Translations under genes and position numbers: made by a program
Part shown: in pieces, positions 1 to 38,753 of the stretch
Layout of the letters: each line of letters begins with the position of its first letter
How positions within the stretch are numbered: the stretch's first letter is position 1
Source of the DNA: an uncultured Candidatus Saccharibacteria bacterium
Lineage (GTDB): Bacteria > Patescibacteriota > Minisyncoccia > CAIUEV01
NCBI GenBank assembly: GCA_964602125.1
Contig: CAZRPR010000003.1
Location: forward strand, 1 to 38,753
Direction: 5' to 3'
Length of the DNA stretch: 38,753 bases
The notes under the pieces: model-generated
The model's input: the letters and a program-made list of their open reading frames with translations, nothing else
Databases searched by the model: none
What the model was told of the DNA's origin: nothing

Positions 1-249
1 GCTTCCAGCAAGTGCAATCGCTAGAATCAGATTAATAACATTAAATTTTTCCCCGCCAAGGCGTTTTGGGTTTTTCATTTGGGGTATTTATCCAACTGGC
101 TTTTTAAGTGAGATTTTGTAGTGGTTTTTCTTATTATTGTAATGTTTTATTCTTTCTGGCAAGTGGAGGGTTCTGGTCTGTTTTAGTTGTTCGGAAATTC
201 CGAACAACTAAACCTTCTTCTAAATCAGACTCTTTAAACACAGTTTGAG

Positions 250-280
250 CTAGTTCCCTTTTGGAACTAGTTGCTTTTTT
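250..280 (+). terminator. Intrinsic terminator-like hairpin (ctagttcc / ggaactag, 5-nt loop) followed by ttgctttttt
   Basis: 8-bp perfect stem at 250-257 and 263-270, then a T-rich run to 280, read directly. No annotated plus-strand gene lies upstream. Confidence 0.55.
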
Positions 281-432
281 CATTGTTTCAAAAGATAAAC
301 TATCTCATTAATTATCCTATCCTCTTAATCGTTTTATTATCAACAGGGGAACGCATTTGGAAAATTGCAATTTGGTTTAATTTGTCCATCTTTGTGGAGT
401 CAAAACAAAAGCGTTCGCTCCAGCATTTTTCC

Positions 433-458
433 AAAACTGGTCGAATTCGACCAGTTTT
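433..458. repeat. Perfect 26-nt palindrome aaaactggtcgaattcgaccagtttt
   Basis: The sequence equals its own reverse complement. It lies in a non-coding stretch. Confidence 0.9.
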
Positions 459-624
459 AAATCTTGATTGTGTATTTTTTCGCTCCCTTAAGCATTTTTA
501 TCATTTTCCCGACGTCGGCAAAATGATCGTTAATTTTATTTTTTCAATCAGGGTCTTGTTTTGATTTTTGACAGAACTGTATAAAGATTCTTCAATAAGA
601 GTACAAATGGGCTTCGGCCTCCGA

Positions 625-658
625 GACTCTCTCCCAAAAGGAGGGAGTCGTTTTTTTT
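625..658 (+). terminator. Intrinsic terminator: 10-bp stem (gactctctcc / ggagggagtc, one G-U pair), loop caaaa, then g + T8
   Basis: Hairpin and T8 run read directly. The T-run overlaps the stop codon of the convergent MazF-like ORF. Confidence 0.7.
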
Positions 659-1049
659 AGAGAAAATTTTTGATTTTTTCTCTGATTTGAAAAAAATCTT
701 TATTCTCAACTATCCCAATTTTTCTTATAAGTCTTTTACTACTCAATATTCTAATTTGAGAGACAATGGCTACGCTTTTTCTTTTCCTAAAGTTAAATGG
801 GTAATAATATTTACCAAATTTCTGTTTACTGGTCAAAGGTATTGCTATAAATATATGTAAATTAAATTTTTTCAAGACAATCACAGGTCTTTCAAAATTC
901 TCACCTTTTCCATCCTGTTCATATCCAATGTTTAATCCCAAAGAGCACCACCAAATTTCTCTTTCATAGAAATACGAACTTCTATCATTGATATTTATCC
1001 GGGCTTTGATTCTGTGCCACTTGAGAAAATCTTTTTGGGAGTGATTCAT
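657..1049 (-). CDS. PemK/MazF-fold toxin-like protein (mRNA interferase family) with a roughly 28-aa N-terminal extension
   Basis: EIWWCSLGLNIGYEQDGK...ERPVIVL...IPLTS...VAIVSQIRILSSKRL matches the PemK/MazF pattern (IWW..LG..G.EQ.GKRPVLVL...PLTS...SQIRTID..RL) as I recall it. Confidence 0.65.
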   Translation of the reverse strand: MNHSQKDFLKWHRIKARININDRSSYFYEREIWWCSLGLNIGYEQDGKGENFERPVIVLKKFNLHIFIAIPLTSKQKFGKYYYPFNFRKRKSVAIVSQIRILSSKRLIRKIGIVENKDFFQIREKIKNFL

Positions 1050-1204
1050 TCTCCATAAATTAATTTATTTTCTCATCACCCTAAACCCAAATAAAAAAAC
1101 TAAGAAATAAAATTATTAAATTAAAAATAGATTTTTATAATCGATGCGAAAAACATTGACTGGATTTGATTTTTCAGGTAGTCAGAATACTGGTTTTATT
1201 TTTT

Positions 1205-1783
1205 CTAAACCCATCTATGTCCCACATTGAAATGGACATCGTCGATTCGCCAAAAAAGTGTTCCATCAGGCAAATAATAACCTCGACTCAGGCCGGTAGG
1301 ATAACGGAAACCATCCTTTTTTATTGTTTCAACTAACTTTCCTTCCGTTTTGGAGTAGATCATCATTTTACCGCTATCTAAGAATTCAATAAAAGCATCT
1401 TCGAATCTTTCTGCATATTGGCTGAAATTCCTCATTTGTAAGCCTTTCGTGGGTTTTAATTTTTGAAAAAAATTCAACTCTGTCGGAGGAATAAATTTTT
1501 TCAGATCTTTCAGACAAAAAGTGATAAAAACTTCATTGTCCTCATAAAAAGCGTCCTGCGGAATCTCGGGCGATTCTAATTGAATTGTCTTAAATGATTT
1601 GGATTGAGGGTTGAGCTTCAATCCATTCCTTCGACTAAGGCTTTCCTCCAATTCGTATTTTTTCGACAAAGTCTCTCTTCTCTTTTCCTCAAGCTCCAGT
1701 TTGTTTTTTCGAGAGCGATAAAGAAAAATTATAGCAAGAGAACCAACGCCAAATCCGATAATAAAGGGCAAGACATTACTCAT
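1205..1783 (-). CDS. Hypothetical membrane-anchored protein: N-terminal TM helix, charged helical linker, unknown C-terminal domain
   Basis: Hydrophobic N-terminus VLPFIIGFGVGSLAIIFLY followed by a K/E-rich segment. Co-directional and 51 nt downstream of the DUF262 gene. No motif recognised. Confidence 0.5.
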   Translation of the reverse strand: MSNVLPFIIGFGVGSLAIIFLYRSRKNKLELEEKRRETLSKKYELEESLSRRNGLKLNPQSKSFKTIQLESPEIPQDAFYEDNEVFITFCLKDLKKFIPPTELNFFQKLKPTKGLQMRNFSQYAERFEDAFIEFLDSGKMMIYSKTEGKLVETIKKDGFRYPTGLSRGYYLPDGTLFWRIDDVHFNVGHRWV

Positions 1784-1834
1784 GGGTTGTTTTTAAGGAA
1801 TTATAAGTTGTTTCAATGCGCTCTTATGTAATCG

Positions 1835-3664
1835 CTACTTTCTTGCATTTTCATTGACTGAAGAGAAAGAAAGTCTGAGATAGTATTTTTTAATTTTTTC
1901 AGCCATCATTTTTTTTCTTTCCTCTAGGAATTCTTTGTAGTTATCTATGTCCATTTCAAAGATCGTCCTTGGAATGCAATTTTCTTCAAGGTTTCTGTAT
2001 AATTCTTGAGTATTTGTGATACTGCCATATTTCAATTCACCCCCATTACATTGACCCAGCACCTCGTTCATATACTCCCTTGGTGATTTTTTCCCAATCC
2101 GAATGTTAATTTCAGATTGAGCATAAACAAAATTAGAGATTTGGTTATAGTCCCCTCTTGAAGAAAATTTCCTTTTCAAGTATTCTTTTGGAAAAATATG
2201 ATGAATATCACCTCTAAGACTAATTAAATTTCCAACCGTGATATCTCTTGAAAGAAAACCTCTGTTGTTATCTTTAATTTGAGCCGCAAAGAAAACGCTT
2301 AAAAAAGGACTGGAAATAATAGATCTGTTTAAATTTCCAACTAGCCCAACGCTCCAAAAAGTTTCCGAAAGTTCAGCTGCCTCGATTGATTCTAAATATT
2401 CTTTGACTCCCAGTTCGGATATTTTTTTGATATCGAAATCAATTTGAGACTCGGGAGAGCCGGAATATCTTCCTGTTAAGATTGACATTACAAACCAACG
2501 CTGAACATATCTAGCAACCAAAGCCTCGTCCATTTTTTGGTCTCGTAACTTGAGATAAAGAATGTAGGCAAAATTAAGAGTGTTTTGAGAGCTAATCAAA
2601 TCTTGCTCAATAAATCCGGAGGATTTGATAATCATCACAAAGCGCTTAAAGTGAGTTTCATTAACAAAATCAAGAACACCTCGGCTTAGTCTCTGGAAAG
2701 AATCATCCATAATTTCCTGTTCAAAAGTCCGAGTTTCAAAATTTCTTCCGGACAGCAAACTCACCAAATCGCTCATCTTGCCTCTTTCAAATTCCTTAGT
2801 GAAACTCACCCGCAAAACATCGGAATAGTTAGGATCATATAAATCATCTTTTTCTTTTCTCAACCATCCGATTTTATTGTAATATTCGGTGTTAACGAAA
2901 CATTTATCATTTTCACTTATATTCTTATAGAATTTAGGTTCTTTGGCTAAATGACAAAAATAATCAATACACTTTCTTAAATTAACCCCGAAGTCATCTT
3001 CAACTTCGTAGGATGCAATTTTTGACATTGCAAAATCAGCTTGGCTCAAAACAACTCCTTCTGAGTTTATTCGGATAAATATCTCTGTTACAGTTTCAAT
3101 ATCTAAATTAGCGTTAAGCTCAATGAACCCAACCGGCTTATTATTAATATCAAGTAATTTTCCAATATTTGTTCCAACTAGATTCTGATCGATTTCTGGA
3201 TTTTTCTCACAATATTCTTTTACCGATCCGAACAATCCGTCTCCCCGGTTCATTAGTTCAGCAATATCCGGAATCCAAGAATGGTCTTTCGTGATTGCTG
3301 GGGTCAGGGTTGCAAATTCTTCTTTAACTGGGTGAAAGGATATTTTAACATTTTGCTCCTTATACTCTTTGTCAATAATTGACTCACCCAAAATAGCCGC
3401 TCTTAAAGCCGTTATTCTCTGTTGACCGTCGATTAGAACCATCTTGCCATTTGAAAGAGTTCCGTCTTTCAAACGCACATCCGGATTTTTCCAAGCGATA
3501 ATATATCCGACAGGATATCCTTGATAGAGAGAGTCTATTAAGTCTCTAATTTTTGTCGTGTCCCAAACAAAAGGACGTTGAATTTCCGGTATGGCAATAC
3601 TTCCCGTTTGAACCAAGGAAAGAATGTTGCTGATTAAATACTGATTTACGCTGTATTTTTGCAT
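1835..3664 (-). CDS. DUF262 + DUF1524 (GmrSD-like / BrxU-like) putative modification-dependent Type IV restriction nuclease
   Basis: N-terminal IPEIQRPFVWD and LIDGQQRITAL (DGQQR, ParB-like NTPase motif of DUF262). C-terminal GDIHHIFPKEYL (His-Me finger of DUF1524). Confidence 0.8.
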   Translation of the reverse strand: MQKYSVNQYLISNILSLVQTGSIAIPEIQRPFVWDTTKIRDLIDSLYQGYPVGYIIAWKNPDVRLKDGTLSNGKMVLIDGQQRITALRAAILGESIIDKEYKEQNVKISFHPVKEEFATLTPAITKDHSWIPDIAELMNRGDGLFGSVKEYCEKNPEIDQNLVGTNIGKLLDINNKPVGFIELNANLDIETVTEIFIRINSEGVVLSQADFAMSKIASYEVEDDFGVNLRKCIDYFCHLAKEPKFYKNISENDKCFVNTEYYNKIGWLRKEKDDLYDPNYSDVLRVSFTKEFERGKMSDLVSLLSGRNFETRTFEQEIMDDSFQRLSRGVLDFVNETHFKRFVMIIKSSGFIEQDLISSQNTLNFAYILYLKLRDQKMDEALVARYVQRWFVMSILTGRYSGSPESQIDFDIKKISELGVKEYLESIEAAELSETFWSVGLVGNLNRSIISSPFLSVFFAAQIKDNNRGFLSRDITVGNLISLRGDIHHIFPKEYLKRKFSSRGDYNQISNFVYAQSEINIRIGKKSPREYMNEVLGQCNGGELKYGSITNTQELYRNLEENCIPRTIFEMDIDNYKEFLEERKKMMAEKIKKYYLRLSFSSVNENARK

Positions 3665-3726
3665 GTTGATAAATAAATAAATAATTATTCTAATTTTCCA
3701 ATCATGGTTTTTTGTAATTTAAAAAA

Positions 3727-6681
3727 TTACATCACATTACCTTTTTTCAAAGATTCAATCCAGGCCCAATATCCCTCTGGCCTAAGTAAATCAAAAATGT
3801 AGTGCTGCTTAAGATGGCTTCTAAATTTAGCACTAACTCTCATTTGGTCGATGTCCCTAAGCTTACTATTTAAAGCATTGAAATGTGCTTTAGCGGACTC
3901 CTCTTTTGGCACAATAGTTTCATCCTCGTCTTCATCTGACTTAATTTCAACTACTCGTACTAATTCATCAATACCTTCTTCTTGTAGTTCGCGTAAAAAA
4001 GCTAATGACTTAGAATCTGCCAAATTTCTAACTTTGGCAATATATTCAGAAAGATTTTGAACGATAAAAAAATCTGGATTAAAGCTTCTAGTTACCTCCG
4101 TTTTACCACCTTTCCAAAATTTATAGTCCAAAGAATAGAAACCTCTGTCTGAAGACTTTACCCATGACTTGAAAAAGGTCGAATTTTTCAAAAGTAAGAA
4201 TATAAACTCCTTTTCTGGTGAATGGGAGACTAACACTGCGCTTTGAGGAGACTTGAGAACTGACGGATTTACAATGTATGGCGGTCGAGGATCTTTATCG
4301 ACTAATGGTCTAGTATAATCAGAATGACTACCTAAAAAATCTTGCGGGTCAATTGTGAATAAAGTTCTTTGTTTTTTTTCTTCATCCGATTTGGTTCGCG
4401 CCTCAATTAAGTGTTTAAAAACAGCTTTGGTCTTAGTGTCTAATTCAGCTTCATAATTCTCACTAACAAATACTGTGGCATCTCGTTCCAAATCACCTAA
4501 TCGCACTGTTGAGCGTTCAATTGATTCTGTTGGGATTGGTATAATATCACCTAAAACATTTTCAAAGACTCGTTTCTTGGTGCCCTTTGGTAAAAATTGA
4601 TTGAAATATAAATCTATTTGTTGCTTATTTTCTTCAGATAGCTGATTGCCAACAATATTAGTTTGCTTCATTGCAGATAGAATTGTTTTACGAATCTCTA
4701 CTTCTTTTGGGCAACGTGCCTGTTCTCCTTGTCCGAAATCAAAATGAATGCCTTCATATTCCCTACCCTTGAAACGACGATGTAGATCAAGAATCACACC
4801 ATCAACAGATACAGTTTTTTTCTTAAATACGTACTGTTTGGTATCTTTCAAAAATTCTATTTTTACTGGCTCAGATAAATCTTGTTTACTTAAGATTAAT
4901 TTTCTTTTTGCTGGCAGTGACAATTCTCCTGCCTCCACATCTTTCATTACTGGTGTAGCGATATAACTAAGATTGAAAAGACAAAAATGGTTTTTAGCAC
5001 GATCTAAGTCCATTGTTTGGTTGGATGGCGTCAGGGGTTCCGAGGCAATGTGCATGTCAGATTGAATAACTGAATCCATCAACTCTTCAATATGGCTGGC
5101 AAATTTTTCATGGTTGGTTACAGTTAAACGAGGATAAAGTTCACCAATACTTAATCCGTGCACATTTATTTTTCGTGGTATACGCAAACCACGACCAAGA
5201 ACCTGGGAGATTAAAAGCTTTGAATTAAAGACTCGTTCCTCCATTGGCACGATCTGGAAAACATTATCCACATCCCACCCTTCTGACAATTTATTTACCG
5301 CAAAAATAAATTCTACTTTTCCACCGATTTTATCAGGGTTTGTTTCCTCAATATTATCCAATTGAGGTTTAAACTCTGATTCAGAAATACTAGAAACGAC
5401 ACAAATTACTCGCTCGCTTACCATTTGTTCTATTTCAGAAGCACTGCTACTTGCTCCGTTTTCTGAAACCTCCCATTTACTCAAAAATTTAATAAAATTT
5501 GCAGTCGCCTTTTTGGCATTCGCTTGATTAGGACAGATAAACATTGTAATTGGCTTCACAAGCATCTTGCCTTTTCTGACATAGGAATATTTTGCTTTGT
5601 TGTCTAGGTGATTTTTCAAAACCACTGCAAAACGTTTCTCGTCTGTCCATTGGATAGCGTCGCCCTCGGCATCAGAAGTTTTGAGTAAGGGATTAATTTC
5701 TTTGATATATTTTTCTTCAGTCGCTGTTTTAATAGAATAATCAAACAACACATCAGCAAAGTAGTCATCGCCGTTGTAAGGCGTACCAGTAAAACCAATA
5801 TGACGAGTGATTTTGTGCTTACCATTTGATTGAAAATATTCCGGCTTTTTGTAACGTCCTTTGCCTAATAAAAATTGCATCCACAGCCTCTCAGCATTAT
5901 CATCTGTTACTTTAGCATTTTCGGCTACAAATTCTTCTTCGACAGTGTTTGAGGTGGCATTAAATTTAAGATGTGAATAGGCATGATGCACTTCGTCGCT
6001 CAAAACCAAAATCTCATCATTACCACGAAACAGTGTGTCTTGAATACCGCCAAAAGTAAAAACAGCGTTAATGTTTTCGATCACAATACTATCGTCTTCA
6101 ATAGCGTCATTGTCAGTTAAAAGATTTATAGCTCGATTTTGATATTCCCTAGGAAGCAAAGCGTTTAATTTTGGATCGCGCATCAAATCTTTAAATTTAT
6201 CAGTCAAACCCTGTTCAATAATCGTTGAAGATGGGCCGAGCACCAAAACTCGTTTGGTTAAACCAAGTAATACCGACAAATGAGCCACAGCAAATATAAC
6301 AAAGGACTTGCCTGTGCCAGTGGCCATATGTACCACGCCAGACAACCGGTCGCGCAGTGGCAAATGCCCCATCATGATTTCTTCGGAACCAAAACGATCG
6401 CGTATTTGTGGCTTCAGGCTCCAATTTTCCATAGCTAAATCTTCAATCGTTTTATAGCTCCCACCCCACAGATAAATCATTACCTCACGAATAGCCTCAA
6501 ATTGATATTCGCGACCAGCAGTCAGAGCACGCACATAGTCCTCAATCTCAGAAAAGCGAAATTTGTCGTAGTTACATCTTCGGTCATTGATTTTGAGTGT
6601 ATGTTCAGAAAGATTCATTCGTTCAATTTCTTTCATTCTTTTCCCTCTTCTTCGTCTAATGATTGGTTTTTTATCTGACAT
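3727..6681 (-). CDS. res: Type III restriction enzyme Res subunit (SF2 helicase-like ATPase + C-terminal PD-(D/E)XK nuclease)
   Basis: Motif I MATGTGKSFV, motif II LSDEVHH, motif III GFTGTP, motif VI QVLGRGLR. C-terminal NPDFF...VVEIK fits PD...ExK. Starts 1 nt after the mod stop. Confidence 0.85.
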   Translation of the reverse strand: MSDKKPIIRRRRGKRMKEIERMNLSEHTLKINDRRCNYDKFRFSEIEDYVRALTAGREYQFEAIREVMIYLWGGSYKTIEDLAMENWSLKPQIRDRFGSEEIMMGHLPLRDRLSGVVHMATGTGKSFVIFAVAHLSVLLGLTKRVLVLGPSSTIIEQGLTDKFKDLMRDPKLNALLPREYQNRAINLLTDNDAIEDDSIVIENINAVFTFGGIQDTLFRGNDEILVLSDEVHHAYSHLKFNATSNTVEEEFVAENAKVTDDNAERLWMQFLLGKGRYKKPEYFQSNGKHKITRHIGFTGTPYNGDDYFADVLFDYSIKTATEEKYIKEINPLLKTSDAEGDAIQWTDEKRFAVVLKNHLDNKAKYSYVRKGKMLVKPITMFICPNQANAKKATANFIKFLSKWEVSENGASSSASEIEQMVSERVICVVSSISESEFKPQLDNIEETNPDKIGGKVEFIFAVNKLSEGWDVDNVFQIVPMEERVFNSKLLISQVLGRGLRIPRKINVHGLSIGELYPRLTVTNHEKFASHIEELMDSVIQSDMHIASEPLTPSNQTMDLDRAKNHFCLFNLSYIATPVMKDVEAGELSLPAKRKLILSKQDLSEPVKIEFLKDTKQYVFKKKTVSVDGVILDLHRRFKGREYEGIHFDFGQGEQARCPKEVEIRKTILSAMKQTNIVGNQLSEENKQQIDLYFNQFLPKGTKKRVFENVLGDIIPIPTESIERSTVRLGDLERDATVFVSENYEAELDTKTKAVFKHLIEARTKSDEEKKQRTLFTIDPQDFLGSHSDYTRPLVDKDPRPPYIVNPSVLKSPQSAVLVSHSPEKEFIFLLLKNSTFFKSWVKSSDRGFYSLDYKFWKGGKTEVTRSFNPDFFIVQNLSEYIAKVRNLADSKSLAFLRELQEEGIDELVRVVEIKSDEDEDETIVPKEESAKAHFNALNSKLRDIDQMRVSAKFRSHLKQHYIFDLLRPEGYWAWIESLKKGNVM

Positions 6682-6682
6682 A

Positions 6683-8812
6683 TTATTTGGTTACTATAAA
6701 TGGTTTACTTTCATTTCCATGCTTGTCAATCGCAATGACCGCGATTTTTTTCTTGGCCGATTCGTTCAGTGTAAAAAATCCCTCAGCATTTATATCTTTA
6801 GCAAAAACGGTCTTATCCATGTCGAAGGGTTTACCCACTTCATGATTAACATCGACCAAAAGCATAGCCAGACCCTCCAGACCCGGAAAGCGATTGCCTT
6901 CTTTGTTTAAAATTTTGGTTTCAAATTTGGTGATTTTTAGTCCTGGCTCATCACGTAAGATTTCAATCTCCACGTCCTCGTTAAAATAAAAAGCAGTAGA
7001 GGTAATAAGTTCGTTGACTGCTCCTTGTGAAGCTGGTTGTTCATGAAGCTCCAAGTGACGCGAAACATCTTCGAGTACCTTGTATGGGAAAGTTAGGAAT
7101 TTGAAAATCACTTCTTGACCCCCAGGATTTTTGAGCCTGGTGTCACCAATGTTAGTGCAATGTTCTGGAACGATAATATGATATTCTCTATGCAAACGCC
7201 CAGCACCTTGAGTGATAATGCTTTGCAAATAATCTTCATCAATTTTTACATTCTTAAAATGATGTTCGTCCCAAACCGGAAACACCTCCACTGGCGCACC
7301 ATCTTTTTCGGCATATATATTCGTAAGTTTTGTTTTACTGGCTTTTCCTTCATCGCGAACCAACTGAAACAAGCCTAAGACGAAAGCAATATAAGCATTT
7401 TTATGCTCTGGTGTGCCAAGTGCCATCACATGAGAGAAATCATAAGCACCAGCAGAAATAACGGAAAATGGTTTTGGATCTTTACTATATGAATCACCTT
7501 TTTTTACAATAATTTTATCGGCATCATCTTTTTCATCCACTAAGGCTTTACTTTCGCCTATACGAAGCATACGACGTTGTTGCGTATATATCGCATGCTT
7601 TCCAAAATCACAAGAAATCCATCGTCTTCCAAGTTTTTCAGCAACAGCAGGCGCAGATCCAGATCCAGCAAAACAATCTAAAACTATATCACCTGGATTA
7701 GACGAAGCCAACACAACCCTATCTAGAAACGCCTCTGGTTTTTGAGTTGGATAAAAACAATTTTCAAGTGCGCCGCCCTGCACTGGCGAAATATCAACCC
7801 ATATATCCTGCAATGGCACCCCCCTACCCTCATCTAAATATTTTTTTCTTTGCGGGACAGTGCCTGGATTCGTTTGTATTATTTCCCCAGCATCAAGTAA
7901 TTCTTGCATTCTCTTTCTGGAATACATCCAGTATCTAGTAACGCCCATAACCTCATATCGTGGATTTCCATTTGCCGCACCTCCTGGTCCAGCCATTGTT
8001 ACGAGCCTATAAACTCTGCCATCATTATCTGTATATTTATAAAAATCTTTTATATATTTTTCAGAATACGGTGTATAAATGCTATTCAAAGTAAAATTTT
8101 CACTTTTTCTATACAAAAGTATCACGTCATGCAATCGTCCAAGGTGTTTAGCACCTTGCCCCGAATCACCGTGTGAAAAAGTGCGCTTCCAAATAATTTC
8201 ATTTACAAAATTTTCCTTACCAAAAATTTCATCAAGCGTTATTTTAATACCATGGACCATTTTTTGATCTAAATGAACATATATACTACCATCTTTATGC
8301 AATATTTCAGACAAAAGCAACAACCGTTCGCGTAATGTTTCTATAAATTCGGAAGTAGCAATTTTATCATTATAACTTCTCTCCCCATCCTTCCCACCAA
8401 AATCACTCTTGGTAGCAAACGGCGGATCAATATAAATTAATTTTACTTTCCCCTTCACCTTGCCTTTGATTAGTGGATCTTCATCACGATAACAAGTTTT
8501 CAAAAACTGCAAATTATCACCTTGCACAATCATATTCTGCCACTCACCTTCCTTGGTCTCGCCAAAACTTCTCACCACTTGCAGTGGCGCTGCTCCAATG
8601 CCTGCTCCCGCCTCAGCCAAAATTGCTGCCTTGCTCCTCTTACCCGCATATTCAAGCGTTGGAATTTTGGCACGATCTAGTGCCTTCACATCAAACTTTT
8701 CAGCTGTGCCAGGGAAAAGTTTGGTCAGAAAATCAGGCGATGGCTCAACCCCAGCGTTTATAGCTTCTAGTAATTTGATTTTGTCTTCGTCGGTGAGATT
8801 TATTTTTGGCAT
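6683..8812 (-). CDS. mod: Type III R-M Mod subunit, beta-class N6-adenine/N4-cytosine DNA methyltransferase
   Basis: Motif IV LIYIDPPF precedes motif I VLDCFAGSGSA (beta-class order). Size and position upstream of res are typical of a mod-res operon. Confidence 0.85.
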   Translation of the reverse strand: MPKINLTDEDKIKLLEAINAGVEPSPDFLTKLFPGTAEKFDVKALDRAKIPTLEYAGKRSKAAILAEAGAGIGAAPLQVVRSFGETKEGEWQNMIVQGDNLQFLKTCYRDEDPLIKGKVKGKVKLIYIDPPFATKSDFGGKDGERSYNDKIATSEFIETLRERLLLLSEILHKDGSIYVHLDQKMVHGIKITLDEIFGKENFVNEIIWKRTFSHGDSGQGAKHLGRLHDVILLYRKSENFTLNSIYTPYSEKYIKDFYKYTDNDGRVYRLVTMAGPGGAANGNPRYEVMGVTRYWMYSRKRMQELLDAGEIIQTNPGTVPQRKKYLDEGRGVPLQDIWVDISPVQGGALENCFYPTQKPEAFLDRVVLASSNPGDIVLDCFAGSGSAPAVAEKLGRRWISCDFGKHAIYTQQRRMLRIGESKALVDEKDDADKIIVKKGDSYSKDPKPFSVISAGAYDFSHVMALGTPEHKNAYIAFVLGLFQLVRDEGKASKTKLTNIYAEKDGAPVEVFPVWDEHHFKNVKIDEDYLQSIITQGAGRLHREYHIIVPEHCTNIGDTRLKNPGGQEVIFKFLTFPYKVLEDVSRHLELHEQPASQGAVNELITSTAFYFNEDVEIEILRDEPGLKITKFETKILNKEGNRFPGLEGLAMLLVDVNHEVGKPFDMDKTVFAKDINAEGFFTLNESAKKKIAVIAIDKHGNESKPFIVTK

Positions 8813-8823
8813 AGGATTTTTGA

Positions 8824-11800
8824 TTATTGTTCGAGATTAAATTTATTTGCAAGTAAACGATCCAGCACCGTCACTTGCGTATCCCCTGGTTGTTCTGGGC
8901 GCAAAGTGAATTTATTGATGCGCAAAAAACGATAACCATAGCTTTCAAGTTCTAGGGTGCGACCATTGTCGTAATCCGTGAATTCTCGTGACAACGCATG
9001 GCGTGAAACTTCAGATGGATCTTTGAAATGAAATTCAATGCCATCATATTCCAAAATCAAAGTTTGCTCCTTACCACCTTTGGACAAAACCAACAAAAAG
9101 TCCACACGATACTTGGGCATCTGAGCTGCAAACTCAGTGCGCAAATAATTGCCAATTGGAAACTGTGGTACTAGACGGATGTTGGCTTTATTATTTTTGA
9201 AAAATTCAGTGTTAAGCACCAATTGATATAGTTCCTTTTCCTTGGGTGAATCAAAGATTGATTCATCTGCAATAAAGAAATCATTTTTCTCCGCTTCCTC
9301 TAAAGTGTTACGATAATGTTTCAGGGCATTGCCTAGTTGTGTATTGCTAAAATTTTCAATGTCTTGGCTAAGCACAAACACCATCGTGTCTTTGGCACGA
9401 GAAAAACCAACATTGAGCCGTTGCATTTTAAGCGAACGGATATTGTCAGCCGTACCACCGATGACCGGATAAATTGATCCGAGATTAGCATTACTTATAG
9501 CCTTATTTTCCACAAAAGAATAATAAACAATATCTCTTTCCTCACCCTGCACGTCTCCTACGAACCATACTTCCAGCTTGTGGTCGCGTTTCAGTTGCGG
9601 TAAGTTTGTCCGTTCGTTCAACGTCTCCTCCAATCTTATCTGTTGTTCTCTGAATGAAGTAATGACTCCAATCGTACCCTTGAAACCACCTGCTATAATA
9701 TTTTGGATATCTGTAATAATAGCATCAATTTCATCTAAATTTAAGTTAGCGCTGGCGTTACCTAAAGTTTTCACTGTTAGAAATCGCAATGTTTCTCCAA
9801 TCGGCTTGGTACGAATACGATTCATAATAAGTTCTTGCTGAGCAACTTTGTAGAATTTTTCATTAGAGTAGCTGATAATCTCCGGGAAACTACGAAAATG
9901 CTCCTTGAGTGATGTGGTGTAGTTGGCAATTGCTTTAGCAAAAGACAATGTCGAGGTTCTAATATTGAAAGTTTTGAGCCAAAGTACTGCTCCCGGATTA
10001 TCCTGCGGACGAATCAAGGCTTCGCTAACTAAATCATCAGTGTTAATATCACGAGCTACTTCGTCTACTAGCTCTTTTTTAGCCGAATCAGAGACTGATA
10101 CCTTGTAATCATCAGCATAAGCGTTTACAATTTCCGTAAAATAACTAGCCGAATATTTGGTAGAAACATTAATTGCACTAACTGCGCCATATTGATATTC
10201 GTCCCCAAAAATCACTACTTGTTTAGCGCGCAGAATTAATGAAATAGAATCAGCAATGGAAACTTGTGAAGCTTCGTCAATAATTAAAACATCAATCAAG
10301 TCTTCTTGCATGGGAAAATGTTTTGACAGGGTCGATGGCTCAGCAATAATAACCGAAATACCCTCAAGCAAAGTCTTGGTTTGGTCAGCTGTGAAACGCT
10401 TACCACCCTCAAAAGAAATTTTGAGTTGTTGCATAACACCTGAGTATTGATTGAGTTTTTTGAGACGAAGGTCGTTTTTGTGCTCAAGCTCTTTCTGTTT
10501 TAGACGTGAATACTCCCTAGTATCAGTTGTGAAGTCGTCGATCAAGGTGCTCGATTGAGATAGTCTGGCGTGTAGAAGAATCCATTTAAAAACCAATTTT
10601 TCTGTTTCACTACCATACTTTAGTCTACCAATAGTTGATATTTGATCCTGAATAACTCCAATGACCTCTAGAATAGTTCCGTAATGATCGAACAATTTAT
10701 TGATTGATTCAAGGGTCTCTATATTAAATTTATCAAGGGCTGTCTGATATTTTTGCACCTCGGTGAACATTTCCGAAATAGATAAATTAGCATTGCCTAC
10801 TAATTTTTGATATTCTTCAACCCAAACTTTGTATTTACGCAAATTAATTACTGCTTCAGCACGCTCTAAACCAGCCGACAAATCATTAACTGTTGCAAAA
10901 TTAAAATCTATTCCAGCAATTTTACTTATCTCGGTTAGTGGCTCAGTGTATTGTAAAGAAAGAGTTTTTCTAATAATCTCTTCTAGCTGCTCTTTGCTGC
11001 TTGCCTTTCCTGTTATTTTTGCTATGAAACCAGCGGACGCGTCTCTAACGGAAAGTTCTTTGACAACAGCGTCCTTCTTAAACAGGTTTGCCATTTCATG
11101 AATTAGATTAGAAAGATCTTCTGGAACGCTAGCGAATGAAGTTTCTACTGAGAGGATTTCTGCTGGTGTTGTATTTACATGCTCACAGGCTTCAATAAAT
11201 TTATGTAGTTCATGCTTGCGAGTCACAATAAATTCATATTCCGCTAGAGAAGTGGAAATAAAAATATTTTCAGTAGCAAGATCGACAAATTTTTCCAAAA
11301 TTTCCATATTTATTTCAGTTTCTAGCCTCAAAGTTGTGTCCAGCAAGCTCCCTATTTTGTCCGCCTTTTTAAGTTTTTCATTAATTTGTGAAAATTCCAC
11401 TTGATCGATCAATCTTTGTGATTCATTTTTCGCCGAGCTTAAACGAGATTGCAAAATACTTTCTAGATGTTTAGCAATTTTATTGCTGTCTTCGGTAATG
11501 GCTTTGTCGTTGTATTCCAGTGTTCTTTCAGTTGCACCGTTAACAACTGCTGAGGTTAAAGTGTTGCTAAAATTATTAGCAGACCCAGTTTCAATGTCCA
11601 TGCGCACTATTGACGGCTTAGCTTGAGGATGAAGTGCTTTAAACTTGTCTGTCATCATGCGATCAATTACATCAAGCGCCTCTTTTTTGTGAGATGTAAC
11701 TACCACGGTCTTGCCATCTTCATTAGCTTTGTACGCTAGTGCCGCAATTGTATGGGACTTACCAGTCCCGGGAGGACCATCAACTACAATTATTTTATTC

Positions 11801-13083
11801 TTGGTATTCTCTAGGGCAAGCAGGATTCTTTTCTGTGAATTATTAAGGGGGATCGGACCATCTGACATATAGCGTTTTGCGCTATTCGATGGATAACTAT
11901 CGTTAAATTTACGAATTACATCGTCTGTATAATTCGGTACTGTTCCAGAAATATATCCATCTATAAATGATCCGAATTGACTATGACCACCTGCGTCAAT
12001 ATTGGTCATTATCTCTGAATAATCCAATAATTTTTTGTCTTCATTTGCTACAATTTGAAAACCAATACGACCACTGATGGCTGGAAAATTTTCTTCATCA
12101 TGAATTATCTCTTTGAATTGTGGTTCTAAAATAAAATTTTGATTGATTCCATATTGAGCTTGCAAAAAAACTTCTATCGCTCCAAGAGGTGCACTTGCCT
12201 GCTCAATTGAAGATGCACGTGGAGTAGTCAAAACTCGATCAAATTTGAAAAAATTGATAGCAGGCACATTCAACAATAGCAAATTTCTTGGAAAAGAAAT
12301 TGTAATCTCAGTATTGGACAAGCGCATGTCCACTTCAATAAAATATAGCGGAAAAGAATCATCGCCACGAGAAATTGTGTGAAAGAAAATATAAAAAGTC
12401 CCTAGCGTCGAAAAAGCTTGATAGTTATGTAAATTTAAAAATAAATCATACAGGACAATGTCTTTGATTTCTTTTTTAAAATATTCTGTAACTTTTTTTA
12501 CATACTCATCTGGCTCAACTTGATTTTTTGCTAACTTCTTTAAAGCATCTAAGTGTGTCTTAAGATAAGTATTTAAACCAAAACTTGATTGAGGAAAACT
12601 GGTTGCTCCACTTTCTTCTTTAAATTGCAATAATAATTTTTCTTGCAAATCCAAAATAGCTTCCTCTAGTGTTTTACGTATCTTTATGTTGTATAATCTG
12701 ATTGCTTCATCCCAAGCAATTTTCGAAACATCCAATTCCACATTATTTGCTGATCGAGTCTCGATGCCTAAACGTTCTAGTTCATCTTTTAATAATTTTT
12801 CCAAGCACTCCTTGTCAAGATTACTGCTTATTGCTTTTGTTATTGCTAAGATTATATCTTGATTAGCTAGTGATAATGTGTATTGACCAGGTTTAATTTT
12901 GATATCAACTGATTTGCCAACTCTAATTGATTCCAGTAATAATTCCTGAAATTCCGGGTATAATGGCAGATCTAAGGTCAGCTCGTTATTGGTCCAACGA
13001 TAACTAACCATTCGCTTAAAGTTAAAGCGAGTCTCAGTAAAAGTAGCAAAATAATTGAGAATAGTTTTCGAGAGATTGCTCAT
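8824..13083 (-). CDS. Large Upf1-like SF1 helicase (AAA_11/AAA_12 type) with DUF4011-like N-terminus and C-terminal DUF559/Vsr-like endonuclease domain (HheA-like)
   Basis: Walker A VVDGPPGTGKSHT (about aa 436), VLIIDEASQ (D936), VIFGDEYQ, VQGEERDIV, LNVGFSRAKD. C-terminal YRVDFLL...ILEYDGIEFH...GYRFLRI matches the DUF559 pattern. Confidence 0.8.
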   Translation of the reverse strand: MSNLSKTILNYFATFTETRFNFKRMVSYRWTNNELTLDLPLYPEFQELLLESIRVGKSVDIKIKPGQYTLSLANQDIILAITKAISSNLDKECLEKLLKDELERLGIETRSANNVELDVSKIAWDEAIRLYNIKIRKTLEEAILDLQEKLLLQFKEESGATSFPQSSFGLNTYLKTHLDALKKLAKNQVEPDEYVKKVTEYFKKEIKDIVLYDLFLNLHNYQAFSTLGTFYIFFHTISRGDDSFPLYFIEVDMRLSNTEITISFPRNLLLLNVPAINFFKFDRVLTTPRASSIEQASAPLGAIEVFLQAQYGINQNFILEPQFKEIIHDEENFPAISGRIGFQIVANEDKKLLDYSEIMTNIDAGGHSQFGSFIDGYISGTVPNYTDDVIRKFNDSYPSNSAKRYMSDGPIPLNNSQKRILLALENTKNKIIVVDGPPGTGKSHTIAALAYKANEDGKTVVVTSHKKEALDVIDRMMTDKFKALHPQAKPSIVRMDIETGSANNFSNTLTSAVVNGATERTLEYNDKAITEDSNKIAKHLESILQSRLSSAKNESQRLIDQVEFSQINEKLKKADKIGSLLDTTLRLETEINMEILEKFVDLATENIFISTSLAEYEFIVTRKHELHKFIEACEHVNTTPAEILSVETSFASVPEDLSNLIHEMANLFKKDAVVKELSVRDASAGFIAKITGKASSKEQLEEIIRKTLSLQYTEPLTEISKIAGIDFNFATVNDLSAGLERAEAVINLRKYKVWVEEYQKLVGNANLSISEMFTEVQKYQTALDKFNIETLESINKLFDHYGTILEVIGVIQDQISTIGRLKYGSETEKLVFKWILLHARLSQSSTLIDDFTTDTREYSRLKQKELEHKNDLRLKKLNQYSGVMQQLKISFEGGKRFTADQTKTLLEGISVIIAEPSTLSKHFPMQEDLIDVLIIDEASQVSIADSISLILRAKQVVIFGDEYQYGAVSAINVSTKYSASYFTEIVNAYADDYKVSVSDSAKKELVDEVARDINTDDLVSEALIRPQDNPGAVLWLKTFNIRTSTLSFAKAIANYTTSLKEHFRSFPEIISYSNEKFYKVAQQELIMNRIRTKPIGETLRFLTVKTLGNASANLNLDEIDAIITDIQNIIAGGFKGTIGVITSFREQQIRLEETLNERTNLPQLKRDHKLEVWFVGDVQGEERDIVYYSFVENKAISNANLGSIYPVIGGTADNIRSLKMQRLNVGFSRAKDTMVFVLSQDIENFSNTQLGNALKHYRNTLEEAEKNDFFIADESIFDSPKEKELYQLVLNTEFFKNNKANIRLVPQFPIGNYLRTEFAAQMPKYRVDFLLVLSKGGKEQTLILEYDGIEFHFKDPSEVSRHALSREFTDYDNGRTLELESYGYRFLRINKFTLRPEQPGDTQVTVLDRLLANKFNLEQ

Positions 13084-13171
13084 AATATTTTTGTTCTTTT
13101 TTATTAAATATTTTTCCTTAATATCCTACACCCAACATTCAATAACATCCAAAAAACACTGTATTGAAAAG

Positions 13172-13318
13172 CTATCTAGCTTTTTTCACAAACTGAATTT
13201 CATAAACCGGAATCGCTTCCGGATTTTCATGGATGTATTTTTGTAAGTAGTCTTCACTCTCAAAAGAAGATTTAATCAGTTTTTGCGTTCCGTCTTTACT
13301 GGAAATAATAATACTCAT
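13172..13318 (-). pseudogene. 48-codon ORF (MSIIISSKDGTQKLIKSSFESEDYLQKYIHENPEAIPVYEIQFVKKAR), possibly the N-terminal remnant of a NucS/DUF91/Shedu-style PD-(D/E)XK nuclease
   Basis: Translated by hand. The pattern F.SE..LQ.YI.ENPE.I resembles N-termini of that nuclease class from memory. It sits 43 nt downstream of repeat copy 1. Confidence 0.25.
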
Positions 13319-13360
13319 TTAGTCGAATTATTAAATTATTTTCATTCCGGTGCCTACATC

Positions 13361-13392
13361 CTCACCTTACCCCCCAAAATTAATTAAATCAA
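13361..13392 (-). repeat. Direct repeat copy 1 (32 nt): ctcaccttaccccccaaaattaattaaatcaa. The minus strand reads TTGATT-17-TAAGGT.
   Basis: Matches 16181-16211 except for one extra C. Overlaps the stop codon of the 195-aa ORF. Confidence 0.9.
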
Positions 13393-13976
13393 AACTTAAT
13401 TTCCCCTCCCATCAAGCCTTGGTGCTTGCTTTTAATTCTTTTTTGGAAGTTTTCCAACAAAACCAAATATTCATTCACTTGCTCGACGGTGTAAGCTTCG
13501 TATTCCTTGTGTTCCAGGCTGGTGATGTGAACGAAGTTGCGGACTTTTCGGAGGTTGTGGAGGGCGTTTTTCATGGAGCCGTCGAGGAGGCCGTGCCGGA
13601 AGCCAGAGTCGATTAAGTAAATAAAATTCTCGTTTTCTTCAAAGCTGACGTTGCTTTTTTTGCTAGATAGTTGGAAGAGGAGGTCGTAGAGAGCGCTTTC
13701 CATGACGCCGGCGATGGTGATGAGCATATTTTTGCAGTGGAGAGATTCGATGGTGAGATACATTTGGTAGTCGTTGTAGAGATGGGCCATGTATTCCAAG
13801 TATTGGAGGTGGTAGGCGATGTTCTCTCGGGCGGGGAGATATTCGATGAAGGACCACTCTGCTTTGTAGTGATTGGCGCTTTGGGGGTGGCGGTCTTTGG
13901 GCAGGAGGATTTTCTTGTCGGAGTTGTCCTGCTTTTTTTCCTCGTCAAAGCTGACTTTTTTCTTGAGTAATTCCAT
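13389..13976 (-). CDS. Hypothetical 195-aa protein; tentative HEPN-like motif LRKVRNFVH
   Basis: Its ATG directly abuts the upstream gene's stop (TAAATG). R-x6-H / RN..H near the C-terminal third is only loosely HEPN-like. Confidence 0.6.
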   Translation of the reverse strand: MELLKKKVSFDEEKKQDNSDKKILLPKDRHPQSANHYKAEWSFIEYLPARENIAYHLQYLEYMAHLYNDYQMYLTIESLHCKNMLITIAGVMESALYDLLFQLSSKKSNVSFEENENFIYLIDSGFRHGLLDGSMKNALHNLRKVRNFVHITSLEHKEYEAYTVEQVNEYLVLLENFQKRIKSKHQGLMGGEIKF

Positions 13977-15236
13977 TTATTTTTTCTTTATTGAAATAGA
14001 TTTTTCCTCGACGGGCGGGGAGATTTTGAGAATTTTTTTGGTCAGCTGTTTTTCCAGGAGGTCGTCGTCAAGGAGTTTTTTGATTTTGCCGAAAGAAAGC
14101 TCGGAAAGCTCTTTCCAGTGTTTGGTGTCTTGGAGTAGTTTTTCCAGTTTTTGATACGCCTCCGGTTCAATGGATTTTCGGGGAAAGGCAAAATCTTTAT
14201 TCTTTTTGATGCAAACGAGGTGACTGCCACCGTCGAGGGTTTCTAGTTTGTTGGCTTTGGCGTATTGAAAGATTACATCCTCGATACGCTCAAGCTCCTG
14301 CTCAACAATCCAGGCTTTTTCTCTGGCCTTTCGGTTGATTTCCGATCTCTTGAGGACAAACGCAATATATTTTTTAGCCAGTTGAACCCCGCTGTCTTTG
14401 AGATACTTATTGGCCGGCAGACTGACAACTTTGAAAAGATGTTTCTTTTTGGGACAATGCTCCCAAAAACCGCACCAATCACATTTAGTTTCTTTGGCGG
14501 GAAAATCGTTTTTGCGTTCGGCTAAATTAATTTCGGCAATCAACTGGAGGATTTCTTCCTTTAACTCTGCTAATTGCTTATCCGTTCGCTCCGAGAAGAC
14601 ATCCTCCCCAAAGGCGACGTAATGCCAAACCAAACTCACTTTTTTGGCCTCGTGAAATTTTTGCTTAACGGCCATGGAATAAAGAGCCAGTTGACGATCT
14701 TTGTCGGCGTATTCTTGATCCATAATGGCTCCTGTTTTGTAGTCATGAACGGAATAGTGGCCTTTTTTGTCGCGGGCTAAGCGATCAATAAAGCCGGTTA
14801 TTTTGTACTTATTCCAATTGAGAGAAATTTCTTTTTCCACTCCCAGTGTTTGGTCTTGATTAAAAGGATAGAATTTTCGATAGTAATTGGCAATGCATTT
14901 TTTACCAAGTTCGAAATAGTGTTCTTTGCTAAATTCTTTGTTGTTGATAGCGATGGTATCCTCCCAATCTTTTTTCCAGTTCTGCTCGTAAAATTCCAAG
15001 AGTTTTTCCAAAGTGGTTATTTTGGTTTTTATAATCCCTTTATACAGAAATTCCATGGTGTCATGGACCAAGCCCCCCATGAAAGCTTCAATGGTCGTGC
15101 TTTCTTCGGCTGGCTTTAATCGGTCAAGATATTTATATTTATACTGAAGCGGACACCTTTCATAAACTTGCAGCTTGGAATGAGAAAATTGTTTCATTAA
15201 GTTATATAGATCTATTAAATTATTCCACCCTTTCAT
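13977..15236 (-). CDS. PD-(D/E)XK nuclease, RecB/AddB/Cas4-like with a four-Cys cluster, plus a C-terminal extension of about 140 aa of unknown function
   Basis: YERCPLQYKYKY (first Cys), GFIDRL...SVHDYKTG (D...D-x-K), QLALY, CDWCGFWEHC (C-x2-C-x5-C). I prefer the ATG at 15236, preceded by GGAGGT, over the TTG at 15263 used in the ORF track. Confidence 0.8.
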   Translation of the reverse strand: MKGWNNLIDLYNLMKQFSHSKLQVYERCPLQYKYKYLDRLKPAEESTTIEAFMGGLVHDTMEFLYKGIIKTKITTLEKLLEFYEQNWKKDWEDTIAINNKEFSKEHYFELGKKCIANYYRKFYPFNQDQTLGVEKEISLNWNKYKITGFIDRLARDKKGHYSVHDYKTGAIMDQEYADKDRQLALYSMAVKQKFHEAKKVSLVWHYVAFGEDVFSERTDKQLAELKEEILQLIAEINLAERKNDFPAKETKCDWCGFWEHCPKKKHLFKVVSLPANKYLKDSGVQLAKKYIAFVLKRSEINRKAREKAWIVEQELERIEDVIFQYAKANKLETLDGGSHLVCIKKNKDFAFPRKSIEPEAYQKLEKLLQDTKHWKELSELSFGKIKKLLDDDLLEKQLTKKILKISPPVEEKSISIKKK

Positions 15237-15253
15237 CTTACCTCCAAACAACG

Positions 15254-15279
15254 TAAGGAACAATAATTATTGTTCCTTA
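15254..15279. repeat. Perfect 26-nt palindrome taaggaacaataattattgttcctta between the Bro-N gene stop and the nuclease gene start
   Basis: The sequence equals its own reverse complement. Located in the 57-nt intercistronic gap. Confidence 0.9.
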
Positions 15280-15293
15280 TCAAGGGGAAAAAG

Positions 15294-16145
15294 CTATTCT
15301 TTGCTTTTATTTTTTTTCAACATCAAAACTTGCCGAGCGTTGAGTGGACTCACTACTTGCTTACCGGTTTCAAGCTCCAACTCCATACGAGCTCCTCTAG
15401 CTATTTTCCCGCCACGCTTTGCAACCTCTTCGTGCTCCGGAAATGATTTGGGATTAGTAATTTCAGAGATTTCTTTAGTGGATAATTCGGCCAACATATT
15501 CAAAACCAACTCTTTATTGGTCATATTGTCACGCAAATTTTCTTTTTTTAAACCTTTAAATTTTTTATATTCTTTAGCGGTTTTATCCGCCCATGTTTTA
15601 TAAATAATATCTGTAAGGGTAGCGAATTCCAATCCTTCCCTGAGTCCATGCTTTCTCCATTCATCAGTGAGTTCTTTACGAATTTCGATACTTTTTAATC
15701 TTTGATTTATCCAATTATCTGAATATCCCAAATTTTTATAGTCCCACATTGCTTGCTTTATGGAAAGTTCCGGATCTTGTATTTGGTCAAGTCTTTTTTT
15801 AGCAATTTCCGACAGCCACACTTTGAAAGGTTCGGCTTTTTTAGAAGGAATTGACTGAATGAGGCGAAAAACCTGCTTTGTATCTACCACATCTGTCAAG
15901 CGCATCTTTCCGTCCGGAGCTTTTATTTTCAACTGGTTAGTGCTACTAACCAGTTCGCTTCCTTCGGTTTTGAGTTTATTTTTGAGCCACTTCCAATAAT
16001 TTCTAACTTTTTGATAGTCATTTTGATCGGTAAGTACGGTAATAATGTCCAGAACTGAGAACCACCATTTTTCCATTTCTTCATCCCAAACAGTCCTAAC
16101 TTTCTGTTTTTCGAATAGCTGAATCGAATTTTTCATCTTATTCAT
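15294..16145 (-). CDS. Bro-N domain protein of the DinD (DNA-damage-inducible protein D)-like family
   Basis: LFEKQKVRTVWDEEMEKWWFSVLDIITVLT, IQSIPSKKAEPFKVWL, IQDPELS, ELTDEW, KKFKGLKKENLRDNMT and GGKIARGARMELE all match the widespread Bro-N/DinD-like family as I recall it. Confidence 0.75.
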   Translation of the reverse strand: MNKMKNSIQLFEKQKVRTVWDEEMEKWWFSVLDIITVLTDQNDYQKVRNYWKWLKNKLKTEGSELVSSTNQLKIKAPDGKMRLTDVVDTKQVFRLIQSIPSKKAEPFKVWLSEIAKKRLDQIQDPELSIKQAMWDYKNLGYSDNWINQRLKSIEIRKELTDEWRKHGLREGLEFATLTDIIYKTWADKTAKEYKKFKGLKKENLRDNMTNKELVLNMLAELSTKEISEITNPKSFPEHEEVAKRGGKIARGARMELELETGKQVVSPLNARQVLMLKKNKSKE

Positions 16146-16180
16146 TTAAACATTAAAAGTTTACCATCGTGATACTTATT

Positions 16181-16211
16181 CTCACCTTACCCCCAAAATT
16201 AATTAAATCAA
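16181..16211 (-). repeat. Direct repeat copy 2 (31 nt): ctcaccttacccccaaaattaattaaatcaa. The minus strand reads TTGATT-16-TAAGGT.
   Basis: Located 36 nt upstream of the Bro-N/DinD-like start codon. Confidence 0.9.
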
Positions 16212-16299
16212 GGCGGACGATTTGTTGGGATGATAAATATACTGTATGACTTTTTCACAGGGATAAAAAGCGATTTTGTTGATTAAGGAGGAAAACAAA

Positions 16300-16473
16300 A
16301 TGCGAGAGTTGATTCTTTGGAACATGCTGTTTGGCAGTGGATGGATCAAAAAGAGAAGAACCGGCTTTTGGGGCGTTTATGATCGATTAGCCGTTTCAGT
16401 AGAAGTGATCGTCGGCTTTATCATCGCCAACATAGTCATTTTTTTCATTGAACTTCACGTCATTAATCGCTAA
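16300..16473 (+). CDS. 57-aa small membrane protein (MRELILWNMLFGSGW...VIVGFIIANIVIFFI...)
   Basis: ATG preceded by AAGGAGG with a 7-nt spacer. One C-terminal TM helix. Followed by a strong terminator. It is the only plus-strand gene in the island. Confidence 0.5.
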   Translation: MRELILWNMLFGSGWIKKRRTGFWGVYDRLAVSVEVIVGFIIANIVIFFIELHVINR

Positions 16474-16491
16474 AATGTTATTGTTTCCCCT

Positions 16492-16520
16492 AAAGGCAGA
16501 GAAGATTCTCTGCCTTTTTT
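16492..16520 (+). terminator. Intrinsic terminator (aaaggcagagaa / ttctctgccttt arms, then a T-run)
   Basis: 12-nt perfect inverted arms at 16492-16503 and 16506-16517; T-run to 16520. Confidence 0.75.
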
Positions 16521-16561
16521 AAGTGCTAGCTTAAGGTTGTTATACGGTAAACAAAAAAGAT

Positions 16562-16590
16562 TTGACGGTACTGAAAAAAATCAGTACAAA
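16562..16590 (+). promoter_or_regulatory. Candidate sigma70-type promoter TTGACG-17 nt-TACAAA, pointing into the 3' end of the NYN gene
   Basis: Hexamers and 17-nt spacing read directly. Function not demonstrated. Confidence 0.3.
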
Positions 16591-16597
16591 TTAAGTA

Positions 16598-17161
16598 TCA
16601 AGACGAAAGGGGATCCGAAAGGTGTTGGTGCCTAAGGAGCCCCTTTTTTATTTGCCATACTTTTATTTTTTTCTTGATATCTTTACTGTCCAGAGAATCA
16701 AAAAATTCCGAACCTAGTTCTTTATAGAGAGAGGAGGCGAATTTTTTGTTAGGGAAAAGGATCTTGCCGAATTTATGTTCTTCAATGAGAAAATCAACGA
16801 GCATTTTATAGTCTCCGTCTCCTGAAACCAAGATAATCTTGCCGAAGTCTTCTCTTTGGTAGATTTTTTTCATTATCTGAAAGACAATATCCGAATCGAC
16901 ATTCCCCTTCTTCTTGCCGGTCATGGCGCTGTTATGCTCCCGAAACATTAAAATAAAGCCCGCTTCCTGAACGCTGGTATATATTTCCTGATGAATTTCA
17001 TCCATGCAGCCTAAAAAGTAGTAGGCGGTTTCGACATGATACCTGTCTTTCAAAAAAACTCGAAATTTTTTCAAATCAATTCTCCATGGCCTTTTCAGTT
17101 TAGTCGTTCCCATGTGGAGATTCTGACCGTCAACAAAGGCATAATTGTTCTGATTTTCCAT
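16598..17161 (-). CDS. NYN domain (LabA/DUF88-like, PIN-related) putative RNase
   Basis: N-terminal YAFVDGQNLHMG and central ILVSGDGDY are the conserved acidic motifs of NYN/LabA proteins. Confidence 0.8.
   Translation of the reverse strand: MENQNNYAFVDGQNLHMGTTKLKRPWRIDLKKFRVFLKDRYHVETAYYFLGCMDEIHQEIYTSVQEAGFILMFREHNSAMTGKKKGNVDSDIVFQIMKKIYQREDFGKIILVSGDGDYKMLVDFLIEEHKFGKILFPNKKFASSLYKELGSEFFDSLDSKDIKKKIKVWQIKKGLLRHQHLSDPLSS
16606..16649 (+). terminator. Extended hairpin (ggggatcc...ggagcccc with inner aggtg/gtgcct pairing) followed by T6, lying inside the last ~17 codons of the NYN ORF
   Basis: Stem with one mismatch plus T-run 16644-16649 on the plus strand. On the minus strand it is followed by tttcgtctt. 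Confidence 0.45.
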
Positions 17162-17270
17162 AATGTTAGTTTTTTTATTGTCTTTACTTTTAGTGTAGGA
17201 CTAAAGATCGATTCAATCAATTGGTTTCTTTTTGCAAAACTTAAAATACTAAGTTATATATAGAGAGTAA

Positions 17271-17337
17271 GTTTTGGGCTCGCCTGCCTACCATCCCTAC
17301 CGGGAGGTAAACCGGCAGGCAGGTAGCTTAGTTGGTA
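17271..17337 (+). pseudogene. Partial duplicate of the tRNA-Ala 5' end (5-nt leader + nt 1-21), split after nt 7 by a 41-nt GC-rich palindromic insert (17283-17323)
   Basis: gttttgggctcg + [cctgcctacc...ggcaggcagg] + tagcttagttggta compared with gttttgggctcgtagcttagttggta at 17346-17371. Confidence 0.75.
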
Positions 17338-17350
17338 ATTTAAAAGTTTT

Positions 17351-17423
17351 GGGCTCGTAGCTTAGTTGGTAGAGCGCCTCCATGGCATGGAGGAGGTCAG
17401 GGGTTCGAGTCCCCTCGAGTCCA
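17351..17423 (+). tRNA. tRNA-Ala (anticodon GGC), no encoded CCA
   Basis: Cloverleaf folded by hand: acceptor GGGCTCG/CGAGTCC with G3:U70, anticodon loop AUGGCAU, T-loop TTCGAGT, discriminator A. Confidence 0.92.
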
Positions 17424-17498
17424 CAAATTAAAAACACTCTTAAATTAAAAAAGCCGTAAAAACATCTTATATTCTGTTCTTACGGCTAAATGAATGAT

Positions 17499-18077
17499 CT
17501 ATCTTTGCCAAAGTTCCCCTCCCAGGAAAAGTTGATTTTTTTCCAAATCTTTGATTTGCCCTCTTTCATCGAGAGCGTAGGCCCGACTAACAGTGTAGAC
17601 TTTTTTACTAAAATCAAAAATTGCTTCAACCAAGCCAATCTCTCCATTGCCAAAATAGGGTGGGCGAGATTTCTTTTTCAAATCAATGAATTCTCTTAGA
17701 GACGCTTCGTCTTTGAAAACTTTAATAACCATGCCCTCATGCTTTCGGAAAGATCCTCCAAAAAAACCGGCAGAAAAAGAAGTTACGGAGCGCATATAAA
17801 CCGGTTTTTCCCAGTTTTCCTGCATGAAACTCCAAAAATGATCATTCGAAAGACCGTAAATTTTGTTGAAGAACCAAACTTGGCTCAAAGTTTCAAAGCA
17901 GGAAGACGCTTCTTGGAAGGAATAGTTAATAATCGATTCTTGAAAAAGAACATCCTCTTTGCTCTCTTCGGCGTAAAGTATTCTTTCGGAAAAAAGAAAT
18001 GTTAGAAGAAATAAGAAGATAATAAAACAAGCAAGTCCTAAAAAGTGATCAGAAAAAAACCTTTGCTTTGTTGACAT
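17499..18077 (-). CDS. Hypothetical membrane-anchored/secreted protein
   Basis: N-terminal hydrophobic helix LGLACFIIFLFLLTFLF. GGAGGAAAG Shine-Dalgarno upstream. No motif recognised. Confidence 0.5.
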   Translation of the reverse strand: MSTKQRFFSDHFLGLACFIIFLFLLTFLFSERILYAEESKEDVLFQESIINYSFQEASSCFETLSQVWFFNKIYGLSNDHFWSFMQENWEKPVYMRSVTSFSAGFFGGSFRKHEGMVIKVFKDEASLREFIDLKKKSRPPYFGNGEIGLVEAIFDFSKKVYTVSRAYALDERGQIKDLEKNQLFLGGELWQR

Positions 18078-18161
18078 CAGACTTTCCTCCTTATCGATTG
18101 GCTTTTTAAAGAACTGGCAAGATAAAACTTGAGTAGAGATTAAGCCTAAAGATTAAATTAA

Positions 18162-19064
18162 TCAAACTTTCGCCAGAGAAGAAAGAGACAAGACAACGGT
18201 TTGCAGGATTGATTTTGGGGCAGAACCGGCCGGATTTTCCAATTGTCTTAAGTAGTCAGTAGTTTCCTTGAGCAGTTCAAGACGTTTTTTGGCTTGAACA
18301 TTTTGACCTTCCGCTATGAGTAAATGAATTTTAGCTTTTTCTCGCAGGACAACTATTTTCAGGAAATTCATAATTTTTTCCGATTTTTTACTAAAAAATT
18401 TATCGGCCGACTTGAGGCTTTCAATTGAATTACCCTTTAAAACTTCCGCATACAAATCATCCAGGTCTTGCCAATCGCTATAACTATTCAGGATATCCCT
18501 GGCTTTCAGTCGATCCCCCTCTGACCAAAAAATAATATTTTTTCTTTGAGTTTCGGTAAGATCTTTCATGTTTTCGTTTAGCCACTCCTCTACCAATAAA
18601 TCTTGTTTTTCAAAATAAGGCAGATGCTCACAGCGAGAGAGGATGGTTGGCAGGAGTTGTCCCCGAAAATCAGCCCCTAAGAGGAAAAAAGTTTTCGAAG
18701 GAGGTTCCTCTACAATCTTGAGCAGGGCATTTTGAGCTTGATGGGTTAGGAGATTGGCCTCCGGAATTAAAACCAGTTTAAAGCCGAGCTCATGCGGACA
18801 TAGAGAGACTTTTCGCAGAGCTGCTCTGATTGGTTTTATGCCGATAGACTTGAGGCCATCTTCCGTTTCAATCCAAATAAAATCAGGGTGAGTTTTGTAG
18901 TTGAGACTTTCCGGCTTCACCTCAATCATTGAATTGAAAACGGTCTCAGATAAATCCAACCATTCCGAGGCAGGTAATCCCGTTATTAGGAGAGAAAGAC
19001 TATTTGGACCATTAGTCGCAGAAAAGACTTTCTCGATTTTATGCTGAAAAGCAAGATTAAACAC
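18162..19064 (-). CDS. holB: DNA polymerase III delta-prime subunit
   Basis: QNALLKIVEEPPSKTFFLL and LLPTILSRC are characteristic clamp-loader delta-prime motifs. Confidence 0.7.
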   Translation of the reverse strand: MFNLAFQHKIEKVFSATNGPNSLSLLITGLPASEWLDLSETVFNSMIEVKPESLNYKTHPDFIWIETEDGLKSIGIKPIRAALRKVSLCPHELGFKLVLIPEANLLTHQAQNALLKIVEEPPSKTFFLLGADFRGQLLPTILSRCEHLPYFEKQDLLVEEWLNENMKDLTETQRKNIIFWSEGDRLKARDILNSYSDWQDLDDLYAEVLKGNSIESLKSADKFFSKKSEKIMNFLKIVVLREKAKIHLLIAEGQNVQAKKRLELLKETTDYLRQLENPAGSAPKSILQTVVLSLSSLAKV

Positions 19065-19098
19065 AGGTAAAAGTTAAAAGTCGATAAATTTAAAATGA

Positions 19099-20901
19099 CT
19101 ATCTTTCCGGCACGTAATAAACCATAATAGAATTGCCGATCTGAGCGGCCGGTTGATAATAATCAGTCAGCCAGTGGTAATTTCCCTTCTCTTCAGAATT
19201 GAGCGTATTCCATTGGATGGCACTGGCGGAAATAGCGAACCAACCGGAAGCTGGTTTTCTGTCAAAGCCCCAATATTCATAACGATTAGGCAGGTAGTAA
19301 TCTAAGTCTCCTCCACCGAAGTAATCAATCTTGATGTGGCTAATATTCTTTTCGTCCATAAATTGGCGGAGGCGAATTAAGTCTTGCCCCCAATCGACGT
19401 TGGAATCAACCATATATTTCCAACCTTCCTTTGATCCACCCTTAAGCTCATTAAAATACGGCAAATAACTAGGAAAGGTCGTTAAGTTACTGCCCAGATA
19501 CCAAACAATAAGCACCAAAAAAATGCCGATATTAGTCCAGTAAAAACCGATGCGCTTCTCTTTGTCTAAAGTTTTTTCAAACTTCCAGAGCATGAGGGCG
19601 GTGAAGAGATAGACAAAGGGAAAGACGGGCAAAATATAACGGATGCCTAATTGCAGCTTATTCATGGAAGCCAGAGCGAAAACGGCAATGGCAAAGAAGA
19701 AGTAGCCAAGCAAAACTGCATTTTCTCGCATCCAAAGAAAGAATTCCTTGGTTTTTTCCTCGCTTTTATTTTTCTGACGAGCGAAAGTCCAAACAGCGAA
19801 ACCAAAAATCAGAATAGCAAAGTAGAAAAGAATTTGAGCGGCAATCGGTTCTTTTAGCCAGTAAGCAAAGACGAAATAATCAGGCCAATGAGTGCCTATT
19901 TCACCGAAGAAATAAGTGGTATGACCACCGGTGGTGTGAGAGGATACCATCAGAAAGCCAAGTAAGTATTGAGCGTACGGTCTAAGGACGGGAACGTCAG
20001 TCATCCAATTTAGCTTGGTGTTAAAACCCAAACCGGCTAAATCAGAGTCTTTAATGGAAACATTAATCAATTCATGTTGGGCCGCTACGGGCATTTTCCA
20101 TATTAGAGCCTGATACCAAAGACCGACCAACATGTAGCCAATAATCATTATTAAGCAGACTTTACTCACTTCCATTACAATCTCTTTTATGGCCGAACCG
20201 ATTTTATTTTTGCGATACGTACCTAAACCATAAATAAAGGCAATGAAAAGAAAGGTGGGAATAAGTAAGAAAACTGAGAATTTCGCCAGCTGAGCCAAGC
20301 CAAAAACAATTCCAGCCCAAAGTAATTTTTTACCGGTCGGATTTTCCAAATATAAATAGTAAGCGTAAAGGGCAAAGATAGCAAAGGCGGTAATGCCCAT
20401 ATCGGTAGTAATAAAACGACCGTGAGCCATTAAATTGGGCGAGAAAAGAAAGAGGGTTAAAGCAACTAAGGCCACTTCTCGTCTCTTGGTAATTTTCTCT
20501 GCGAATCGATACAAAACGAAACCGGCTAATAGAAAAATAAAAATCATAGGAATACGGCCCCAAAAAAGCATTCTATCAGCGTCATTTCCATATTTGTATA
20601 AAAATTTATTGCCCAGATCCCATTGATCGTTGACGGGTTTTAGCCACGAGGGGTCATATTCAGGAAAATAAACATCCATAAAAAGCAAGGGCAGAGAAGC
20701 TAATTGTTTTATCAAGGGCGGATGCTCGGGATTAATGCGGTAATCTTGCTTAGTCCAATAGGTGTAACCGGCGACAATGTGAGGCATTTCATCTCGAATA
20801 CAGGAGTCATACCAGATACTACCGACAGCCAAGGAACCGGCAAAAAAGATCATCACAAAGGCCAAGTAATGGGTTTTTAACAAGTTTTTCCAGAATCGCA
20901 T
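19099..20901 (-). CDS. GT-C fold glycosyltransferase family 39 (ArnT/PMT-like)
   Basis: About 12 predicted TM segments, a DE motif in the first loop (IRDEMPHIVAGY), and a soluble C-terminal domain. Confidence 0.65.
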   Translation of the reverse strand: MRFWKNLLKTHYLAFVMIFFAGSLAVGSIWYDSCIRDEMPHIVAGYTYWTKQDYRINPEHPPLIKQLASLPLLFMDVYFPEYDPSWLKPVNDQWDLGNKFLYKYGNDADRMLFWGRIPMIFIFLLAGFVLYRFAEKITKRREVALVALTLFLFSPNLMAHGRFITTDMGITAFAIFALYAYYLYLENPTGKKLLWAGIVFGLAQLAKFSVFLLIPTFLFIAFIYGLGTYRKNKIGSAIKEIVMEVSKVCLIMIIGYMLVGLWYQALIWKMPVAAQHELINVSIKDSDLAGLGFNTKLNWMTDVPVLRPYAQYLLGFLMVSSHTTGGHTTYFFGEIGTHWPDYFVFAYWLKEPIAAQILFYFAILIFGFAVWTFARQKNKSEEKTKEFFLWMRENAVLLGYFFFAIAVFALASMNKLQLGIRYILPVFPFVYLFTALMLWKFEKTLDKEKRIGFYWTNIGIFLVLIVWYLGSNLTTFPSYLPYFNELKGGSKEGWKYMVDSNVDWGQDLIRLRQFMDEKNISHIKIDYFGGGDLDYYLPNRYEYWGFDRKPASGWFAISASAIQWNTLNSEEKGNYHWLTDYYQPAAQIGNSIMVYYVPER

Positions 20902-20956
20902 TTTTATTTTAATTTAATTTTAAAAACTAACCATGTATAATTTTAAGTGGTTTTTT

Positions 20957-21964
20957 TTAATTTGCCATTTTTTGTTTAAACTCCTCAACCATCTTAACGG
21001 GTGTAGGGTCCTCTCCATTGTTTAGAGCCGAATAATATGACAATAGGGAGCCTATTTGCAAGGTGGCAAAAATGGTGTAAATACTTTTGCCCTTAGGAAT
21101 ATCAATAATCTCTGAAGCAATTTTAGATTTTTTCAGTAAACCGGCTGTCAACGAATAACGCTTGAGATTTCTTGGATGGTCATTGCTGGCTCGCAATAAA
21201 AACAGGAAAAAATCAGCTTTTGACTTAGTAAAACCGACCATCTCATTGTGGTTAAGCTCCGGAAAATAATTCCAAAAAGCGGGCGTCTTGCCATTCTCAT
21301 TTAGCATGATTTTCCAAATCATGGCCAAGGCTTTCCAATTAGCCGAAGCGTAAATAACCGGGGTTTTAGTAATAATATTTTTAGCTAACCCTTGAGCATA
21401 AGTGTCAAAAGTTTTAAAGTTTCGATGGAGTCGGTTGATAGTTTCAGCAATCTCCTGCCCATTGATTTTTAAAACACGAAGTTTCTCTAACACCTTAAGC
21501 AGGGCACCAAAACTGTAGCCCAAGGCCATTCTGGGCTGGATGCCAGCCGGAATTTTGATAAGAGGAAAACCGTTTTTCACGGCTATTTTTTCCAGCTTAC
21601 CTCCGCTCGTCAAAACCAAAATAGGAAGTTTGAGCTTAATGGCTTTTTGAAGGGCAGTTAAAGTTTCTTCTGTATTACCGGAGTAAGAGGAAAAAATATG
21701 CAAAAAATTGTTCTTTCGATTGGTTTGAGGTAGCTCGTAATTTCGATTGATGAGAACAGTAAATTTATCTTTTAGGTTCTCCTCGGTCAAGAAAAGATCG
21801 ATTAGTTCAGCGGCCAAGGCTGATCCGCCCATGCCATGGAGACAAAAACCATTAAATCTTTTTCTGAAAGTAACGTTTTGGGCTAATTTTATGCCGACCA
21901 GCAACTGATCGGGAGACTCTTTAATAACGCCCAATAAATTCTCTTGATCTATATTTTTTTTCAT
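20957..21964 (-). CDS. Bifunctional phosphoglucose/phosphomannose isomerase (SIS domain)
   Basis: HGMGGSALAAELI and SSYSGNTEETLTAL motifs; size about 335 aa. Confidence 0.8.
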   Translation of the reverse strand: MKKNIDQENLLGVIKESPDQLLVGIKLAQNVTFRKRFNGFCLHGMGGSALAAELIDLFLTEENLKDKFTVLINRNYELPQTNRKNNFLHIFSSYSGNTEETLTALQKAIKLKLPILVLTSGGKLEKIAVKNGFPLIKIPAGIQPRMALGYSFGALLKVLEKLRVLKINGQEIAETINRLHRNFKTFDTYAQGLAKNIITKTPVIYASANWKALAMIWKIMLNENGKTPAFWNYFPELNHNEMVGFTKSKADFFLFLLRASNDHPRNLKRYSLTAGLLKKSKIASEIIDIPKGKSIYTIFATLQIGSLLSYYSALNNGEDPTPVKMVEEFKQKMAN

Positions 21965-21994
21965 TTTTGTTGATTAAATCTTTAAAATAAAAAA

Positions 21995-22324
21995 TTATTT
22001 ACGAGCTAAAAAATAAAAGGGGGAAAAGTATTTTCGCCATAAATCATCGGAGGAAGCGTAGATATTATCAAAAAGAAAATAATCCACTAGGACTTCTCTG
22101 GTACGGAGCAATTCCTTGAGTCTGGGTCCAGTTCTTTTTTTTAAGTCTGAGATTGATAGATCTAAAAGCTCCAAAGCCCGGTCAAAAGCCTTAAGACTCC
22201 ATTCTTGGTTTTTTTCTCGCCAAAGAATGGTTCTCTCCACCTCGCTTCCAATATTAGCCATTTGCTCAGCGAAAGAGAGATTAAACCAACGACCGGAAGC
22301 CAAATCTTGATGAATATACGCCAT
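21995..22324 (-). CDS. Conserved hypothetical protein
   Basis: ORF overlaps the upstream gene's stop by 1 nt (coupled). No motif recognised. Confidence 0.45.
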   Translation of the reverse strand: MAYIHQDLASGRWFNLSFAEQMANIGSEVERTILWREKNQEWSLKAFDRALELLDLSISDLKKRTGPRLKELLRTREVLVDYFLFDNIYASSDDLWRKYFSPFYFLARK

Positions 22325-22671
22325 TATTCTTCTATTAAATTATTGACTATTTTTATGATTTTTTTCTGAATTTCCAAATCCTCCACTCCACGAGTGCGAT
22401 TATTTTGTCTTGGCCTTACGTTAATCATTGAGTCAAATTCAATTCTTTCCGATCCGATAATTTCCGGATAAATATTTATTCCCCAAAGATTTTCCTGTTT
22501 CGAACTTTTTTCCAGCATGAATATTTCTTCATCCGCATGTAATTCTCCTCCCAAGGTCAGGATATTCTTTTCAATATCTACGACGCCTTTTACCATGTTG
22601 CCAAAACCTTCATCGGCGATTTCCTTTAGCCGATCAAGGGAGATTTTTTTTTCGATAAGTACTATTTTCAT
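22324..22671 (-). CDS. Small conserved protein, DUF5674-like
   Basis: MVKGVVDIEKNILTLGGELHADEE...ENLWGINIYP resembles the DUF5674 family from memory. Confidence 0.45.
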   Translation of the reverse strand: MKIVLIEKKISLDRLKEIADEGFGNMVKGVVDIEKNILTLGGELHADEEIFMLEKSSKQENLWGINIYPEIIGSERIEFDSMINVRPRQNNRTRGVEDLEIQKKIIKIVNNLIEE

Positions 22672-22690
22672 ATATTTGGTATTTTAAAAT

Positions 22691-22767
22691 TGGGGTGGCA
22701 GATGGGACTTGAACCCACGACGACTCGCTCCACAGGCGAGCGCTCTACCAACTGAGCTACTGCCACC
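22691..22767 (-). tRNA. tRNA-His (anticodon GTG) with genome-encoded G-1 and encoded CCA
   Basis: Hand fold: G-1, acceptor GTGGCAG/CTGCCAC, anticodon loop CUGUGGA, T-loop TTCAAGT, discriminator C, then CCA. Confidence 0.92.
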
Positions 22768-22814
22768 ATAAATTAAAGCTAACAGAAATAATTGAAGTTG
22801 AAAAGACTTGTTAG

Positions 22815-23111
22815 CTATTTTCGGTTAGATATTTCGATTAGCTTGCCGAAATTGTCGTTTTTACCCGCCTTGTTTTTTTTGATGGCGCCACATTTAACAC
22901 ATTGATGAATAATAACAAAGCCGCTTTTTTTCTGGTCCAGACCGATAGGCTTCATGGGGCCTTGGCAATCAGCAGCTCGATCACCGGGGTGGGTGTCAAC
23001 GTGCTTGCTCCAGAGACAATCGGGGCAATGATTAGTGTAGCCATCACCAAAAACAAAACGACCACAATTGAGACAAACGAAATTTTCTTTGAGGCGAATA
23101 AATTTTTTCAT
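22815..23111 (-). CDS. RNHCP domain zinc-ribbon protein
   Basis: CLNCG...YTNHCPDCLWSKHVD...CVKCG matches the RNHCP family pattern. Confidence 0.6.
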   Translation of the reverse strand: MKKFIRLKENFVCLNCGRFVFGDGYTNHCPDCLWSKHVDTHPGDRAADCQGPMKPIGLDQKKSGFVIIHQCVKCGAIKKNKAGKNDNFGKLIEISNRK

Positions 23112-23197
23112 TGATTTTTACTTTACTATATGCTACAAAGAGTTTGTGCCTAAAAAAAGATCTTTACAAAATTTTGAAGATATGGAGGGTGACTAAG

Positions 23198-23704
23198 ATG
23201 AAATCTAACCAAGAATTTCTGATTAAGATTTTTTTGCCAATTTTCGCCGTTTTAATGGGAATATTTTTCATTACCAGCTATGCTTATTCTGGAGAAGCTG
23301 ATTGCAAGCAGGATATTAGTCTTTGGATTAACGAACTCAGAAACAATGCCGGCAATTACGTTGAAGCGGTGGACAATATTAAGTCTAAAACAAAGGAGTG
23401 CAAGCTTGATTTAGAGAAGGATTTTGGAATTACTCCAGAACAATTAACGGAGATGGAAAAAATAGGATGTTTGACAAACATTAGGATGATTGTCAAATCA
23501 TTAAATGAAAGAATTCTCGACTACGAAAGAGATACTCTCGTAAACTTACTACGAGAAGAACTAATTCGTTCAAAGTTGCCCCTATCCTCTTTCCTTCAAG
23601 GCAAGGAGTTGAAAGATAGCCGAAAAACTATCATTAAAGCCTTGAAAAAAGTTGTATTTCAGAATGAAAAAGAGGAAGCGGATTTCCTAAAAATGCTTGA
23701 ATAA
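23198..23704 (+). CDS. Hypothetical signal-anchored protein
   Basis: ATG at 23198 preceded by GGAGGG. N-terminal hydrophobic segment. The ORF-track start at 23111 is a TTG with no RBS. Confidence 0.5.
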   Translation: MKSNQEFLIKIFLPIFAVLMGIFFITSYAYSGEADCKQDISLWINELRNNAGNYVEAVDNIKSKTKECKLDLEKDFGITPEQLTEMEKIGCLTNIRMIVKSLNERILDYERDTLVNLLREELIRSKLPLSSFLQGKELKDSRKTIIKALKKVVFQNEKEEADFLKMLE

Positions 23705-23744
23705 AGCGAAAACAAAGGTCAGTAAATTTATTTATTGGCCTTTT

Positions 23745-24569
23745 TTATTTTTTCTTAATTAGCTTTGCTACTATTTTCTCACGCATTTCTTTGAGCGAAA
23801 GACCAATGAGGGCCAGCCCGTAGCCAATCATCAAGTAACCTGCCACCCAGAATAGATCAATTTTAATAATGCCAGTAATTCCTTCAACATACTCCTTTTC
23901 GTTGAGAGAGAAGAGGATGTCGGCTATTAAGATGGCGATAAAACCGGAAGCAACGAAAAGCCAAGGAAAAAACAGCTTTCCTTGTCGATAGTCCCAAATA
24001 ACAAGAACGATTAACGCACTTGCAATTAGTAGAAGAAGATCGCCAACACCATAAAAACAGGAGAAAAGATTAAAAATAGCATCTTCTTTTGGATCATAGG
24101 CCAAATAAACACTGAAATAAAAAACCAAGAGACTCAGTAAGGCAGTAATGCCTAAAATGGGCAGGACTCTTTTTTCTTTCCATTCAAATTTTCCGACCGC
24201 AATTTCCTTGATTAAACCGATGAAAATCAAAGGATAGGCGAGAATAAAAAAAGCATCGGCTACGGACGGATAGGGGCTCTCAAGAAGAAAGAAATCTAGA
24301 AAAACCCAAATTGATTCGGCTAGAAGCCAACAGAAGGCTCCGGCGGTAATGTACGTCAAGGCTCGACCTCTAGGATTGGCTATTCCATAATAGTAAATCG
24401 CGTATATTCCAGTCAGGACGGACAAAAGAGTAGAAAAAACATACAAAGTGTCAGCCATCAAGTTTTTTTGTGGCCAAAACAGATTAATGACTAAAAACCC
24501 CAAAAAATAAAGAGTAAAAAATAGACCAACAATTTTTTTTTCTGAAGAGGCAAAAAATTCAGCTAGCAT
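23745..24569 (-). CDS. Multi-pass integral membrane protein, unknown function
   Basis: About 8 hydrophobic segments; no catalytic motif recognised. Confidence 0.5.
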   Translation of the reverse strand: MLAEFFASSEKKIVGLFFTLYFLGFLVINLFWPQKNLMADTLYVFSTLLSVLTGIYAIYYYGIANPRGRALTYITAGAFCWLLAESIWVFLDFFLLESPYPSVADAFFILAYPLIFIGLIKEIAVGKFEWKEKRVLPILGITALLSLLVFYFSVYLAYDPKEDAIFNLFSCFYGVGDLLLLIASALIVLVIWDYRQGKLFFPWLFVASGFIAILIADILFSLNEKEYVEGITGIIKIDLFWVAGYLMIGYGLALIGLSLKEMREKIVAKLIKKK

Positions 24570-24573
24570 TTGT

Positions 24574-24801
24574 TTAATTTATTTTATTTTTTAAATCTCT
24601 AATTTCCAGGCGGGCTTTTTCTGGCCCAACTAATTCGTTAAGTGATTCCTCCAGGGAACCCAAAATCTCTCTTTCGGCCTTGTCTTTAAGTCCCGCTCGA
24701 TAAAGTTGAGCGGTACCACTGCCAAAATTTAGATAAACAATCTTGCACGCTTCCTCAATAAGACTTTGCTTGGGACTATCTATGGTTTCTTCGTTTAGCA
24801 T
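24574..24801 (-). CDS. Hypothetical 75-aa protein
   Basis: ORF lies 4 nt upstream of the membrane protein gene and is co-directional. Confidence 0.4.
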   Translation of the reverse strand: MLNEETIDSPKQSLIEEACKIVYLNFGSGTAQLYRAGLKDKAEREILGSLEESLNELVGPEKARLEIRDLKNKIN

Positions 24802-24868
24802 TTTTGTTTTTTAGGTAAAATAATTTCCAATTGAATTATCCGGTTTTATTTTATTTTTGCCAATTAAT

Positions 24869-26731
24869 TTAGAGTTTATTCGGAGCCTCGATGCCTAGCA
24901 ACGTTAGGCCGTCTTTCAGAGTAATGGCCACTGCTTCCACTAAAAGCTTTCGGAAATAGGCCACCTCCGGATCCTTACAGTTGATAACCGAATGCCGATT
25001 ATAAAAGGAATTGAAGAGGCTGGCTAGTTCGAAGAGATAGTTGGCTAATATATTGGGTGAAAGCTCTTTGCCAGCCACTAAAACAGTTTCTGGATAATGG
25101 ACTAGAAATCGAATTAAATTTTTTTCTTCCTCTTTTTGATCAAACTCAGTTAAATCCCTTGCCTTTAAATTTTTTTCTTGACCGGGTTTGATTTTTTTCA
25201 GAACGCTTTGGGTTCTGGCATAAGCATATTGGAGGTATGGGCCACTATTACCGTGAATATCCAAGGCTTCTTGGTAGTCAAAAATAATCTCACCAAAGGG
25301 GTTGGGTCGCAATAAATAATATTTTATAGCACCGACCGCTACCTTTTCTACGTCTTCGGTTTTGGGATGTTTTTTAAGAATTTCCTTCTTCAAAAGCTCA
25401 AGCAAGTCGTCGGCCGTAACCACTAGTCCATCTCGACCGGAAAGAGCGTAGGAACTCTTTCGCTCCTCGATTTTAAGTCCCAGTTTGGAGGCAGTGGCGT
25501 GAGAGAGAGAAACAACACCGTAGCCTAAATGGCGAAAGTTTTTTGCTTCCTGTGAAAAACCGGCCGTTTCGAGGGCGGATTTAACACTTTCTTGAGGGAA
25601 GGCTTGGCGCATATCAATAAAATTCAAAACGAAATCCCCTCGACCAAAGTCTTTTTTGGCTTTCCCCTCCAGGGAAGTTGAAAATAGGGGCTTTTTTTGC
25701 GAAGCGGTTGTCCACTGTTTATACTTAAAATCGTTTTCAAGCAGACCGTATTTCCAGAAGTGGTAAGCAATATCCTTACCGGTATAAGTGATTACGCCGT
25801 TTGATTTAATGATTATCTTTTCTCGGCCGTCTTCATTTAAAATTACCCAGCAACCTTTGTTCTTGCCTTTTTTAGCGAGATAAAAACTCTCTAAAGTTTT
25901 TAATTTCTCCAAAGTCTCCGTCCAGAGGCCAAATTGAAAAATATCACTTTCCCAAATCAAGTTGTCGTATTCAATAGCATAGTTGCTAGCAGTTGTTAAG
26001 TTGGCGTTAACTATTTTTTCAATGGCCAGTCTCGATTTGGCGTTTTTGGGAGCGTTGTAGTCTTCTAGTATCTTAAGTTTCTCCTCTTTTTTCTCCTCCC
26101 ATGAAGATTCCTCCTTTATTTTTTGGACCATGGCGGCGTAGACTCGACCGGCAAAATGGTCGAATTTTTCATCTTTTTCCTGAGAAACTTCCAGTATTTT
26201 CAAGTTTTCTAATCCCAACAGGGTGATGGCCACTTGCAATCCAGTGTTGTCAACGTAATATTCCACCTCAACTGTTTTGCCGATTTTGGTGAGCATTTTC
26301 CTAACCGAATCACCCAGGCAAGCACTTCGAAGATGGCCCACATGGAGCGCTTTGTTCGGGTTGACGTTGGTATGCTCCAAGATTATCTTTTGATTTTTTT
26401 GGGGGTCAAGATCCAGAAAAGCGGTTTTTTGCTGAACCAAATCGAGCATTTTTTGGATTAACGCTTTTTTATGGAGATAGAAATTAATAAAAGCTGGTTT
26501 TTCAATAGAAACTCGGTCAATAAAATCCATCTTAGATAGTCTTGAATTAATATCTTGAGCGATTTCAAAAGGCGGCTTTCTTAATTTACCGGCCAAAATC
26601 ATAGCCAAATTCGTTGAATAATCACCAAATCGCTTCTCCTGCGGTCGAGAAACACTAAACTTAATCGAGTCGGTAATTCCCAACTCGGGTAATATTTTTT
26701 TTAATTCTTTCTTGATGATTTTCTTAAACAT
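24869..26731 (-). CDS. argS: Arginine--tRNA ligase
   Basis: HTNVNPNKALHVGHLRS (HIGH region), class I core, C-terminal DALR-type anticodon-binding region (ANYLFELA..FN.FY). Confidence 0.92.
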   Translation of the reverse strand: MFKKIIKKELKKILPELGITDSIKFSVSRPQEKRFGDYSTNLAMILAGKLRKPPFEIAQDINSRLSKMDFIDRVSIEKPAFINFYLHKKALIQKMLDLVQQKTAFLDLDPQKNQKIILEHTNVNPNKALHVGHLRSACLGDSVRKMLTKIGKTVEVEYYVDNTGLQVAITLLGLENLKILEVSQEKDEKFDHFAGRVYAAMVQKIKEESSWEEKKEEKLKILEDYNAPKNAKSRLAIEKIVNANLTTASNYAIEYDNLIWESDIFQFGLWTETLEKLKTLESFYLAKKGKNKGCWVILNEDGREKIIIKSNGVITYTGKDIAYHFWKYGLLENDFKYKQWTTASQKKPLFSTSLEGKAKKDFGRGDFVLNFIDMRQAFPQESVKSALETAGFSQEAKNFRHLGYGVVSLSHATASKLGLKIEERKSSYALSGRDGLVVTADDLLELLKKEILKKHPKTEDVEKVAVGAIKYYLLRPNPFGEIIFDYQEALDIHGNSGPYLQYAYARTQSVLKKIKPGQEKNLKARDLTEFDQKEEEKNLIRFLVHYPETVLVAGKELSPNILANYLFELASLFNSFYNRHSVINCKDPEVAYFRKLLVEAVAITLKDGLTLLGIEAPNKL

Positions 26732-26753
26732 AGGGGCAAAACTTTAAAAACTA

Positions 26754-26781
26754 TTGACAAAATGTATTACTGTGCTAATTT
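26754..26781 (+). promoter_or_regulatory. Candidate sigma70 promoter TTGACA-16 nt-TAATTT upstream of the secreted-protein gene
   Basis: Consensus -35 hexamer and AT-rich -10 read directly. Confidence 0.45.
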
Positions 26782-26839
26782 CACCTGTTTCCACAAAGAA
26801 ACAAGAATCACGTTTTTTAAGCAAATAATTTCAAAGAAG

Positions 26840-27250
26840 ATGAAAAAAATTACTTTTATTTTAACATCCATCTTGGTTGTCCTTGCTCTGCTTACTCCAG
26901 TATCGCCTGTAAATTTAAATTCCGGTAGTTTTTTGAATTTAGCAGAAGCTAAGAGCTCTAAAGTTGATAAGAAGACGAAGGAGAAAAGAAAGAAAGACAC
27001 TAAGCAAAGATTGAAAAGACTTGATGAATTAGGCATTGAGGATAGCTTTTATGACAAAGACGATTACGGTTCTTCCATGTCTCTTGAGGAGATGGGTAAA
27101 ATCGTCGGCAAATGGATTGTGAGCGAATATACCCGTACCGGTCAATTGCCTTCATTGGGTAAAAATGATTGGTTAGCTCTTAAAGTTAACGGTGAATGTG
27201 TTGGCGGTGAAAAGATTTGTGCTCGTTGGAGTAGTAACTACTACAAATAG
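26840..27250 (+). CDS. Small secreted protein (signal peptide, K-rich region, C-terminal Cys pair)
   Basis: MKKITFILTSILVVLALLTPVSP signal-like N-terminus, starting at the internal ATG of the 26762 ORF. Confidence 0.5.
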   Translation: MKKITFILTSILVVLALLTPVSPVNLNSGSFLNLAEAKSSKVDKKTKEKRKKDTKQRLKRLDELGIEDSFYDKDDYGSSMSLEEMGKIVGKWIVSEYTRTGQLPSLGKNDWLALKVNGECVGGEKICARWSSNYYK

Positions 27251-27278
27251 AGAAACCGAAATTATTAGTCAAAAAAAA

Positions 27279-27309
27279 GACGGGCGTCCGAAAGGATGTC
27301 CGTCTTTTT
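27279..27309. terminator. Bidirectional intrinsic terminator: 11-bp stem with GAAA tetraloop, flanked by A8 and T5
   Basis: gacgggcgtcc-gaaa-ggatgtccgtc (two G-U pairs) between convergent genes. Confidence 0.75.
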
Positions 27310-27330
27310 AATTTAGCACAATCGCCTTTT

Positions 27331-27678
27331 TTAAAATTCAAAAATTGCACTCAAGATTGACATCAAGATTATAAAAACATTTAAAGTGGAGGCGATTACT
27401 AGAATTTTTCTTGTTATTTCATCTTTTCCGTATTTTCTCTCAGAGAATTCCTTGGCATAGACAAAGACTGCCAAAGAAGAAAAAATTAGAATAGAAAAAA
27501 TTGTGATCAAATCGGAAGTCCAGTCTATCCAATAATAGCTTTTAGCTTCCTCTCCTAAAATAAAAACTGGTACAATGAAGCTGACGGAAAAATAGGAAAG
27601 AGCACTCAAGATCCAGGTCAAAAAAACCATATTCAGTGAATCTTTTTTTTCTTTTACAGGTGCTGTTTTTTTACTCAT
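27331..27678 (-). CDS. Small 3-TM membrane protein (paralogue A)
   Basis: Alignable by eye with the upstream 134-aa ORF (VPVF core, KE(F/Y) loop, (A/I)(S/A)T(L/V)N(V/I)F(I/V)(I/L)MS). Confidence 0.5.
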   Translation of the reverse strand: MSKKTAPVKEKKDSLNMVFLTWILSALSYFSVSFIVPVFILGEEAKSYYWIDWTSDLITIFSILIFSSLAVFVYAKEFSERKYGKDEITRKILVIASTLNVFIILMSILSAIFEF

Positions 27679-27714
27679 TTTCTCTATTATTTATTTATTT
27701 TATTTTTAGCAATC

Positions 27715-28119
27715 TTAAGAAAAAGCGATTAGCTCCGGTACGACACAAAGACTCATCAAGACGAAAATATTAATAACTGTAGCAATAATCAAGGACATTC
27801 GGGCTACTCCCATAGGTGTTTTTTGATCGTCAAAGTATTCCTTGTTCAAGGCTAGACTAATTACAAAAGCTAAAATAATTGAAGGTAATGTCATCACAAC
27901 AGAAGGCCAGACAGTTCCTTCGAGTTGGGAATAGTCCAAAACACCTCCGCCGAAGAAAACAGGCACCATCAATAGCAAGACGGGAGAAAGGAGAACGCTA
28001 AGAAACCAGACTAACAGAGGCATTTTTATCTCCTCTGAGCTTTCGCATGAACATGGGCAGGAACATGGTGACACTTTGACGCTTTTTTTAGCTTTTTTAG
28101 AGCTGATTTTTTTACGCAT
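27715..28119 (-). CDS. Small 3-TM membrane protein (paralogue B) with N-terminal Cys-rich tail SPCSCPCSCESS
   Basis: Same topology and conserved blocks as 27331-27678. Confidence 0.5.
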   Translation of the reverse strand: MRKKISSKKAKKSVKVSPCSCPCSCESSEEIKMPLLVWFLSVLLSPVLLLMVPVFFGGGVLDYSQLEGTVWPSVVMTLPSIILAFVISLALNKEYFDDQKTPMGVARMSLIIATVINIFVLMSLCVVPELIAFS

Positions 28120-28280
28120 TTTTTTATTTATTTTTTAAATTTTATTTATTTTTTTATTCAAGAAAATTGAATTTATAAAATAATAATAAAAATATTTTTT
28201 CCAAAAAGCAAATTTTTTAAATTTTTTATAAATTCAATATACAATAATAATAACTTTTTAATTAAATAAAAACAAAAGAA

Positions 28281-29141
28281 ATGTTTAGCAATGTAAAAGA
28301 CATTCTAATTAAGGCCAGAGAGGGTAAATATGCCGTCGGAGCTTTTAACGTTTCCAACATGGAGATTGCTCAAGCCGTTGTAATGGCTGCTGTCGAGAGA
28401 AGGTCGCCGGCCGTTCTACAAATCACTGAAAGTGCCATGAAATACGCTGGAGAGAAAGAGTTAGCCGCCATGACCCGCATTATTATCGATGAGCGATCGG
28501 AAGACGTACCCATTGGCATCAATTTAGATCATGGTAAAACTTTTGATGTGGTTAAAAAGGCCGTTAGTCTCGGTTTTAGCTCCGTTATGATAGATGGTTC
28601 CAGACTTAGTTTTCAGGAAAACGAAAATTTAACCAAGATGGTTGTTGACTACGCCCATCAAAACAATGTACCCGTTCAAGCAGAGCTAGGCATTGTGCCT
28701 TACTTAGGTGAACTCGAGGCTGACCAAATCGATTGGGCAGTTTTAATGACCGATCCCGATAAAGCTAAGGAATTCGTTGATTTTACTGGAGTTGATTTTT
28801 TGGCAGTGGCTATTGGCAATGCTCATGGTTTCTTCAGGGAGGCGGAAGTGTTTGATTGGGAGAGACTAAAAAAAATAAATGATAAATTAAACATACCCTT
28901 GGTTTTACACGGGGCTTCCGATTGCTCGGCGGAAAAGATAACCAAATCAATCGAAAATGGTATTAGCTGTTTTAATGTTGATACGGATATCCGTCTAGCT
29001 TTCATGGACCAACTGACCCGAGTAATAGACTCGAAAATTGCCATTACCGATCCACGAAAAATTATGGAAACCGTTAGATCGGCCATCAAGAAAAAAGTGA
29101 TTGAGAAAATTAATATTTTTGGCAGTAACCAAAAAGCGTAA
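28281..29141 (+). CDS. fba: Class II fructose-1,6-bisphosphate aldolase
   Basis: NLDHGK, MIDGS, AELG, AVAIGNAHG and LVLHGAS motifs. Confidence 0.88.
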   Translation: MFSNVKDILIKAREGKYAVGAFNVSNMEIAQAVVMAAVERRSPAVLQITESAMKYAGEKELAAMTRIIIDERSEDVPIGINLDHGKTFDVVKKAVSLGFSSVMIDGSRLSFQENENLTKMVVDYAHQNNVPVQAELGIVPYLGELEADQIDWAVLMTDPDKAKEFVDFTGVDFLAVAIGNAHGFFREAEVFDWERLKKINDKLNIPLVLHGASDCSAEKITKSIENGISCFNVDTDIRLAFMDQLTRVIDSKIAITDPRKIMETVRSAIKKKVIEKINIFGSNQKA

Positions 29142-29144
29142 AGA

Positions 29145-30089
29145 TTAATTTTCCAAATAAATAAATCTTTCTTTGCCAGACATATCTTTAATTGACTTGA
29201 GTTTAAGTTTATATTTTTTTGTCTTTATATGTTGTTTCACTAAAGGAATTGTGCTGGGTGAAGCTTCGAGAAAAAAAATTATTTTTTTAGTGGGATTTGC
29301 TCCTAGAAAAAAATTTACTGTCTGATCAATGAGTGTATTAATCAACTCGGCTCCATCCTTGCCGCCCAACAAAGCTTTTTTAGGTTCATGTAATCTGACT
29401 TCCGGGCTAAGCAAGGCGTATTCTTTTGCTGAGACGTACGGTAAATTAGCTACTAATATCAAGGTATTGTTTGAGCCAATCAGTTTTAAGTCTTTTTTTA
29501 TAGCTAACAATAAATTGCTTTTTATAAACTTAATTTTGACTTTTGAATTAATATTTTTTCTAAAATTATATTTAGCAAGCAAAAGGGCTTCGCTACTAAT
29601 ATCAATAGCTGAAGCTGAAATTTTTTCTATTGTCTTTTTTGGTATAGTTTTTAAAATACCAGTAATAATACAGCCGGAACCGGTACCGACTTCAATCAAA
29701 TCAATTTTATTTTTTAAAGATTTTATTTTATTGACTGCGAGCCAAACTAATTCCTCCGTTTCTGGTCTGGGAATCAAAGTTGTCTCGTTCAACTTAAATT
29801 CCATGTCTAAAAAATCACCCTTTCCAAGAATATAAGATTGGGGGATGCCTTCGCTTCTTTTTTCTATAAAATCCAAAATCAGCTCTTGGTCGACTCTGCT
29901 TATTTCAGTATTGAAATTTAATAGAATTTCTTTAAGTCCAATTCCCTTCTTAAATTCCAGCCAAGTGACGATTTCACTGAAAATATTTTCTTTAATTTTT
30001 TCTTGACTGAATTTCCTGTATTGGATATCTGATTTTATTTTTTGATATAAATCTTCCTCCACAGATTGTAAAAATTCTTTCCAAAGCAT
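29145..30089 (-). CDS. prmC: Release-factor glutamine N5-methyltransferase (HemK/PrmC family)
   Basis: IPRPETEELV, VGTGSGCI (SAM motif I), and NLPY in place of the canonical NPPY. Confidence 0.78.
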   Translation of the reverse strand: MLWKEFLQSVEEDLYQKIKSDIQYRKFSQEKIKENIFSEIVTWLEFKKGIGLKEILLNFNTEISRVDQELILDFIEKRSEGIPQSYILGKGDFLDMEFKLNETTLIPRPETEELVWLAVNKIKSLKNKIDLIEVGTGSGCIITGILKTIPKKTIEKISASAIDISSEALLLAKYNFRKNINSKVKIKFIKSNLLLAIKKDLKLIGSNNTLILVANLPYVSAKEYALLSPEVRLHEPKKALLGGKDGAELINTLIDQTVNFFLGANPTKKIIFFLEASPSTIPLVKQHIKTKKYKLKLKSIKDMSGKERFIYLEN

Positions 30090-30146
30090 TGTTTAAAGAG
30101 TAAAAATAAGTTAAAAATGACTATCTTTCTTTTAAACGGTAAATAT

Positions 30147-31217
30147 ATGTCTTGCAAAGTTGCCCTATTGTTATCCGGAGGAATTGATTCAACGGTGGCC
30201 GGTTATTTGTTAAAAAAAGAAGGTTTTGATGTCCACGCTTTTTTTCTTCGAATCAAGCCAAGCGATTCTGATTTTCCCAAATGGCGAGAAGCCGAGGGGA
30301 AGGCTTTATTATCAGCCAAAGATTTAGATATTCCCTTCCATAGTATAGACTTTAGAAAAGAATTCAAAAAAGAAGTGGTTGATTTTTTTATGCAAGAAAT
30401 TAAAAATGGACGAACGCCTAACCCTTGTGTCTTTTGCAACCCTCAGATTAAATTCGGGGCTTTTTGGCAGAAAATTAGATCCCTCGGTTTTGATTTTATG
30501 GCCACCGGTCATTACGCTCATATAGAAAAAGAGAGAGATAATCAGAGCTTACTAAAAGGCAGAGACGTTAAGAAAGATCAAAGTTACTTTCTTTATCGAC
30601 TAAGCAAGGATTTATTGCCCGTCATTAAATTTCCACTGGGAGAATTGACTAAAGAAGAGGTAAGAAAAATAGCGACAACAAAGATCGGCCAGCGTTTTAA
30701 AAAAATCGGTGAAAGTCAAGGGGTCTGTTTTCTCCAAGGCATGAAATACGATGAATTTATCAAGCAAAATATCCCTACCAAAGAAGGTAAAGTTTTAAAC
30801 AAAAGCGGTAAAGTGATCGGCTCTCATCCGGGAGTCTGCTTTTTTACGGAAGGTCAGAAGGCCGGTATTCGGGATATCAACTACCATAATAAACCGGTCT
30901 ATATTCTAAGGAAAAATCTAGAAAATAACACCTTAACAGTCTCGACTGATGTAGTTAACGCAAACTTTTCTGTTGATGAAATCAATCTGGAGCAGTTAGT
31001 TTTCTTCGAAAAACCGAAAACAAAAACCTTGTCAGTTTCAGCTAAAATTCGTTACGGAGCGAAAGAGATCGAGGGAAAGCTGAAGTTACTACCTGGAAAA
31101 AAGGGATTATTACAGCTATCCAAAACCATACCGCCCATTGCCTCCGGCCAATCCGTTGTTTTCTACGACGGCAACAAAGTGGTCGGCGGCGGAATCTTTA
31201 GAAATTATAGATTATAA
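30147..31217 (+). CDS. mnmA: tRNA-specific 2-thiouridylase
   Basis: PP-loop LLSGGIDSTV, catalytic TPNPCVFCN. The start is ambiguous (30117 or 30147). Confidence 0.9.
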   Translation: MSCKVALLLSGGIDSTVAGYLLKKEGFDVHAFFLRIKPSDSDFPKWREAEGKALLSAKDLDIPFHSIDFRKEFKKEVVDFFMQEIKNGRTPNPCVFCNPQIKFGAFWQKIRSLGFDFMATGHYAHIEKERDNQSLLKGRDVKKDQSYFLYRLSKDLLPVIKFPLGELTKEEVRKIATTKIGQRFKKIGESQGVCFLQGMKYDEFIKQNIPTKEGKVLNKSGKVIGSHPGVCFFTEGQKAGIRDINYHNKPVYILRKNLENNTLTVSTDVVNANFSVDEINLEQLVFFEKPKTKTLSVSAKIRYGAKEIEGKLKLLPGKKGLLQLSKTIPPIASGQSVVFYDGNKVVGGGIFRNYRL

Positions 31218-31257
31218 ATTATAAATTATAGATTGGGGATTAGGGAGATTGTGGATT

Positions 31258-32748
31258 TTATTTCACCTCAAAAACAAAGTATTCACCGTTATTATAAACT
31301 TCTTTGAACAAATCTTTTCGAGCTAGCAAGTTGCTACGGAAAGTTTGGTGGTCTCGATTGACAAGCACCCATTTTGACTTAAATAAATCCTTAATTCGTT
31401 CCAAGTTTTCCGGATCATCACCGGAAGAAATTTGGGCAAATTGTAAGTATAGATTGGGATCGAATTGGTTCATAAACTCAGGATCCAAGCCGACAAGATA
31501 ATAATTTTTACGATTAAGATAGAAATAGAGAGGGAAAACGTCCCAATCGTCCGTAAAAATAATATCCCCTTCTTTTGAGTGTTTCTTTACATATTCATGC
31601 GCTTTGGCGGCTAAAGTAACTTCGAAATCGGAGGTGGTATCTTCGAAGGCTGTTTGCCATTGAAGTTTAGCGTAAACAAAACCCGATAAAATAAAGATTA
31701 TAATTGTTAAGGCCACAAAAAAAGATTTTCTAAAGTTTTTGGTCCAGCCAGCAAGATCCTTTCCGATGAGCATAAAGCCACTCAACGATGCCCATAGCGG
31801 CCAGTATTCTACGAAGCGTTTTGATTTTAATTGAGCAACTAGTAAAAAAACACTGAAAAGAAAAACAGTTAAATTGATAGGGCTGATTTTTTTTCTTTTG
31901 ATAAAAACTGTCAGAATGCCAAGACCCCAAATCAGAAGAGGGAAAATACACATTGAGAACCAAAACCAAGTGTCGTACGGTCGCCACTCTCCGCCAACAT
32001 ATTCCTTAGCTTGAAGACCGGTTTTCCAAACTTGAACAATTGAAAGCTCTATATTTTGAGGAAAATAAGGGTTGATTATGAGAGATAAAATGGTTCCTAG
32101 GGCCGGATAGAGAGCTAGCTTAAGATCTATTTTTTTATTTAAAATAAAACGCGAGAACGCATAAATAGCAGACAGAGCAATTAGAAAAAGAAAGCCACCA
32201 CCCATATACAACCAACCGTAACAAAAAGAAGCTATCAGGAGTAGTTTATAATGTTTTTGCATTGTAAGGTATAGAATCAACATCAGAAACAATAATGACG
32301 GGGTAGGGTTTCTAATAAAAGCCATGCGGAAATAGAAATCAGATGGCAGGAGAAAAAAAGTTAGTAAGGCTAGAAGGAAAGCCATTTTTCCCGTAAATTT
32401 TTTCAGTATCAAATATGCCAATAGAAAAATTCCGCCAACACAACAAGAAATAAAAATCTTTGGACCAATGACATTACCGAAAACCAAAATAAAGGGAATG
32501 AGCAATAAATGAAATAATAAATGAGACTCAACGTAATTTTCATTTAACAGAGTGAAGTAAAGATAGGGAAATTTGAAGGGTAGACCGTTTTCCCAAATAT
32601 ATTCAGCCATTCCAATATGATAATAGCTATCATAGCCGGAAAAATAAGGATTATTGGGGTTAAATTCAAGAAAGAGAAAAAAAATAAAAGGTATTAAAAA
32701 AATCAAGATAGCTTCTACAATTTTAACGGGATACAATATTTTTTTCAT
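31258..32748 (-). CDS. Polytopic membrane protein, possible GT-C fold glycosyltransferase
   Basis: At least 10 TM segments, a GYDSYYH motif in the first loop, and a soluble C-terminal domain. Weak assignment. Confidence 0.4.
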   Translation of the reverse strand: MKKILYPVKIVEAILIFLIPFIFFLFLEFNPNNPYFSGYDSYYHIGMAEYIWENGLPFKFPYLYFTLLNENYVESHLLFHLLLIPFILVFGNVIGPKIFISCCVGGIFLLAYLILKKFTGKMAFLLALLTFFLLPSDFYFRMAFIRNPTPSLLFLMLILYLTMQKHYKLLLIASFCYGWLYMGGGFLFLIALSAIYAFSRFILNKKIDLKLALYPALGTILSLIINPYFPQNIELSIVQVWKTGLQAKEYVGGEWRPYDTWFWFSMCIFPLLIWGLGILTVFIKRKKISPINLTVFLFSVFLLVAQLKSKRFVEYWPLWASLSGFMLIGKDLAGWTKNFRKSFFVALTIIIFILSGFVYAKLQWQTAFEDTTSDFEVTLAAKAHEYVKKHSKEGDIIFTDDWDVFPLYFYLNRKNYYLVGLDPEFMNQFDPNLYLQFAQISSGDDPENLERIKDLFKSKWVLVNRDHQTFRSNLLARKDLFKEVYNNGEYFVFEVK

Positions 32749-32769
32749 TTTTGATAATTATTTAAAGTT

Positions 32770-33942
32770 TTAGCCGATCCAGTACCAATTATAAACGTTT
32801 AGGGAAAAAATGCTCAGCAGCAGGATAAAAATCAAACTTATAATCCAACCAATTAAAGGTTTTTTCCTACTTAAAATTCCAAGCAGTATAAAATGGGGAA
32901 AAGAAATAGACAAATAACGAGTTAGGGACATGGTCTGACCAGTAAGCTGAGGTAAAATAATTACTAAAAGAGCATAGGCAAAATAAGAAAAACGAATTTT
33001 TGATTGAAAAAGAATAATAGAAAATAAAAAAATAAAACCAAAAACAAAATCTATTTTAGAAGTATGAAAGCCATGGAGCGGTAACTGACTAAAATTAGCT
33101 ATTCTGTCCGCCCAAAGTTCAAAAAGATTTATCGGATTAATGCTGTTTCGTCCCCACCATTCCAGAGCACTAAAATAGGCAAAGAAATCACCCGTTGAAA
33201 AATAAAGATAAAGGAAATAGCTTACGGTTCCGAGAGGCACCATAAGGGGAGTTAACCATGCCATCGGATTATCCTTAAAGAAGCCTTTCCAGTTACGAAA
33301 ACCATATTCCTTAAAAAACAAAAAATATTCAATAAAAAAGGGAGCGAAAAGCAATATTCCATTAGGTCGCGTCAATGCCCCTAAAAATCCGACCAGTCCG
33401 GCCCACCACCACTTTCTTTTTCGTAACAGGTAAAAAGTGGTTACGGAAAGCAGGAAAAATATACTTTCCGTATAAACCGCTAAAAAGAAAAAAGCAGTGG
33501 GATAGATTAAGAAAAACTTAACTGACTCCACGGCCGTTTTTCTGTCCCAATCAAGTTTAACTAGCCGATAGAAAACCAAAACTCCCGCCAAATGAGCGAA
33601 AAAGCTAACAATGAGACCGGCCAAAGTGTAATTTCCCCCCGTGTAAATAGAGAAAATTTTAATCAAAGAAGGATAGAGTGGAAAAAATGCTCTAACTTTC
33701 TCATCTAGATAGGCCATATCTACGTAACCGAAATAAGCTAAATTCAAATAATGAGGACTGTCGTAGGGCGAGAGGCCCATCTCCCAACCCTTCTGACTCT
33801 GACCCAAGAAATGATCACTATTATGCTCATAATCCCAAGTGCTAAAGGGCAAGAAATCGTGACAGAGCAAAATGAACAACAATAAAGTTATTTTGAAGGC
33901 AAAAAACAAACTAAGGACAGATCCGCTTTTCTCTCTTTTCAT
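32770..33942 (-). CDS. Polytopic membrane protein, PIG-V-like/GT-C mannosyltransferase family
   Basis: AFFPLYPSLIKIF resembles the FFPLYPLLIR signature of bacterial PIG-V-like mannosyltransferases. Confidence 0.5.
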   Translation of the reverse strand: MKREKSGSVLSLFFAFKITLLLFILLCHDFLPFSTWDYEHNSDHFLGQSQKGWEMGLSPYDSPHYLNLAYFGYVDMAYLDEKVRAFFPLYPSLIKIFSIYTGGNYTLAGLIVSFFAHLAGVLVFYRLVKLDWDRKTAVESVKFFLIYPTAFFFLAVYTESIFFLLSVTTFYLLRKRKWWWAGLVGFLGALTRPNGILLFAPFFIEYFLFFKEYGFRNWKGFFKDNPMAWLTPLMVPLGTVSYFLYLYFSTGDFFAYFSALEWWGRNSINPINLFELWADRIANFSQLPLHGFHTSKIDFVFGFIFLFSIILFQSKIRFSYFAYALLVIILPQLTGQTMSLTRYLSISFPHFILLGILSRKKPLIGWIISLIFILLLSIFSLNVYNWYWIG

Positions 33943-33958
33943 GGCTTGTGAATTAAAT

Positions 33959-34855
33959 TTATTTCTGACAGCTAGGACAGTAGAAAGTGCTTCTCTGGCC
34001 TTGTTTAATGGAAATTATTTTTTCTTGACAGCGAGGGCACGATTCCCCCTTCTTCTGATAAACTTTTCGCAAGTCTCCAAACCTCCCCTTTTGTCCGTCC
34101 GTATCTCGAAAATCACTAATACTGGTGCCTCGATTCTTGATGGCTTGCTTAAGAATTCTTTTCGTCTCTGAAATAATTTTTTTCATTTCTGAAAGTTGGA
34201 GCTCCGAGACTTTCTTTTTTGGATCCAGGCCGGCCCCAAAAAGAATCTCACTAGCGTAGATGTTGCCGATACCGCTAATGTTTCTTTGATCTAACAGGAA
34301 GACTTTCACTTCTTTGTTTAAATTTCTTTTCTGCCTAGCCAGTTCCTGAAATATTTTTAAGTTGAATTCGTCAAAAACCGGATCTGGCCCAAGGTCTTTA
34401 AAATCATCATTTTTTAAAGTTTCTGCTAGGGGTTGCTGAAAAAATCTGATTCGACCGAATTTCCGCATATCGGAAAAGGCTAGCTCTTTCCCTTTTTCAA
34501 ACAAAAATCGAAAGTGAATATATTGATTGACTTTTTGCGCGAAAGGACTTCCCTTCTCCCTTTTGTTGAGTTTGTCCAAATCAAGCGGAAAAAACTTCTG
34601 GGATCGAAAAAGTAGATGCCCAGTCATTTTAAGATGAAGGACTAGAGTTGCTCTCCTTCCGACTTGAATTAAAATATTTTTTCCGCGACGGGCTACCCGC
34701 TCGATTTTTTGATCAATCAGTTTTTTTTGAAGTTCCGGAAAGGAAATATTCTTAATCATTTTAGGCCAATCACTCCAAACTTTAATTATTTTTTTACCGA
34801 CAATTTTTTCTTTGAGATCAGAAACAACGGTTTCCACCTCGGGTAATTCTGGCAT
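33959..34855 (-). CDS. mutM: Formamidopyrimidine-DNA glycosylase
   Basis: MPELPEVETV N-terminus (catalytic Pro2 requires the ATG at 34855), H2TH region, C-terminal zinc finger CPRC...CPSC. Confidence 0.9.
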   Translation of the reverse strand: MPELPEVETVVSDLKEKIVGKKIIKVWSDWPKMIKNISFPELQKKLIDQKIERVARRGKNILIQVGRRATLVLHLKMTGHLLFRSQKFFPLDLDKLNKREKGSPFAQKVNQYIHFRFLFEKGKELAFSDMRKFGRIRFFQQPLAETLKNDDFKDLGPDPVFDEFNLKIFQELARQKRNLNKEVKVFLLDQRNISGIGNIYASEILFGAGLDPKKKVSELQLSEMKKIISETKRILKQAIKNRGTSISDFRDTDGQKGRFGDLRKVYQKKGESCPRCQEKIISIKQGQRSTFYCPSCQK

Positions 34856-34864
34856 AAGCAAGTT

Positions 34865-36679
34865 TTAAGAAATTATTCTAGCGGAAATTTTTTCCAGCTG
34901 ATCCATCAGGGCAGCCATTTCTTTTTTCTGGTTTTTAGTTTCCGCCATTTTTATCTCTTTTAATAATTCATTTTTTCTCTGAATAAGCATTTCCCGACCT
35001 AGAAGCTTAATATTGGCTAAAAACTCTTTATCAACCTTTTCCGGATCTTCAAAAAAAACTGATCCCATTTCCGCCTCTAAAGTTATAAGGAGCTCTTTCG
35101 CTTTAAGGTTTAAATTTCTGGTTGAAAAGATAAAAGAATCTGTCTTTAAATCTTTACCTTCAATTTCACCGAAGCCGGAAAGAAAAATCTTCATTTCTTC
35201 AAGCAATTGATTGATTTCCGGATTTTCAAACTGGAAACTTTCAATTTCTTCGAAATGAGTGAAATAGAGGCGAGGGAAAGCGTAAATGAAGGCGACTATT
35301 CTTTCCTCTAGTAACAGCTGTCGCCCCTTGTTTTTAGGGGCGGTCATTGCCGGCTCGTCTTTGCGATAGAAATTTTTTCGTTCCTCCTTATTGGTAAGGA
35401 GAGTGATTTTTTCCCAAAGATAATTTTCCGGAACGGCCACTTTTTCGGCCAACCTTTTAACATAATAAGCCTTCTCAACCGTCGAAGGAATATTGGAAAA
35501 AAGTTTTAATAATTTGTCCGTCAATATTTTTTTCTGATCCAAGCTGAGAGTACGATTTTTAAAAGACAAATTATAGAAAAAGCCAGCCAGACTTTTTTTC
35601 TTCTTATTCATCCCGAGCCAATCTTCCGGATTATTTTCCACTAAATCGGCTACGTCTTTGCCCTTCTCAATTGGGATGACTTTAACATCGAATTCTTCCT
35701 CCCAGGCTAACTCAGCCGCTCTCTTGGTGGCTTTTATGCCGGCCATATCGGCGTCAAAAGCTAGTGTTAATTTGCTGACATAGCGTCGAAGTAATTTTAA
35801 TTGTTTTGATCCCAAGGCCGTTCCACAAGTAGCTACCGCCTGCTTAATTCCCGCCTGATGGCTTAGCACAACATCCAAATTACCCTCCAGCAGGATTGCC
35901 TCACCGCTTTCTCGGATAGCTTTTTTAGCTTGAAAAAATCCGTAGAGTAGCGCTCCTTTATCGTAATAGGTGGTTTGAGGAGTATTAATATATTTTCCTT
36001 GGCTACCGTCATCTCCCGGCAAGACTCGAGCGGAAAAACCAACTACTCGATTTAAACTGTCCGTTATGGGAAAAACTAATCGATTTCGAAACCGATCGAC
36101 GTAAACGTTTTGATTATCTTTTTTATACACACTGCCACTCTCCACTATTTCTTTTTCCGTAAAACCGCTTCTTTTTAAATAATCAAAGAGGGCGTTAAAA
36201 GAATTGGGTGCAAAACCCAGCCGAAAGTTTTTTTGACTCTCCTCACTAACCGTTCTACCCCGAAGGTATTCAATGGCTTTTTTGCCTTGAGCAGAGACTA
36301 GGTTTTCTTCAAAAAAAACAGTAGTTTTTTCTAAGATTTCACGCACCATGTCTTTTTGATTTAGGGCGCCGGGATGGAAATTTCTTTGATAGAGACGATA
36401 ATCAATCCCGGCCTTTTCCGCTAAAACTTTGAGCGACTCCTTAAAGTCCAAACCTTCTATTTCTTGAATAAAAGTAATTACGTCTCCACCCTTAGAACAG
36501 CCAAAACAATGAAAAATTTGCTTTTCTCGACTTACCATAAAAGAGGGAGTTTTTTCGCGATGAAAAGGACAAAGACCTTTAAAATTACTACCGGCCGGGG
36601 TTATTTTAACATAACCACTAACCACTTCAATGATGTCATTTTTTTCTTTTACCTCGTCAACCAAGGAAGGCATGGGCAA
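34865..36679 (-). CDS. dnaG: DNA primase
   Basis: Zinc-binding CPFHREKTPSF...CFGC, RNA polymerase core, TOPRIM (LLEGNLDV...FDADMAG). Confidence 0.9.
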   Translation of the reverse strand: MPMPSLVDEVKEKNDIIEVVSGYVKITPAGSNFKGLCPFHREKTPSFMVSREKQIFHCFGCSKGGDVITFIQEIEGLDFKESLKVLAEKAGIDYRLYQRNFHPGALNQKDMVREILEKTTVFFEENLVSAQGKKAIEYLRGRTVSEESQKNFRLGFAPNSFNALFDYLKRSGFTEKEIVESGSVYKKDNQNVYVDRFRNRLVFPITDSLNRVVGFSARVLPGDDGSQGKYINTPQTTYYDKGALLYGFFQAKKAIRESGEAILLEGNLDVVLSHQAGIKQAVATCGTALGSKQLKLLRRYVSKLTLAFDADMAGIKATKRAAELAWEEEFDVKVIPIEKGKDVADLVENNPEDWLGMNKKKKSLAGFFYNLSFKNRTLSLDQKKILTDKLLKLFSNIPSTVEKAYYVKRLAEKVAVPENYLWEKITLLTNKEERKNFYRKDEPAMTAPKNKGRQLLLEERIVAFIYAFPRLYFTHFEEIESFQFENPEINQLLEEMKIFLSGFGEIEGKDLKTDSFIFSTRNLNLKAKELLITLEAEMGSVFFEDPEKVDKEFLANIKLLGREMLIQRKNELLKEIKMAETKNQKKEMAALMDQLEKISARIIS

Positions 36680-36755
36680 AAATTTAAAATATTTTATTTA
36701 AGGTTTCTTTACTTTATATCTTTTCTTATCGTTGTTGTAAAATGAATAAATAATT

Positions 36756-36782
36756 TTAGCACTCAAACTTGACGAGTGCTAA
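36756..36782 (+). promoter_or_regulatory. CIRCE operator (HrcA binding site): TTAGCACTC-N9-GAGTGCTAA
   Basis: Perfect match to the CIRCE consensus, 44 nt upstream of the groEL ATG. Confidence 0.9.
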
Positions 36783-36804
36783 AATTATTGTATGATTATT
36801 TTAG

Positions 36805-38475
<1,671 letters not shown>

Positions 38476-38488
38476 AAAACAAAATTTT

Positions 38489-38530
38489 CCTCCCCTCAGA
38501 TGAGGGGAGGCCTGCCTACCGGTAGGCAGG
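38489..38530. repeat. Two abutting GC-rich palindromes: cctcccctca-ga-tgaggggagg and cctgcctaccggtaggcagg
   Basis: Arms verified as exact reverse complements. The second shares its arms with the insert at 17283-17323. Confidence 0.9.
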
Positions 38531-38605
38531 TGCTGAGGAGTTAGACGACGAAGCAGAGGGGTCTGAAAAACATTTTTTTACAACCCCCTCCCCCCTTACG
38601 GGGTA

Positions 38606-38627
38606 CTCCCCCTCAACTGAGGGGGAG
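38606..38627. repeat. Palindrome ctccccctca-ac-tgagggggag, related to 38489-38510
   Basis: 10-nt perfect arms read directly. Confidence 0.85.
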
Positions 38628-38753
38628 AAAATGGCAACGCAAAATTTCTGTTAAGCTTGATATTTTTTCTATTTTTCTTGTGCCAATTTTATCAACCCAT
38701 CAATTAATTTAGCGTAAGGAATTCCGCTCTTTTCCCATAATTTTGGATACATG

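Follow-up and report, generated by a model that had tools for sequence, protein, structure and literature searches.

The backbone of the defence island described here is, we think it likely, a single defence module, in which an SF1 helicase bearing a DUF559-like putative nuclease domain serves as the dedicated third component of a Type III-like Mod-Res pair. The island lies in a window of 38,753 nucleotides (the whole stretch of DNA that was analysed), where, as the preliminary description had reported, five minus-strand ORFs run head to tail, with identical coordinates in the ORF list:

8824-13083, minus strand: helicase-nuclease gene, 1419 aa
6683-8812, minus strand: Mod gene, 709 aa
3727-6681, minus strand: Res gene, 984 aa
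1835-3664, minus strand: GmrSD-like gene, 609 aa
1205-1783, minus strand: gene for a 192-aa protein

The junction sequences give gaps of 11, 1, 62 and 51 nt in that order, also as first reported, and the four large proteins can be taken as products of real genes rather than chance ORFs, since full-length homologues exist elsewhere. The gaps had been described as free of terminators on the minus strand, and a consensus scan agrees: all four lack a terminator-like site on that strand, where the four such sites that it did find fall within ORFs, with scan totals at chance level (15 terminator-like sites against 10.7 +/- 3.1 in shuffles). The 40 promoter-like sites (42.1 +/- 6.9 in shuffles) carry no weight either way. 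Judged by comparison with related loci, the five genes do not make one unit; the core consists of helicase, Mod and Res, and the promoter of this trio likely lies in the region directly upstream:

13084..13388, minus strand: intergenic region of 305 nt upstream of the helicase, likely site of the module promoter

Two minus-strand promoter-like matches in this region (13356-13327 and 13334-13305) are consensus matches only and not above shuffle expectation.

The comparison drew on a pooled set of 137 non-redundant related loci, seeded from the helicase and from Res and located mostly on MAG or metagenome contigs, many of which end within the locus. Wherever the order can be read, all 137 have helicase, Mod and Res following one another on one strand, and the link is seen from both seeds. 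Starting from the helicase, 74 GTDB loci were recovered, and in each that has enough DNA beyond this gene, Mod (45-72% identity) and Res (42-87%) follow it in its own orientation. Starting from Res, 80 metagenome loci have the helicase upstream in 39 cases and less than 1 kb of upstream DNA in 33; the remaining eight have co-oriented genes upstream of Mod, and the seven of these that were inspected carry cassette types there that are known as embedded elsewhere. The preliminary description had proposed scoring the neighbours of helicase homologues, and by this measure mod/res adjacency is near-obligate in helicase- and Res-seeded loci alike, with no clear counter-example to the association among the informative loci. 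Across this set, then, the comparison shows three genes inherited together, with their order and orientation fixed.

Their junctions are usually tight (-14 to +29 nt between helicase and Mod, 1-2 nt between Mod and Res). Helicase-Mod gaps are at most 29 nt in 46/80 loci (modes -14, -8 and +4), start and stop codons overlapping in many, and Mod-Res gaps are at most 35 nt in 76/91 of the pooled loci. Close relatives, at 65-84% identity, have Mod 4-15 nt after the helicase, and Res 1 nt past Mod wherever the contig reaches; the fourth gene varies. Pairwise distances over the 43 complete loci correlate at 0.97 for helicase and Res (Mantel p = 0.001), and at 0.90 both for helicase and Mod and for Mod and Res, making the co-divergence of helicase and Res at least as tight as that of Mod and Res. 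High mirror-tree correlations can come from a shared transfer history, without physical contact.

In relatives, the helicase-Mod junction is, as read from gene content, a permissive insertion site for other defence cassettes. Stretches of 0.76-8.6 kb are embedded there in 33/80 loci (41%), and 66 of the 72 embedded genes are co-oriented; they include GajA/GajB (Gabija), AbiLi/AbiLii, HerA, AbiEi/AbiEii, a Schlafen AlbA_2 protein, YhcG (PDC-S02), a DUF4143 ATPase (PDC-S01) and a GmrSD-like HEC-05 protein. Such embedding matches the pattern known from Hma, BREX, DISARM and Type I R-M (bioRxiv 10.1101/2024.01.29.577857). Cassettes of up to 8.6 kb between helicase and Mod imply that translational or transcriptional coupling is not required, and that the helicase could act independently. 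Could the island then be a pure stack, in which an autonomous, single-gene helicase-nuclease comparable to Hhe or Mokosh sits beside an ordinary Type III R-M system and is kept there by island dynamics or co-transfer? The helicase core does resemble stand-alone defence helicases (PADLOC matches to MkoA at 4.5e-32, PDC-S37 at 1.1e-26 and Hhe at 3.6e-17), and insertions in so large a share of loci suggest that close coupling is dispensable. However, the near-obligate association in both directions, the single order and strand, the overlapping codons and the helicase-Res correlation make such stacking quite unlikely, and whilst GmrSD, Bro-N and PDDEXK genes move or drop out, the helicase stays in the informative loci. 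Of the two options first put forward, an integrated multi-component system or a stacked operon, integration therefore suits helicase, Mod and Res on these grounds; stacking suits the DUF262 (GmrSD-like) protein, and not the helicase-nuclease, which is tied too tightly to Mod and Res.

The domain labels given to these proteins beforehand mostly stood. Pfam matched AAA_11 (4e-16) and AAA_12 (6.7e-16) in the helicase, N6_N4_Mtase (3.9e-44) in Mod, ResIII (2.5e-15, aa 57-241) in Res and GmrSD_N in the GmrSD-like protein; it gave no match for DUF4011 in the helicase, nor for GmrSD_C/DUF1524 in the GmrSD-like protein. The helicase comprises an N-terminal region (aa 1-410), an Upf1-like SF1 core and a C-terminal DUF559/MTES_1575-like domain, and its two flanking parts, together with a variable segment of Mod, merit separate entries:

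11854..13083, minus strand: helicase N-terminal domain (aa 1-410), family-specific and strongly conserved
8824..9321, minus strand: putative nuclease domain at the helicase C-terminus, DUF559/MTES_1575-like by sub-threshold Pfam matches
7763..8215, minus strand: hypervariable central region of Mod (~aa 200-350), taken as the target-recognition domain

An insertion of ~490 aa separates the helicase Walker A (aa 435-443) and Walker B (DEASQ, aa 936-940) motifs. PDB profile matches (Upf1, IGHMBP2, DNA2 and Sen1) cover the core alone, and the best 120 of 1658 homologues measure 1311-1496 aa, nearly all aligned across the full query. The N-terminal domain has no Pfam match; its AlphaFold2 model (mean pLDDT 61.8) finds no Foldseek match in the PDB at E<=0.001, and a profile search with it returned fragments of its own family only. 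The C-terminus is a putative nuclease, an assignment that leans on sub-threshold Pfam matches: the DUF559/MTES_1575 label of the preliminary description scores below threshold (DUF559 at E 1.3e-3 and 19 bits, under the GA cut-off of 20.6; MTES_1575 likewise sub-threshold), yet recurs across the family, with sub-threshold matches to MTES_1575 in 12/12 and to DUF559 in 11/12 homologues. Residues D1328, E1345, D1347 and H1352 (nt 9028-9102) are invariant, giving the family a putative nuclease motif D...E.DG..H, and Walker A and B are kept too. Several homologues bear the JGI label 'very-short-patch-repair endonuclease', and the AlphaFold2 model of this domain (pLDDT 76) has no significant PDB neighbour by Foldseek.

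Mod is, on its motifs, a Type III-like, beta-class amino-methyltransferase. Motif IV (DPPF, aa 129-132, nt 8417-8428), of the N6-adenine type, is followed by the variable region and then by motif I (D.F.GSG, aa 379-385, nt 7658-7678), which is the Type III order, and in the PDB it comes closest to the Type III Mods 6k0w, EcoP15I 4zcf and Mbo45V 7dsu. The central region is 8-28% identical to its counterparts in two related loci (L001 and L004), where the flanking Mod segments are 92-98% identical, and is taken to be a swappable target-recognition region; the C-terminal domain (aa 420-709, 290 aa) is family-specific and matches no known Pfam family. Res, read in the same way, is a divergent Type III-like Res with intact ATPase and nuclease motifs: an N-terminal SF2 ATPase (Walker A ATGTGKS, aa 120-126; DExHH, aa 229-233; GFTGTP; QVLGRG.R) and a C-terminal PD-(D/E)XK motif (FNPDF, aa 867-871; VEIK, aa 911-914; nt 3940-4074), in the Type III arrangement and invariant in 17-29 homologues. 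PADLOC REase_III gives partial matches in 17/17 members of the Res family. Neither sequence nor profile searches matched Res to the PDB, EcoP15I Res (4zcf) included, and membership of the curated Type III Res family was rejected, the 28 bits against the NCBIfam model PRK15483 lying far below its cut-off of 564.

Classical Type III R-M enzymes such as EcoP15I and EcoP1I are Mod2Res1 complexes encoded by two genes, mod and res only, and their cleavage is ATP-dependent and calls for two inversely oriented unmethylated sites. The trio is like them in its adjacent, co-oriented mod and res genes, in the motif order and relatives of its Mod, and in the domain plan of its Res. It differs in the conserved third gene upstream, encoding a 1400-aa SF1 helicase-nuclease, in a Res too divergent for a sequence or profile match to EcoP15I Res, and in the extra C-terminal domain of Mod. 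A two-gene Type III system was rejected as a description, the helicase-nuclease being conserved with mod and res.

How might a module of helicase, Mod and Res work? We infer a role for the helicase in restriction from linkage alone, and picture the following course. Mod would methylate the host's own sites, and Mod-Res would sense unmethylated sites on incoming DNA and nick or cut it in an ATP-dependent, Type III-like manner. The helicase-nuclease would load onto the resulting ends or nicks, unwinding and degrading the DNA, so that a single break, otherwise repairable, would end in irreversible destruction; in this it would resemble DNA2 or RecBCD. Contacts between the components may be provided by three family-specific parts: the helicase N-terminal domain, the Mod C-terminal domain and the central part of Res. 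Type III-style two-site cleavage by Res is an assumption here, because classical Type III Res was matched partially only. Perhaps, instead, the helicase-nuclease is a back-up effector, held inactive by functional Mod-Res and freed once a phage anti-restriction protein blocks that complex, leading to indiscriminate DNA degradation and abortive infection. Tight linkage and co-divergence would fit a physical partnership of this sort, the conserved nuclease motifs in each of Res and helicase suggest that their triggers may differ, and there is precedent in R-M-embedded guard effectors such as PrrC, released from EcoprrI (review PMC12707154). However, the sequence revealed neither a sensing or inhibitory interface nor any toxin-like feature or anti-restriction-mimic site, and we regard this purely inferential guarding role as unlikely.

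The helicase-Mod-Res trio has no description as a named system among the searchable curated models and literature, and several known systems invite comparison. Hma consists of the helicase HmaA, the m5C methylase HmaB and the DUF499 ATPase HmaC (Payne et al. 2021, PMC8565338), and has been re-read as a BREX-related system (PMC12839542). The trio is like it in its three-gene set of helicase, methylase and ATPase, in its wide but patchy phyletic spread, and in the frequent co-oriented embedding of defence systems, GmrSD-like genes included, between its own genes. The components are nevertheless non-homologous: the trio's methylase is of the N6_N4 rather than the m5C class, its ATPase is a ResIII-type SF2 enzyme with a nuclease motif rather than DUF499, and its helicase is SF1 with a DUF559-like nuclease. 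Hma membership was rejected on the class of the methylase, with no Hma model for the five proteins among the PADLOC matches listed.

Hhe, which Gao et al. in 2020 are said to have described as a single-gene defence made up of DUF4011, an SF1 helicase and Vsr/DUF559, resembles the trio's helicase in size and SF1 class, and its terminal Vsr/DUF559-type nuclease domain has a putative counterpart there, by sub-threshold matches. Unlike Hhe, the trio's helicase gives no DUF4011 match, its PADLOC Hhe match is limited to helicase motifs, and in the related loci it does not occur alone but always in the company of Mod and Res; with 57.6 bits against the NCBIfam Hhe model NF042953 (cut-off 2000), the earlier 'HheA-like' label is not supported. 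Mokosh pairs the MkoA helicase with the PLD nuclease MkoB (type I), or carries a fused PLD (type II). MkoA is the best PADLOC match of the helicase core (aa 403-1242), and the trio's helicase and MkoA/MkoC are all Upf1-like (COG1112); the trio differs in its N-terminal region and in having mod and res as partners, and no PLD domain was found in the five proteins or in four neighbouring proteins scanned. Mokosh membership was rejected, the match to MkoA/MkoC being in the helicase core only and PLD missing. As in DISARM and BREX, a methyltransferase would mark self, a large helicase or ATPase would act against unmarked DNA, and cassettes are embedded; BREX, moreover, is accompanied by the GmrSD-type BrxU in much the way that the GmrSD-like gene accompanies the trio. 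Unlike both, the trio contains a classical Res-type nuclease, and PADLOC found no homologues of DrmA/B/C, PglZ, BrxC or BrxL among the five proteins.

The trio is distributed patchily over at least ten phyla, mostly uncultured, which include Patescibacteria, Desulfobacterota, Omnitrophota and Verrucomicrobiota. R-M systems can behave as selfish elements, and enzymes of the DNA2, Upf1 and IGHMBP2 types are relatives of the helicase core; could the trio then serve DNA repair or epigenetic regulation, or be carried by a mobile element as a selfish addiction module? The hypervariable target-recognition region of Mod, the patchy spread, the repeated embedding of known defence cassettes and the near-absence of the helicase among viral contigs (IMG/VR) and plasmids (PLSDB) make this very improbable, and integrases and transposases are not among the larger annotated recurrent gene clusters around the trio. 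It is possible, though we would put it forward only tentatively, that the trio is a distinct, undescribed ATP-dependent R-M class, in which an SF1B helicase-nuclease is an obligate third subunit, licensed by the Type III-like Mod-Res sensor for processive destruction of unmethylated DNA, and the helicase-Mod junction is an evolved docking site that recruits and co-regulates other defence cassettes; such a class would occur widely among uncultured anaerobes and CPR bacteria, its near-total absence from cultured organisms and RefSeq explaining why it had gone unnoticed.

If the helicase does work with Mod-Res, the trio would represent a new restriction-enzyme architecture, a sensor-methylase pair joined to a processive destroyer, in phyla poorly seen by defence catalogues built on RefSeq. 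The trio is also a fifth scaffold hosting embedded defence genes, beside Hma, BREX, DISARM and Type I R-M, and uncharacterised genes between helicase and Mod become candidates for new defences through 'guilt by embedding'. It further offers a site-specific methyltransferase family whose specificity domains can be swapped, a helicase-nuclease two of whose domains lack a known fold, and a clean genetic test: can a restriction system need a second motor-nuclease?

The GmrSD-like gene is probably an independent, facultative Type IV add-on. Its product matches GmrSD_N (DUF262) at 2.5e-31 (109.8 bits, cut-off 33.2) and has the DGQQR motif, matches PADLOC HEC-05 in four stretches (3.1e-30) and aligns to BrxU 7p9k (E 1.4e-8); a C-terminal HH.FP...N.I.N...N motif is common to nine GmrSD-like homologues. 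It is a putative modification-dependent nuclease with a His-Me-finger-like C-terminus, which, placed after Res here, probably acts alone against phages with hypermodified DNA, those that escape methylation-sensitive restriction. Among loci with downstream DNA, 8/75 (~11%) have a GmrSD-like gene within 3 kb downstream of Res, and in a single locus such a gene precedes the helicase.

The 192-aa protein has a hydrophobic N-terminus visible in its sequence, and no Pfam family; among 1.84 billion proteins it is represented by just 22 representative clusters. Its closest homologue (68% identity), at locus L081, follows a Type I hsdR in a syntenic flank, and nucleotide synteny between L081 and the window runs from 1809 leftwards; tblastn found no homologue in the related loci checked. 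By this synteny, the gene is the first of the conserved chromosomal flank, outside the system, with the island border at ~1810, and the suggestion that it encodes an accessory or effector has to be given up. Would all five genes nonetheless form one integrated system on a single transcript? They lie on one strand with short gaps, no terminator is predicted between them in the window, and GmrSD-like genes directly follow Res in seven other loci. However, such genes are absent from ~89% of loci with downstream DNA, one lies on the other side of the helicase, and the 192-aa gene recurs in none of the related loci checked and occupies the same place in a relative with a Type I system; the five-component reading is largely refuted by these comparisons, and we consider it extremely improbable.

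The defence island as a whole extends from ~1810 to ~17 kb and is chromosomal, in a Patescibacteria-like genome; a mazF-like gene lies outside it, like the 192-aa gene. Three further genes within it, annotated with Pfam and PADLOC, lie beyond the trio's intergenic region:

13389-13976, minus strand: p195, no family
13977-15263, minus strand: PDDEXK_1/Cas4-like nuclease
15294-16145, minus strand: Bro-N protein, PADLOC candidate PDC-S13

These genes (13389..16145) are, by comparison, island passengers and not core, because their homologues sit at differing positions around other trios: Bro-N homologues are embedded between helicase and Mod in three loci (L017, L102 and L109), a PDDEXK homologue follows GmrSD in L029, and in L045 only 4 nt separate a p195 homologue from the helicase downstream of it.

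The preliminary description had read five minus-strand genes as one apparent operon, either a stack of separate defences or an integrated system. These ORFs were reproduced, together with their successive intergenic gaps of 11, 1, 62 and 51 nt.

The five-gene block in the window (ORF table)
8824-13083, minus strand, helicase-nuclease, 1419 aa
6683-8812, minus strand, Mod, 709 aa
3727-6681, minus strand, Res, 984 aa
1835-3664, minus strand, GmrSD-like protein, 609 aa
1205-1783, minus strand, 192-aa protein, 192 aa

A consensus scan agrees that the gaps are free of terminators, with no minus-strand terminator-like hairpin in any of the four; the few such sites on this strand are all intragenic, and the total of terminator-like sites does not exceed the shuffle expectation. 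Promoter-like matches in the region also occur at chance level relative to shuffled sequence, so the sequence decides neither for co-transcription nor for internal promoters. One of these matches, TTGCAA-18-AATAAT (8823-8852, minus strand), ends 11 nt ahead of the Mod start codon, still within the helicase ORF near its 3' end; an internal mod-res promoter at this position would fit those loci in which cassettes lie between helicase and Mod, though the frequency of such matches is no higher than in shuffled sequence.

Comparison across genomes shows the helicase, Mod and Res to be a co-inherited unit. In relatives at 65-84% identity, the helicase is followed by Mod after 4-15 nt, and by Res 1 nt later where the contig reaches; the fourth gene varies among close relatives, being YhcG/DUF1016 in one, and NERD, DUF2779 and a longer GmrSD in another. 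Seeding with the helicase profile against one genome per GTDB species yielded 74 loci, from Patescibacteria, Desulfobacterota/Syntrophia, Thermodesulfobacteriota, Omnitrophota, Gammaproteobacteria, Chloroflexota, Bdellovibrionales, Nitrospirota, Verrucomicrobiota, Elusimicrobia, Ignavibacteriota and Tissierellaceae, and wherever the DNA suffices, Mod and Res lie downstream of the helicase on the same strand, down to 40% helicase identity (tblastn with the window proteins). Conversely, the Res profile recovered 80 metagenome loci, with a helicase upstream in 39 and less than 1 kb of upstream DNA in 33, which are uninformative. In eight others, Mod is preceded by 1-8 kb of co-oriented genes with no helicase in the fetched range; as the seven of these that were inspected have cassette types there that are embedded elsewhere, the helicase probably lies beyond that range. 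The expectation that the helicase neighbours Mod and Res elsewhere is thus borne out in both the helicase-seeded and the Res-seeded sets.

The junctions are tight: in a pooled set of 137 non-redundant loci, the gap between helicase and Mod is at most 29 nt in 46 of 80 (modes -14, -8 and +4), and that between Mod and Res at most 35 nt in 76 of 91 (mode 1-2). Pairwise distance matrices for 43 complete loci correlate at r = 0.97 for helicase and Res (Mantel p = 0.001), and at 0.90 both for helicase and Mod and for Mod and Res. Helicase and Res therefore co-diverge no less closely than Mod and Res, whose partnership is accepted. Could the helicase still be a defence in its own right that has simply been co-transferred with its neighbours, a case of plain stacking? 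The comparative data argue strongly against this, and we hold it to be improbable. As to the original choice between stacked and integrated, linkage and co-divergence favour integration for the helicase, Mod and Res, stacking describes the GmrSD-like gene, and synteny removes the 192-aa gene from the question.

Family scans assign the helicase core to AAA_11/AAA_12, as in Upf1-like SF1 helicases, with Walker A (GPPGTGKS, aa 436-443) and Walker B (DEASQ, aa 936-940) separated by an insertion of ~490 aa that is conserved less well; its PDB relatives (Upf1, IGHMBP2, DNA2 and Sen1) align over the core only. The N-terminal 410 aa are highly conserved inside the family; aa 1-410 have no Pfam match, and their AlphaFold2 model (mean pLDDT 61.8) has no Foldseek PDB match at E<=0.001. 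Searched as a profile, the domain finds only family members that are truncated; two divergent matches are fragmented genes. At the C-terminus, similarity to DUF559 and MTES_1575 is below threshold yet present in 11-12 of 12 homologues, and a D...E.DG..H motif is invariant among homologues. Since the model of this domain (pLDDT 76.4) gave no significant Foldseek or PDB-profile match, the DUF559 assignment stands at the level of sequence motifs, and we consider the domain to be DUF559-like, a conserved putative nuclease.

The domain labels given earlier hold for AAA_11/AAA_12, N6_N4_Mtase, ResIII and GmrSD_N; family scans detect no DUF4011 in the helicase, DUF559/MTES_1575 is sub-threshold, and Pfam detects no GmrSD_C/DUF1524 in the fourth gene. 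Nor do the family tests support the label "HheA-like", with no DUF4011 match and the Hhe match limited to the helicase core, far under the curated cut-off. Identity with Mokosh or ProA was rejected on similar core-only matches far under curated cut-offs; for the NCBIfam "ProA" system, we traced no description in the literature searched.

Mod is an N6_N4_Mtase by family scans, and its motif IV reads DPPF, which we take from established methyltransferase motif rules to be the N6-adenine form, as opposed to the SPP[YF] of N4-cytosine enzymes. Its centre (~aa 200-350) shares only 8-28% identity with loci that match at 92-98% in the Mod segments on either side, and such divergence between near-identical flanks is the signature of specificity-domain swapping. 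The variable segment is followed by motif I and then by a 290-aa C-terminal domain, conserved in the family, that matches no known family in Pfam. The best PDB relatives of Mod are Type III Mods, and its best PADLOC match is a generic 425-position methyltransferase model (aa 51-419). Res belongs to ResIII; every SF2 ATPase motif is invariant across 17-29 homologues, as is a C-terminal FNPDF...VEIK PD-(D/E)XK motif. It shares the domain order of Type III Res; however, it resembles the classical Type III enzyme only in part, at 28 bits against a cut-off of 564 for the NCBIfam model and with partial PADLOC REase_III matches, and it has no PDB match even by profile search. Curated NCBIfam models gave nothing above cut-off for helicase, Mod or Res, and PADLOC matches to the trio are partial or generic, those of the helicase and Res covering part of their length.

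By sequence and comparison, the trio combines an adenine-type methyltransferase that swaps its specificity, an ATPase-nuclease of the Res type and an SF1 helicase bearing a conserved putative nuclease. All of these belong to known kinds, and the trio is not categorically new. Mod probably marks self DNA, whilst Mod-Res would detect unmethylated sites and break the DNA; the helicase-nuclease would then work on that DNA too, the simplest case being a processive finisher that loads where the break was made. The helicase might instead be a guard effector, freed when Mod-Res is inhibited, which we think unlikely, if marginally less so than plain stacking. A physical or functional dependence of the helicase on Mod-Res would lie beyond proof by comparative data, and their coupling cannot rest on adjacency, given that helicase and Mod can be parted by cassettes. 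We rate the trio as a Type III-like restriction-modification system whose helicase-nuclease partner is obligate and which serves as a scaffold for embedding. In the open-access full-text literature searched, we came across no account of a Type III-like mod-res pair accompanied by an SF1 helicase-nuclease, which is no proof of novelty; the helicase is found mostly in MAGs, and this may be why the trio was overlooked.

The scaffold behaviour is seen in 33 of 80 loci, where 0.76-8.6 kb of DNA lies between helicase and Mod, with 66 of 72 embedded genes co-oriented. The cassettes at this junction include Gabija GajA and GajB, AbiLi and AbiLii, HerA, AbiEi and AbiEii, an m5C methylase with Vsr and a HATPase protein, YhcG/DUF1016 (PDC-S02), a DUF4143 ATPase (PDC-S01) and a Bro-N protein (PDC-S13). 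By far the commonest embedded gene, present in 19 of the 33 loci, encodes a Schlafen AlbA_2/HATPase_c_4 protein of ~450 aa with weak PADLOC matches (pAgo-associated models, PDC-S50); on the principle of "guilt by embedding", this uncharacterised gene is a good defence candidate. The sole recurrent insert between Mod and Res is a HEPN gene (150 aa, Pfam HEPN 6.8e-19), found in eight loci and sometimes accompanied by a ~110-aa partner.

Examples of embedded genes in related loci
L021:14438-15787, Schlafen AlbA_2 and HATPase_c_4 protein, between helicase and Mod (and in 18 other loci)
L049:22394-22846, HEPN protein, between Mod and Res (and in 7 other loci)

The same embedding has been reported for Hma, BREX, DISARM and Type I restriction-modification, and led to the GmrSD-like HEC-05 and HEC-06 (Payne et al., bioRxiv 10.1101/2024.01.29.577857). 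The trio behaves as the same kind of scaffold, which supports a defence role and accounts for the defence genes that flank it in the window. The GmrSD-like gene of the window itself matches PADLOC HEC-05 ("Hma-embedded candidate"), a match that raised the possibility of an Hma system. The trio was rejected as an Hma system: Hma carries an m5C methylase and a DUF499 ATPase (PMC8565338, PMC12839542), components that differ from those seen here, and no Hma model is among the PADLOC matches listed.

This fourth gene, a GmrSD_N member by family scans with a conserved HH.FP...N.I.N...N motif, belongs to a cluster of nine, 29-72% identical. In eight cases the gene follows Res on its strand, with gaps of -4 to 417 nt in seven and ~2 kb off in one, and in the ninth it lies upstream of the helicase; overall, such a gene is near Res in 8 of the 75 loci having downstream DNA. 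It is a recurrent yet optional companion of the trio, a pairing like that of BrxU with BREX, in which a modification-dependent nuclease complements a methylation-sensitive system.

Features around the block in the window
657-1049, minus strand, PemK/MazF-like toxin (Pfam 5.6e-13)
13389-16145, minus strand, upstream of and co-oriented with the helicase: Bro-N protein (PADLOC PDC-S13, 4e-123), PDDEXK_1/Cas4-like nuclease and family-less 195-aa protein
16598-17161, minus strand, NYN-domain protein
17351-17424, plus strand, tRNA-Ala(GGC)
right of ~18 kb, housekeeping block with DNA polymerase III delta', PGI-type isomerase and ArgRS
22691-22766, tRNA-His

Housekeeping neighbours, and closest helicase homologues that are Patescibacteria (Moraniibacteriota 84%, Peribacteria 79%), indicate a chromosomal island in a CPR-like genome. 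Its right-hand border is probably formed by the NYN gene and tRNA-Ala(GGC), the only Rfam hit in 1-18 kb, which separate the defence genes from the housekeeping block. Bro-N homologues are embedded in the trios of three related loci (L017, L102 and L109), a PDDEXK homologue follows GmrSD in another (L029), and a homologue of the 195-aa protein lies 4 nt upstream of the helicase in a fifth (L045), which suggests a shared pool of passenger genes at differing positions. Carriage of the trio by plasmids or phages was rejected, as PLSDB holds no close helicase and IMG/VR viral contigs only two 30-aa end fragments. In a Candidatus Peribacteria MAG, a trio (L008:272-9453; helicase and Res 79-83% identical, Mod 72%) has 24 in-frame TGA and zero in-frame TAA or TAG codons; its stop-free translation with code 25 implies that the system resides in a lineage where a stop codon has been reassigned.

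On the left, the 192-aa protein had been proposed as an accessory or effector. It has no homologue in any related trio locus checked with it, and an exhaustive search found just 22 representative clusters, one remote homologue sitting on a 1.2-kb contig. In the related locus L081, a 68%-identical relative comes after a Type I hsdR, and nucleotide synteny with the window runs from 1809 leftwards (75% over the 192-aa gene, 94-97% further out), the break falling precisely in the interval that parts this gene from the GmrSD stop codon. The accessory or effector role was rejected on these grounds; the gene rather marks a conserved flank, that of a hotspot carrying different cargo in different relatives. 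The otherwise syntenic L081 lacks the mazF-like gene, which has no recognisable antitoxin ORF on either side. After this gene, at 625-649, comes a strong hairpin plus T-run that lies on the opposite strand. Further left, an element of ~115 bp (98-209), holding a hairpin with a 14-bp stem (182-212), was rejected as an att-like repeat bounding the island, as it is single-copy in the window. A copy at 85% identity (L081:3888-4002) sits precisely where the Type I restriction-modification cargo meets the 192-aa homologue, and the element may mark the border of the hotspot.

Follow-up and report, generated by a model that had tools for sequence, protein, structure and literature searches.

A short direct repeat, R, occurs twice in the window, by which we mean the whole 38.7-kb stretch of DNA analysed here, from an uncultured Candidatus Saccharibacteria bacterium. 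We give about an even chance to the hypothesis that R is a portable core promoter, situated at module junctions of a mosaic anti-phage island and recently copied. Since R is most likely a portable promoter that was copied in front of a captured gene, it would be a feature of an ordinary kind. If the promoter reading is true, a promoterless defence gene of type I restriction-modification (R-M) systems would have been put to use by means of a copied resident promoter of 35 nt, and R would join the few promoter candidates of uncultured Patescibacteria that are defined by sequence. Our literature search on Patescibacteria promoters yielded nothing on the point. The analysis also corrects the annotation of the region, which comprises three units instead of one cassette, and brings to light the remnant of a gene as well as a HEPN-like protein that partners a Cas4-like nuclease; the practical value of this is modest.

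The two copies of R are 32 and 31 nt long and differ by one C, as a preliminary description of this DNA had stated and as a direct reading of the sequence confirms. Copy 1 (13361-13392) is ctcaccttaccccccaaaattaattaaatcaa, with six C, and copy 2 (16181-16211) is ctcaccttacccccaaaattaattaaatcaa, with five C. When one mismatch is allowed in an alignment of the flanks, the shared block grows to 34/35 nt (one mismatch and one indel) by three additional gene-proximal bases, which are atc at 13358-13360 and att at 16178-16180. The edges of this block are sharp, with similarity between the copies absent outside it. On the minus strand, the extended copy 1 (R1, 13358..13392) reads TTGATTTAATTAATTTTGGGGGGTAAGGTGAG followed by GAT, and the extended copy 2 (R2, 16178..16211) has the same sequence, except that it contains five G and then ends in AAT. 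Because R1 overlaps the TGA stop codon (13391-13389) of a gene encoding a 195-aa protein, it is not purely intergenic. R2 lies where a small ORF on the plus strand (16301-16473) and a Bro-N/DinD-like gene diverge, in the intergenic region that separates them.

As to whether R is a common genome-wide repeat, there are only these two copies in the 38.7-kb window, exact-pattern scans gave no match in species-representative genomes, JGI metagenomes or IMG/VR, and a shuffle control produced 0 chance matches to the 31-mer in 100 shuffles. For R-like sequences across the collected loci we used blastn-short; a scan with a 13-mer core and three mismatches was too noisy for use. The one-base difference between the copies cannot be put down to an error in a single assembly, as independent Logan contigs also have five G at copy 2 (L001 and L002) and six G at copy 1 (L146 and L147). 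A third run has GGGGTT at copy 1 (L145), although such variants lie in a short tract in which sequencing error is possible.

As previously described, the copies bracket three minus-strand ORFs: the Bro-N/DinD-like gene (15294-16145), a nuclease gene (13977-15263) and the 195-aa gene (13389-13976). Both copies of R are on the coding strand. The end of R2 is 36 nt from the first Bro-N ATG, or 45 nt from the ATG of the public gene call (280-aa product), and the end of R1 is 43 nt from the ATG of a 48-codon ORF (13172-13318).

The layout of R is consistent with a promoter. On the minus strand, R consists of TTGATT, a spacer of 17 nt (copy 1) or 16 nt (copy 2) and TAAGGT, in agreement with the preliminary description, and the conserved block begins exactly at the -35-like TTGATT and stops 3-6 nt past the -10-like TAAGGT. 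With a sigma-70 weight matrix, R1 scores 7.3 bits and R2 scores 6.3 bits; these scores are moderate, and they belong to the top 0.03-0.07% of combinations of position and spacer. On each strand, roughly one site per 310 nt reaches 6.3 bits or more, which makes it unlikely that a block would begin on such a site by chance. The host appears to use canonical sigma-70 promoters, to judge from its groEL promoter, in which TTGACG, 16 nt and TATGAT lie within a CIRCE element (11.7 bits). The R hexamers agree with the consensus at 7/12 positions in total (3/6 for TAAGGT), and a scan for promoters with 9 of 12 consensus positions did not call the R site. In addition, the intergenic spacer around R2 holds two sites that equal or exceed it, at 16258-16230 (7.7 bits) and at 16185-16158 (6.7 bits); part of the -35 of R1 coincides with the Phe and stop codons of the 195-aa gene and is constrained by them; and a plain sigma-70 model gives no account of the conserved G-run in R. 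The preliminary description had offered two readings, a duplicated promoter/operator or att-like junctions, and the promoter part of the former is better supported, on sequence evidence only.

A third, diverged R-like element, W3 (15235..15263, minus strand), precedes the nuclease gene. It consists of TTGTTC, 17 nt and TAAGAT (6.4 bits), with GGAGG immediately 5′ of the -10-like hexamer. W3 can be aligned, without a shift in register, to R1, R2 and the copy in L104, a Magasanikbacteria island. The nuclease orthologues start translation downstream of W3 (at MKQFSHSK, which corresponds to window position 15197), and 15197 is probably the true start of the nuclease gene. Also between Bro-N and the nuclease gene, after the Bro-N stop, is a perfect 13+13 palindrome (15254..15279, minus strand, 100% complementary), a terminator-like hairpin that is predicted to separate Bro-N from the pair formed by the nuclease and 195-aa genes.

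Comparison with related islands shows that R1 natively flanks the 195-aa gene on its 3′ side. L104 keeps R1 at the same place with 25/33 = 76% identity, compared with a neutral reference of 47% identity at 140 four-fold sites. Homology between the window and L104 continues through R1 and stops at its outer edge (13363), where similarity largely ends. Right after the 195-aa orthologue, L104 and the related L105 have TTGATG, 17 nt and TAGGGT, a site that scores 8.7 bits and is by far the best in that spacer according to the weight matrix; the -35/-10 architecture thus appears to be kept at the orthologous position in L104. L104 has two more G-rich copies (219-254 and 1110-1145), which share the core but not the -35/-10 geometry. 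Another Patescibacteria locus, L211, has at least four repeated promoter-plus-operator-like units before neighbouring genes; read by eye, the unit is TTCTAG, a 17-nt spacer with an 18-bp palindrome, and TAnTAn, but the weight matrix ranked another reading first. A holB-based scan for an empty site found only one relative, L003, which is 40% identical, has other genes and lacks a tRNA-Ala at the corresponding position. By GroEL, the closest genome is L022 (93%).

The genes on either side of the W3 region differ in their affiliations. The Bro-N/DinD-like gene (15294..16145, minus strand; Pfam Bro-N, 9e-11) matches PADLOC PDC-S13 (3.7e-123), homologues of which usually belong to type I R-M operons; searching the literature for PDC-S13 gave no result. 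Its closest homologues (81-84%) are located directly after hsdS, with neither a spacer nor R. The gene thus appears to have been captured from surroundings typical of type I R-M operons, and R2 does not accompany it in these homologues. Consistent with such a capture, the end of R2 is joined directly to what probably remains of the 3′ end of an hsdS gene (16146..16177, minus strand; ~12 codons), which reads NKYHDGKLLMFK before its stop. The DNA upstream in L141 and L142 encodes YYRDKLLTFK in register with this hsdS-like tract, in a by-eye comparison of a short tract.

The other two genes, on the other hand, form a travelling pair that is found in close Patescibacteria relatives with differing neighbours. 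The Cas4-like PD-(D/E)XK nuclease (13977..15236 within the ORF given above, minus strand; PDDEXK_1, 9e-32; PADLOC Cas4, 8e-14) has 78-83% amino-acid identity to its counterparts in L104 and L102. The 195-aa protein (13389..13976, minus strand) contains an RKVRNFVH motif and belongs to a family with 94 homologues, almost only in Patescibacteria; a search for homologues in known phages found none. Its predicted structure (pLDDT 82.7) has HEPN toxins as the best structural matches, all with weak E-values, and there are weak hints of DUF4145 and HepT, so that a HEPN-like fold is predicted. The idea that the 195-aa protein regulates by binding to DNA, with R serving as the operator, was dropped after this fold had been found. 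In L133, a homologue of the 195-aa gene forms one tight operon with a helicase and a methylase.

Downstream of copy 1, the 48-codon ORF that precedes the helicase operon is the truncated 5′ end of a NucS-like gene. Identity is 74% over residues 1-46 of the L102 NucS-like gene, and 13340-13194 matches L102 2103-2252. The segment (13172..13340, minus strand) thus corresponds to 22 nt of upstream DNA and the first ~44 codons of a 372-aa NucS-like gene, and the ORF is a gene remnant rather than a leader gene. Past this remnant, the gene nearest to R1 on the downstream side that is intact encodes a 1419-aa SF1 helicase (8824..13083, minus strand), followed on the same strand by methylase, ResIII and GmrSD genes.

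These observations can be combined into the following model. R would be a core sigma-70-type promoter that begins with the -35 hexamer and ends near the transcription start. Copy 1 would be the old copy, already joined to the 195-aa gene at its 3′ end before the window and L104 lineages split, and it would read into any gene that lies downstream, i.e., the truncated NucS-like gene and the helicase, methylase and ResIII genes here, and GmrSD in L104. Copy 2 would be recent, having arisen by duplication or gene conversion, and would have been fused to a segment that begins within the hsdS 3′ end and carries the Bro-N/DinD-like gene, which normally would not have its own promoter. W3 could be an older third relative of R that heads the nuclease/HEPN pair, and the region would accordingly hold three transcription units with related promoters.

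A rather unlikely alternative is that R is an att-like or cassette-junction recombination site (homologous or site-specific), and that its likeness to a promoter is incidental or secondary. Breakpoints in ancestry are indeed found at both copies, given that L104 homology ends at the outer edge of R1, that the 5′ end of an unrelated (NucS-like) gene follows 17 nt after R1, and that R2 is joined to the hsdS tail and Bro-N. Of the earlier att proposal, the location of both copies at junctions of differently descended DNA therefore stands, but the inserted three-gene module does not, as the bracketed genes have two separate origins, are not found as a unit elsewhere, and are divided by the hairpin and W3. 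A parallel exists in L106 and L107: their identity is 98% as far as the last 2 nt of a 29-nt element, which directly follows the 195-aa gene, and past that point the two are unrelated. L106 has a second perfect copy of this element 1060 nt further, with a single 296-aa gene between the copies, and the weight matrix does not find the 29-nt repeat promoter-like. In L102, moreover, the homologous module is part of a prophage-like element at tRNA-Asp, where it adjoins a large serine recombinase. However, the island appears to contain no integrase, as noted before: when its ten main ORFs were scanned with Pfam and PADLOC, no recombinase was detected. To our knowledge, large serine recombinases leave no 31-nt direct repeats, and an att site of this type was ruled out on repeat length. 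An empty site was also sought, but contigs of the same population, from three runs, contain neither an R-only nor an alternative junction; the copy 1 junction is covered by contigs from all three runs and the copy 2 junction by contigs from two, all with the window's arrangement. Look-ups of window proteins retrieved only short Logan contigs, again with this arrangement, and none spans the junction between NYN and copy 2. Furthermore, the sequence of R is not common to the islands, unlike what would be expected of a dedicated site, and breakpoints at promoters would also be expected if short conserved promoters were the sole homology between cassettes. Two other kinds of element were considered and rejected. 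A transposon target-site duplication is contradicted by the lack of terminal inverted repeats at the inner ends of the R copies, the lack of a transposase in the ORF scan and the length of 31 nt, which exceeds that of usual transposon target-site duplications. An integron attC is contradicted by the lack of IntI in the same scan and of an attC-type imperfect palindrome, and by folding z-scores of -0.4 to +0.5 on both strands. As an extension of the recombination hypothesis, the elements after the HEPN-like 195-aa gene (R, its L104 relative and the unrelated 29-nt repeat of L106/L107) could be junction sites of an undescribed, integrase-free cassette exchange in Patescibacteria defence islands, in which the adjacent Cas4-like nuclease might take part. 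We consider this quite improbable; if it were true, it would account for the breaks in homology between related islands at or near the distal edges of the elements, and for the single cassettes that perfect copies bracket.

It is also unlikely, in our estimation, that only copy 1 is functional, as an element of the 195-aa 3′ end (which may mean a transcript end, a determinant of stability or a protein-binding site with a G-rich core), and that copy 2 is a scar without function, left by a segmental duplication or rearrangement not long ago. This would fit the fact that above-neutral conservation is limited to the copy after the 195-aa gene, and the recurrence of a purine-rich tract ~17-20 nt past the 195-aa stop in the lineages of L104 and L228 as well as in that of the window. 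The copies also differ at a mutation-prone homopolymer, as expected of young neutral duplicates. However, R contains no hairpin or terminator and folds no better than shuffles on either strand, and in an Rfam scan only the two tRNAs reach the gathering score, with nothing on R at E-values up to 1; a structured RNA was rejected on these grounds. A scar would also not be expected to begin at a -35-like hexamer and to have a relative before the nuclease gene, or to lie in sense, at promoter distance from an otherwise promoterless gene. Finally, we give very little credence to the idea that the G-rich half of R (GGGGGTAAG followed by GTG) is a Shine-Dalgarno sequence with an initiation codon that belongs to a short upstream ORF or a lost gene, in which case R would serve to initiate translation instead of being a promoter. 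The sequence before the nuclease ORF (GGAGGTAAG followed by ATG) does resemble this half, and GTG or ATG is found 3-5 nt past the G-run in every copy, but the resulting ORFs have 3, 10 and 9 codons and no common peptide, and the nuclease orthologues begin downstream of GGAGG...ATG. Shine-Dalgarno sequences are hardly used here (~28/30 window genes have no GGAGG-like sequence), which led us to reject this explanation, and the G-rich tract does not appear to be a ribosome-binding site.

Among known systems, R as a promoter can be compared with sigma-70-type core promoters that are duplicated or travel with mobile gene modules, as happens where mosaic segments join in defence islands and in the morons of prophages. 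Like these, it has -35/-10-like bounds, a 16-17 nt spacer, sense orientation and a distance of 36-45 nt to the ATG, and it is repeated before neighbouring units, at junctions of differing ancestry. In contrast to them, it is weak relative to the consensus and has an extra G-run just upstream of the -10, and its host is an uncultured Patescibacteria bacterium. Some phase-variable genes have a homopolymer tract in the promoter, e.g., poly-G between the -35 and -10 in Neisseria porA/opc. R similarly has a G-run in the putative spacer, the length of which varies between copies (6 vs. 5) and between runs, but its tract is much shorter, and the variation could reflect mutation or sequencing error. 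The att core repeats of the tyrosine-recombinase type resemble R in being near-identical direct repeats of ~30 nt around a few accessory genes, in an island beside a tRNA gene. However, no integrase and no empty site were found for R, which brackets genes of two origins, is not located in a tRNA or other conserved target, and in copy 1 is the long-standing native flank of an internal gene. Lastly, the window is like an integron cassette array in that a short element recurs ahead of promoterless foreign genes within an accessory array, but R is accompanied by neither IntI nor an attC-type palindrome, its folding is at chance level, and the sequence of the element differs between islands.

R is a real feature of this DNA. 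When we re-read the window, both copies of this direct repeat lay where the preliminary description had placed them, with the same sequences, differing by one C in a homopolymer. Flank alignment gives a shared block with sharp edges, which three further bases with one mismatch extend to 13358-13392 (copy 1) and 16178-16211 (copy 2). There are only these two copies in the window, where chance matches are not expected. The G-run within R has six G in copy 1 and five in copy 2, as confirmed in independent short assemblies from three sequencing runs; for copy 1, two runs read six G and one reads GGGGTT (contig L145, 666-672). This variable run (13373-13378) sits inside the putative promoter spacer, whose length shifts between 17 and 16 nt, and the variation may reflect tuning, ordinary mutation or sequencing error. 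Copy 1 also overlaps the TGA stop of a gene encoding a 195-aa protein (13389-13976, minus strand). R matched no RNA family and, on either strand, folds no better than shuffled sequence.

The surrounding DNA is chromosomal, from an uncultured Patescibacteria (CPR) bacterium. Relatives of its GroEL include those of two MAGs labelled uncultured bacterium (93% and 91% identity) and of a Moranbacteria MAG (85%). Housekeeping genes (holB, pgi, argS, mnmA, dnaG and groEL) lie in the right half of the window. Leftwards from about 17300, every gene is on the minus strand and of defence type, in the order NYN, Bro-N/DinD-like (PADLOC PDC-S13, 3.7e-123), Cas4-like PD-(D/E)XK nuclease, 195-aa gene, 48-codon ORF, 1419-aa SF1 helicase (with Mokosh-like hits), N6/N4 methylase, ResIII, GmrSD and MazF. 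The 5′ part of tRNA-Ala (17351-17424) and 5 nt of its leader (GTTTTGGGCTCG...GTAGCTTAGTTGGTA) are duplicated just upstream (17272-17337), and a 39-nt insert that can form a hairpin (fold -31.5 kcal/mol, z = -2.2) interrupts the duplicate. The duplicate may be what remains of an old attachment site at the border of the island. A Paceibacterota MAG (L133, 4168-10540) has NYN, a 195-aa homologue, a 1413-aa helicase and a methylase in the same order as window positions 8824-17161; its helicase, 42% identical to that of the window, begins 5 nt after the 195-aa homologue. This arrangement suggests that a HEPN/helicase/methylase system came first and that the other modules of the window were inserted into it later.

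The three genes between the R copies had been described as one module, but Bro-N proves to be separate from the nuclease/195-aa pair. The 195-aa family comprises at least 94 clusters, almost confined to Patescibacteria, and its closer members (at least 55% identity) are encoded directly after a PD-(D/E)XK gene of roughly 406 aa. The pair (13977-15236 and 13389-13976 in the window) is conserved: it recurs across defence islands of Patescibacteria and in a single prophage-like element, with examples in the window and in loci L102, L104, L106, L108, L149, L150, L152-L154 and L228. More distant 195-aa homologues have NYN, GmrSD or a helicase/methylase operon as partners instead. The 195-aa protein falls in no Pfam or PHROG family, and PADLOC gave only a weak hit (E 1.3e-4). 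Its AlphaFold model is all-helical (pLDDT 82.7), the best PDB matches of this model are HEPN toxins, though with weak E-values (0.016 and above), and the sequence bears an RKVRNFVH motif. We therefore rejected a DNA-binding regulator; the protein is probably a HEPN-type effector.

The closest homologues of Bro-N (15294-16145, minus strand; 81-84%) are encoded within type I R-M operons, right after hsdS and before hsdR, with no spacer between. In the window, the 32 nt from copy 2 to the Bro-N ATG read ..NKYHDGKLLMFK*, which matches the hsdS ends (..YYRDKLLTFK..) of the homologue operons, a short tract compared by eye. This match suggests that Bro-N was captured together with an hsdS tail and joined to the end of copy 2. 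The family is very abundant (about 8000 clusters at E <=1e-60, the 120 best at at least 73% identity); in four contexts (L141-L144) the homologue lies directly before hsdR in all four read, and directly after an hsdS-like 3′ end in both with readable preceding DNA. A perfect 13+13 palindrome and a diverged third element resembling R (15235-15263, minus strand) separate Bro-N from the nuclease gene.

The nuclease/195-aa segment is 76-78% identical in DNA to a Magasanikbacteria island (L104/L105) and to a prophage-like element with tRNA-Asp, a large serine recombinase and a terminase (L102). From the nuclease start, homology to L104 extends across the 195-aa gene and copy 1 and is lost at 13363, which is the repeat's outer edge. 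Counted from the stop codon, 25 of 33 nt agree with L104, against just 47% of the 140 four-fold degenerate sites in the two genes; copy 1 is therefore an old element that selection has maintained and that belongs to the 3′ end of the 195-aa gene. Seventeen nucleotides beyond it, homology starts to 22 upstream nt and the first ~44 codons of a 372-aa NucS-like gene, which in L102 lies upstream of the nuclease gene. The 48-codon ORF, previously described as preceding the helicase operon, is a truncated remnant of that gene, and both R copies thus lie at joints between segments of different origin.

The most likely reading of R, to which we give an even chance, is a small promoter-type element that was copied inside this mosaic defence island. 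The duplicated promoter proposed earlier stands in part. The block starts at the first base of TTGATT and ends 3-6 nt past TAAGGT, and the orthologous L104 element (TTGATG, 17 nt, TAGGGT) scores 8.7 bits, top of its spacer, by a sigma-70 weight matrix set to the base composition of the window. On the other side, the hexamers match the consensus only modestly: copy 1 scores 7.3 bits (spacer 17) and is the best site in its spacer, but copy 2 scores 6.3 bits (spacer 16) and is third best, and each strand has a site of at least 6.3 bits roughly every 310 positions. The groEL promoter, which lies in a CIRCE element, reaches 11.7 bits; this canonical operator (36758-36784; TTAGCACTC, 9 nt, GAGTGCTAA) overlaps it, and the gene directly upstream is a divergent dnaG, not groES. 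The third element (TTGTTC, 17 nt, TAAGAT) scores 6.4 bits, and all four align in register, with GGrGG immediately ahead of the -10-like hexamer. A promoter gives no account of this G-run, which counts against it, as do two more G-rich copies in L104 (219-254 and 1110-1145, 83% alike) that share the core but differ in geometry. A ribosome-site role of the G-run is disfavoured by the near-absence of Shine-Dalgarno sequences across the window's gene starts, which are A/T-rich (e.g. groEL, 36826; argS, 26731); ORF 17499-18077 and the nuclease ORF's upstream ATG are the only ones with GGAGG, besides the 57-aa ORF described below. Nuclease orthologues are translated from MKQFSHSK, downstream of the third element, so the GGAGG...ATG within it is an unlikely start. 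That 57-aa hydrophobic ORF (16301-16473, plus strand), with one of the few GGAGG sites, is divergent to Bro-N and places copy 2 within a divergent spacer; public short contigs end inside or beside it (16373 and about 16482).

The main rival is that R is a recombination site. R coincides with homology breakpoints, and there is a parallel in L106 and its sister contig L107. Their 98% identity continues past the 195-aa gene into a 29-nt element 40 nt further on and breaks off at the last 2 nt of this element, beyond which the contigs are unrelated. Against this, scans showed no recombinase among the ten main island ORFs and no terminal inverted repeats, three public collections and contigs of three sequencing runs gave neither an empty site nor another junction, and the bracketed genes are not a unit; att-like junctions of a three-gene insert thus find no support. 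L106 carries the element as a perfect direct repeat (AAAAGAATTACGTAATTAATTACTTACCA, overlapping palindromes; 5601-5629 and 6661-6689), the second copy flanking one 296-aa gene with an HExxH motif, and L107 has one copy (833-859), diverging 2 nt before its end. The 29-nt element is unrelated to R in sequence and not promoter-like by the weight matrix; L149 has a relative of it after its 195-aa gene.

Other Patescibacteria loci with a 195-aa homologue have exact intergenic repeats of their own, of 20-35 nt. An element TTCTAG(C)TTTTTGCAAAAAGCTGTAnTA is repeated ahead of successive small genes in locus L211 (4599-5925), and occurs also in L119, L214, L218, L226 and L135. Each of the at least four L211 copies precedes a small gene, one of which looks by eye like a helix-turn-helix regulator; an ArsR-like protein, again called by eye, is encoded among them. 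By eye, the copies can be parsed as TTCTAG, TAnTAn and, between them, a 17-nt spacer with an 18-bp palindrome, although the weight matrix did not put this parsing first. The element reads as a putative promoter with a palindromic operator in its spacer, and these genomes may habitually repeat promoter units ahead of neighbouring genes.

Follow-up and report, generated by a model that had tools for sequence, protein, structure and literature searches.

CPR bacteria (Patescibacteria) are highly abundant episymbionts, most of them uncultured. Little is known of their antiviral repertoire, and the standard defence finders recognize few features in their genomes. The DNA analysed here, a 38,753-nt stretch from a Candidatus Saccharibacteria genome (hereafter the window), carries a gene for a Cas4-like nuclease followed directly by a gene for a 195-aa protein, which raises the question of what these two proteins are and whether they act together. 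A preliminary description, made from the sequence alone, regarded them as an obligately coupled pair and, with the Bro-N gene upstream, as a possible three-gene module. The reading that we prefer, at a probability of roughly 50%, is a two-gene cassette within a defence island, in which the nuclease is backed up by a latent HEPN RNase in the manner of PrrC. The features of the locus are as follows.

15294-16145, minus strand (that of the pair, upstream of it): Bro-N gene
15254-15279, no strand assigned: perfect palindrome of 26 nt between the Bro-N stop and the GGAGG of the nuclease gene
13977-15236, minus strand: nuclease gene, 419 aa (406 aa with the alternative start, ATG 15197)
14451-15191, minus strand: nuclease domain, residues 16-262, with C28, D151, D165/K167, and Q182/Y186 inside it
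14454-14483, minus strand: C252-x2-C255-x5-C261, which with C28 (15153-15155) makes up the predicted 4Fe-4S ligand set
13980-14441, minus strand: C-terminal domain of the nuclease, residues 266-419, a 48-residue helix and then a small alpha/beta module
13974-13979, minus strand: TAAATG junction, the ATG of the HEPN gene directly after the TAA of the nuclease gene
13389-13976, minus strand: 195-aa HEPN-fold gene of an unannotated family
13698-13700, minus strand: E93, helix-2 acidic residue of the HEPN fold
13527-13553, minus strand: LRKVRNFVH, residues 142-150, predicted HEPN active-site motif R146-N147-x2-H150, plus R143
13172-13318: 48-aa ORF between the HEPN gene and the helicase gene
8824-13083, minus strand: SF1 helicase gene, 1419 aa, starting 305 nt downstream of the 195-aa gene

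The coordinates, reading frames, and minus-strand orientation of both genes were confirmed, as was the TAAATG junction. The preliminary description took this junction to imply obligate co-expression, which does not follow: most window genes are without a Shine-Dalgarno sequence and tight or overlapping junctions are frequent in the window, so that TAAATG alone is no proof of obligate translational coupling. A Shine-Dalgarno sequence was found in only 2 of 29 window genes, and a missing one was rejected as a sign of translational coupling because it is shared by the other 27. Adjacency alone is likewise no proof of functional coupling, since tight junctions are the norm in this compact genome. 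The nuclease gene has two candidate starts; the ATG at 15236 is preceded by GGAGG, and the homologues begin at M14 (15197), with residues 1 to 11 having a pLDDT of <50. The palindrome upstream is possibly a terminator or an operator and would mark where the transcription unit of the pair begins. The GC content is 0.43 to 0.46 over the pair versus 0.30 to 0.39 in the flanks. Promoter-like hexamers are also present in the 305-nt gap on the downstream side. The 48-aa ORF in this gap has no homologue in any of the fetched loci and was rejected on that ground as a conserved antitoxin-like partner.

The 195-aa protein has 94 homologues at E ≤ 1e-3, which shows that the ORF is a real gene. Its close family is almost confined to Patescibacteria, and the superfamily, consisting of 567 unannotated clusters at 50% identity, is centred on CPR bacteria and extends to archaea. 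The protein has no match in Pfam, NCBIfam, or PHROG, the HEPN models of Pfam included. The AF2 model is all-alpha (pLDDT 86.7, pTM 0.84), with helices at residues 47-69, 74-106, 118-127 (an insert helix), 133-146 (+148-152), and 164-188. In a Foldseek search of the PDB, the top ~30 matches are HEPN domains (probability ~1.0, TMt 0.6 to 0.67, E 0.015 to 1, every E-value being above 0.001), the best of which are HEPN toxins (HepT). The preliminary description had guessed at HEPN from LRKVRNFVH and had named structure prediction as a check; the check returned a HEPN-like fold, with LRKVRNFVH as the conserved core of the family. [quoted passage not shown] E93, within helix 74-106, pairs in the HepT alignment with the Glu of helix 2; its context is E93-x3-Y97 and not the typical Ex3[KR]. 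In a wide alignment of 82 sequences with a mean identity of 12%, E93 (78/82), R146 (79/82), N/D147 (76/82), and H150 (81/82) are near-invariant, and N147 is invariant in 54 close homologues. The spacing R143-x6-H150 fits the canonical Rx4-6H, but R143 is an arginine in only 43 of the 82 sequences, and the near-invariant pair R146-x3-H150 falls short of the canonical form by one residue. The predicted catalytic set would be E93 plus R146-N147-x2-H150, that is, a HepT-like RNxxxH shortened by one residue.

Sequence profiles connect this superfamily weakly to known HEPN families. DUF4145 is matched by 5 of the 54 close members (best E 0.044) and 5 of the 82 remote members (best E 2.3e-5), and HepT-like (E 0.0023) and HepT-like_2 (E 0.0083) are matched by one member each. 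Against PDB sequences, the wide profile places HepT at the top with E and RN..H aligned, but at an E-value of 0.36, and the close-family profile returns only noise. The only PADLOC match, to RTasCOG2852 (E 1.3e-4), was rejected as weak and probably spurious; this model represents a Vsr-like protein (COG2852) that occurs close to UG26 reverse transcriptases (PMC9226505), and such a protein is incompatible with an all-alpha fold. Taken together, a HEPN fold is supported for the 195-aa protein. That E, R, N, and H are near-invariant speaks for catalysis, and the protein is most likely a metal-independent RNase.

Comparisons with characterized HEPN proteins show both shared and distinct features. 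HepT (SO_3166, PDB 5yep; MntA-HepT, 6m6w/7bxo) gives the best structural and the best, although weak, sequence-profile matches, but the 195-aa protein is ~50 residues longer, with a motif one residue shorter. HEPN-MNT pairs have an adjacent MNT antitoxin, whereas no nucleotidyltransferase gene is found beside the 195-aa gene in the window or in ~38 other loci. An R-M-linked HEPN RNase model has been proposed (Anantharaman et al. 2013, PMC3710099), and the window gene, like those of the DUF4145-like HEPN clade concerned, has restriction endonuclease-fold DNases, helicases, and R-M operons as neighbours. Although remote superfamily members match DUF4145, the 195-aa protein differs from this clade in lacking a Pfam HEPN match, in its R-H spacing of x3 instead of x4-6, in having a conserved 45-residue N-terminal segment (D17, N18, K21, K22, P31, W41, F43) and a helix-1 block (N52/Y55/Q58), and in its near restriction to Patescibacteria. 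A DUF4145-type HEPN protein acts as an abortive-infection RNase in RAZR (PD-T7-4), in which R and H are needed for defence (PMC13017515). RAZR is a similarly divergent HEPN protein and works as a stand-alone latent RNase (PMC13017515), but its N-terminal Cys4 zinc ribbon and its R-x7-H are both missing from the 195-aa protein, whose N-terminal 46 residues are Cys-free. Some remote superfamily members have Cys-x2-Cys pairs. In PrrC-EcoprrI and RloC, a HEPN anticodon nuclease is kept latent under an R-M system, and we propose the same logic for the 195-aa protein; PrrC and RloC, however, have an ABC-ATPase N-domain and are encoded inside type I R-M operons, whereas the HEPN protein of the window is small and its gene abuts that of a Cas4-like nuclease.

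Residues 16-262 of the nuclease match PF12705 (PDDEXK_1) with an E-value of 8.8e-32, and some family members match PF10926. The full PD-(D/E)XK set and the four-Cys signature noted earlier are borne out by the family alignment, in which C28 (in YERCPLQY), D151, D165-Y166-K167, Q182/Y186, and C252-x2-C255-x5-C261 are invariant across 55 sequences. The AF2 model (pLDDT 93.1) matches AdnA/B, ACE1, AddB, Dna2, RecE, and Cas4 in Foldseek (E 3e-11 to 1e-4). By analogy with Cas4, AddB, and Dna2, the four cysteines are predicted to bind a 4Fe-4S cluster. The nuclease shares RecB-type motifs, the four-Cys cluster, and the fold with Cas4, AddB, AdnAB, Dna2, and ACE1, but unlike them it stands alone, is not fused to a helicase, and has an extra C-terminal domain of 154 residues. 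It is not Cas4 proper, as it scores 50 bits against the Cas4 equivalog TIGR00372 (cut-off, 65) and neither an array nor cas genes were found: there is no CRISPR repeat array within the 38.7-kb window, and a Pfam/PADLOC scan covering genes at 657-26731 returned no cas matches beyond the nuclease's own Cas4-like ones. The preliminary description likewise noted no adjacent cas genes, but it was inaccurate on the absence of an adjacent helicase, since the SF1 helicase gene lies 305 nt downstream on the same strand. These data support a stand-alone Cas4/AddB/Dna2-type four-Cys PD-(D/E)XK enzyme, which most likely degrades or resects DNA ends.

The C-terminal extension noticed earlier is real and without a recognized motif, but it is not peculiar to the window protein. 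It is a family-wide conserved domain (pLDDT ~94 in the AF2 model), kept at full length with 97% coverage in most of 193 nuclease homologues and conserved in alignments of 42 to 55 homologues. Sequence searches of Pfam and the PDB returned no match to this domain, a weak Pfam "Interferon" hit (E 0.012) being dismissed, and no solved relative was found; the PDB fold matches of the nuclease span only ~260 to 283 columns. Phage RecB-like/DUF2800 exonucleases (~390 aa) resemble the nuclease in length and two-domain layout and align over 420+ columns, but with an rmsd of 17 to 25 Å and an identity of 16 to 18%.

The two genes do not form an obligate pair. Only 1 of 62 other nuclease loci with room for a HEPN gene has one, and upstream of the HEPN genes stand at least 20 unrelated genes, most of them for restriction-type nucleases. 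An abutting or overlapping nuclease-HEPN junction is present in the window, L006, L007, L009, and L048, the exact abutting form being kept in six loci. The two proteins diverge congruently, from 78/78 down to 56/68% identity, and two diverged copies of the pair (L006 and L009) occur in a single MAG. The pair is thus co-inherited in one Patescibacteria subclade only. Downstream of the pair, the window's HEPN subclade has GmrSD or genes of 296, 179, and 140 aa; the SF1 helicase gene of the window, two genes downstream of the nuclease gene, is not conserved with the pair, and no conserved helicase neighbour was found in 87 nuclease family loci. The genes downstream of distant nuclease homologues show no relation to the HEPN family by hhalign. 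One of these, in L042, has a canonical IRNHLAH motif and is likewise unrelated by hhalign.

The HEPN family shows a strong, same-strand, short-gap linkage specifically to nuclease or R-M genes. Upstream of the HEPN genes are PDDEXK_1 (×5), GmrSD_N (×3), NYN (×3), TdeIII, NERD, DUF2779, DUF4268, NucS_C, and YhcG_C, and downstream are PDDEXK_3, PDDEXK_4, and GmrSD_N (×4). Homologues of the 195-aa protein do adjoin PD-(D/E)XK nucleases in other genomes, as the preliminary description required. Among 115 ORFs within ±3 kb of HEPN genes, the commonest domains are GmrSD_N (8), PDDEXK_1 (6), ResIII (5), N6_N4_Mtase (4), and HNH (4). Non-nuclease genes also precede the HEPN gene, namely, those for an ABC exporter (1-nt overlap), Fic, and a lipase. 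In three loci, the order of genes recalls that of the window: L036 has NYN-like, HEPN, a 4-nt gap, a 1413-aa helicase (42% identical to that of the window), and a methyltransferase (48% identical); L017 has NYN, HEPN, a methyltransferase (42%), and a restriction endonuclease (32%); and L130 has NYN, ResIII/RE_endonuc, a 177-aa gene, and HEPN. The HEPN proteins of these loci are only 36 to 46% identical to the window protein, which indicates that the NYN-HEPN-R-M synteny is old or recurrent. The HEPN gene is the head of a recurrent NYN-HEPN-helicase-methylase-restriction backbone.

The defence setting suggested by the preliminary description is upheld, as the pair lies in a dense chromosomal defence island of this Patescibacteria (CPR) genome. 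The island contains MazF, HEC-05, a type III-like restriction endonuclease and methyltransferase, a Mokosh/Hhe-like helicase, PDC-S13, and NYN, and housekeeping genes lie on either flank. A literature search on the definition of Hhe and on HEPN defence in CPR bacteria found nothing usable.

In the cassette that we favour, the nuclease and HEPN genes would be co-transcribed and inherited as a unit in one subclade, with the DNA nuclease as a first line against invading DNA. The latent HEPN RNase would cut cellular or phage RNA once its DNA-targeting partner is blocked or overwhelmed, leading to growth arrest. More generally, the HEPN gene is a promiscuous add-on beside many restriction-type nucleases and R-M operons, and this promiscuity makes the PrrC/EcoprrI paradigm the likeliest mechanism. 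The gene identities, the fold, the conserved residues, and the synteny counts are direct results, whereas the RNase activity, its latency, a physical or functional coupling, and a defence role of the nuclease are inferred. The pair would then be a local example, in a new family, of the known habit of HEPN RNases of residing beside restriction-type nucleases, and not a new three-gene system. A bolder and more tentative extension is that the 195-aa protein founds a large unnamed HEPN family with a shortened R-N-x2-H, which serves as a plug-in second-line RNase for at least 20 DNA-targeting effectors. Such effectors, joined upstream or downstream, might include Cas4-like, GmrSD, NERD, TdeIII, and NucS-like proteins and type III R-M with an SF1 helicase. 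Whichever nuclease is co-expressed might keep the RNase latent, and the shared HEPN gene might anchor recombination that swaps the neighbouring defence genes.

Several other explanations draw on the same observations. The genes may be independent single-gene modules packed together in compact CPR islands, with the nuclease working alone and the HEPN protein acting by itself as an abortive-infection RNase, which would sense a phage product directly, as in RAZR, with its 45-residue N-terminal segment as sensor or regulator. The 61 of 62 nuclease loci without a HEPN gene, the unrelated upstream and variable downstream neighbours of the HEPN gene, its conserved N-terminal block, the tight junctions general in this genome, and the precedent of single-protein DUF4145 HEPN defence in RAZR (PMC13017515) all speak for this possibility. 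We nevertheless consider it doubtful, as the abutting junction is kept in six loci and both proteins diverge congruently, the short-gap linkage is specifically to nuclease and R-M genes, and the window HEPN protein has no zinc finger or other recognizable sensor domain. Alternatively, the HEPN gene might belong to the downstream helicase-methylase-type III-like restriction endonuclease operon as part of a split Hhe-like or R-M-linked system, with the nuclease and Bro-N having arrived secondarily. The backbone synteny of L036, L017, and L130 fits this idea, as do the matches of the window helicase to the Mokosh, Hhe, and ProA models, but the helicase scores stay well under the family cut-offs of Hhe and ProA. 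Moreover, the 305-nt gap with its 48-aa ORF and promoter-like hexamers separates the HEPN gene from the helicase gene, and the window HEPN protein falls in the subclade that travels with the nuclease, whose downstream genes differ; this arrangement therefore seems unlikely.

It is improbable that the locus has no defence role, with the nuclease being a housekeeping DNA-end-processing or repair enzyme of small genomes and the 195-aa protein a non-catalytic RNA or nucleotide binder or a plain toxin. The nuclease family is mostly found alone beside housekeeping genes (HAD, TPR, M17 peptidase, UDG, and permease), so it may have no defence function and does not require a HEPN partner; it is also wide and constant in length across CPR, DPANN, and Omnitrophica, and its structural relatives are repair nucleases (AdnAB, AddB, Dna2, MGME1, and Exo5). 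On the other hand, the nuclease family, too, has GmrSD_N as its most frequent neighbour, the window copy lies in a dense defence island, one MAG has two diverged pair copies, R-M and nuclease genes dominate the HEPN neighbourhoods, and the conserved E, R, N, and H point to catalysis. The three-gene system of a Bro-N sensor, a PD-(D/E)XK DNase, and a HEPN RNase, put forward in the preliminary description, is very improbable and largely refuted by synteny. All three genes are neighbours on one strand, and in L006 a Bro-like C-terminal fragment precedes the pair by ~1 kb. However, another gene intervenes there, and the gene directly upstream of the pair is HNH in L001/L009, a 211-aa ORF in L006 (with an N-terminus that looks DUF3800-like by eye), and GmrSD-like in L048; Bro-N is absent from this position in these loci and in L007, and it was rejected as a conserved third partner. 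The upstream gene was correctly recognized as Bro-N (PF02498, E 9e-11), but it is a full-length match to the single-gene PADLOC candidate PDC-S13 (E 3.7e-123; residues 5-280 versus 4-276 of 286), and the palindrome separates it from the nuclease gene. Finally, a remnant of a prophage recombination module, consisting of a RecB-like exonuclease and an accessory gene, is scarcely credible. The nuclease does match exonuclease families of PHROG (phrog_69, E 5e-29), and its best BFVD fold matches are phage RecB-like exonucleases, but a scan of 2.9 million IMG/VR contigs found 0 members of the HEPN family and only 2 of the nuclease family. Near the pair, there are no genes for a recombinase, SSB, or integrase and no structural genes, and housekeeping genes flank the island. 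The pair is thus not embedded in prophage recombination modules, a possibility that had been raised earlier, and neither family is phage typical.

The unannotated HEPN family recurs in the restriction islands of CPR bacteria, and motif-based searches would miss it because of its off-canon active-site spacing. The conserved two-domain Cas4-like nuclease, in turn, occurs widely in bacteria and archaea with small genomes. If the proposed latent-RNase coupling is true, the back-up suicide logic of PrrC would extend to Cas4-like and many other nucleases, and the pair would provide a compact RNase/DNase system for testing; if it is false, the analysis would still give a clean annotation of two hypothetical-protein families.

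The nuclease and HEPN genes lie within a defense island of the window, which is chromosomal, with genes for DNA polymerase III delta', a PMT-family glycosyltransferase, PGI, and ArgRS from 18.2 kb onward. The island is edged by a tRNA-Ala gene (17351-17424, plus strand) on its upper side, a MazF/PemK toxin gene (657-1049, minus strand) is found near its lower end, and the island may extend past the window start. The main features are listed below.

657-17161: defense island, in the order MazF, HEC-05/GmrSD_N, type III-like restriction enzyme, methylase, SF1 helicase, HEPN, nuclease, Bro-N, NYN
8824-13083, minus strand: SF1 helicase, 1419 aa, AAA_11/AAA_12, with a long unannotated N terminus
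13389-13976, minus strand: HEPN ORF, 195 aa
13977-15236, minus strand: nuclease ORF, 419 aa counted from the ATG at 15236
15294-16145: gene upstream of the nuclease gene, with a Bro-N domain match

The nuclease stop codon TAA (13979-13977) abuts the ATG of the HEPN gene (13976-13974) with no gap. The TAAATG fusion reported in the preliminary description is therefore confirmed, but it is a weaker sign of the obligate coexpression read from it, because a Shine-Dalgarno (SD) sequence is present in only 2 of 29 window genes and several further window junctions also abut or overlap. Leaders of the 29 large window genes are A/T-rich and the genome is nearly SD-less, the exceptions being the gene at 17499-18077 and the nuclease gene, whose GGAGG, a rare feature in this genome, lies five bases 5' of the ATG at 15236 and is compatible with acquisition from elsewhere. 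The nuclease start is ambiguous between 15236 and 15197, as homologs start at the position that corresponds to M14 (15197) and the model gives residues 1 to 11 a pLDDT of <50. Over 13400-14800, which takes in the HEPN gene and two-thirds of the nuclease gene from its 3' end, the G+C content is 0.43 to 0.46, versus 0.30 to 0.39 in the neighboring genes of the island. The Bro-N stop codon and the nuclease ribosome-binding site are separated by a perfect 26-nt palindrome, TAAGGAACAATAATTATTGTTCCTTA (15254-15279), a possible terminator or operator.

The 195-aa protein matches no Pfam, NCBIfam, or PHROG model, and among its 94 close homologs, all named ones come from Patescibacteria and are called hypothetical. 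Its AlphaFold2 model (54 homologs) is confident and all-alpha (pLDDT, 86.7; pTM, 0.84), with helices at residues 47 to 69, 74 to 106, 133 to 146 with 148 to 152, and 164 to 188 and a short inserted helix at 118 to 127. In a Foldseek search of the PDB, roughly the first 30 places were taken by HEPN domains, including YutE (1ylm), the sacsin HEPN domain, the HepT toxins 5yep, 6m6w, 7bxo, and 7ae8, 1wwp, HI0074, and AF0298, with probabilities near 1 and target-normalized TM scores of 0.6 to 0.67, at E values of only 0.015 to 1. An exhaustive profile search extended the superfamily to 567 clusters at 50% identity (E ≤ 1e-3); an 82-sequence alignment of remote members (12% mean identity) shows near-invariant E93 (78/82), R146 (79/82), N/D147 (76/82), and H150 (81/82). 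HEPN domains are characterized by an Rx4-6H motif that closes helix 3, an N, D, or H as the polar residue immediately following the Arg, an acidic residue conserved in helix 2, and inserts that are frequent between helices 2 and 3 (PMC3710099). The 195-aa protein shows all of these except the R-H spacing, since its conserved pair is R-x3-H; the R143-x6-H150 spacing is canonical, yet R143 is conserved in the close family only. Weak sequence bridges are provided by DUF4145, matched by 5 of the 82 remote members (best E, 2.3e-5), and by HepT-like models, each matched by single members. A third weak bridge comes from the wide profile, which finds two HepT toxins as its top PDB sequence matches (E = 0.36, not significant by itself); in these the helix-2 Glu and LRNIaVH align to E93 and lRNk-iH of the family with a one-residue gap. 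The suspicion of a HEPN-like motif in LRKVRNFVH (residues 142 to 150) was thus right, and we conclude that the protein belongs to a true HEPN family that had gone unannotated and whose motif is shorter than that of HepT by one residue. Some remote members (e.g., P0242, P0258, and P0272) carry zinc-ribbon-like N- or C-terminal Cys-x2-Cys pairs, which recall the zinc-finger and DUF4145 layout of RAZR, and one (P0305) belongs to a Heimdallarchaeaceae MAG.

Residues 16 to 262 of the nuclease match PF12705 PDDEXK_1 (E = 8.8e-32), and C28 (in YERCPLQY), D151, D165-Y166-K167, Q182/Y186, and C252-x2-C255-x5-C261 are invariant in a 55-sequence family alignment, which indicates that the RecB-type PD-(D/E)XK motifs and four-Cys signature recognized earlier are real and under selection. 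In all, 193 members of the family could be detected in Patescibacteria, DPANN archaea, and Omnitrophica, and their length hardly varies (about 395 to 420 aa; query coverage, 97%), so the C-terminal "extension" is a 154-residue domain shared by the whole family and is not peculiar to this gene. No Pfam model matches this domain, and no solved structure is related to it in sequence. In the AlphaFold2 model (pLDDT, 93.1; very confident), the N-terminal 260 to 280 residues superpose on the nuclease domains of AdnA/AdnB, ACE1 (an Argonaute-associated Cas4-family protein), AddB, Dna2, RecE, Cas4, and MGME1 (E = 3e-11 to 1e-4), and the C-terminal part consists of a 48-residue helix (282 to 329) followed by a small alpha/beta module. 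Some predicted viral structures, those of RecB-like and DUF2800 exonucleases of about 390 aa, align over the full length, but at an rmsd of 17 to 25 Å, and a few family members also match PF10926/DUF2800. Cas4 proper was rejected (TIGR00372 score of 50 bits against a cutoff of 65); as noted before, no cas gene occurs among the neighbors scanned, and the window has no repeat array.

The association of the two families was surveyed from both sides. Among 35 genome loci and several metagenome contigs with HEPN genes, the ~400-aa nuclease precedes the HEPN gene only where the HEPN protein shares 62% or more identity with that of the window (L006, L007, L008 [cut], and L009). At the other HEPN loci, the same-strand upstream gene belongs to at least 20 unrelated clusters, including GmrSD_N (three), NYN (three), DUF4268, DUF2779, NERD, RE_TdeIII, NucS_C, YhcG_C, a 1070-aa N6_Mtase protein, a true ABC exporter, Fic, a lipase, and several unknowns, often with gaps of just -1 to +3 nt. 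The downstream side is equally variable, with GmrSD_N (four), PDDEXK_3, PDDEXK_4, DUF763, an OLD-like ATPase, or housekeeping genes; homologs of the 195-aa protein thus do adjoin PD-(D/E)XK nucleases elsewhere, the nuclease lying upstream in L006, L007, and L009 and downstream in others. On the nuclease side (87 loci, 62 with at least 600 nt downstream), the HEPN gene follows in only 1/62 loci (L048), many loci have no same-strand downstream gene at all, and neighbors are mostly housekeeping genes, with GmrSD_N (5/118) as the sole recurrent defense domain. The pair-bearing subclade keeps the junction (TAAATG, TAAtATG, or an 11-nt overlap), nuclease/HEPN identities covary between loci (78/78, 78/84, and 56-67/62-69%), and one Magasanikbacteria MAG (DAIOHD01; L006 and L009) holds two diverged copies (nuclease, 57%; HEPN, 64% identity). 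Taken together, the kept junction, the congruent identities, and both surveys indicate that the pair is a real cassette that one lineage inherits as a unit, built from two families that do not depend on each other. At L042 (5001-8194), the gene 2 nt after that of a distant nuclease homolog (P0208) encodes an unrelated protein of 169 aa with the canonical HEPN-type motif IRNHLAH, and genes for a type III methylase and an HI_1054 helicase come next; here a nuclease and a HEPN-like protein may have been paired independently.

The small HEPN genes sit beside a wide range of restriction-fold DNases, helicases, and R-M operons rather than beside methylases only. The commonest Pfam domains within ±3 kb (115 large ORFs, 35 loci) are GmrSD_N (8), PDDEXK_1 (6), ResIII (5), N6_N4_Mtase (4), and HNH (4), followed by N6_Mtase, SWI2_SNF2, and Eco57I (3 each). 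The same linkage pattern was described for at least 16 HEPN clades by Anantharaman et al. and explained, by analogy with PrrC/EcoprrI, by an RNase that is latent via a DNA-targeting partner and freed once the partner is neutralized or overwhelmed (PMC3710099). In RAZR, a DUF4145-type HEPN domain is an abortive-infection RNase that requires the motif R and H (PMC13017515). The best explanation, with a probability of about 0.5, is a cassette in which a DNA-end-degrading Fe-S nuclease is coupled to such a back-up RNase. The nuclease would degrade DNA ends, and the HEPN RNase would stay latent under its DNA-targeting partner until that partner is neutralized or overloaded. The folds, conserved residues, and synteny statistics are results of the analysis; RNase activity, its latency, and physical contact, if any, between the HEPN protein and the nuclease or its C-terminal domain are inferred.

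The two genes may instead be independent island residents, as the separate distributions of their families allow; we regard this as possible, though less likely than coupling, given the conserved junction. That the nuclease is a housekeeping repair enzyme, as its family's usual neighbors would suit, is improbable. Another reading, slightly less likely than independent residence, assigns the HEPN gene functionally to the helicase/R-M operon downstream of it. The preliminary description saw no adjacent helicase, which is inaccurate, because the SF1 helicase gene begins on the same strand only 305 nt past the HEPN gene. The window's helicase, methylase, and restriction genes recur with distant HEPN members: L036 (5168-12542) has an NYN-like gene, HEPN, 4 nt, a 1413-aa helicase (42% identity to the window helicase), and a methylase (48%); L017 (5346-11642) has NYN, HEPN, a methylase (42%), and a restriction enzyme (32%); and L130 (1899-6546) has NYN, a ResIII/RE_endonuc protein, a 177-aa gene, and HEPN. 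The window (3727-17161) thus looks like this NYN-HEPN-(1.4-kaa SF1 helicase)-methylase-type III-like REase backbone with Bro-N and the Cas4-like nuclease between NYN and HEPN, and plausible DNA-targeting partners lie on either side of the HEPN gene. The helicase matches the PADLOC MkoA/MkoC (Mokosh) and Hhe and the NCBIfam ProA/Hhe models, all far below family cutoffs, and may be a distinct helicase-nuclease defense protein; its C-terminal stretch appears Vsr/DUF559-like by eye, with no Pfam detection. Within the 305-nt gap, a 48-aa ORF (MSIIISSKDGTQKLIKSSFESEDYLQKYIHENPEAIPVYEIQFVKKAR; 13172-13318, minus strand) with promoter-like hexamers just upstream has no homolog in any fetched locus and may be a gene fragment.

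A three-gene module of Bro-N, nuclease, and HEPN, as proposed initially, is largely excluded. Bro-N matches the PADLOC candidate PDC-S13 (E = 3.7e-123), and it is not a conserved neighbor of the pair, being replaced by HNH in L001 and L009, a GmrSD-like gene in L048, and, in L006, a 211-aa ORF with a DUF3800-like N terminus (read by eye from sequence), with a Bro-like fragment further out. Even less credible is a prophage recombination module: among 2.9 million IMG/VR contigs, there was no HEPN-family locus and just two nuclease-family loci, and neither family is phage-typical. Homologs of the window's HEC-05/GmrSD_N gene (1835-3664, minus strand) with 64 to 72% identity adjoin nuclease genes in L043 (2685-5000) and L051 (5481-7274) and a HEPN gene in L012 (985-2781); the same few defense genes are reshuffled among CPR islands.

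Both families are currently annotated as hypothetical or as generic "PD-(D/E)XK family," and the HEPN family is also effectively absent from PADLOC; the R-N-x2-H spacing is outside the textbook HEPN motif. A HEPN RNase beside a restriction-type nuclease in a defense island is already established. The locus would not surprise specialists, but it adds a useful annotation and gives a lead on CPR immunity that can be tested.

What the first reader, a model, noticed from the sequence alone, without database searches (positions are those of the whole stretch)
17271..17423. tRNA-Ala 5' end duplicated at the island edge and split by a 41-nt GC-rich palindromic insert
The 5-nt leader plus tRNA nt 1-21 (gttttgggctcgtagcttagttggta) occurs twice. 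One copy is intact at 17346-17371 as part of tRNA-Ala(GGC). The other lies 75 nt upstream and is interrupted precisely between tRNA positions 7 and 8 by cctgcctaccatccctaccgggaggtaaaccggcaggcagg. The defence island lies immediately to the left of this duplication. Partial tRNA duplications normally mark integration junctions of genomic islands, but here the 5' rather than the 3' part is duplicated. The duplicate itself has been hit by a small palindromic element. This may record two successive events: island insertion or rearrangement at the tRNA, then invasion by a REP/MITE-like element.
Basis: seen in the sequence. Interest (0 to 1): 0.6.

Follow-up and report, generated by a model that had tools for sequence, protein, structure and literature searches.

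The report
Decayed mobile-element scar at tRNA-Ala
The split extra copy of the tRNA-Ala 5' end is real, but it looks like a leftover of small elements that repeatedly invade tRNA genes in this group of tiny-genome bacteria, not the edge of the neighbouring defence island.

Summary
A 27-nt leader plus tRNA 1-21 repeat occurs twice. The upstream copy is split between tRNA positions 7 and 8 by a 41-nt GC-rich palindrome (H41, my label). Contigs from two further samples show the same structure.

The island reading is not supported. In this genome 4 of 19 palindromes of this family lie inside truncated tRNA copies beside intact tRNAs (Pro, Ile, Val, Ala). Same-genus genomes give clean empty and filled alleles for Pro and Ile with no island involved. 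The orthologous tRNA-Ala(GGC) also has a 5' remnant split by a GC hairpin in two relatives that lack this island. In one of them an 81-aa Slx1-like GIY-YIG nuclease gene lies between the remnant and the intact tRNA.

H41 is the 20-nt palindrome CCTGCCTRCCGGYAGGCAGG (H20, my label) with 21 nt nested at its centre. Exact H20 occurs in 131 of 301 genomes sampled from the class. In 14 tRNA remnants it sits at exactly tRNA position 21/22.

Best reading (0.55): a nuclease-less relic of a tRNA-targeting cassette that carried its own tRNA 5' part, later hit by H41. I found no published description in the library searched.

The parts
17229..17248 (+). Conserved promoter-like block TTTTTGCAAAACTTAAAATA upstream of the first, broken copy
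   Evidence: The same block lies upstream of tRNA-Ala(GGC) copy 1 in G001:C46 and G002:C115. The strict sigma-70 scan did not call it, so its promoter role is inferred.
17269..17282 (+). Remnant left arm: leader AAGTTTT plus tRNA positions 1-7
   Evidence: Identical to 17344-17357.
17283..17323 (.). H41: 41-nt GC-rich palindromic insert. It is the 20-nt H20 palindrome with 21 nt nested at its centre.
   Evidence: Sequence. Hairpin fold. The exact 41-mer is unique in G000 at up to 3 mismatches. Relatives are at G000:C1:58375-58436 (83%) and at G001 C17, C42, C18, C61 (93-97%). No Rfam family matches it.
17324..17337 (+). Remnant right arm: tRNA positions 8-21. It ends exactly at the D-loop/D-stem boundary 21/22.
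   Evidence: Identical to 17358-17371. In G001 the remnant carries its own palindrome at exactly 21/22.
17338..17343 (+). Filler ATTTAA that is not part of the repeat. Together with the leader it reads ATTTAAAAGTTTT.
   Evidence: The bases upstream of copy 1 are AGAGAGT, so this is not a plain tandem duplication. G003 has TTTAAAAGTT before its intact copy. G001 has the nuclease ORF's 3' end TTCTTAAAAAAAATT in that place, 9 of 15 alike by my own count. This is weak evidence.
17344..17350 (+). Leader AAGTTTT of the intact copy
17351..17424 (+). Intact tRNA-Ala(GGC), the only GGC copy in the assembly
   Evidence: ARAGORN. Rfam RF00005 at 67 bits.
38511..38530 (.). A plain H20 copy (CCTGCCTACCGGTAGGCAGG) elsewhere in the window, next to another GC hairpin and just after the stop of ORF 36826-38475
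   Evidence: -7.1 kcal/mol, z = -3.95.
16598..17161 (-). NYN-domain gene, the last gene of the defence block on the left (context only)
   Evidence: Pfam PF01936, E = 9.6e-14.

Best explanation
This is a nuclease-less relic of a small mobile cassette that once inserted into the tRNA-Ala(GGC) transcription unit.

In this lineage, cassettes built around an 80-95-aa Slx1-like (UPF0213) GIY-YIG nuclease gene land inside tRNA genes. They bring their own copy of the tRNA 5' part, so an intact tRNA is re-formed downstream. The original 5' end stays upstream, next to the native promoter, as a dead remnant.

That remnant nearly always carries a GC-rich palindrome. When the palindrome is H20, it sits exactly between tRNA positions 21 and 22.

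At this locus the nuclease gene has been deleted, leaving only ATTTAA plus the leader. The remnant ends at position 21. A long H20 derivative, H41, which is mobile within the genus, has inserted at 7/8.

The intact tRNA would then be transcribed from the old promoter through the remnant and freed by RNase P.

Shown: the anatomy, the recurrence, the empty and filled alleles, and the nuclease gene at the ortholog.

Inferred: that this locus once held the nuclease gene, the order of events, how the palindromes move, and the transcription.
For: 1. Recurrence in this genome. Truncated tRNA copies split by the same palindrome family lie beside intact tRNA-Pro(TGG), Ile(GAT), Val(CAC) and Ala(GGC). 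That is 4 of 19 compact palindromes in about 0.34% of the genome, binomial P = 5e-7.

2. Presence and absence at conserved sites.
- tRNA-Pro: G001 is empty. G000 and G002 carry the same 89-nt insertion, [1-21]-H20-[22-45]-24-nt spacer.
- tRNA-Ile: G001, G002 and G003 are empty. G000 is filled. G005 is filled with a different GC-rich insert.

3. The ortholog.
- G001 tRNA-Ala(GGC) has the same promoter block, then [1-21]-32-nt palindrome-[22-32], then an 81-aa GIY-YIG ORF whose stop lies inside the intact tRNA.
- G003 has [1-15]-GC-rich insert-TTTAAAAGTT-intact tRNA.

4. Nuclease association. Of 12 short GIY-YIG frames in 5 genomes, 8 lie within about 130 nt of a tRNA or tRNA remnant. Five show remnant-hairpin-ORF-intact tRNA. 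In 4 the ORF ends inside the tRNA 5' end.

5. Wider sample. The junction pattern found 22 places in 16 of 301 genomes. Fourteen are tRNA remnants with H20 at exactly 21/22, across tRNAs Pro, Ile, Val, Trp, Asp, Thr, Lys and Asn and two remnants I did not type. Three of these, in three families, have a GIY-YIG ORF between remnant and intact tRNA.

6. The nuclease looks active. Y5, Y15, G17, R25, H29 and E62 are invariant in 14 sequences. The nearest solved structures are UPF0213 1zg2 (E = 7e-18) and 1ywl, then SLX1 (1e-8). I-TevI is far (4e-4).
Against: - No small GIY-YIG gene is found anywhere in G000, which is 87% complete. That this locus ever held one rests on the G001 ortholog and on a weak 9-of-15 likeness in an AT-rich spacer.
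- H41 sits at 7/8, not 21/22.
- The remnant, at 21 nt, is the shortest seen.
- G001's palindrome belongs to a different sequence family.
- Related genomes are not independent, and the junction search was defined by the feature it counts.
- Most H20 copies (15 of 19 here) are not in tRNA remnants, so the palindrome has a life of its own.
- No mobilising enzyme has been shown.
- No RNA data exist: 0 of the 23 listed runs are on record as RNA.
Confidence: 0.55

Rival explanations
1. A local short duplication of the promoter-proximal 27 nt, by replication slippage or break repair with a few filler bases and with no nuclease cassette involved. A REP-like palindrome then inserted into the dispensable copy.
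For: - No GIY-YIG gene is present in G000.
- The arms are 100% identical, which suggests a recent event.
- Several remnant loci have only short non-coding spacers: Pro and Ile here, and G192, G008 and G078.
- The palindrome family is mostly outside tRNAs.
Against: - It is not a plain tandem duplication, because the filler ATTTAA has no local source.
- It does not explain why the same tRNA in G001 holds a nuclease ORF in that place.
- It does not explain why remnants are so regularly hit by palindromes.
- It does not explain why H20 is always at 21/22, in 14 of 14 tRNA cases.
Confidence: 0.25
2. Palindrome first. H41 inserted into the working tRNA gene and inactivated it. The cell was rescued by a partial duplication or by gene conversion that rebuilt an intact copy downstream.
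For: - Every clear 5' remnant examined carries a GC hairpin.
- In G002 a full-length but degenerate tRNA-Val(CAC) with H20 at 21/22 lies beside an intact tRNA-Val(CAC).
Against: - tRNA-Ala(GGC) is single-copy here, so the intermediate would lack it.
- G001 has the remnant without an insert at 7/8, so at this tRNA the duplication predates or is independent of H41.
- This route needs a rare rescue each time.
Confidence: 0.1
3. An integration junction of the defence island at tRNA-Ala, that is an att-type repeat.
For: A defence gene block abuts the tRNA promoter. Synteny with relatives breaks on both sides of the tRNA.
Against: - The 5' part of the tRNA is repeated, and only 75 nt away.
- No second junction exists in the assembly.
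- No integrase domain is found in the block.
- The block lies on the 5' side of the tRNA.
- The same remnants occur without islands.
- The contig starts inside the block, so its far end cannot be seen.
Confidence: 0.03
4. The remnant plus hairpin is a functional leader. It could be a structured 5' element that controls processing or expression of the tRNA, or the hairpin could be a general terminator or stabiliser motif kept by selection.
For: - H20 is letter-perfect in 131 of 301 genomes of the class.
- Some copies lie just after stop codons, for example window 38511-38530.
- The region folds better than shuffles (z = -3.4).
Against: - No Rfam match.
- No terminator-like T run follows the hairpin.
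- G005 lacks any 5' remnant at this tRNA, and G001 lacks this insert.
- Insert position and family differ from locus to locus.
Confidence: 0.05

Closest known systems
Free-standing GIY-YIG homing endonuclease genes next to tRNA genes (phage T4 SegB)
   Same: A small GIY-YIG gene sits among tRNA genes. SegB recognises a conserved tRNA stem-loop motif in the DNA and spreads together with flanking tRNA genes (abstract of PMC2330249). The presence/absence alleles seen here fit homing.
   Different: - The proteins here are 80-95-aa bare Slx1-like (UPF0213) domains, not the I-TevI/Seg type with a DNA-binding domain.
- The host is a small-genome bacterium, not a phage.
- The target tRNA is partly duplicated and the remnant carries a palindrome.
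- No cleavage has been shown.
- The locus under review has no nuclease gene.
Palindromic GC clusters of yeast mitochondria and hairpin-forming repeats of other AT-rich organelle genomes
   Same: Short GC-rich palindromes scattered in an AT-rich genome. They are mobile, pass between species, and merge to form new elements (abstract and introduction of PMC4478555; search listing only for PMC2800124). H40 is H20 nested inside H20, and H41 is H20 with a nested 21-mer.
   Different: - This is a bacterial genome.
- One 20-mer is conserved letter for letter across a class.
- It has a fixed site in tRNA remnants (21/22).
- There is no target-site duplication here.
REP elements and their RAYT transposases (REPINs)
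   Same: Short extragenic palindromes in many copies, often after genes. This description of REP elements is recalled and comes from no call.
   Different: - No Y1 transposase was found in G000.
- In G001, G003 and G031, seven of the nine Y1_Tnp matches examined have a palindrome of their own beside the gene, five on both sides. G031:436205 shows none clearly. G001:C61 has only the right two-thirds of an H41 downstream.
- None of these palindromes is H20.
Partial tRNA duplications at genomic-island or prophage att sites
   Same: A direct repeat of part of a tRNA gene next to horizontally acquired genes.
   Different: - Classic att repeats are the 3' part of the tRNA, lie at the far end of the element and come with an integrase (recalled knowledge).
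- Here the repeat is the 5' part, 75 nt away, with no integrase.
Homing-endonuclease ORFs in fungal mitochondria that duplicate part of the host gene
   Same: A mobile nuclease ORF enters a gene and carries a replacement for the displaced part. The gene stays intact and a pseudo-fragment remains. This is recalled knowledge. Only search listings were seen.
   Different: - There it is usually the 3' end of a protein gene.
- Here it is the 5' end of a tRNA, so RNase P could take the place of splicing.
- One protein-gene example of the same layout does exist in G001:C15.
Bacterial Slx1-family stand-alone GIY-YIG proteins (UPF0213; PDB 1zg2, 1ywl)
   Same: They are the best sequence match and the minimal form of the domain. 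PMC1564403 (passages) describes them as mostly vertically inherited, predicted repair proteins. It notes one fusion to a TrmH-like tRNA methyltransferase.
   Different: Here they are multi-copy (5 in G001, 4 in G031), patchy, and embedded in tRNA gene duplications. That is the behaviour of a selfish element.

Membership tests
Island/prophage att junction at a tRNA | The repeat is the 3' part of the tRNA and recurs at the distal end of the element | tested here: not met
   The repeat is the leader plus positions 1-21, 75 nt upstream. The 13-mer arm and the 27-mer occur nowhere else in the 63 contigs. The 14-mer arm and tRNA 1-21 recur only in tRNA-Ala(TGC) on C32. The assembly is 87% complete and the contig starts inside the block.
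Island/prophage att junction at a tRNA | An integrase or recombinase gene beside the tRNA | tested here: not met
   Ten ORFs of at least 110 aa between 657 and 17161 were scanned against Pfam. None has a recombinase domain, and two have no hit.
Island/prophage att junction at a tRNA | An empty site in relatives with conserved flanks | tested here: inconclusive
   Relatives share no flank with the window on either side of the tRNA.
REP/RAYT (REPIN) | Short imperfect palindromes, multi-copy, mostly extragenic | tested here: met
   Nineteen compact copies in G000. Exact H20 in 131 of 301 genomes, with reversed-pattern control 0.
REP/RAYT (REPIN) | A cognate Y1 (RAYT) transposase gene flanked by the same palindromes | tested here: not met
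   PF01797 gave 0 matches in G000 and 9 matches in G001, G003 and G031. None is flanked by H20. G001:C61 has only a partial H41 on one side.
MITE | Terminal inverted repeats plus a target-site duplication | tested here: not met
   The whole element is one palindrome. The tRNA sequence is continuous across the insert at Ala, Pro and Ile, so there is no duplication.
Free-standing GIY-YIG homing element | A nuclease ORF with intact catalytic residues at the locus | tested here: not met
   None at this locus or in G000. It is present at the G001 ortholog. The invariant Y, Y, R, H and E are in alignment A1.
Free-standing GIY-YIG homing element | Presence/absence polymorphism at a conserved site | tested here: met
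   Pro: G001 empty, G000 and G002 filled. Ile: G001, G002 and G003 empty, G000 and G005 filled. Ala: G005 has no 5' remnant, while G000, G001 and G003 have one.
Free-standing GIY-YIG homing element | Site-specific cleavage of the empty allele and biased inheritance | not testable with these tools
   This needs biochemistry or crosses.
tRNA intron (group I or bulge-helix-bulge type) | An insert within a complete tRNA gene whose two exons join into a full tRNA | tested here: not met
   The split copy stops at position 21 with no 22-76. At 41 nt the insert is too short for a ribozyme, and no Rfam intron matches.
Bacterial Slx1-like UPF0213 (the relatives' nuclease) | Sequence membership in the stand-alone GIY-YIG family | tested here: met
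   The A1 profile against the PDB gave 1zg2 at E = 7e-18, 1ywl at 7.5e-15 and SLX1 at 1.3e-8. Pfam PF01541 is above its cut-off. NCBIfam gave only TIGR01453 below its cut-off.

The most novel reading that the evidence does not exclude
A class-wide selfish system in small-genome bacteria, not found in the literature searched.

Bare Slx1-like GIY-YIG nucleases, acting on DNA structure rather than on a long sequence, cut tRNA genes at loop-to-stem boundaries. These are the D-loop at 21/22 and the anticodon loop near 37/38.

The nuclease gene enters together with a replacement tRNA 5' half. RNase P therefore does the job that splicing does for intron-borne nucleases.

The universal 20-nt palindrome H20 is either deposited at the cut or forms the element's own left end. 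It then keeps the remnant from recombining the element out or from being cut again.

The tRNA-Ala locus under review would be a late, nuclease-less stage of that life cycle.
Probability: 0.3. Interest if true: 0.8.

Novelty: new variant of a known kind. Interest (0 to 1): 0.62.

Why it matters
For annotation: split tRNA 5' fragments of this type should not be read as island borders in these genomes. They can also break assemblies. G002's contigs end inside this tRNA, and G001's contigs break inside a tRNA-Ser cassette.

For biology, three points would follow if the cassette reading holds.
- It gives the bacterial Slx1-like UPF0213 proteins a concrete, testable role. PMC1564403 treats them as predicted repair proteins.
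- It shows a way for a nuclease gene to live inside a tRNA transcription unit without an intron.
- It points to a 20-nt palindrome, conserved letter for letter in 131 of 301 sampled genomes, whose mobiliser and function are unknown.

tRNA genes would then be a main arena of mobile-element turnover and tRNA gene replacement in these reduced genomes.

Tried and rejected
- Naming the lineage through the search for related loci with the ArgRS gene found nothing. 'Small-genome, CPR-like' is therefore my inference from genome sizes of 0.4-1.9 Mb and 39% GC.
- Rfam at gathering and at E up to 1 gave only the tRNA plus chance hits.
- The sigma-70 and terminator scan found nothing at the remnant.
- The RAYT hypothesis for the palindrome was rejected.
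- Synteny could not define the island's insertion point. No flank is shared with G001, G002, G003 or G005, and the contig begins inside the block.
- Run X5, from another study, has no contig over 17009-17350. This shows nothing either way.
- No RNA runs were listed, so transcription is untested.
- Only contigs, not raw reads, could be laid, so rare empty alleles cannot be excluded.
- Literature: the four spellings of H20 gave 0 papers. Parcubacteria + tRNA + GIY-YIG gave 0. Searches with Patescibacteria or Candidate Phyla Radiation returned nothing relevant. The UPF0213/YhbQ/YazA search returned noise.
- Supplements were not seen.
- I did not test whether H20 copy number tracks the nuclease genes across the class, because the per-genome tables could not be passed to a script.
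- A pure tandem-duplication model was rejected because the 6-nt filler has no local source.

Full report
WHAT IS THERE. Labels H20, H40 and H41 are mine. The window holds tRNA-Ala(GGC) at 17351-17424 (ARAGORN; Rfam 67 bits). Upstream lies a second copy of its leader and first 21 nucleotides:
- AAGTTTTGGGCTCG at 17269-17282.
- A 41-nt insert at 17283-17323.
- TAGCTTAGTTGGTA at 17324-17337.
- Six filler bases ATTTAA.
- The same 28 nt, unbroken, at 17344-17371.

The arms are identical to the intact copy. The insert lies exactly between tRNA positions 7 and 8, and there is no target-site duplication. The insert folds as a DNA hairpin on either strand.

Contigs from two further samples of the same study reproduce the structure. 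X2 has 906 nt with 0 differences and X3 has 270 nt with 1 difference. A contig of X1 spans the whole stretch, but X1 may be the source sample. No alternative joints were seen.

THE SETTING. The genome (G000) has 910,123 bases in 63 contigs, is 87% complete, has 39.4% GC and has 37 tRNA genes. To the left of the tRNA lies a block of defence-type genes: MazF, GmrSD, a type III Res helicase and methylase, a 1419-aa SF1 helicase, PD-(D/E)XK, Bro-N and NYN. To the right lie housekeeping genes: a DNA polymerase III delta-like protein, a PMT-family glycosyltransferase and a phosphoglucose isomerase. The contig begins inside the block, so its far end is unseen.

THE INSERT IS A MEMBER OF A REPEAT FAMILY.
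- The exact 41-mer is unique in G000. Diverged copies exist at G000:C1:58375-58436 (83%) and at four or five places in the same-genus genome G001 (93-97%).
- Read on the minus strand it is CCTGCCTGCCGG-TTTACCTCCCGGTAGGGATGG-TAGGCAGG. That is the 20-nt palindrome CCTGCCTRCCGGYAGGCAGG (H20) with 21 nt nested at its centre.
- G000 has 22 CCTGCC...GGCAGG pairs within 90 nt. I read 19 of them as compact palindromes of 16-41 nt, and 12 are exact H20. One lies in this window at 38511-38530.
- The 40-nt insert at tRNA-Ile is H20 nested inside H20.
- Exact H20 occurs in 131 of 301 genomes drawn from the class (103 of 221 genera), with up to 29 copies per genome. The reversed pattern occurs in none.
- The long form with the GGTTTACC module was found only in G000 and G001 among 14 genomes of the order. 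A related 39-mer occurs in G031, a genome of another family.

THE DUPLICATION IS NOT SPECIAL TO THIS tRNA OR TO THE ISLAND. A k-mer scan around all 37 tRNAs, followed by inspection, found these cases:
- tRNA-Pro(TGG): [1-21]-H20-[22-45], a 24-nt spacer, then the intact gene.
- tRNA-Ile(GAT): leader plus [1-21]-H40-[22-38], a spacer, the leader again, then the intact gene.
- tRNA-Val(CAC): an intact gene followed by [14-21]-H20-[22-76] of a second, diverged Val(CAC).
- tRNA-Asn: the leader plus the first six bases repeated on either side of a run of N.
- tRNA-Gln: two 175-nt tandem units, each ending in the tRNA's 3' end.

So 4 of 19 palindromes lie in tRNA remnants that make up about 0.34% of the genome (binomial P = 5e-7).

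Same-genus genomes give clean allele pairs:
- For Pro, G001 is empty. G000 and G002 share the same 89-nt insertion with 3 differences in the spacer.
- For Ile, G001, G002 and G003 are empty. G000 is filled. G005 is filled with a different GC-rich insert.

No island accompanies either locus.

THE ORTHOLOGOUS tRNA-Ala(GGC).
- G001 has the same conserved upstream block (TTTTTGCAAAACTT.AAATA). Then come [1-21], a 32-nt palindrome of another sequence, [22-32], and an 81-aa GIY-YIG ORF whose last codons and stop lie inside the intact tRNA. The intact tRNA follows, and after it a 3' remnant split in its T loop by two more hairpins.
- G003 has [1-15], a 54-nt GC-rich insert, TTTAAAAGTT, then the intact tRNA.
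- G005 has no 5' remnant.
- G002's contigs break inside the tRNA, so it is unresolved.
- The contigs of G001, G002, G003 and G005 that carry this tRNA (2-34 kb) share nothing else with the 38.7-kb window (tblastx, E below 1e-8).

The remnant is therefore a property of the tRNA locus in this family, not of the defence block.

THE NUCLEASE CONNECTION.
- PF01541 finds only one 412-aa frame in G000. It finds 12 short frames in G001, G002, G003, G005 and G031, besides five long ones.
- Eight of the 12 lie within about 130 nt of a tRNA or a tRNA remnant.
- Five show the full layout of remnant split by a GC hairpin, ORF, then intact tRNA. These are G001 Ala and Ser(GCT), and G031 Asn, Ser(GGA) and Val.
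- In four of them the ORF ends inside the tRNA 5' end.
- In several cases the remnant differs in sequence from the intact tRNA (G031 Ser(GGA), G192, G078). The intact gene or its 5' half therefore came from elsewhere.
- A search for a D-loop end (GGTTA, TGGTA or near variants) abutting the first half of H20 found 22 places in 16 of 301 genomes, with reversed control 0.
- I inspected all 22. Fourteen are tRNA remnants with H20 exactly between positions 21 and 22, in tRNAs Pro, Ile, Val, Trp, Asp, Thr, Lys and Asn and in two I did not type. Eight are not tRNA-related, which is about what chance flanks would give.
- Three of the 14 (G051, G154, G194), each in a different family, have a GIY-YIG ORF between remnant and intact tRNA.
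- The 14 proteins keep Y5, Y15, G17, R25, H29 and E62 invariant.
- They match UPF0213 structures 1zg2 and 1ywl best, then SLX1, with I-TevI far behind.
- Passages of PMC1564403 describe this bacterial Slx1 group as minimal stand-alone domains of predicted repair function. They place the homing enzymes in the other (UvrC) lineage.

HOW IT MOST LIKELY WORKS.
- Shown: tRNA genes of this lineage are repeatedly entered by short cassettes that leave the native 5' end, next to the native upstream block, as a dead remnant. An intact tRNA is rebuilt downstream. Many cassettes carry a Slx1-like GIY-YIG gene. The remnant nearly always bears a GC-rich palindrome, and H20 sits at a fixed position.
- Inferred: the nuclease drives entry, in a homing-like way. 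The intact tRNA is transcribed through the remnant and released by RNase P. Nuclease-less loci such as Pro, Ile and Ala in G000 are decayed stages.
- For this locus I infer a G001-like ancestor. A deletion running from 21/22, where G001's palindrome begins, to the last dozen bases of the ORF would give the present remnant and filler. H41, which is absent from G001's remnant, came later.
- The likeness of the filler to the ORF's 3' end is weak (9 of 15 in AT-rich sequence, my own count).
- Why the palindrome sits in the remnant is open. It may mark the cut site, form the element's left end, split the direct repeat so that the element is not recombined out, or simply survive only in dispensable tRNA-like DNA. 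The fixed 21/22 site argues against pure chance survival.

WHAT IT IS NOT.
- Not an att junction: wrong end of the tRNA, no distal copy, no integrase.
- Not a tRNA intron: the split copy stops at position 21.
- Not a known RNA family.
- Not a REP/RAYT pair. No Y1 transposase is found in G000. Of the nine Y1_Tnp matches in relatives, seven have a palindrome of their own beside the gene, one shows none clearly, and G001:C61 has only a partial H41 downstream. None of these is H20.

KNOWN RELATIVES AND NOVELTY. The nearest known things are:
- T4 SegB, a GIY-YIG homing enzyme that recognises a tRNA stem-loop motif (abstract).
- The mobile, merging GC clusters of yeast mitochondria (abstract and introduction).
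- Nuclease ORFs that duplicate part of a host gene in fungal mitochondria (recalled; search listings only).

Full-text searches returned no paper for the four H20 spellings or for Parcubacteria + tRNA + GIY-YIG. Searches with Patescibacteria or Candidate Phyla Radiation returned nothing relevant. The library omits most subscription journals, and I saw no supplements.

I rate the locus itself as an ordinary relic. I rate the pattern it belongs to as a new variant of known kinds.

CAVEATS.
- Related genomes are not independent.
- The junction search selects for what it counts.
- All genomes are draft assemblies of uncultured organisms.
- The lineage name is not established. 'CPR-like' is my inference from genome size.
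- No expression or cleavage data exist.

Noticed in passing
L074/L080 (G005:C6, about 2700-2830): A tRNA-Arg(TCG) gene is split in its anticodon loop by a cassette. The cassette holds 21 nt, a second complete tRNA-Arg(TCG) and 10 nt, and the two short flanks can pair (TCCCG/CGGGA). G041:C4 (L090) shows the same idea. There a tRNA with H20 at 21/22 holds a complete tRNA-Phe(GAA) in its anticodon loop, and the old 3' half follows.
   Followed up: partly
L052 (G001:C15:2258-2473): A small GIY-YIG ORF lies between a 5' fragment of a protein-coding gene and the intact gene. The fragment is split by a GC hairpin about 24 nt before its end. This is the same layout as at tRNAs, so the system is not confined to tRNA genes.
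   Followed up: no
L045 (G031:C1:643410-643616): A GIY-YIG ORF is enclosed by a 20-22-nt inverted repeat. It is inserted at the start codon of an aminoacyl-tRNA-synthetase-like gene, with ATG on both sides. It looks like a hairpin element with a nuclease gene in its loop.
   Followed up: no
G000:C2:41711-42150 (L060): tRNA-Gln(CTG) is followed by two tandem 175-nt units. Each ends in the last 25 nt of the tRNA plus its trailer. These are 3' remnants with no H20.
   Followed up: no
G000:C1:70285-70460 (L061): A run of about 150 N starts right after position 6 of a repeated leader plus tRNA-Asn 5' end. It may be an assembly gap or withheld stretch that hides another hairpin insert.
   Followed up: no
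window 38489-38530: Two adjacent GC hairpins, CCTCCCCTCAGATGAGGGGAGG and an H20 copy, lie 12 nt after the stop of ORF 36826-38475. The same pair recurs at G000:C2:27659 and at other places, like a compound REP cluster.
   Followed up: partly
G000 Pro and Ile, G002 Pro and Val#2, G003 Trp; window 17283-17323: Some H20 copies are asymmetric at the R/Y positions. In tRNA remnants the tRNA-sense strand of these copies always reads CCTGCCTGCC..GGTAGGCAGG, which gives a G-T/G-U pair rather than an A-C mismatch. There are 4 independent loci. The H41 of this window lies the other way round.
   Followed up: no
L104-L112 (G031, G003, G001): Nine Y1_Tnp (RAYT-like) matches were examined. Seven have a palindrome of their own beside the gene, five of them on both sides. 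G031 alone has six such genes. Classical REP/RAYT-like pairs therefore coexist with the H20 family.
   Followed up: partly
window 657-17161: A defence-type gene block: MazF-like toxin, GmrSD, type III restriction Res and Mod, a 1419-aa SF1 helicase, a PD-(D/E)XK nuclease, Bro-N and NYN. It has no recombinase domain. The contig starts inside it.
   Followed up: partly
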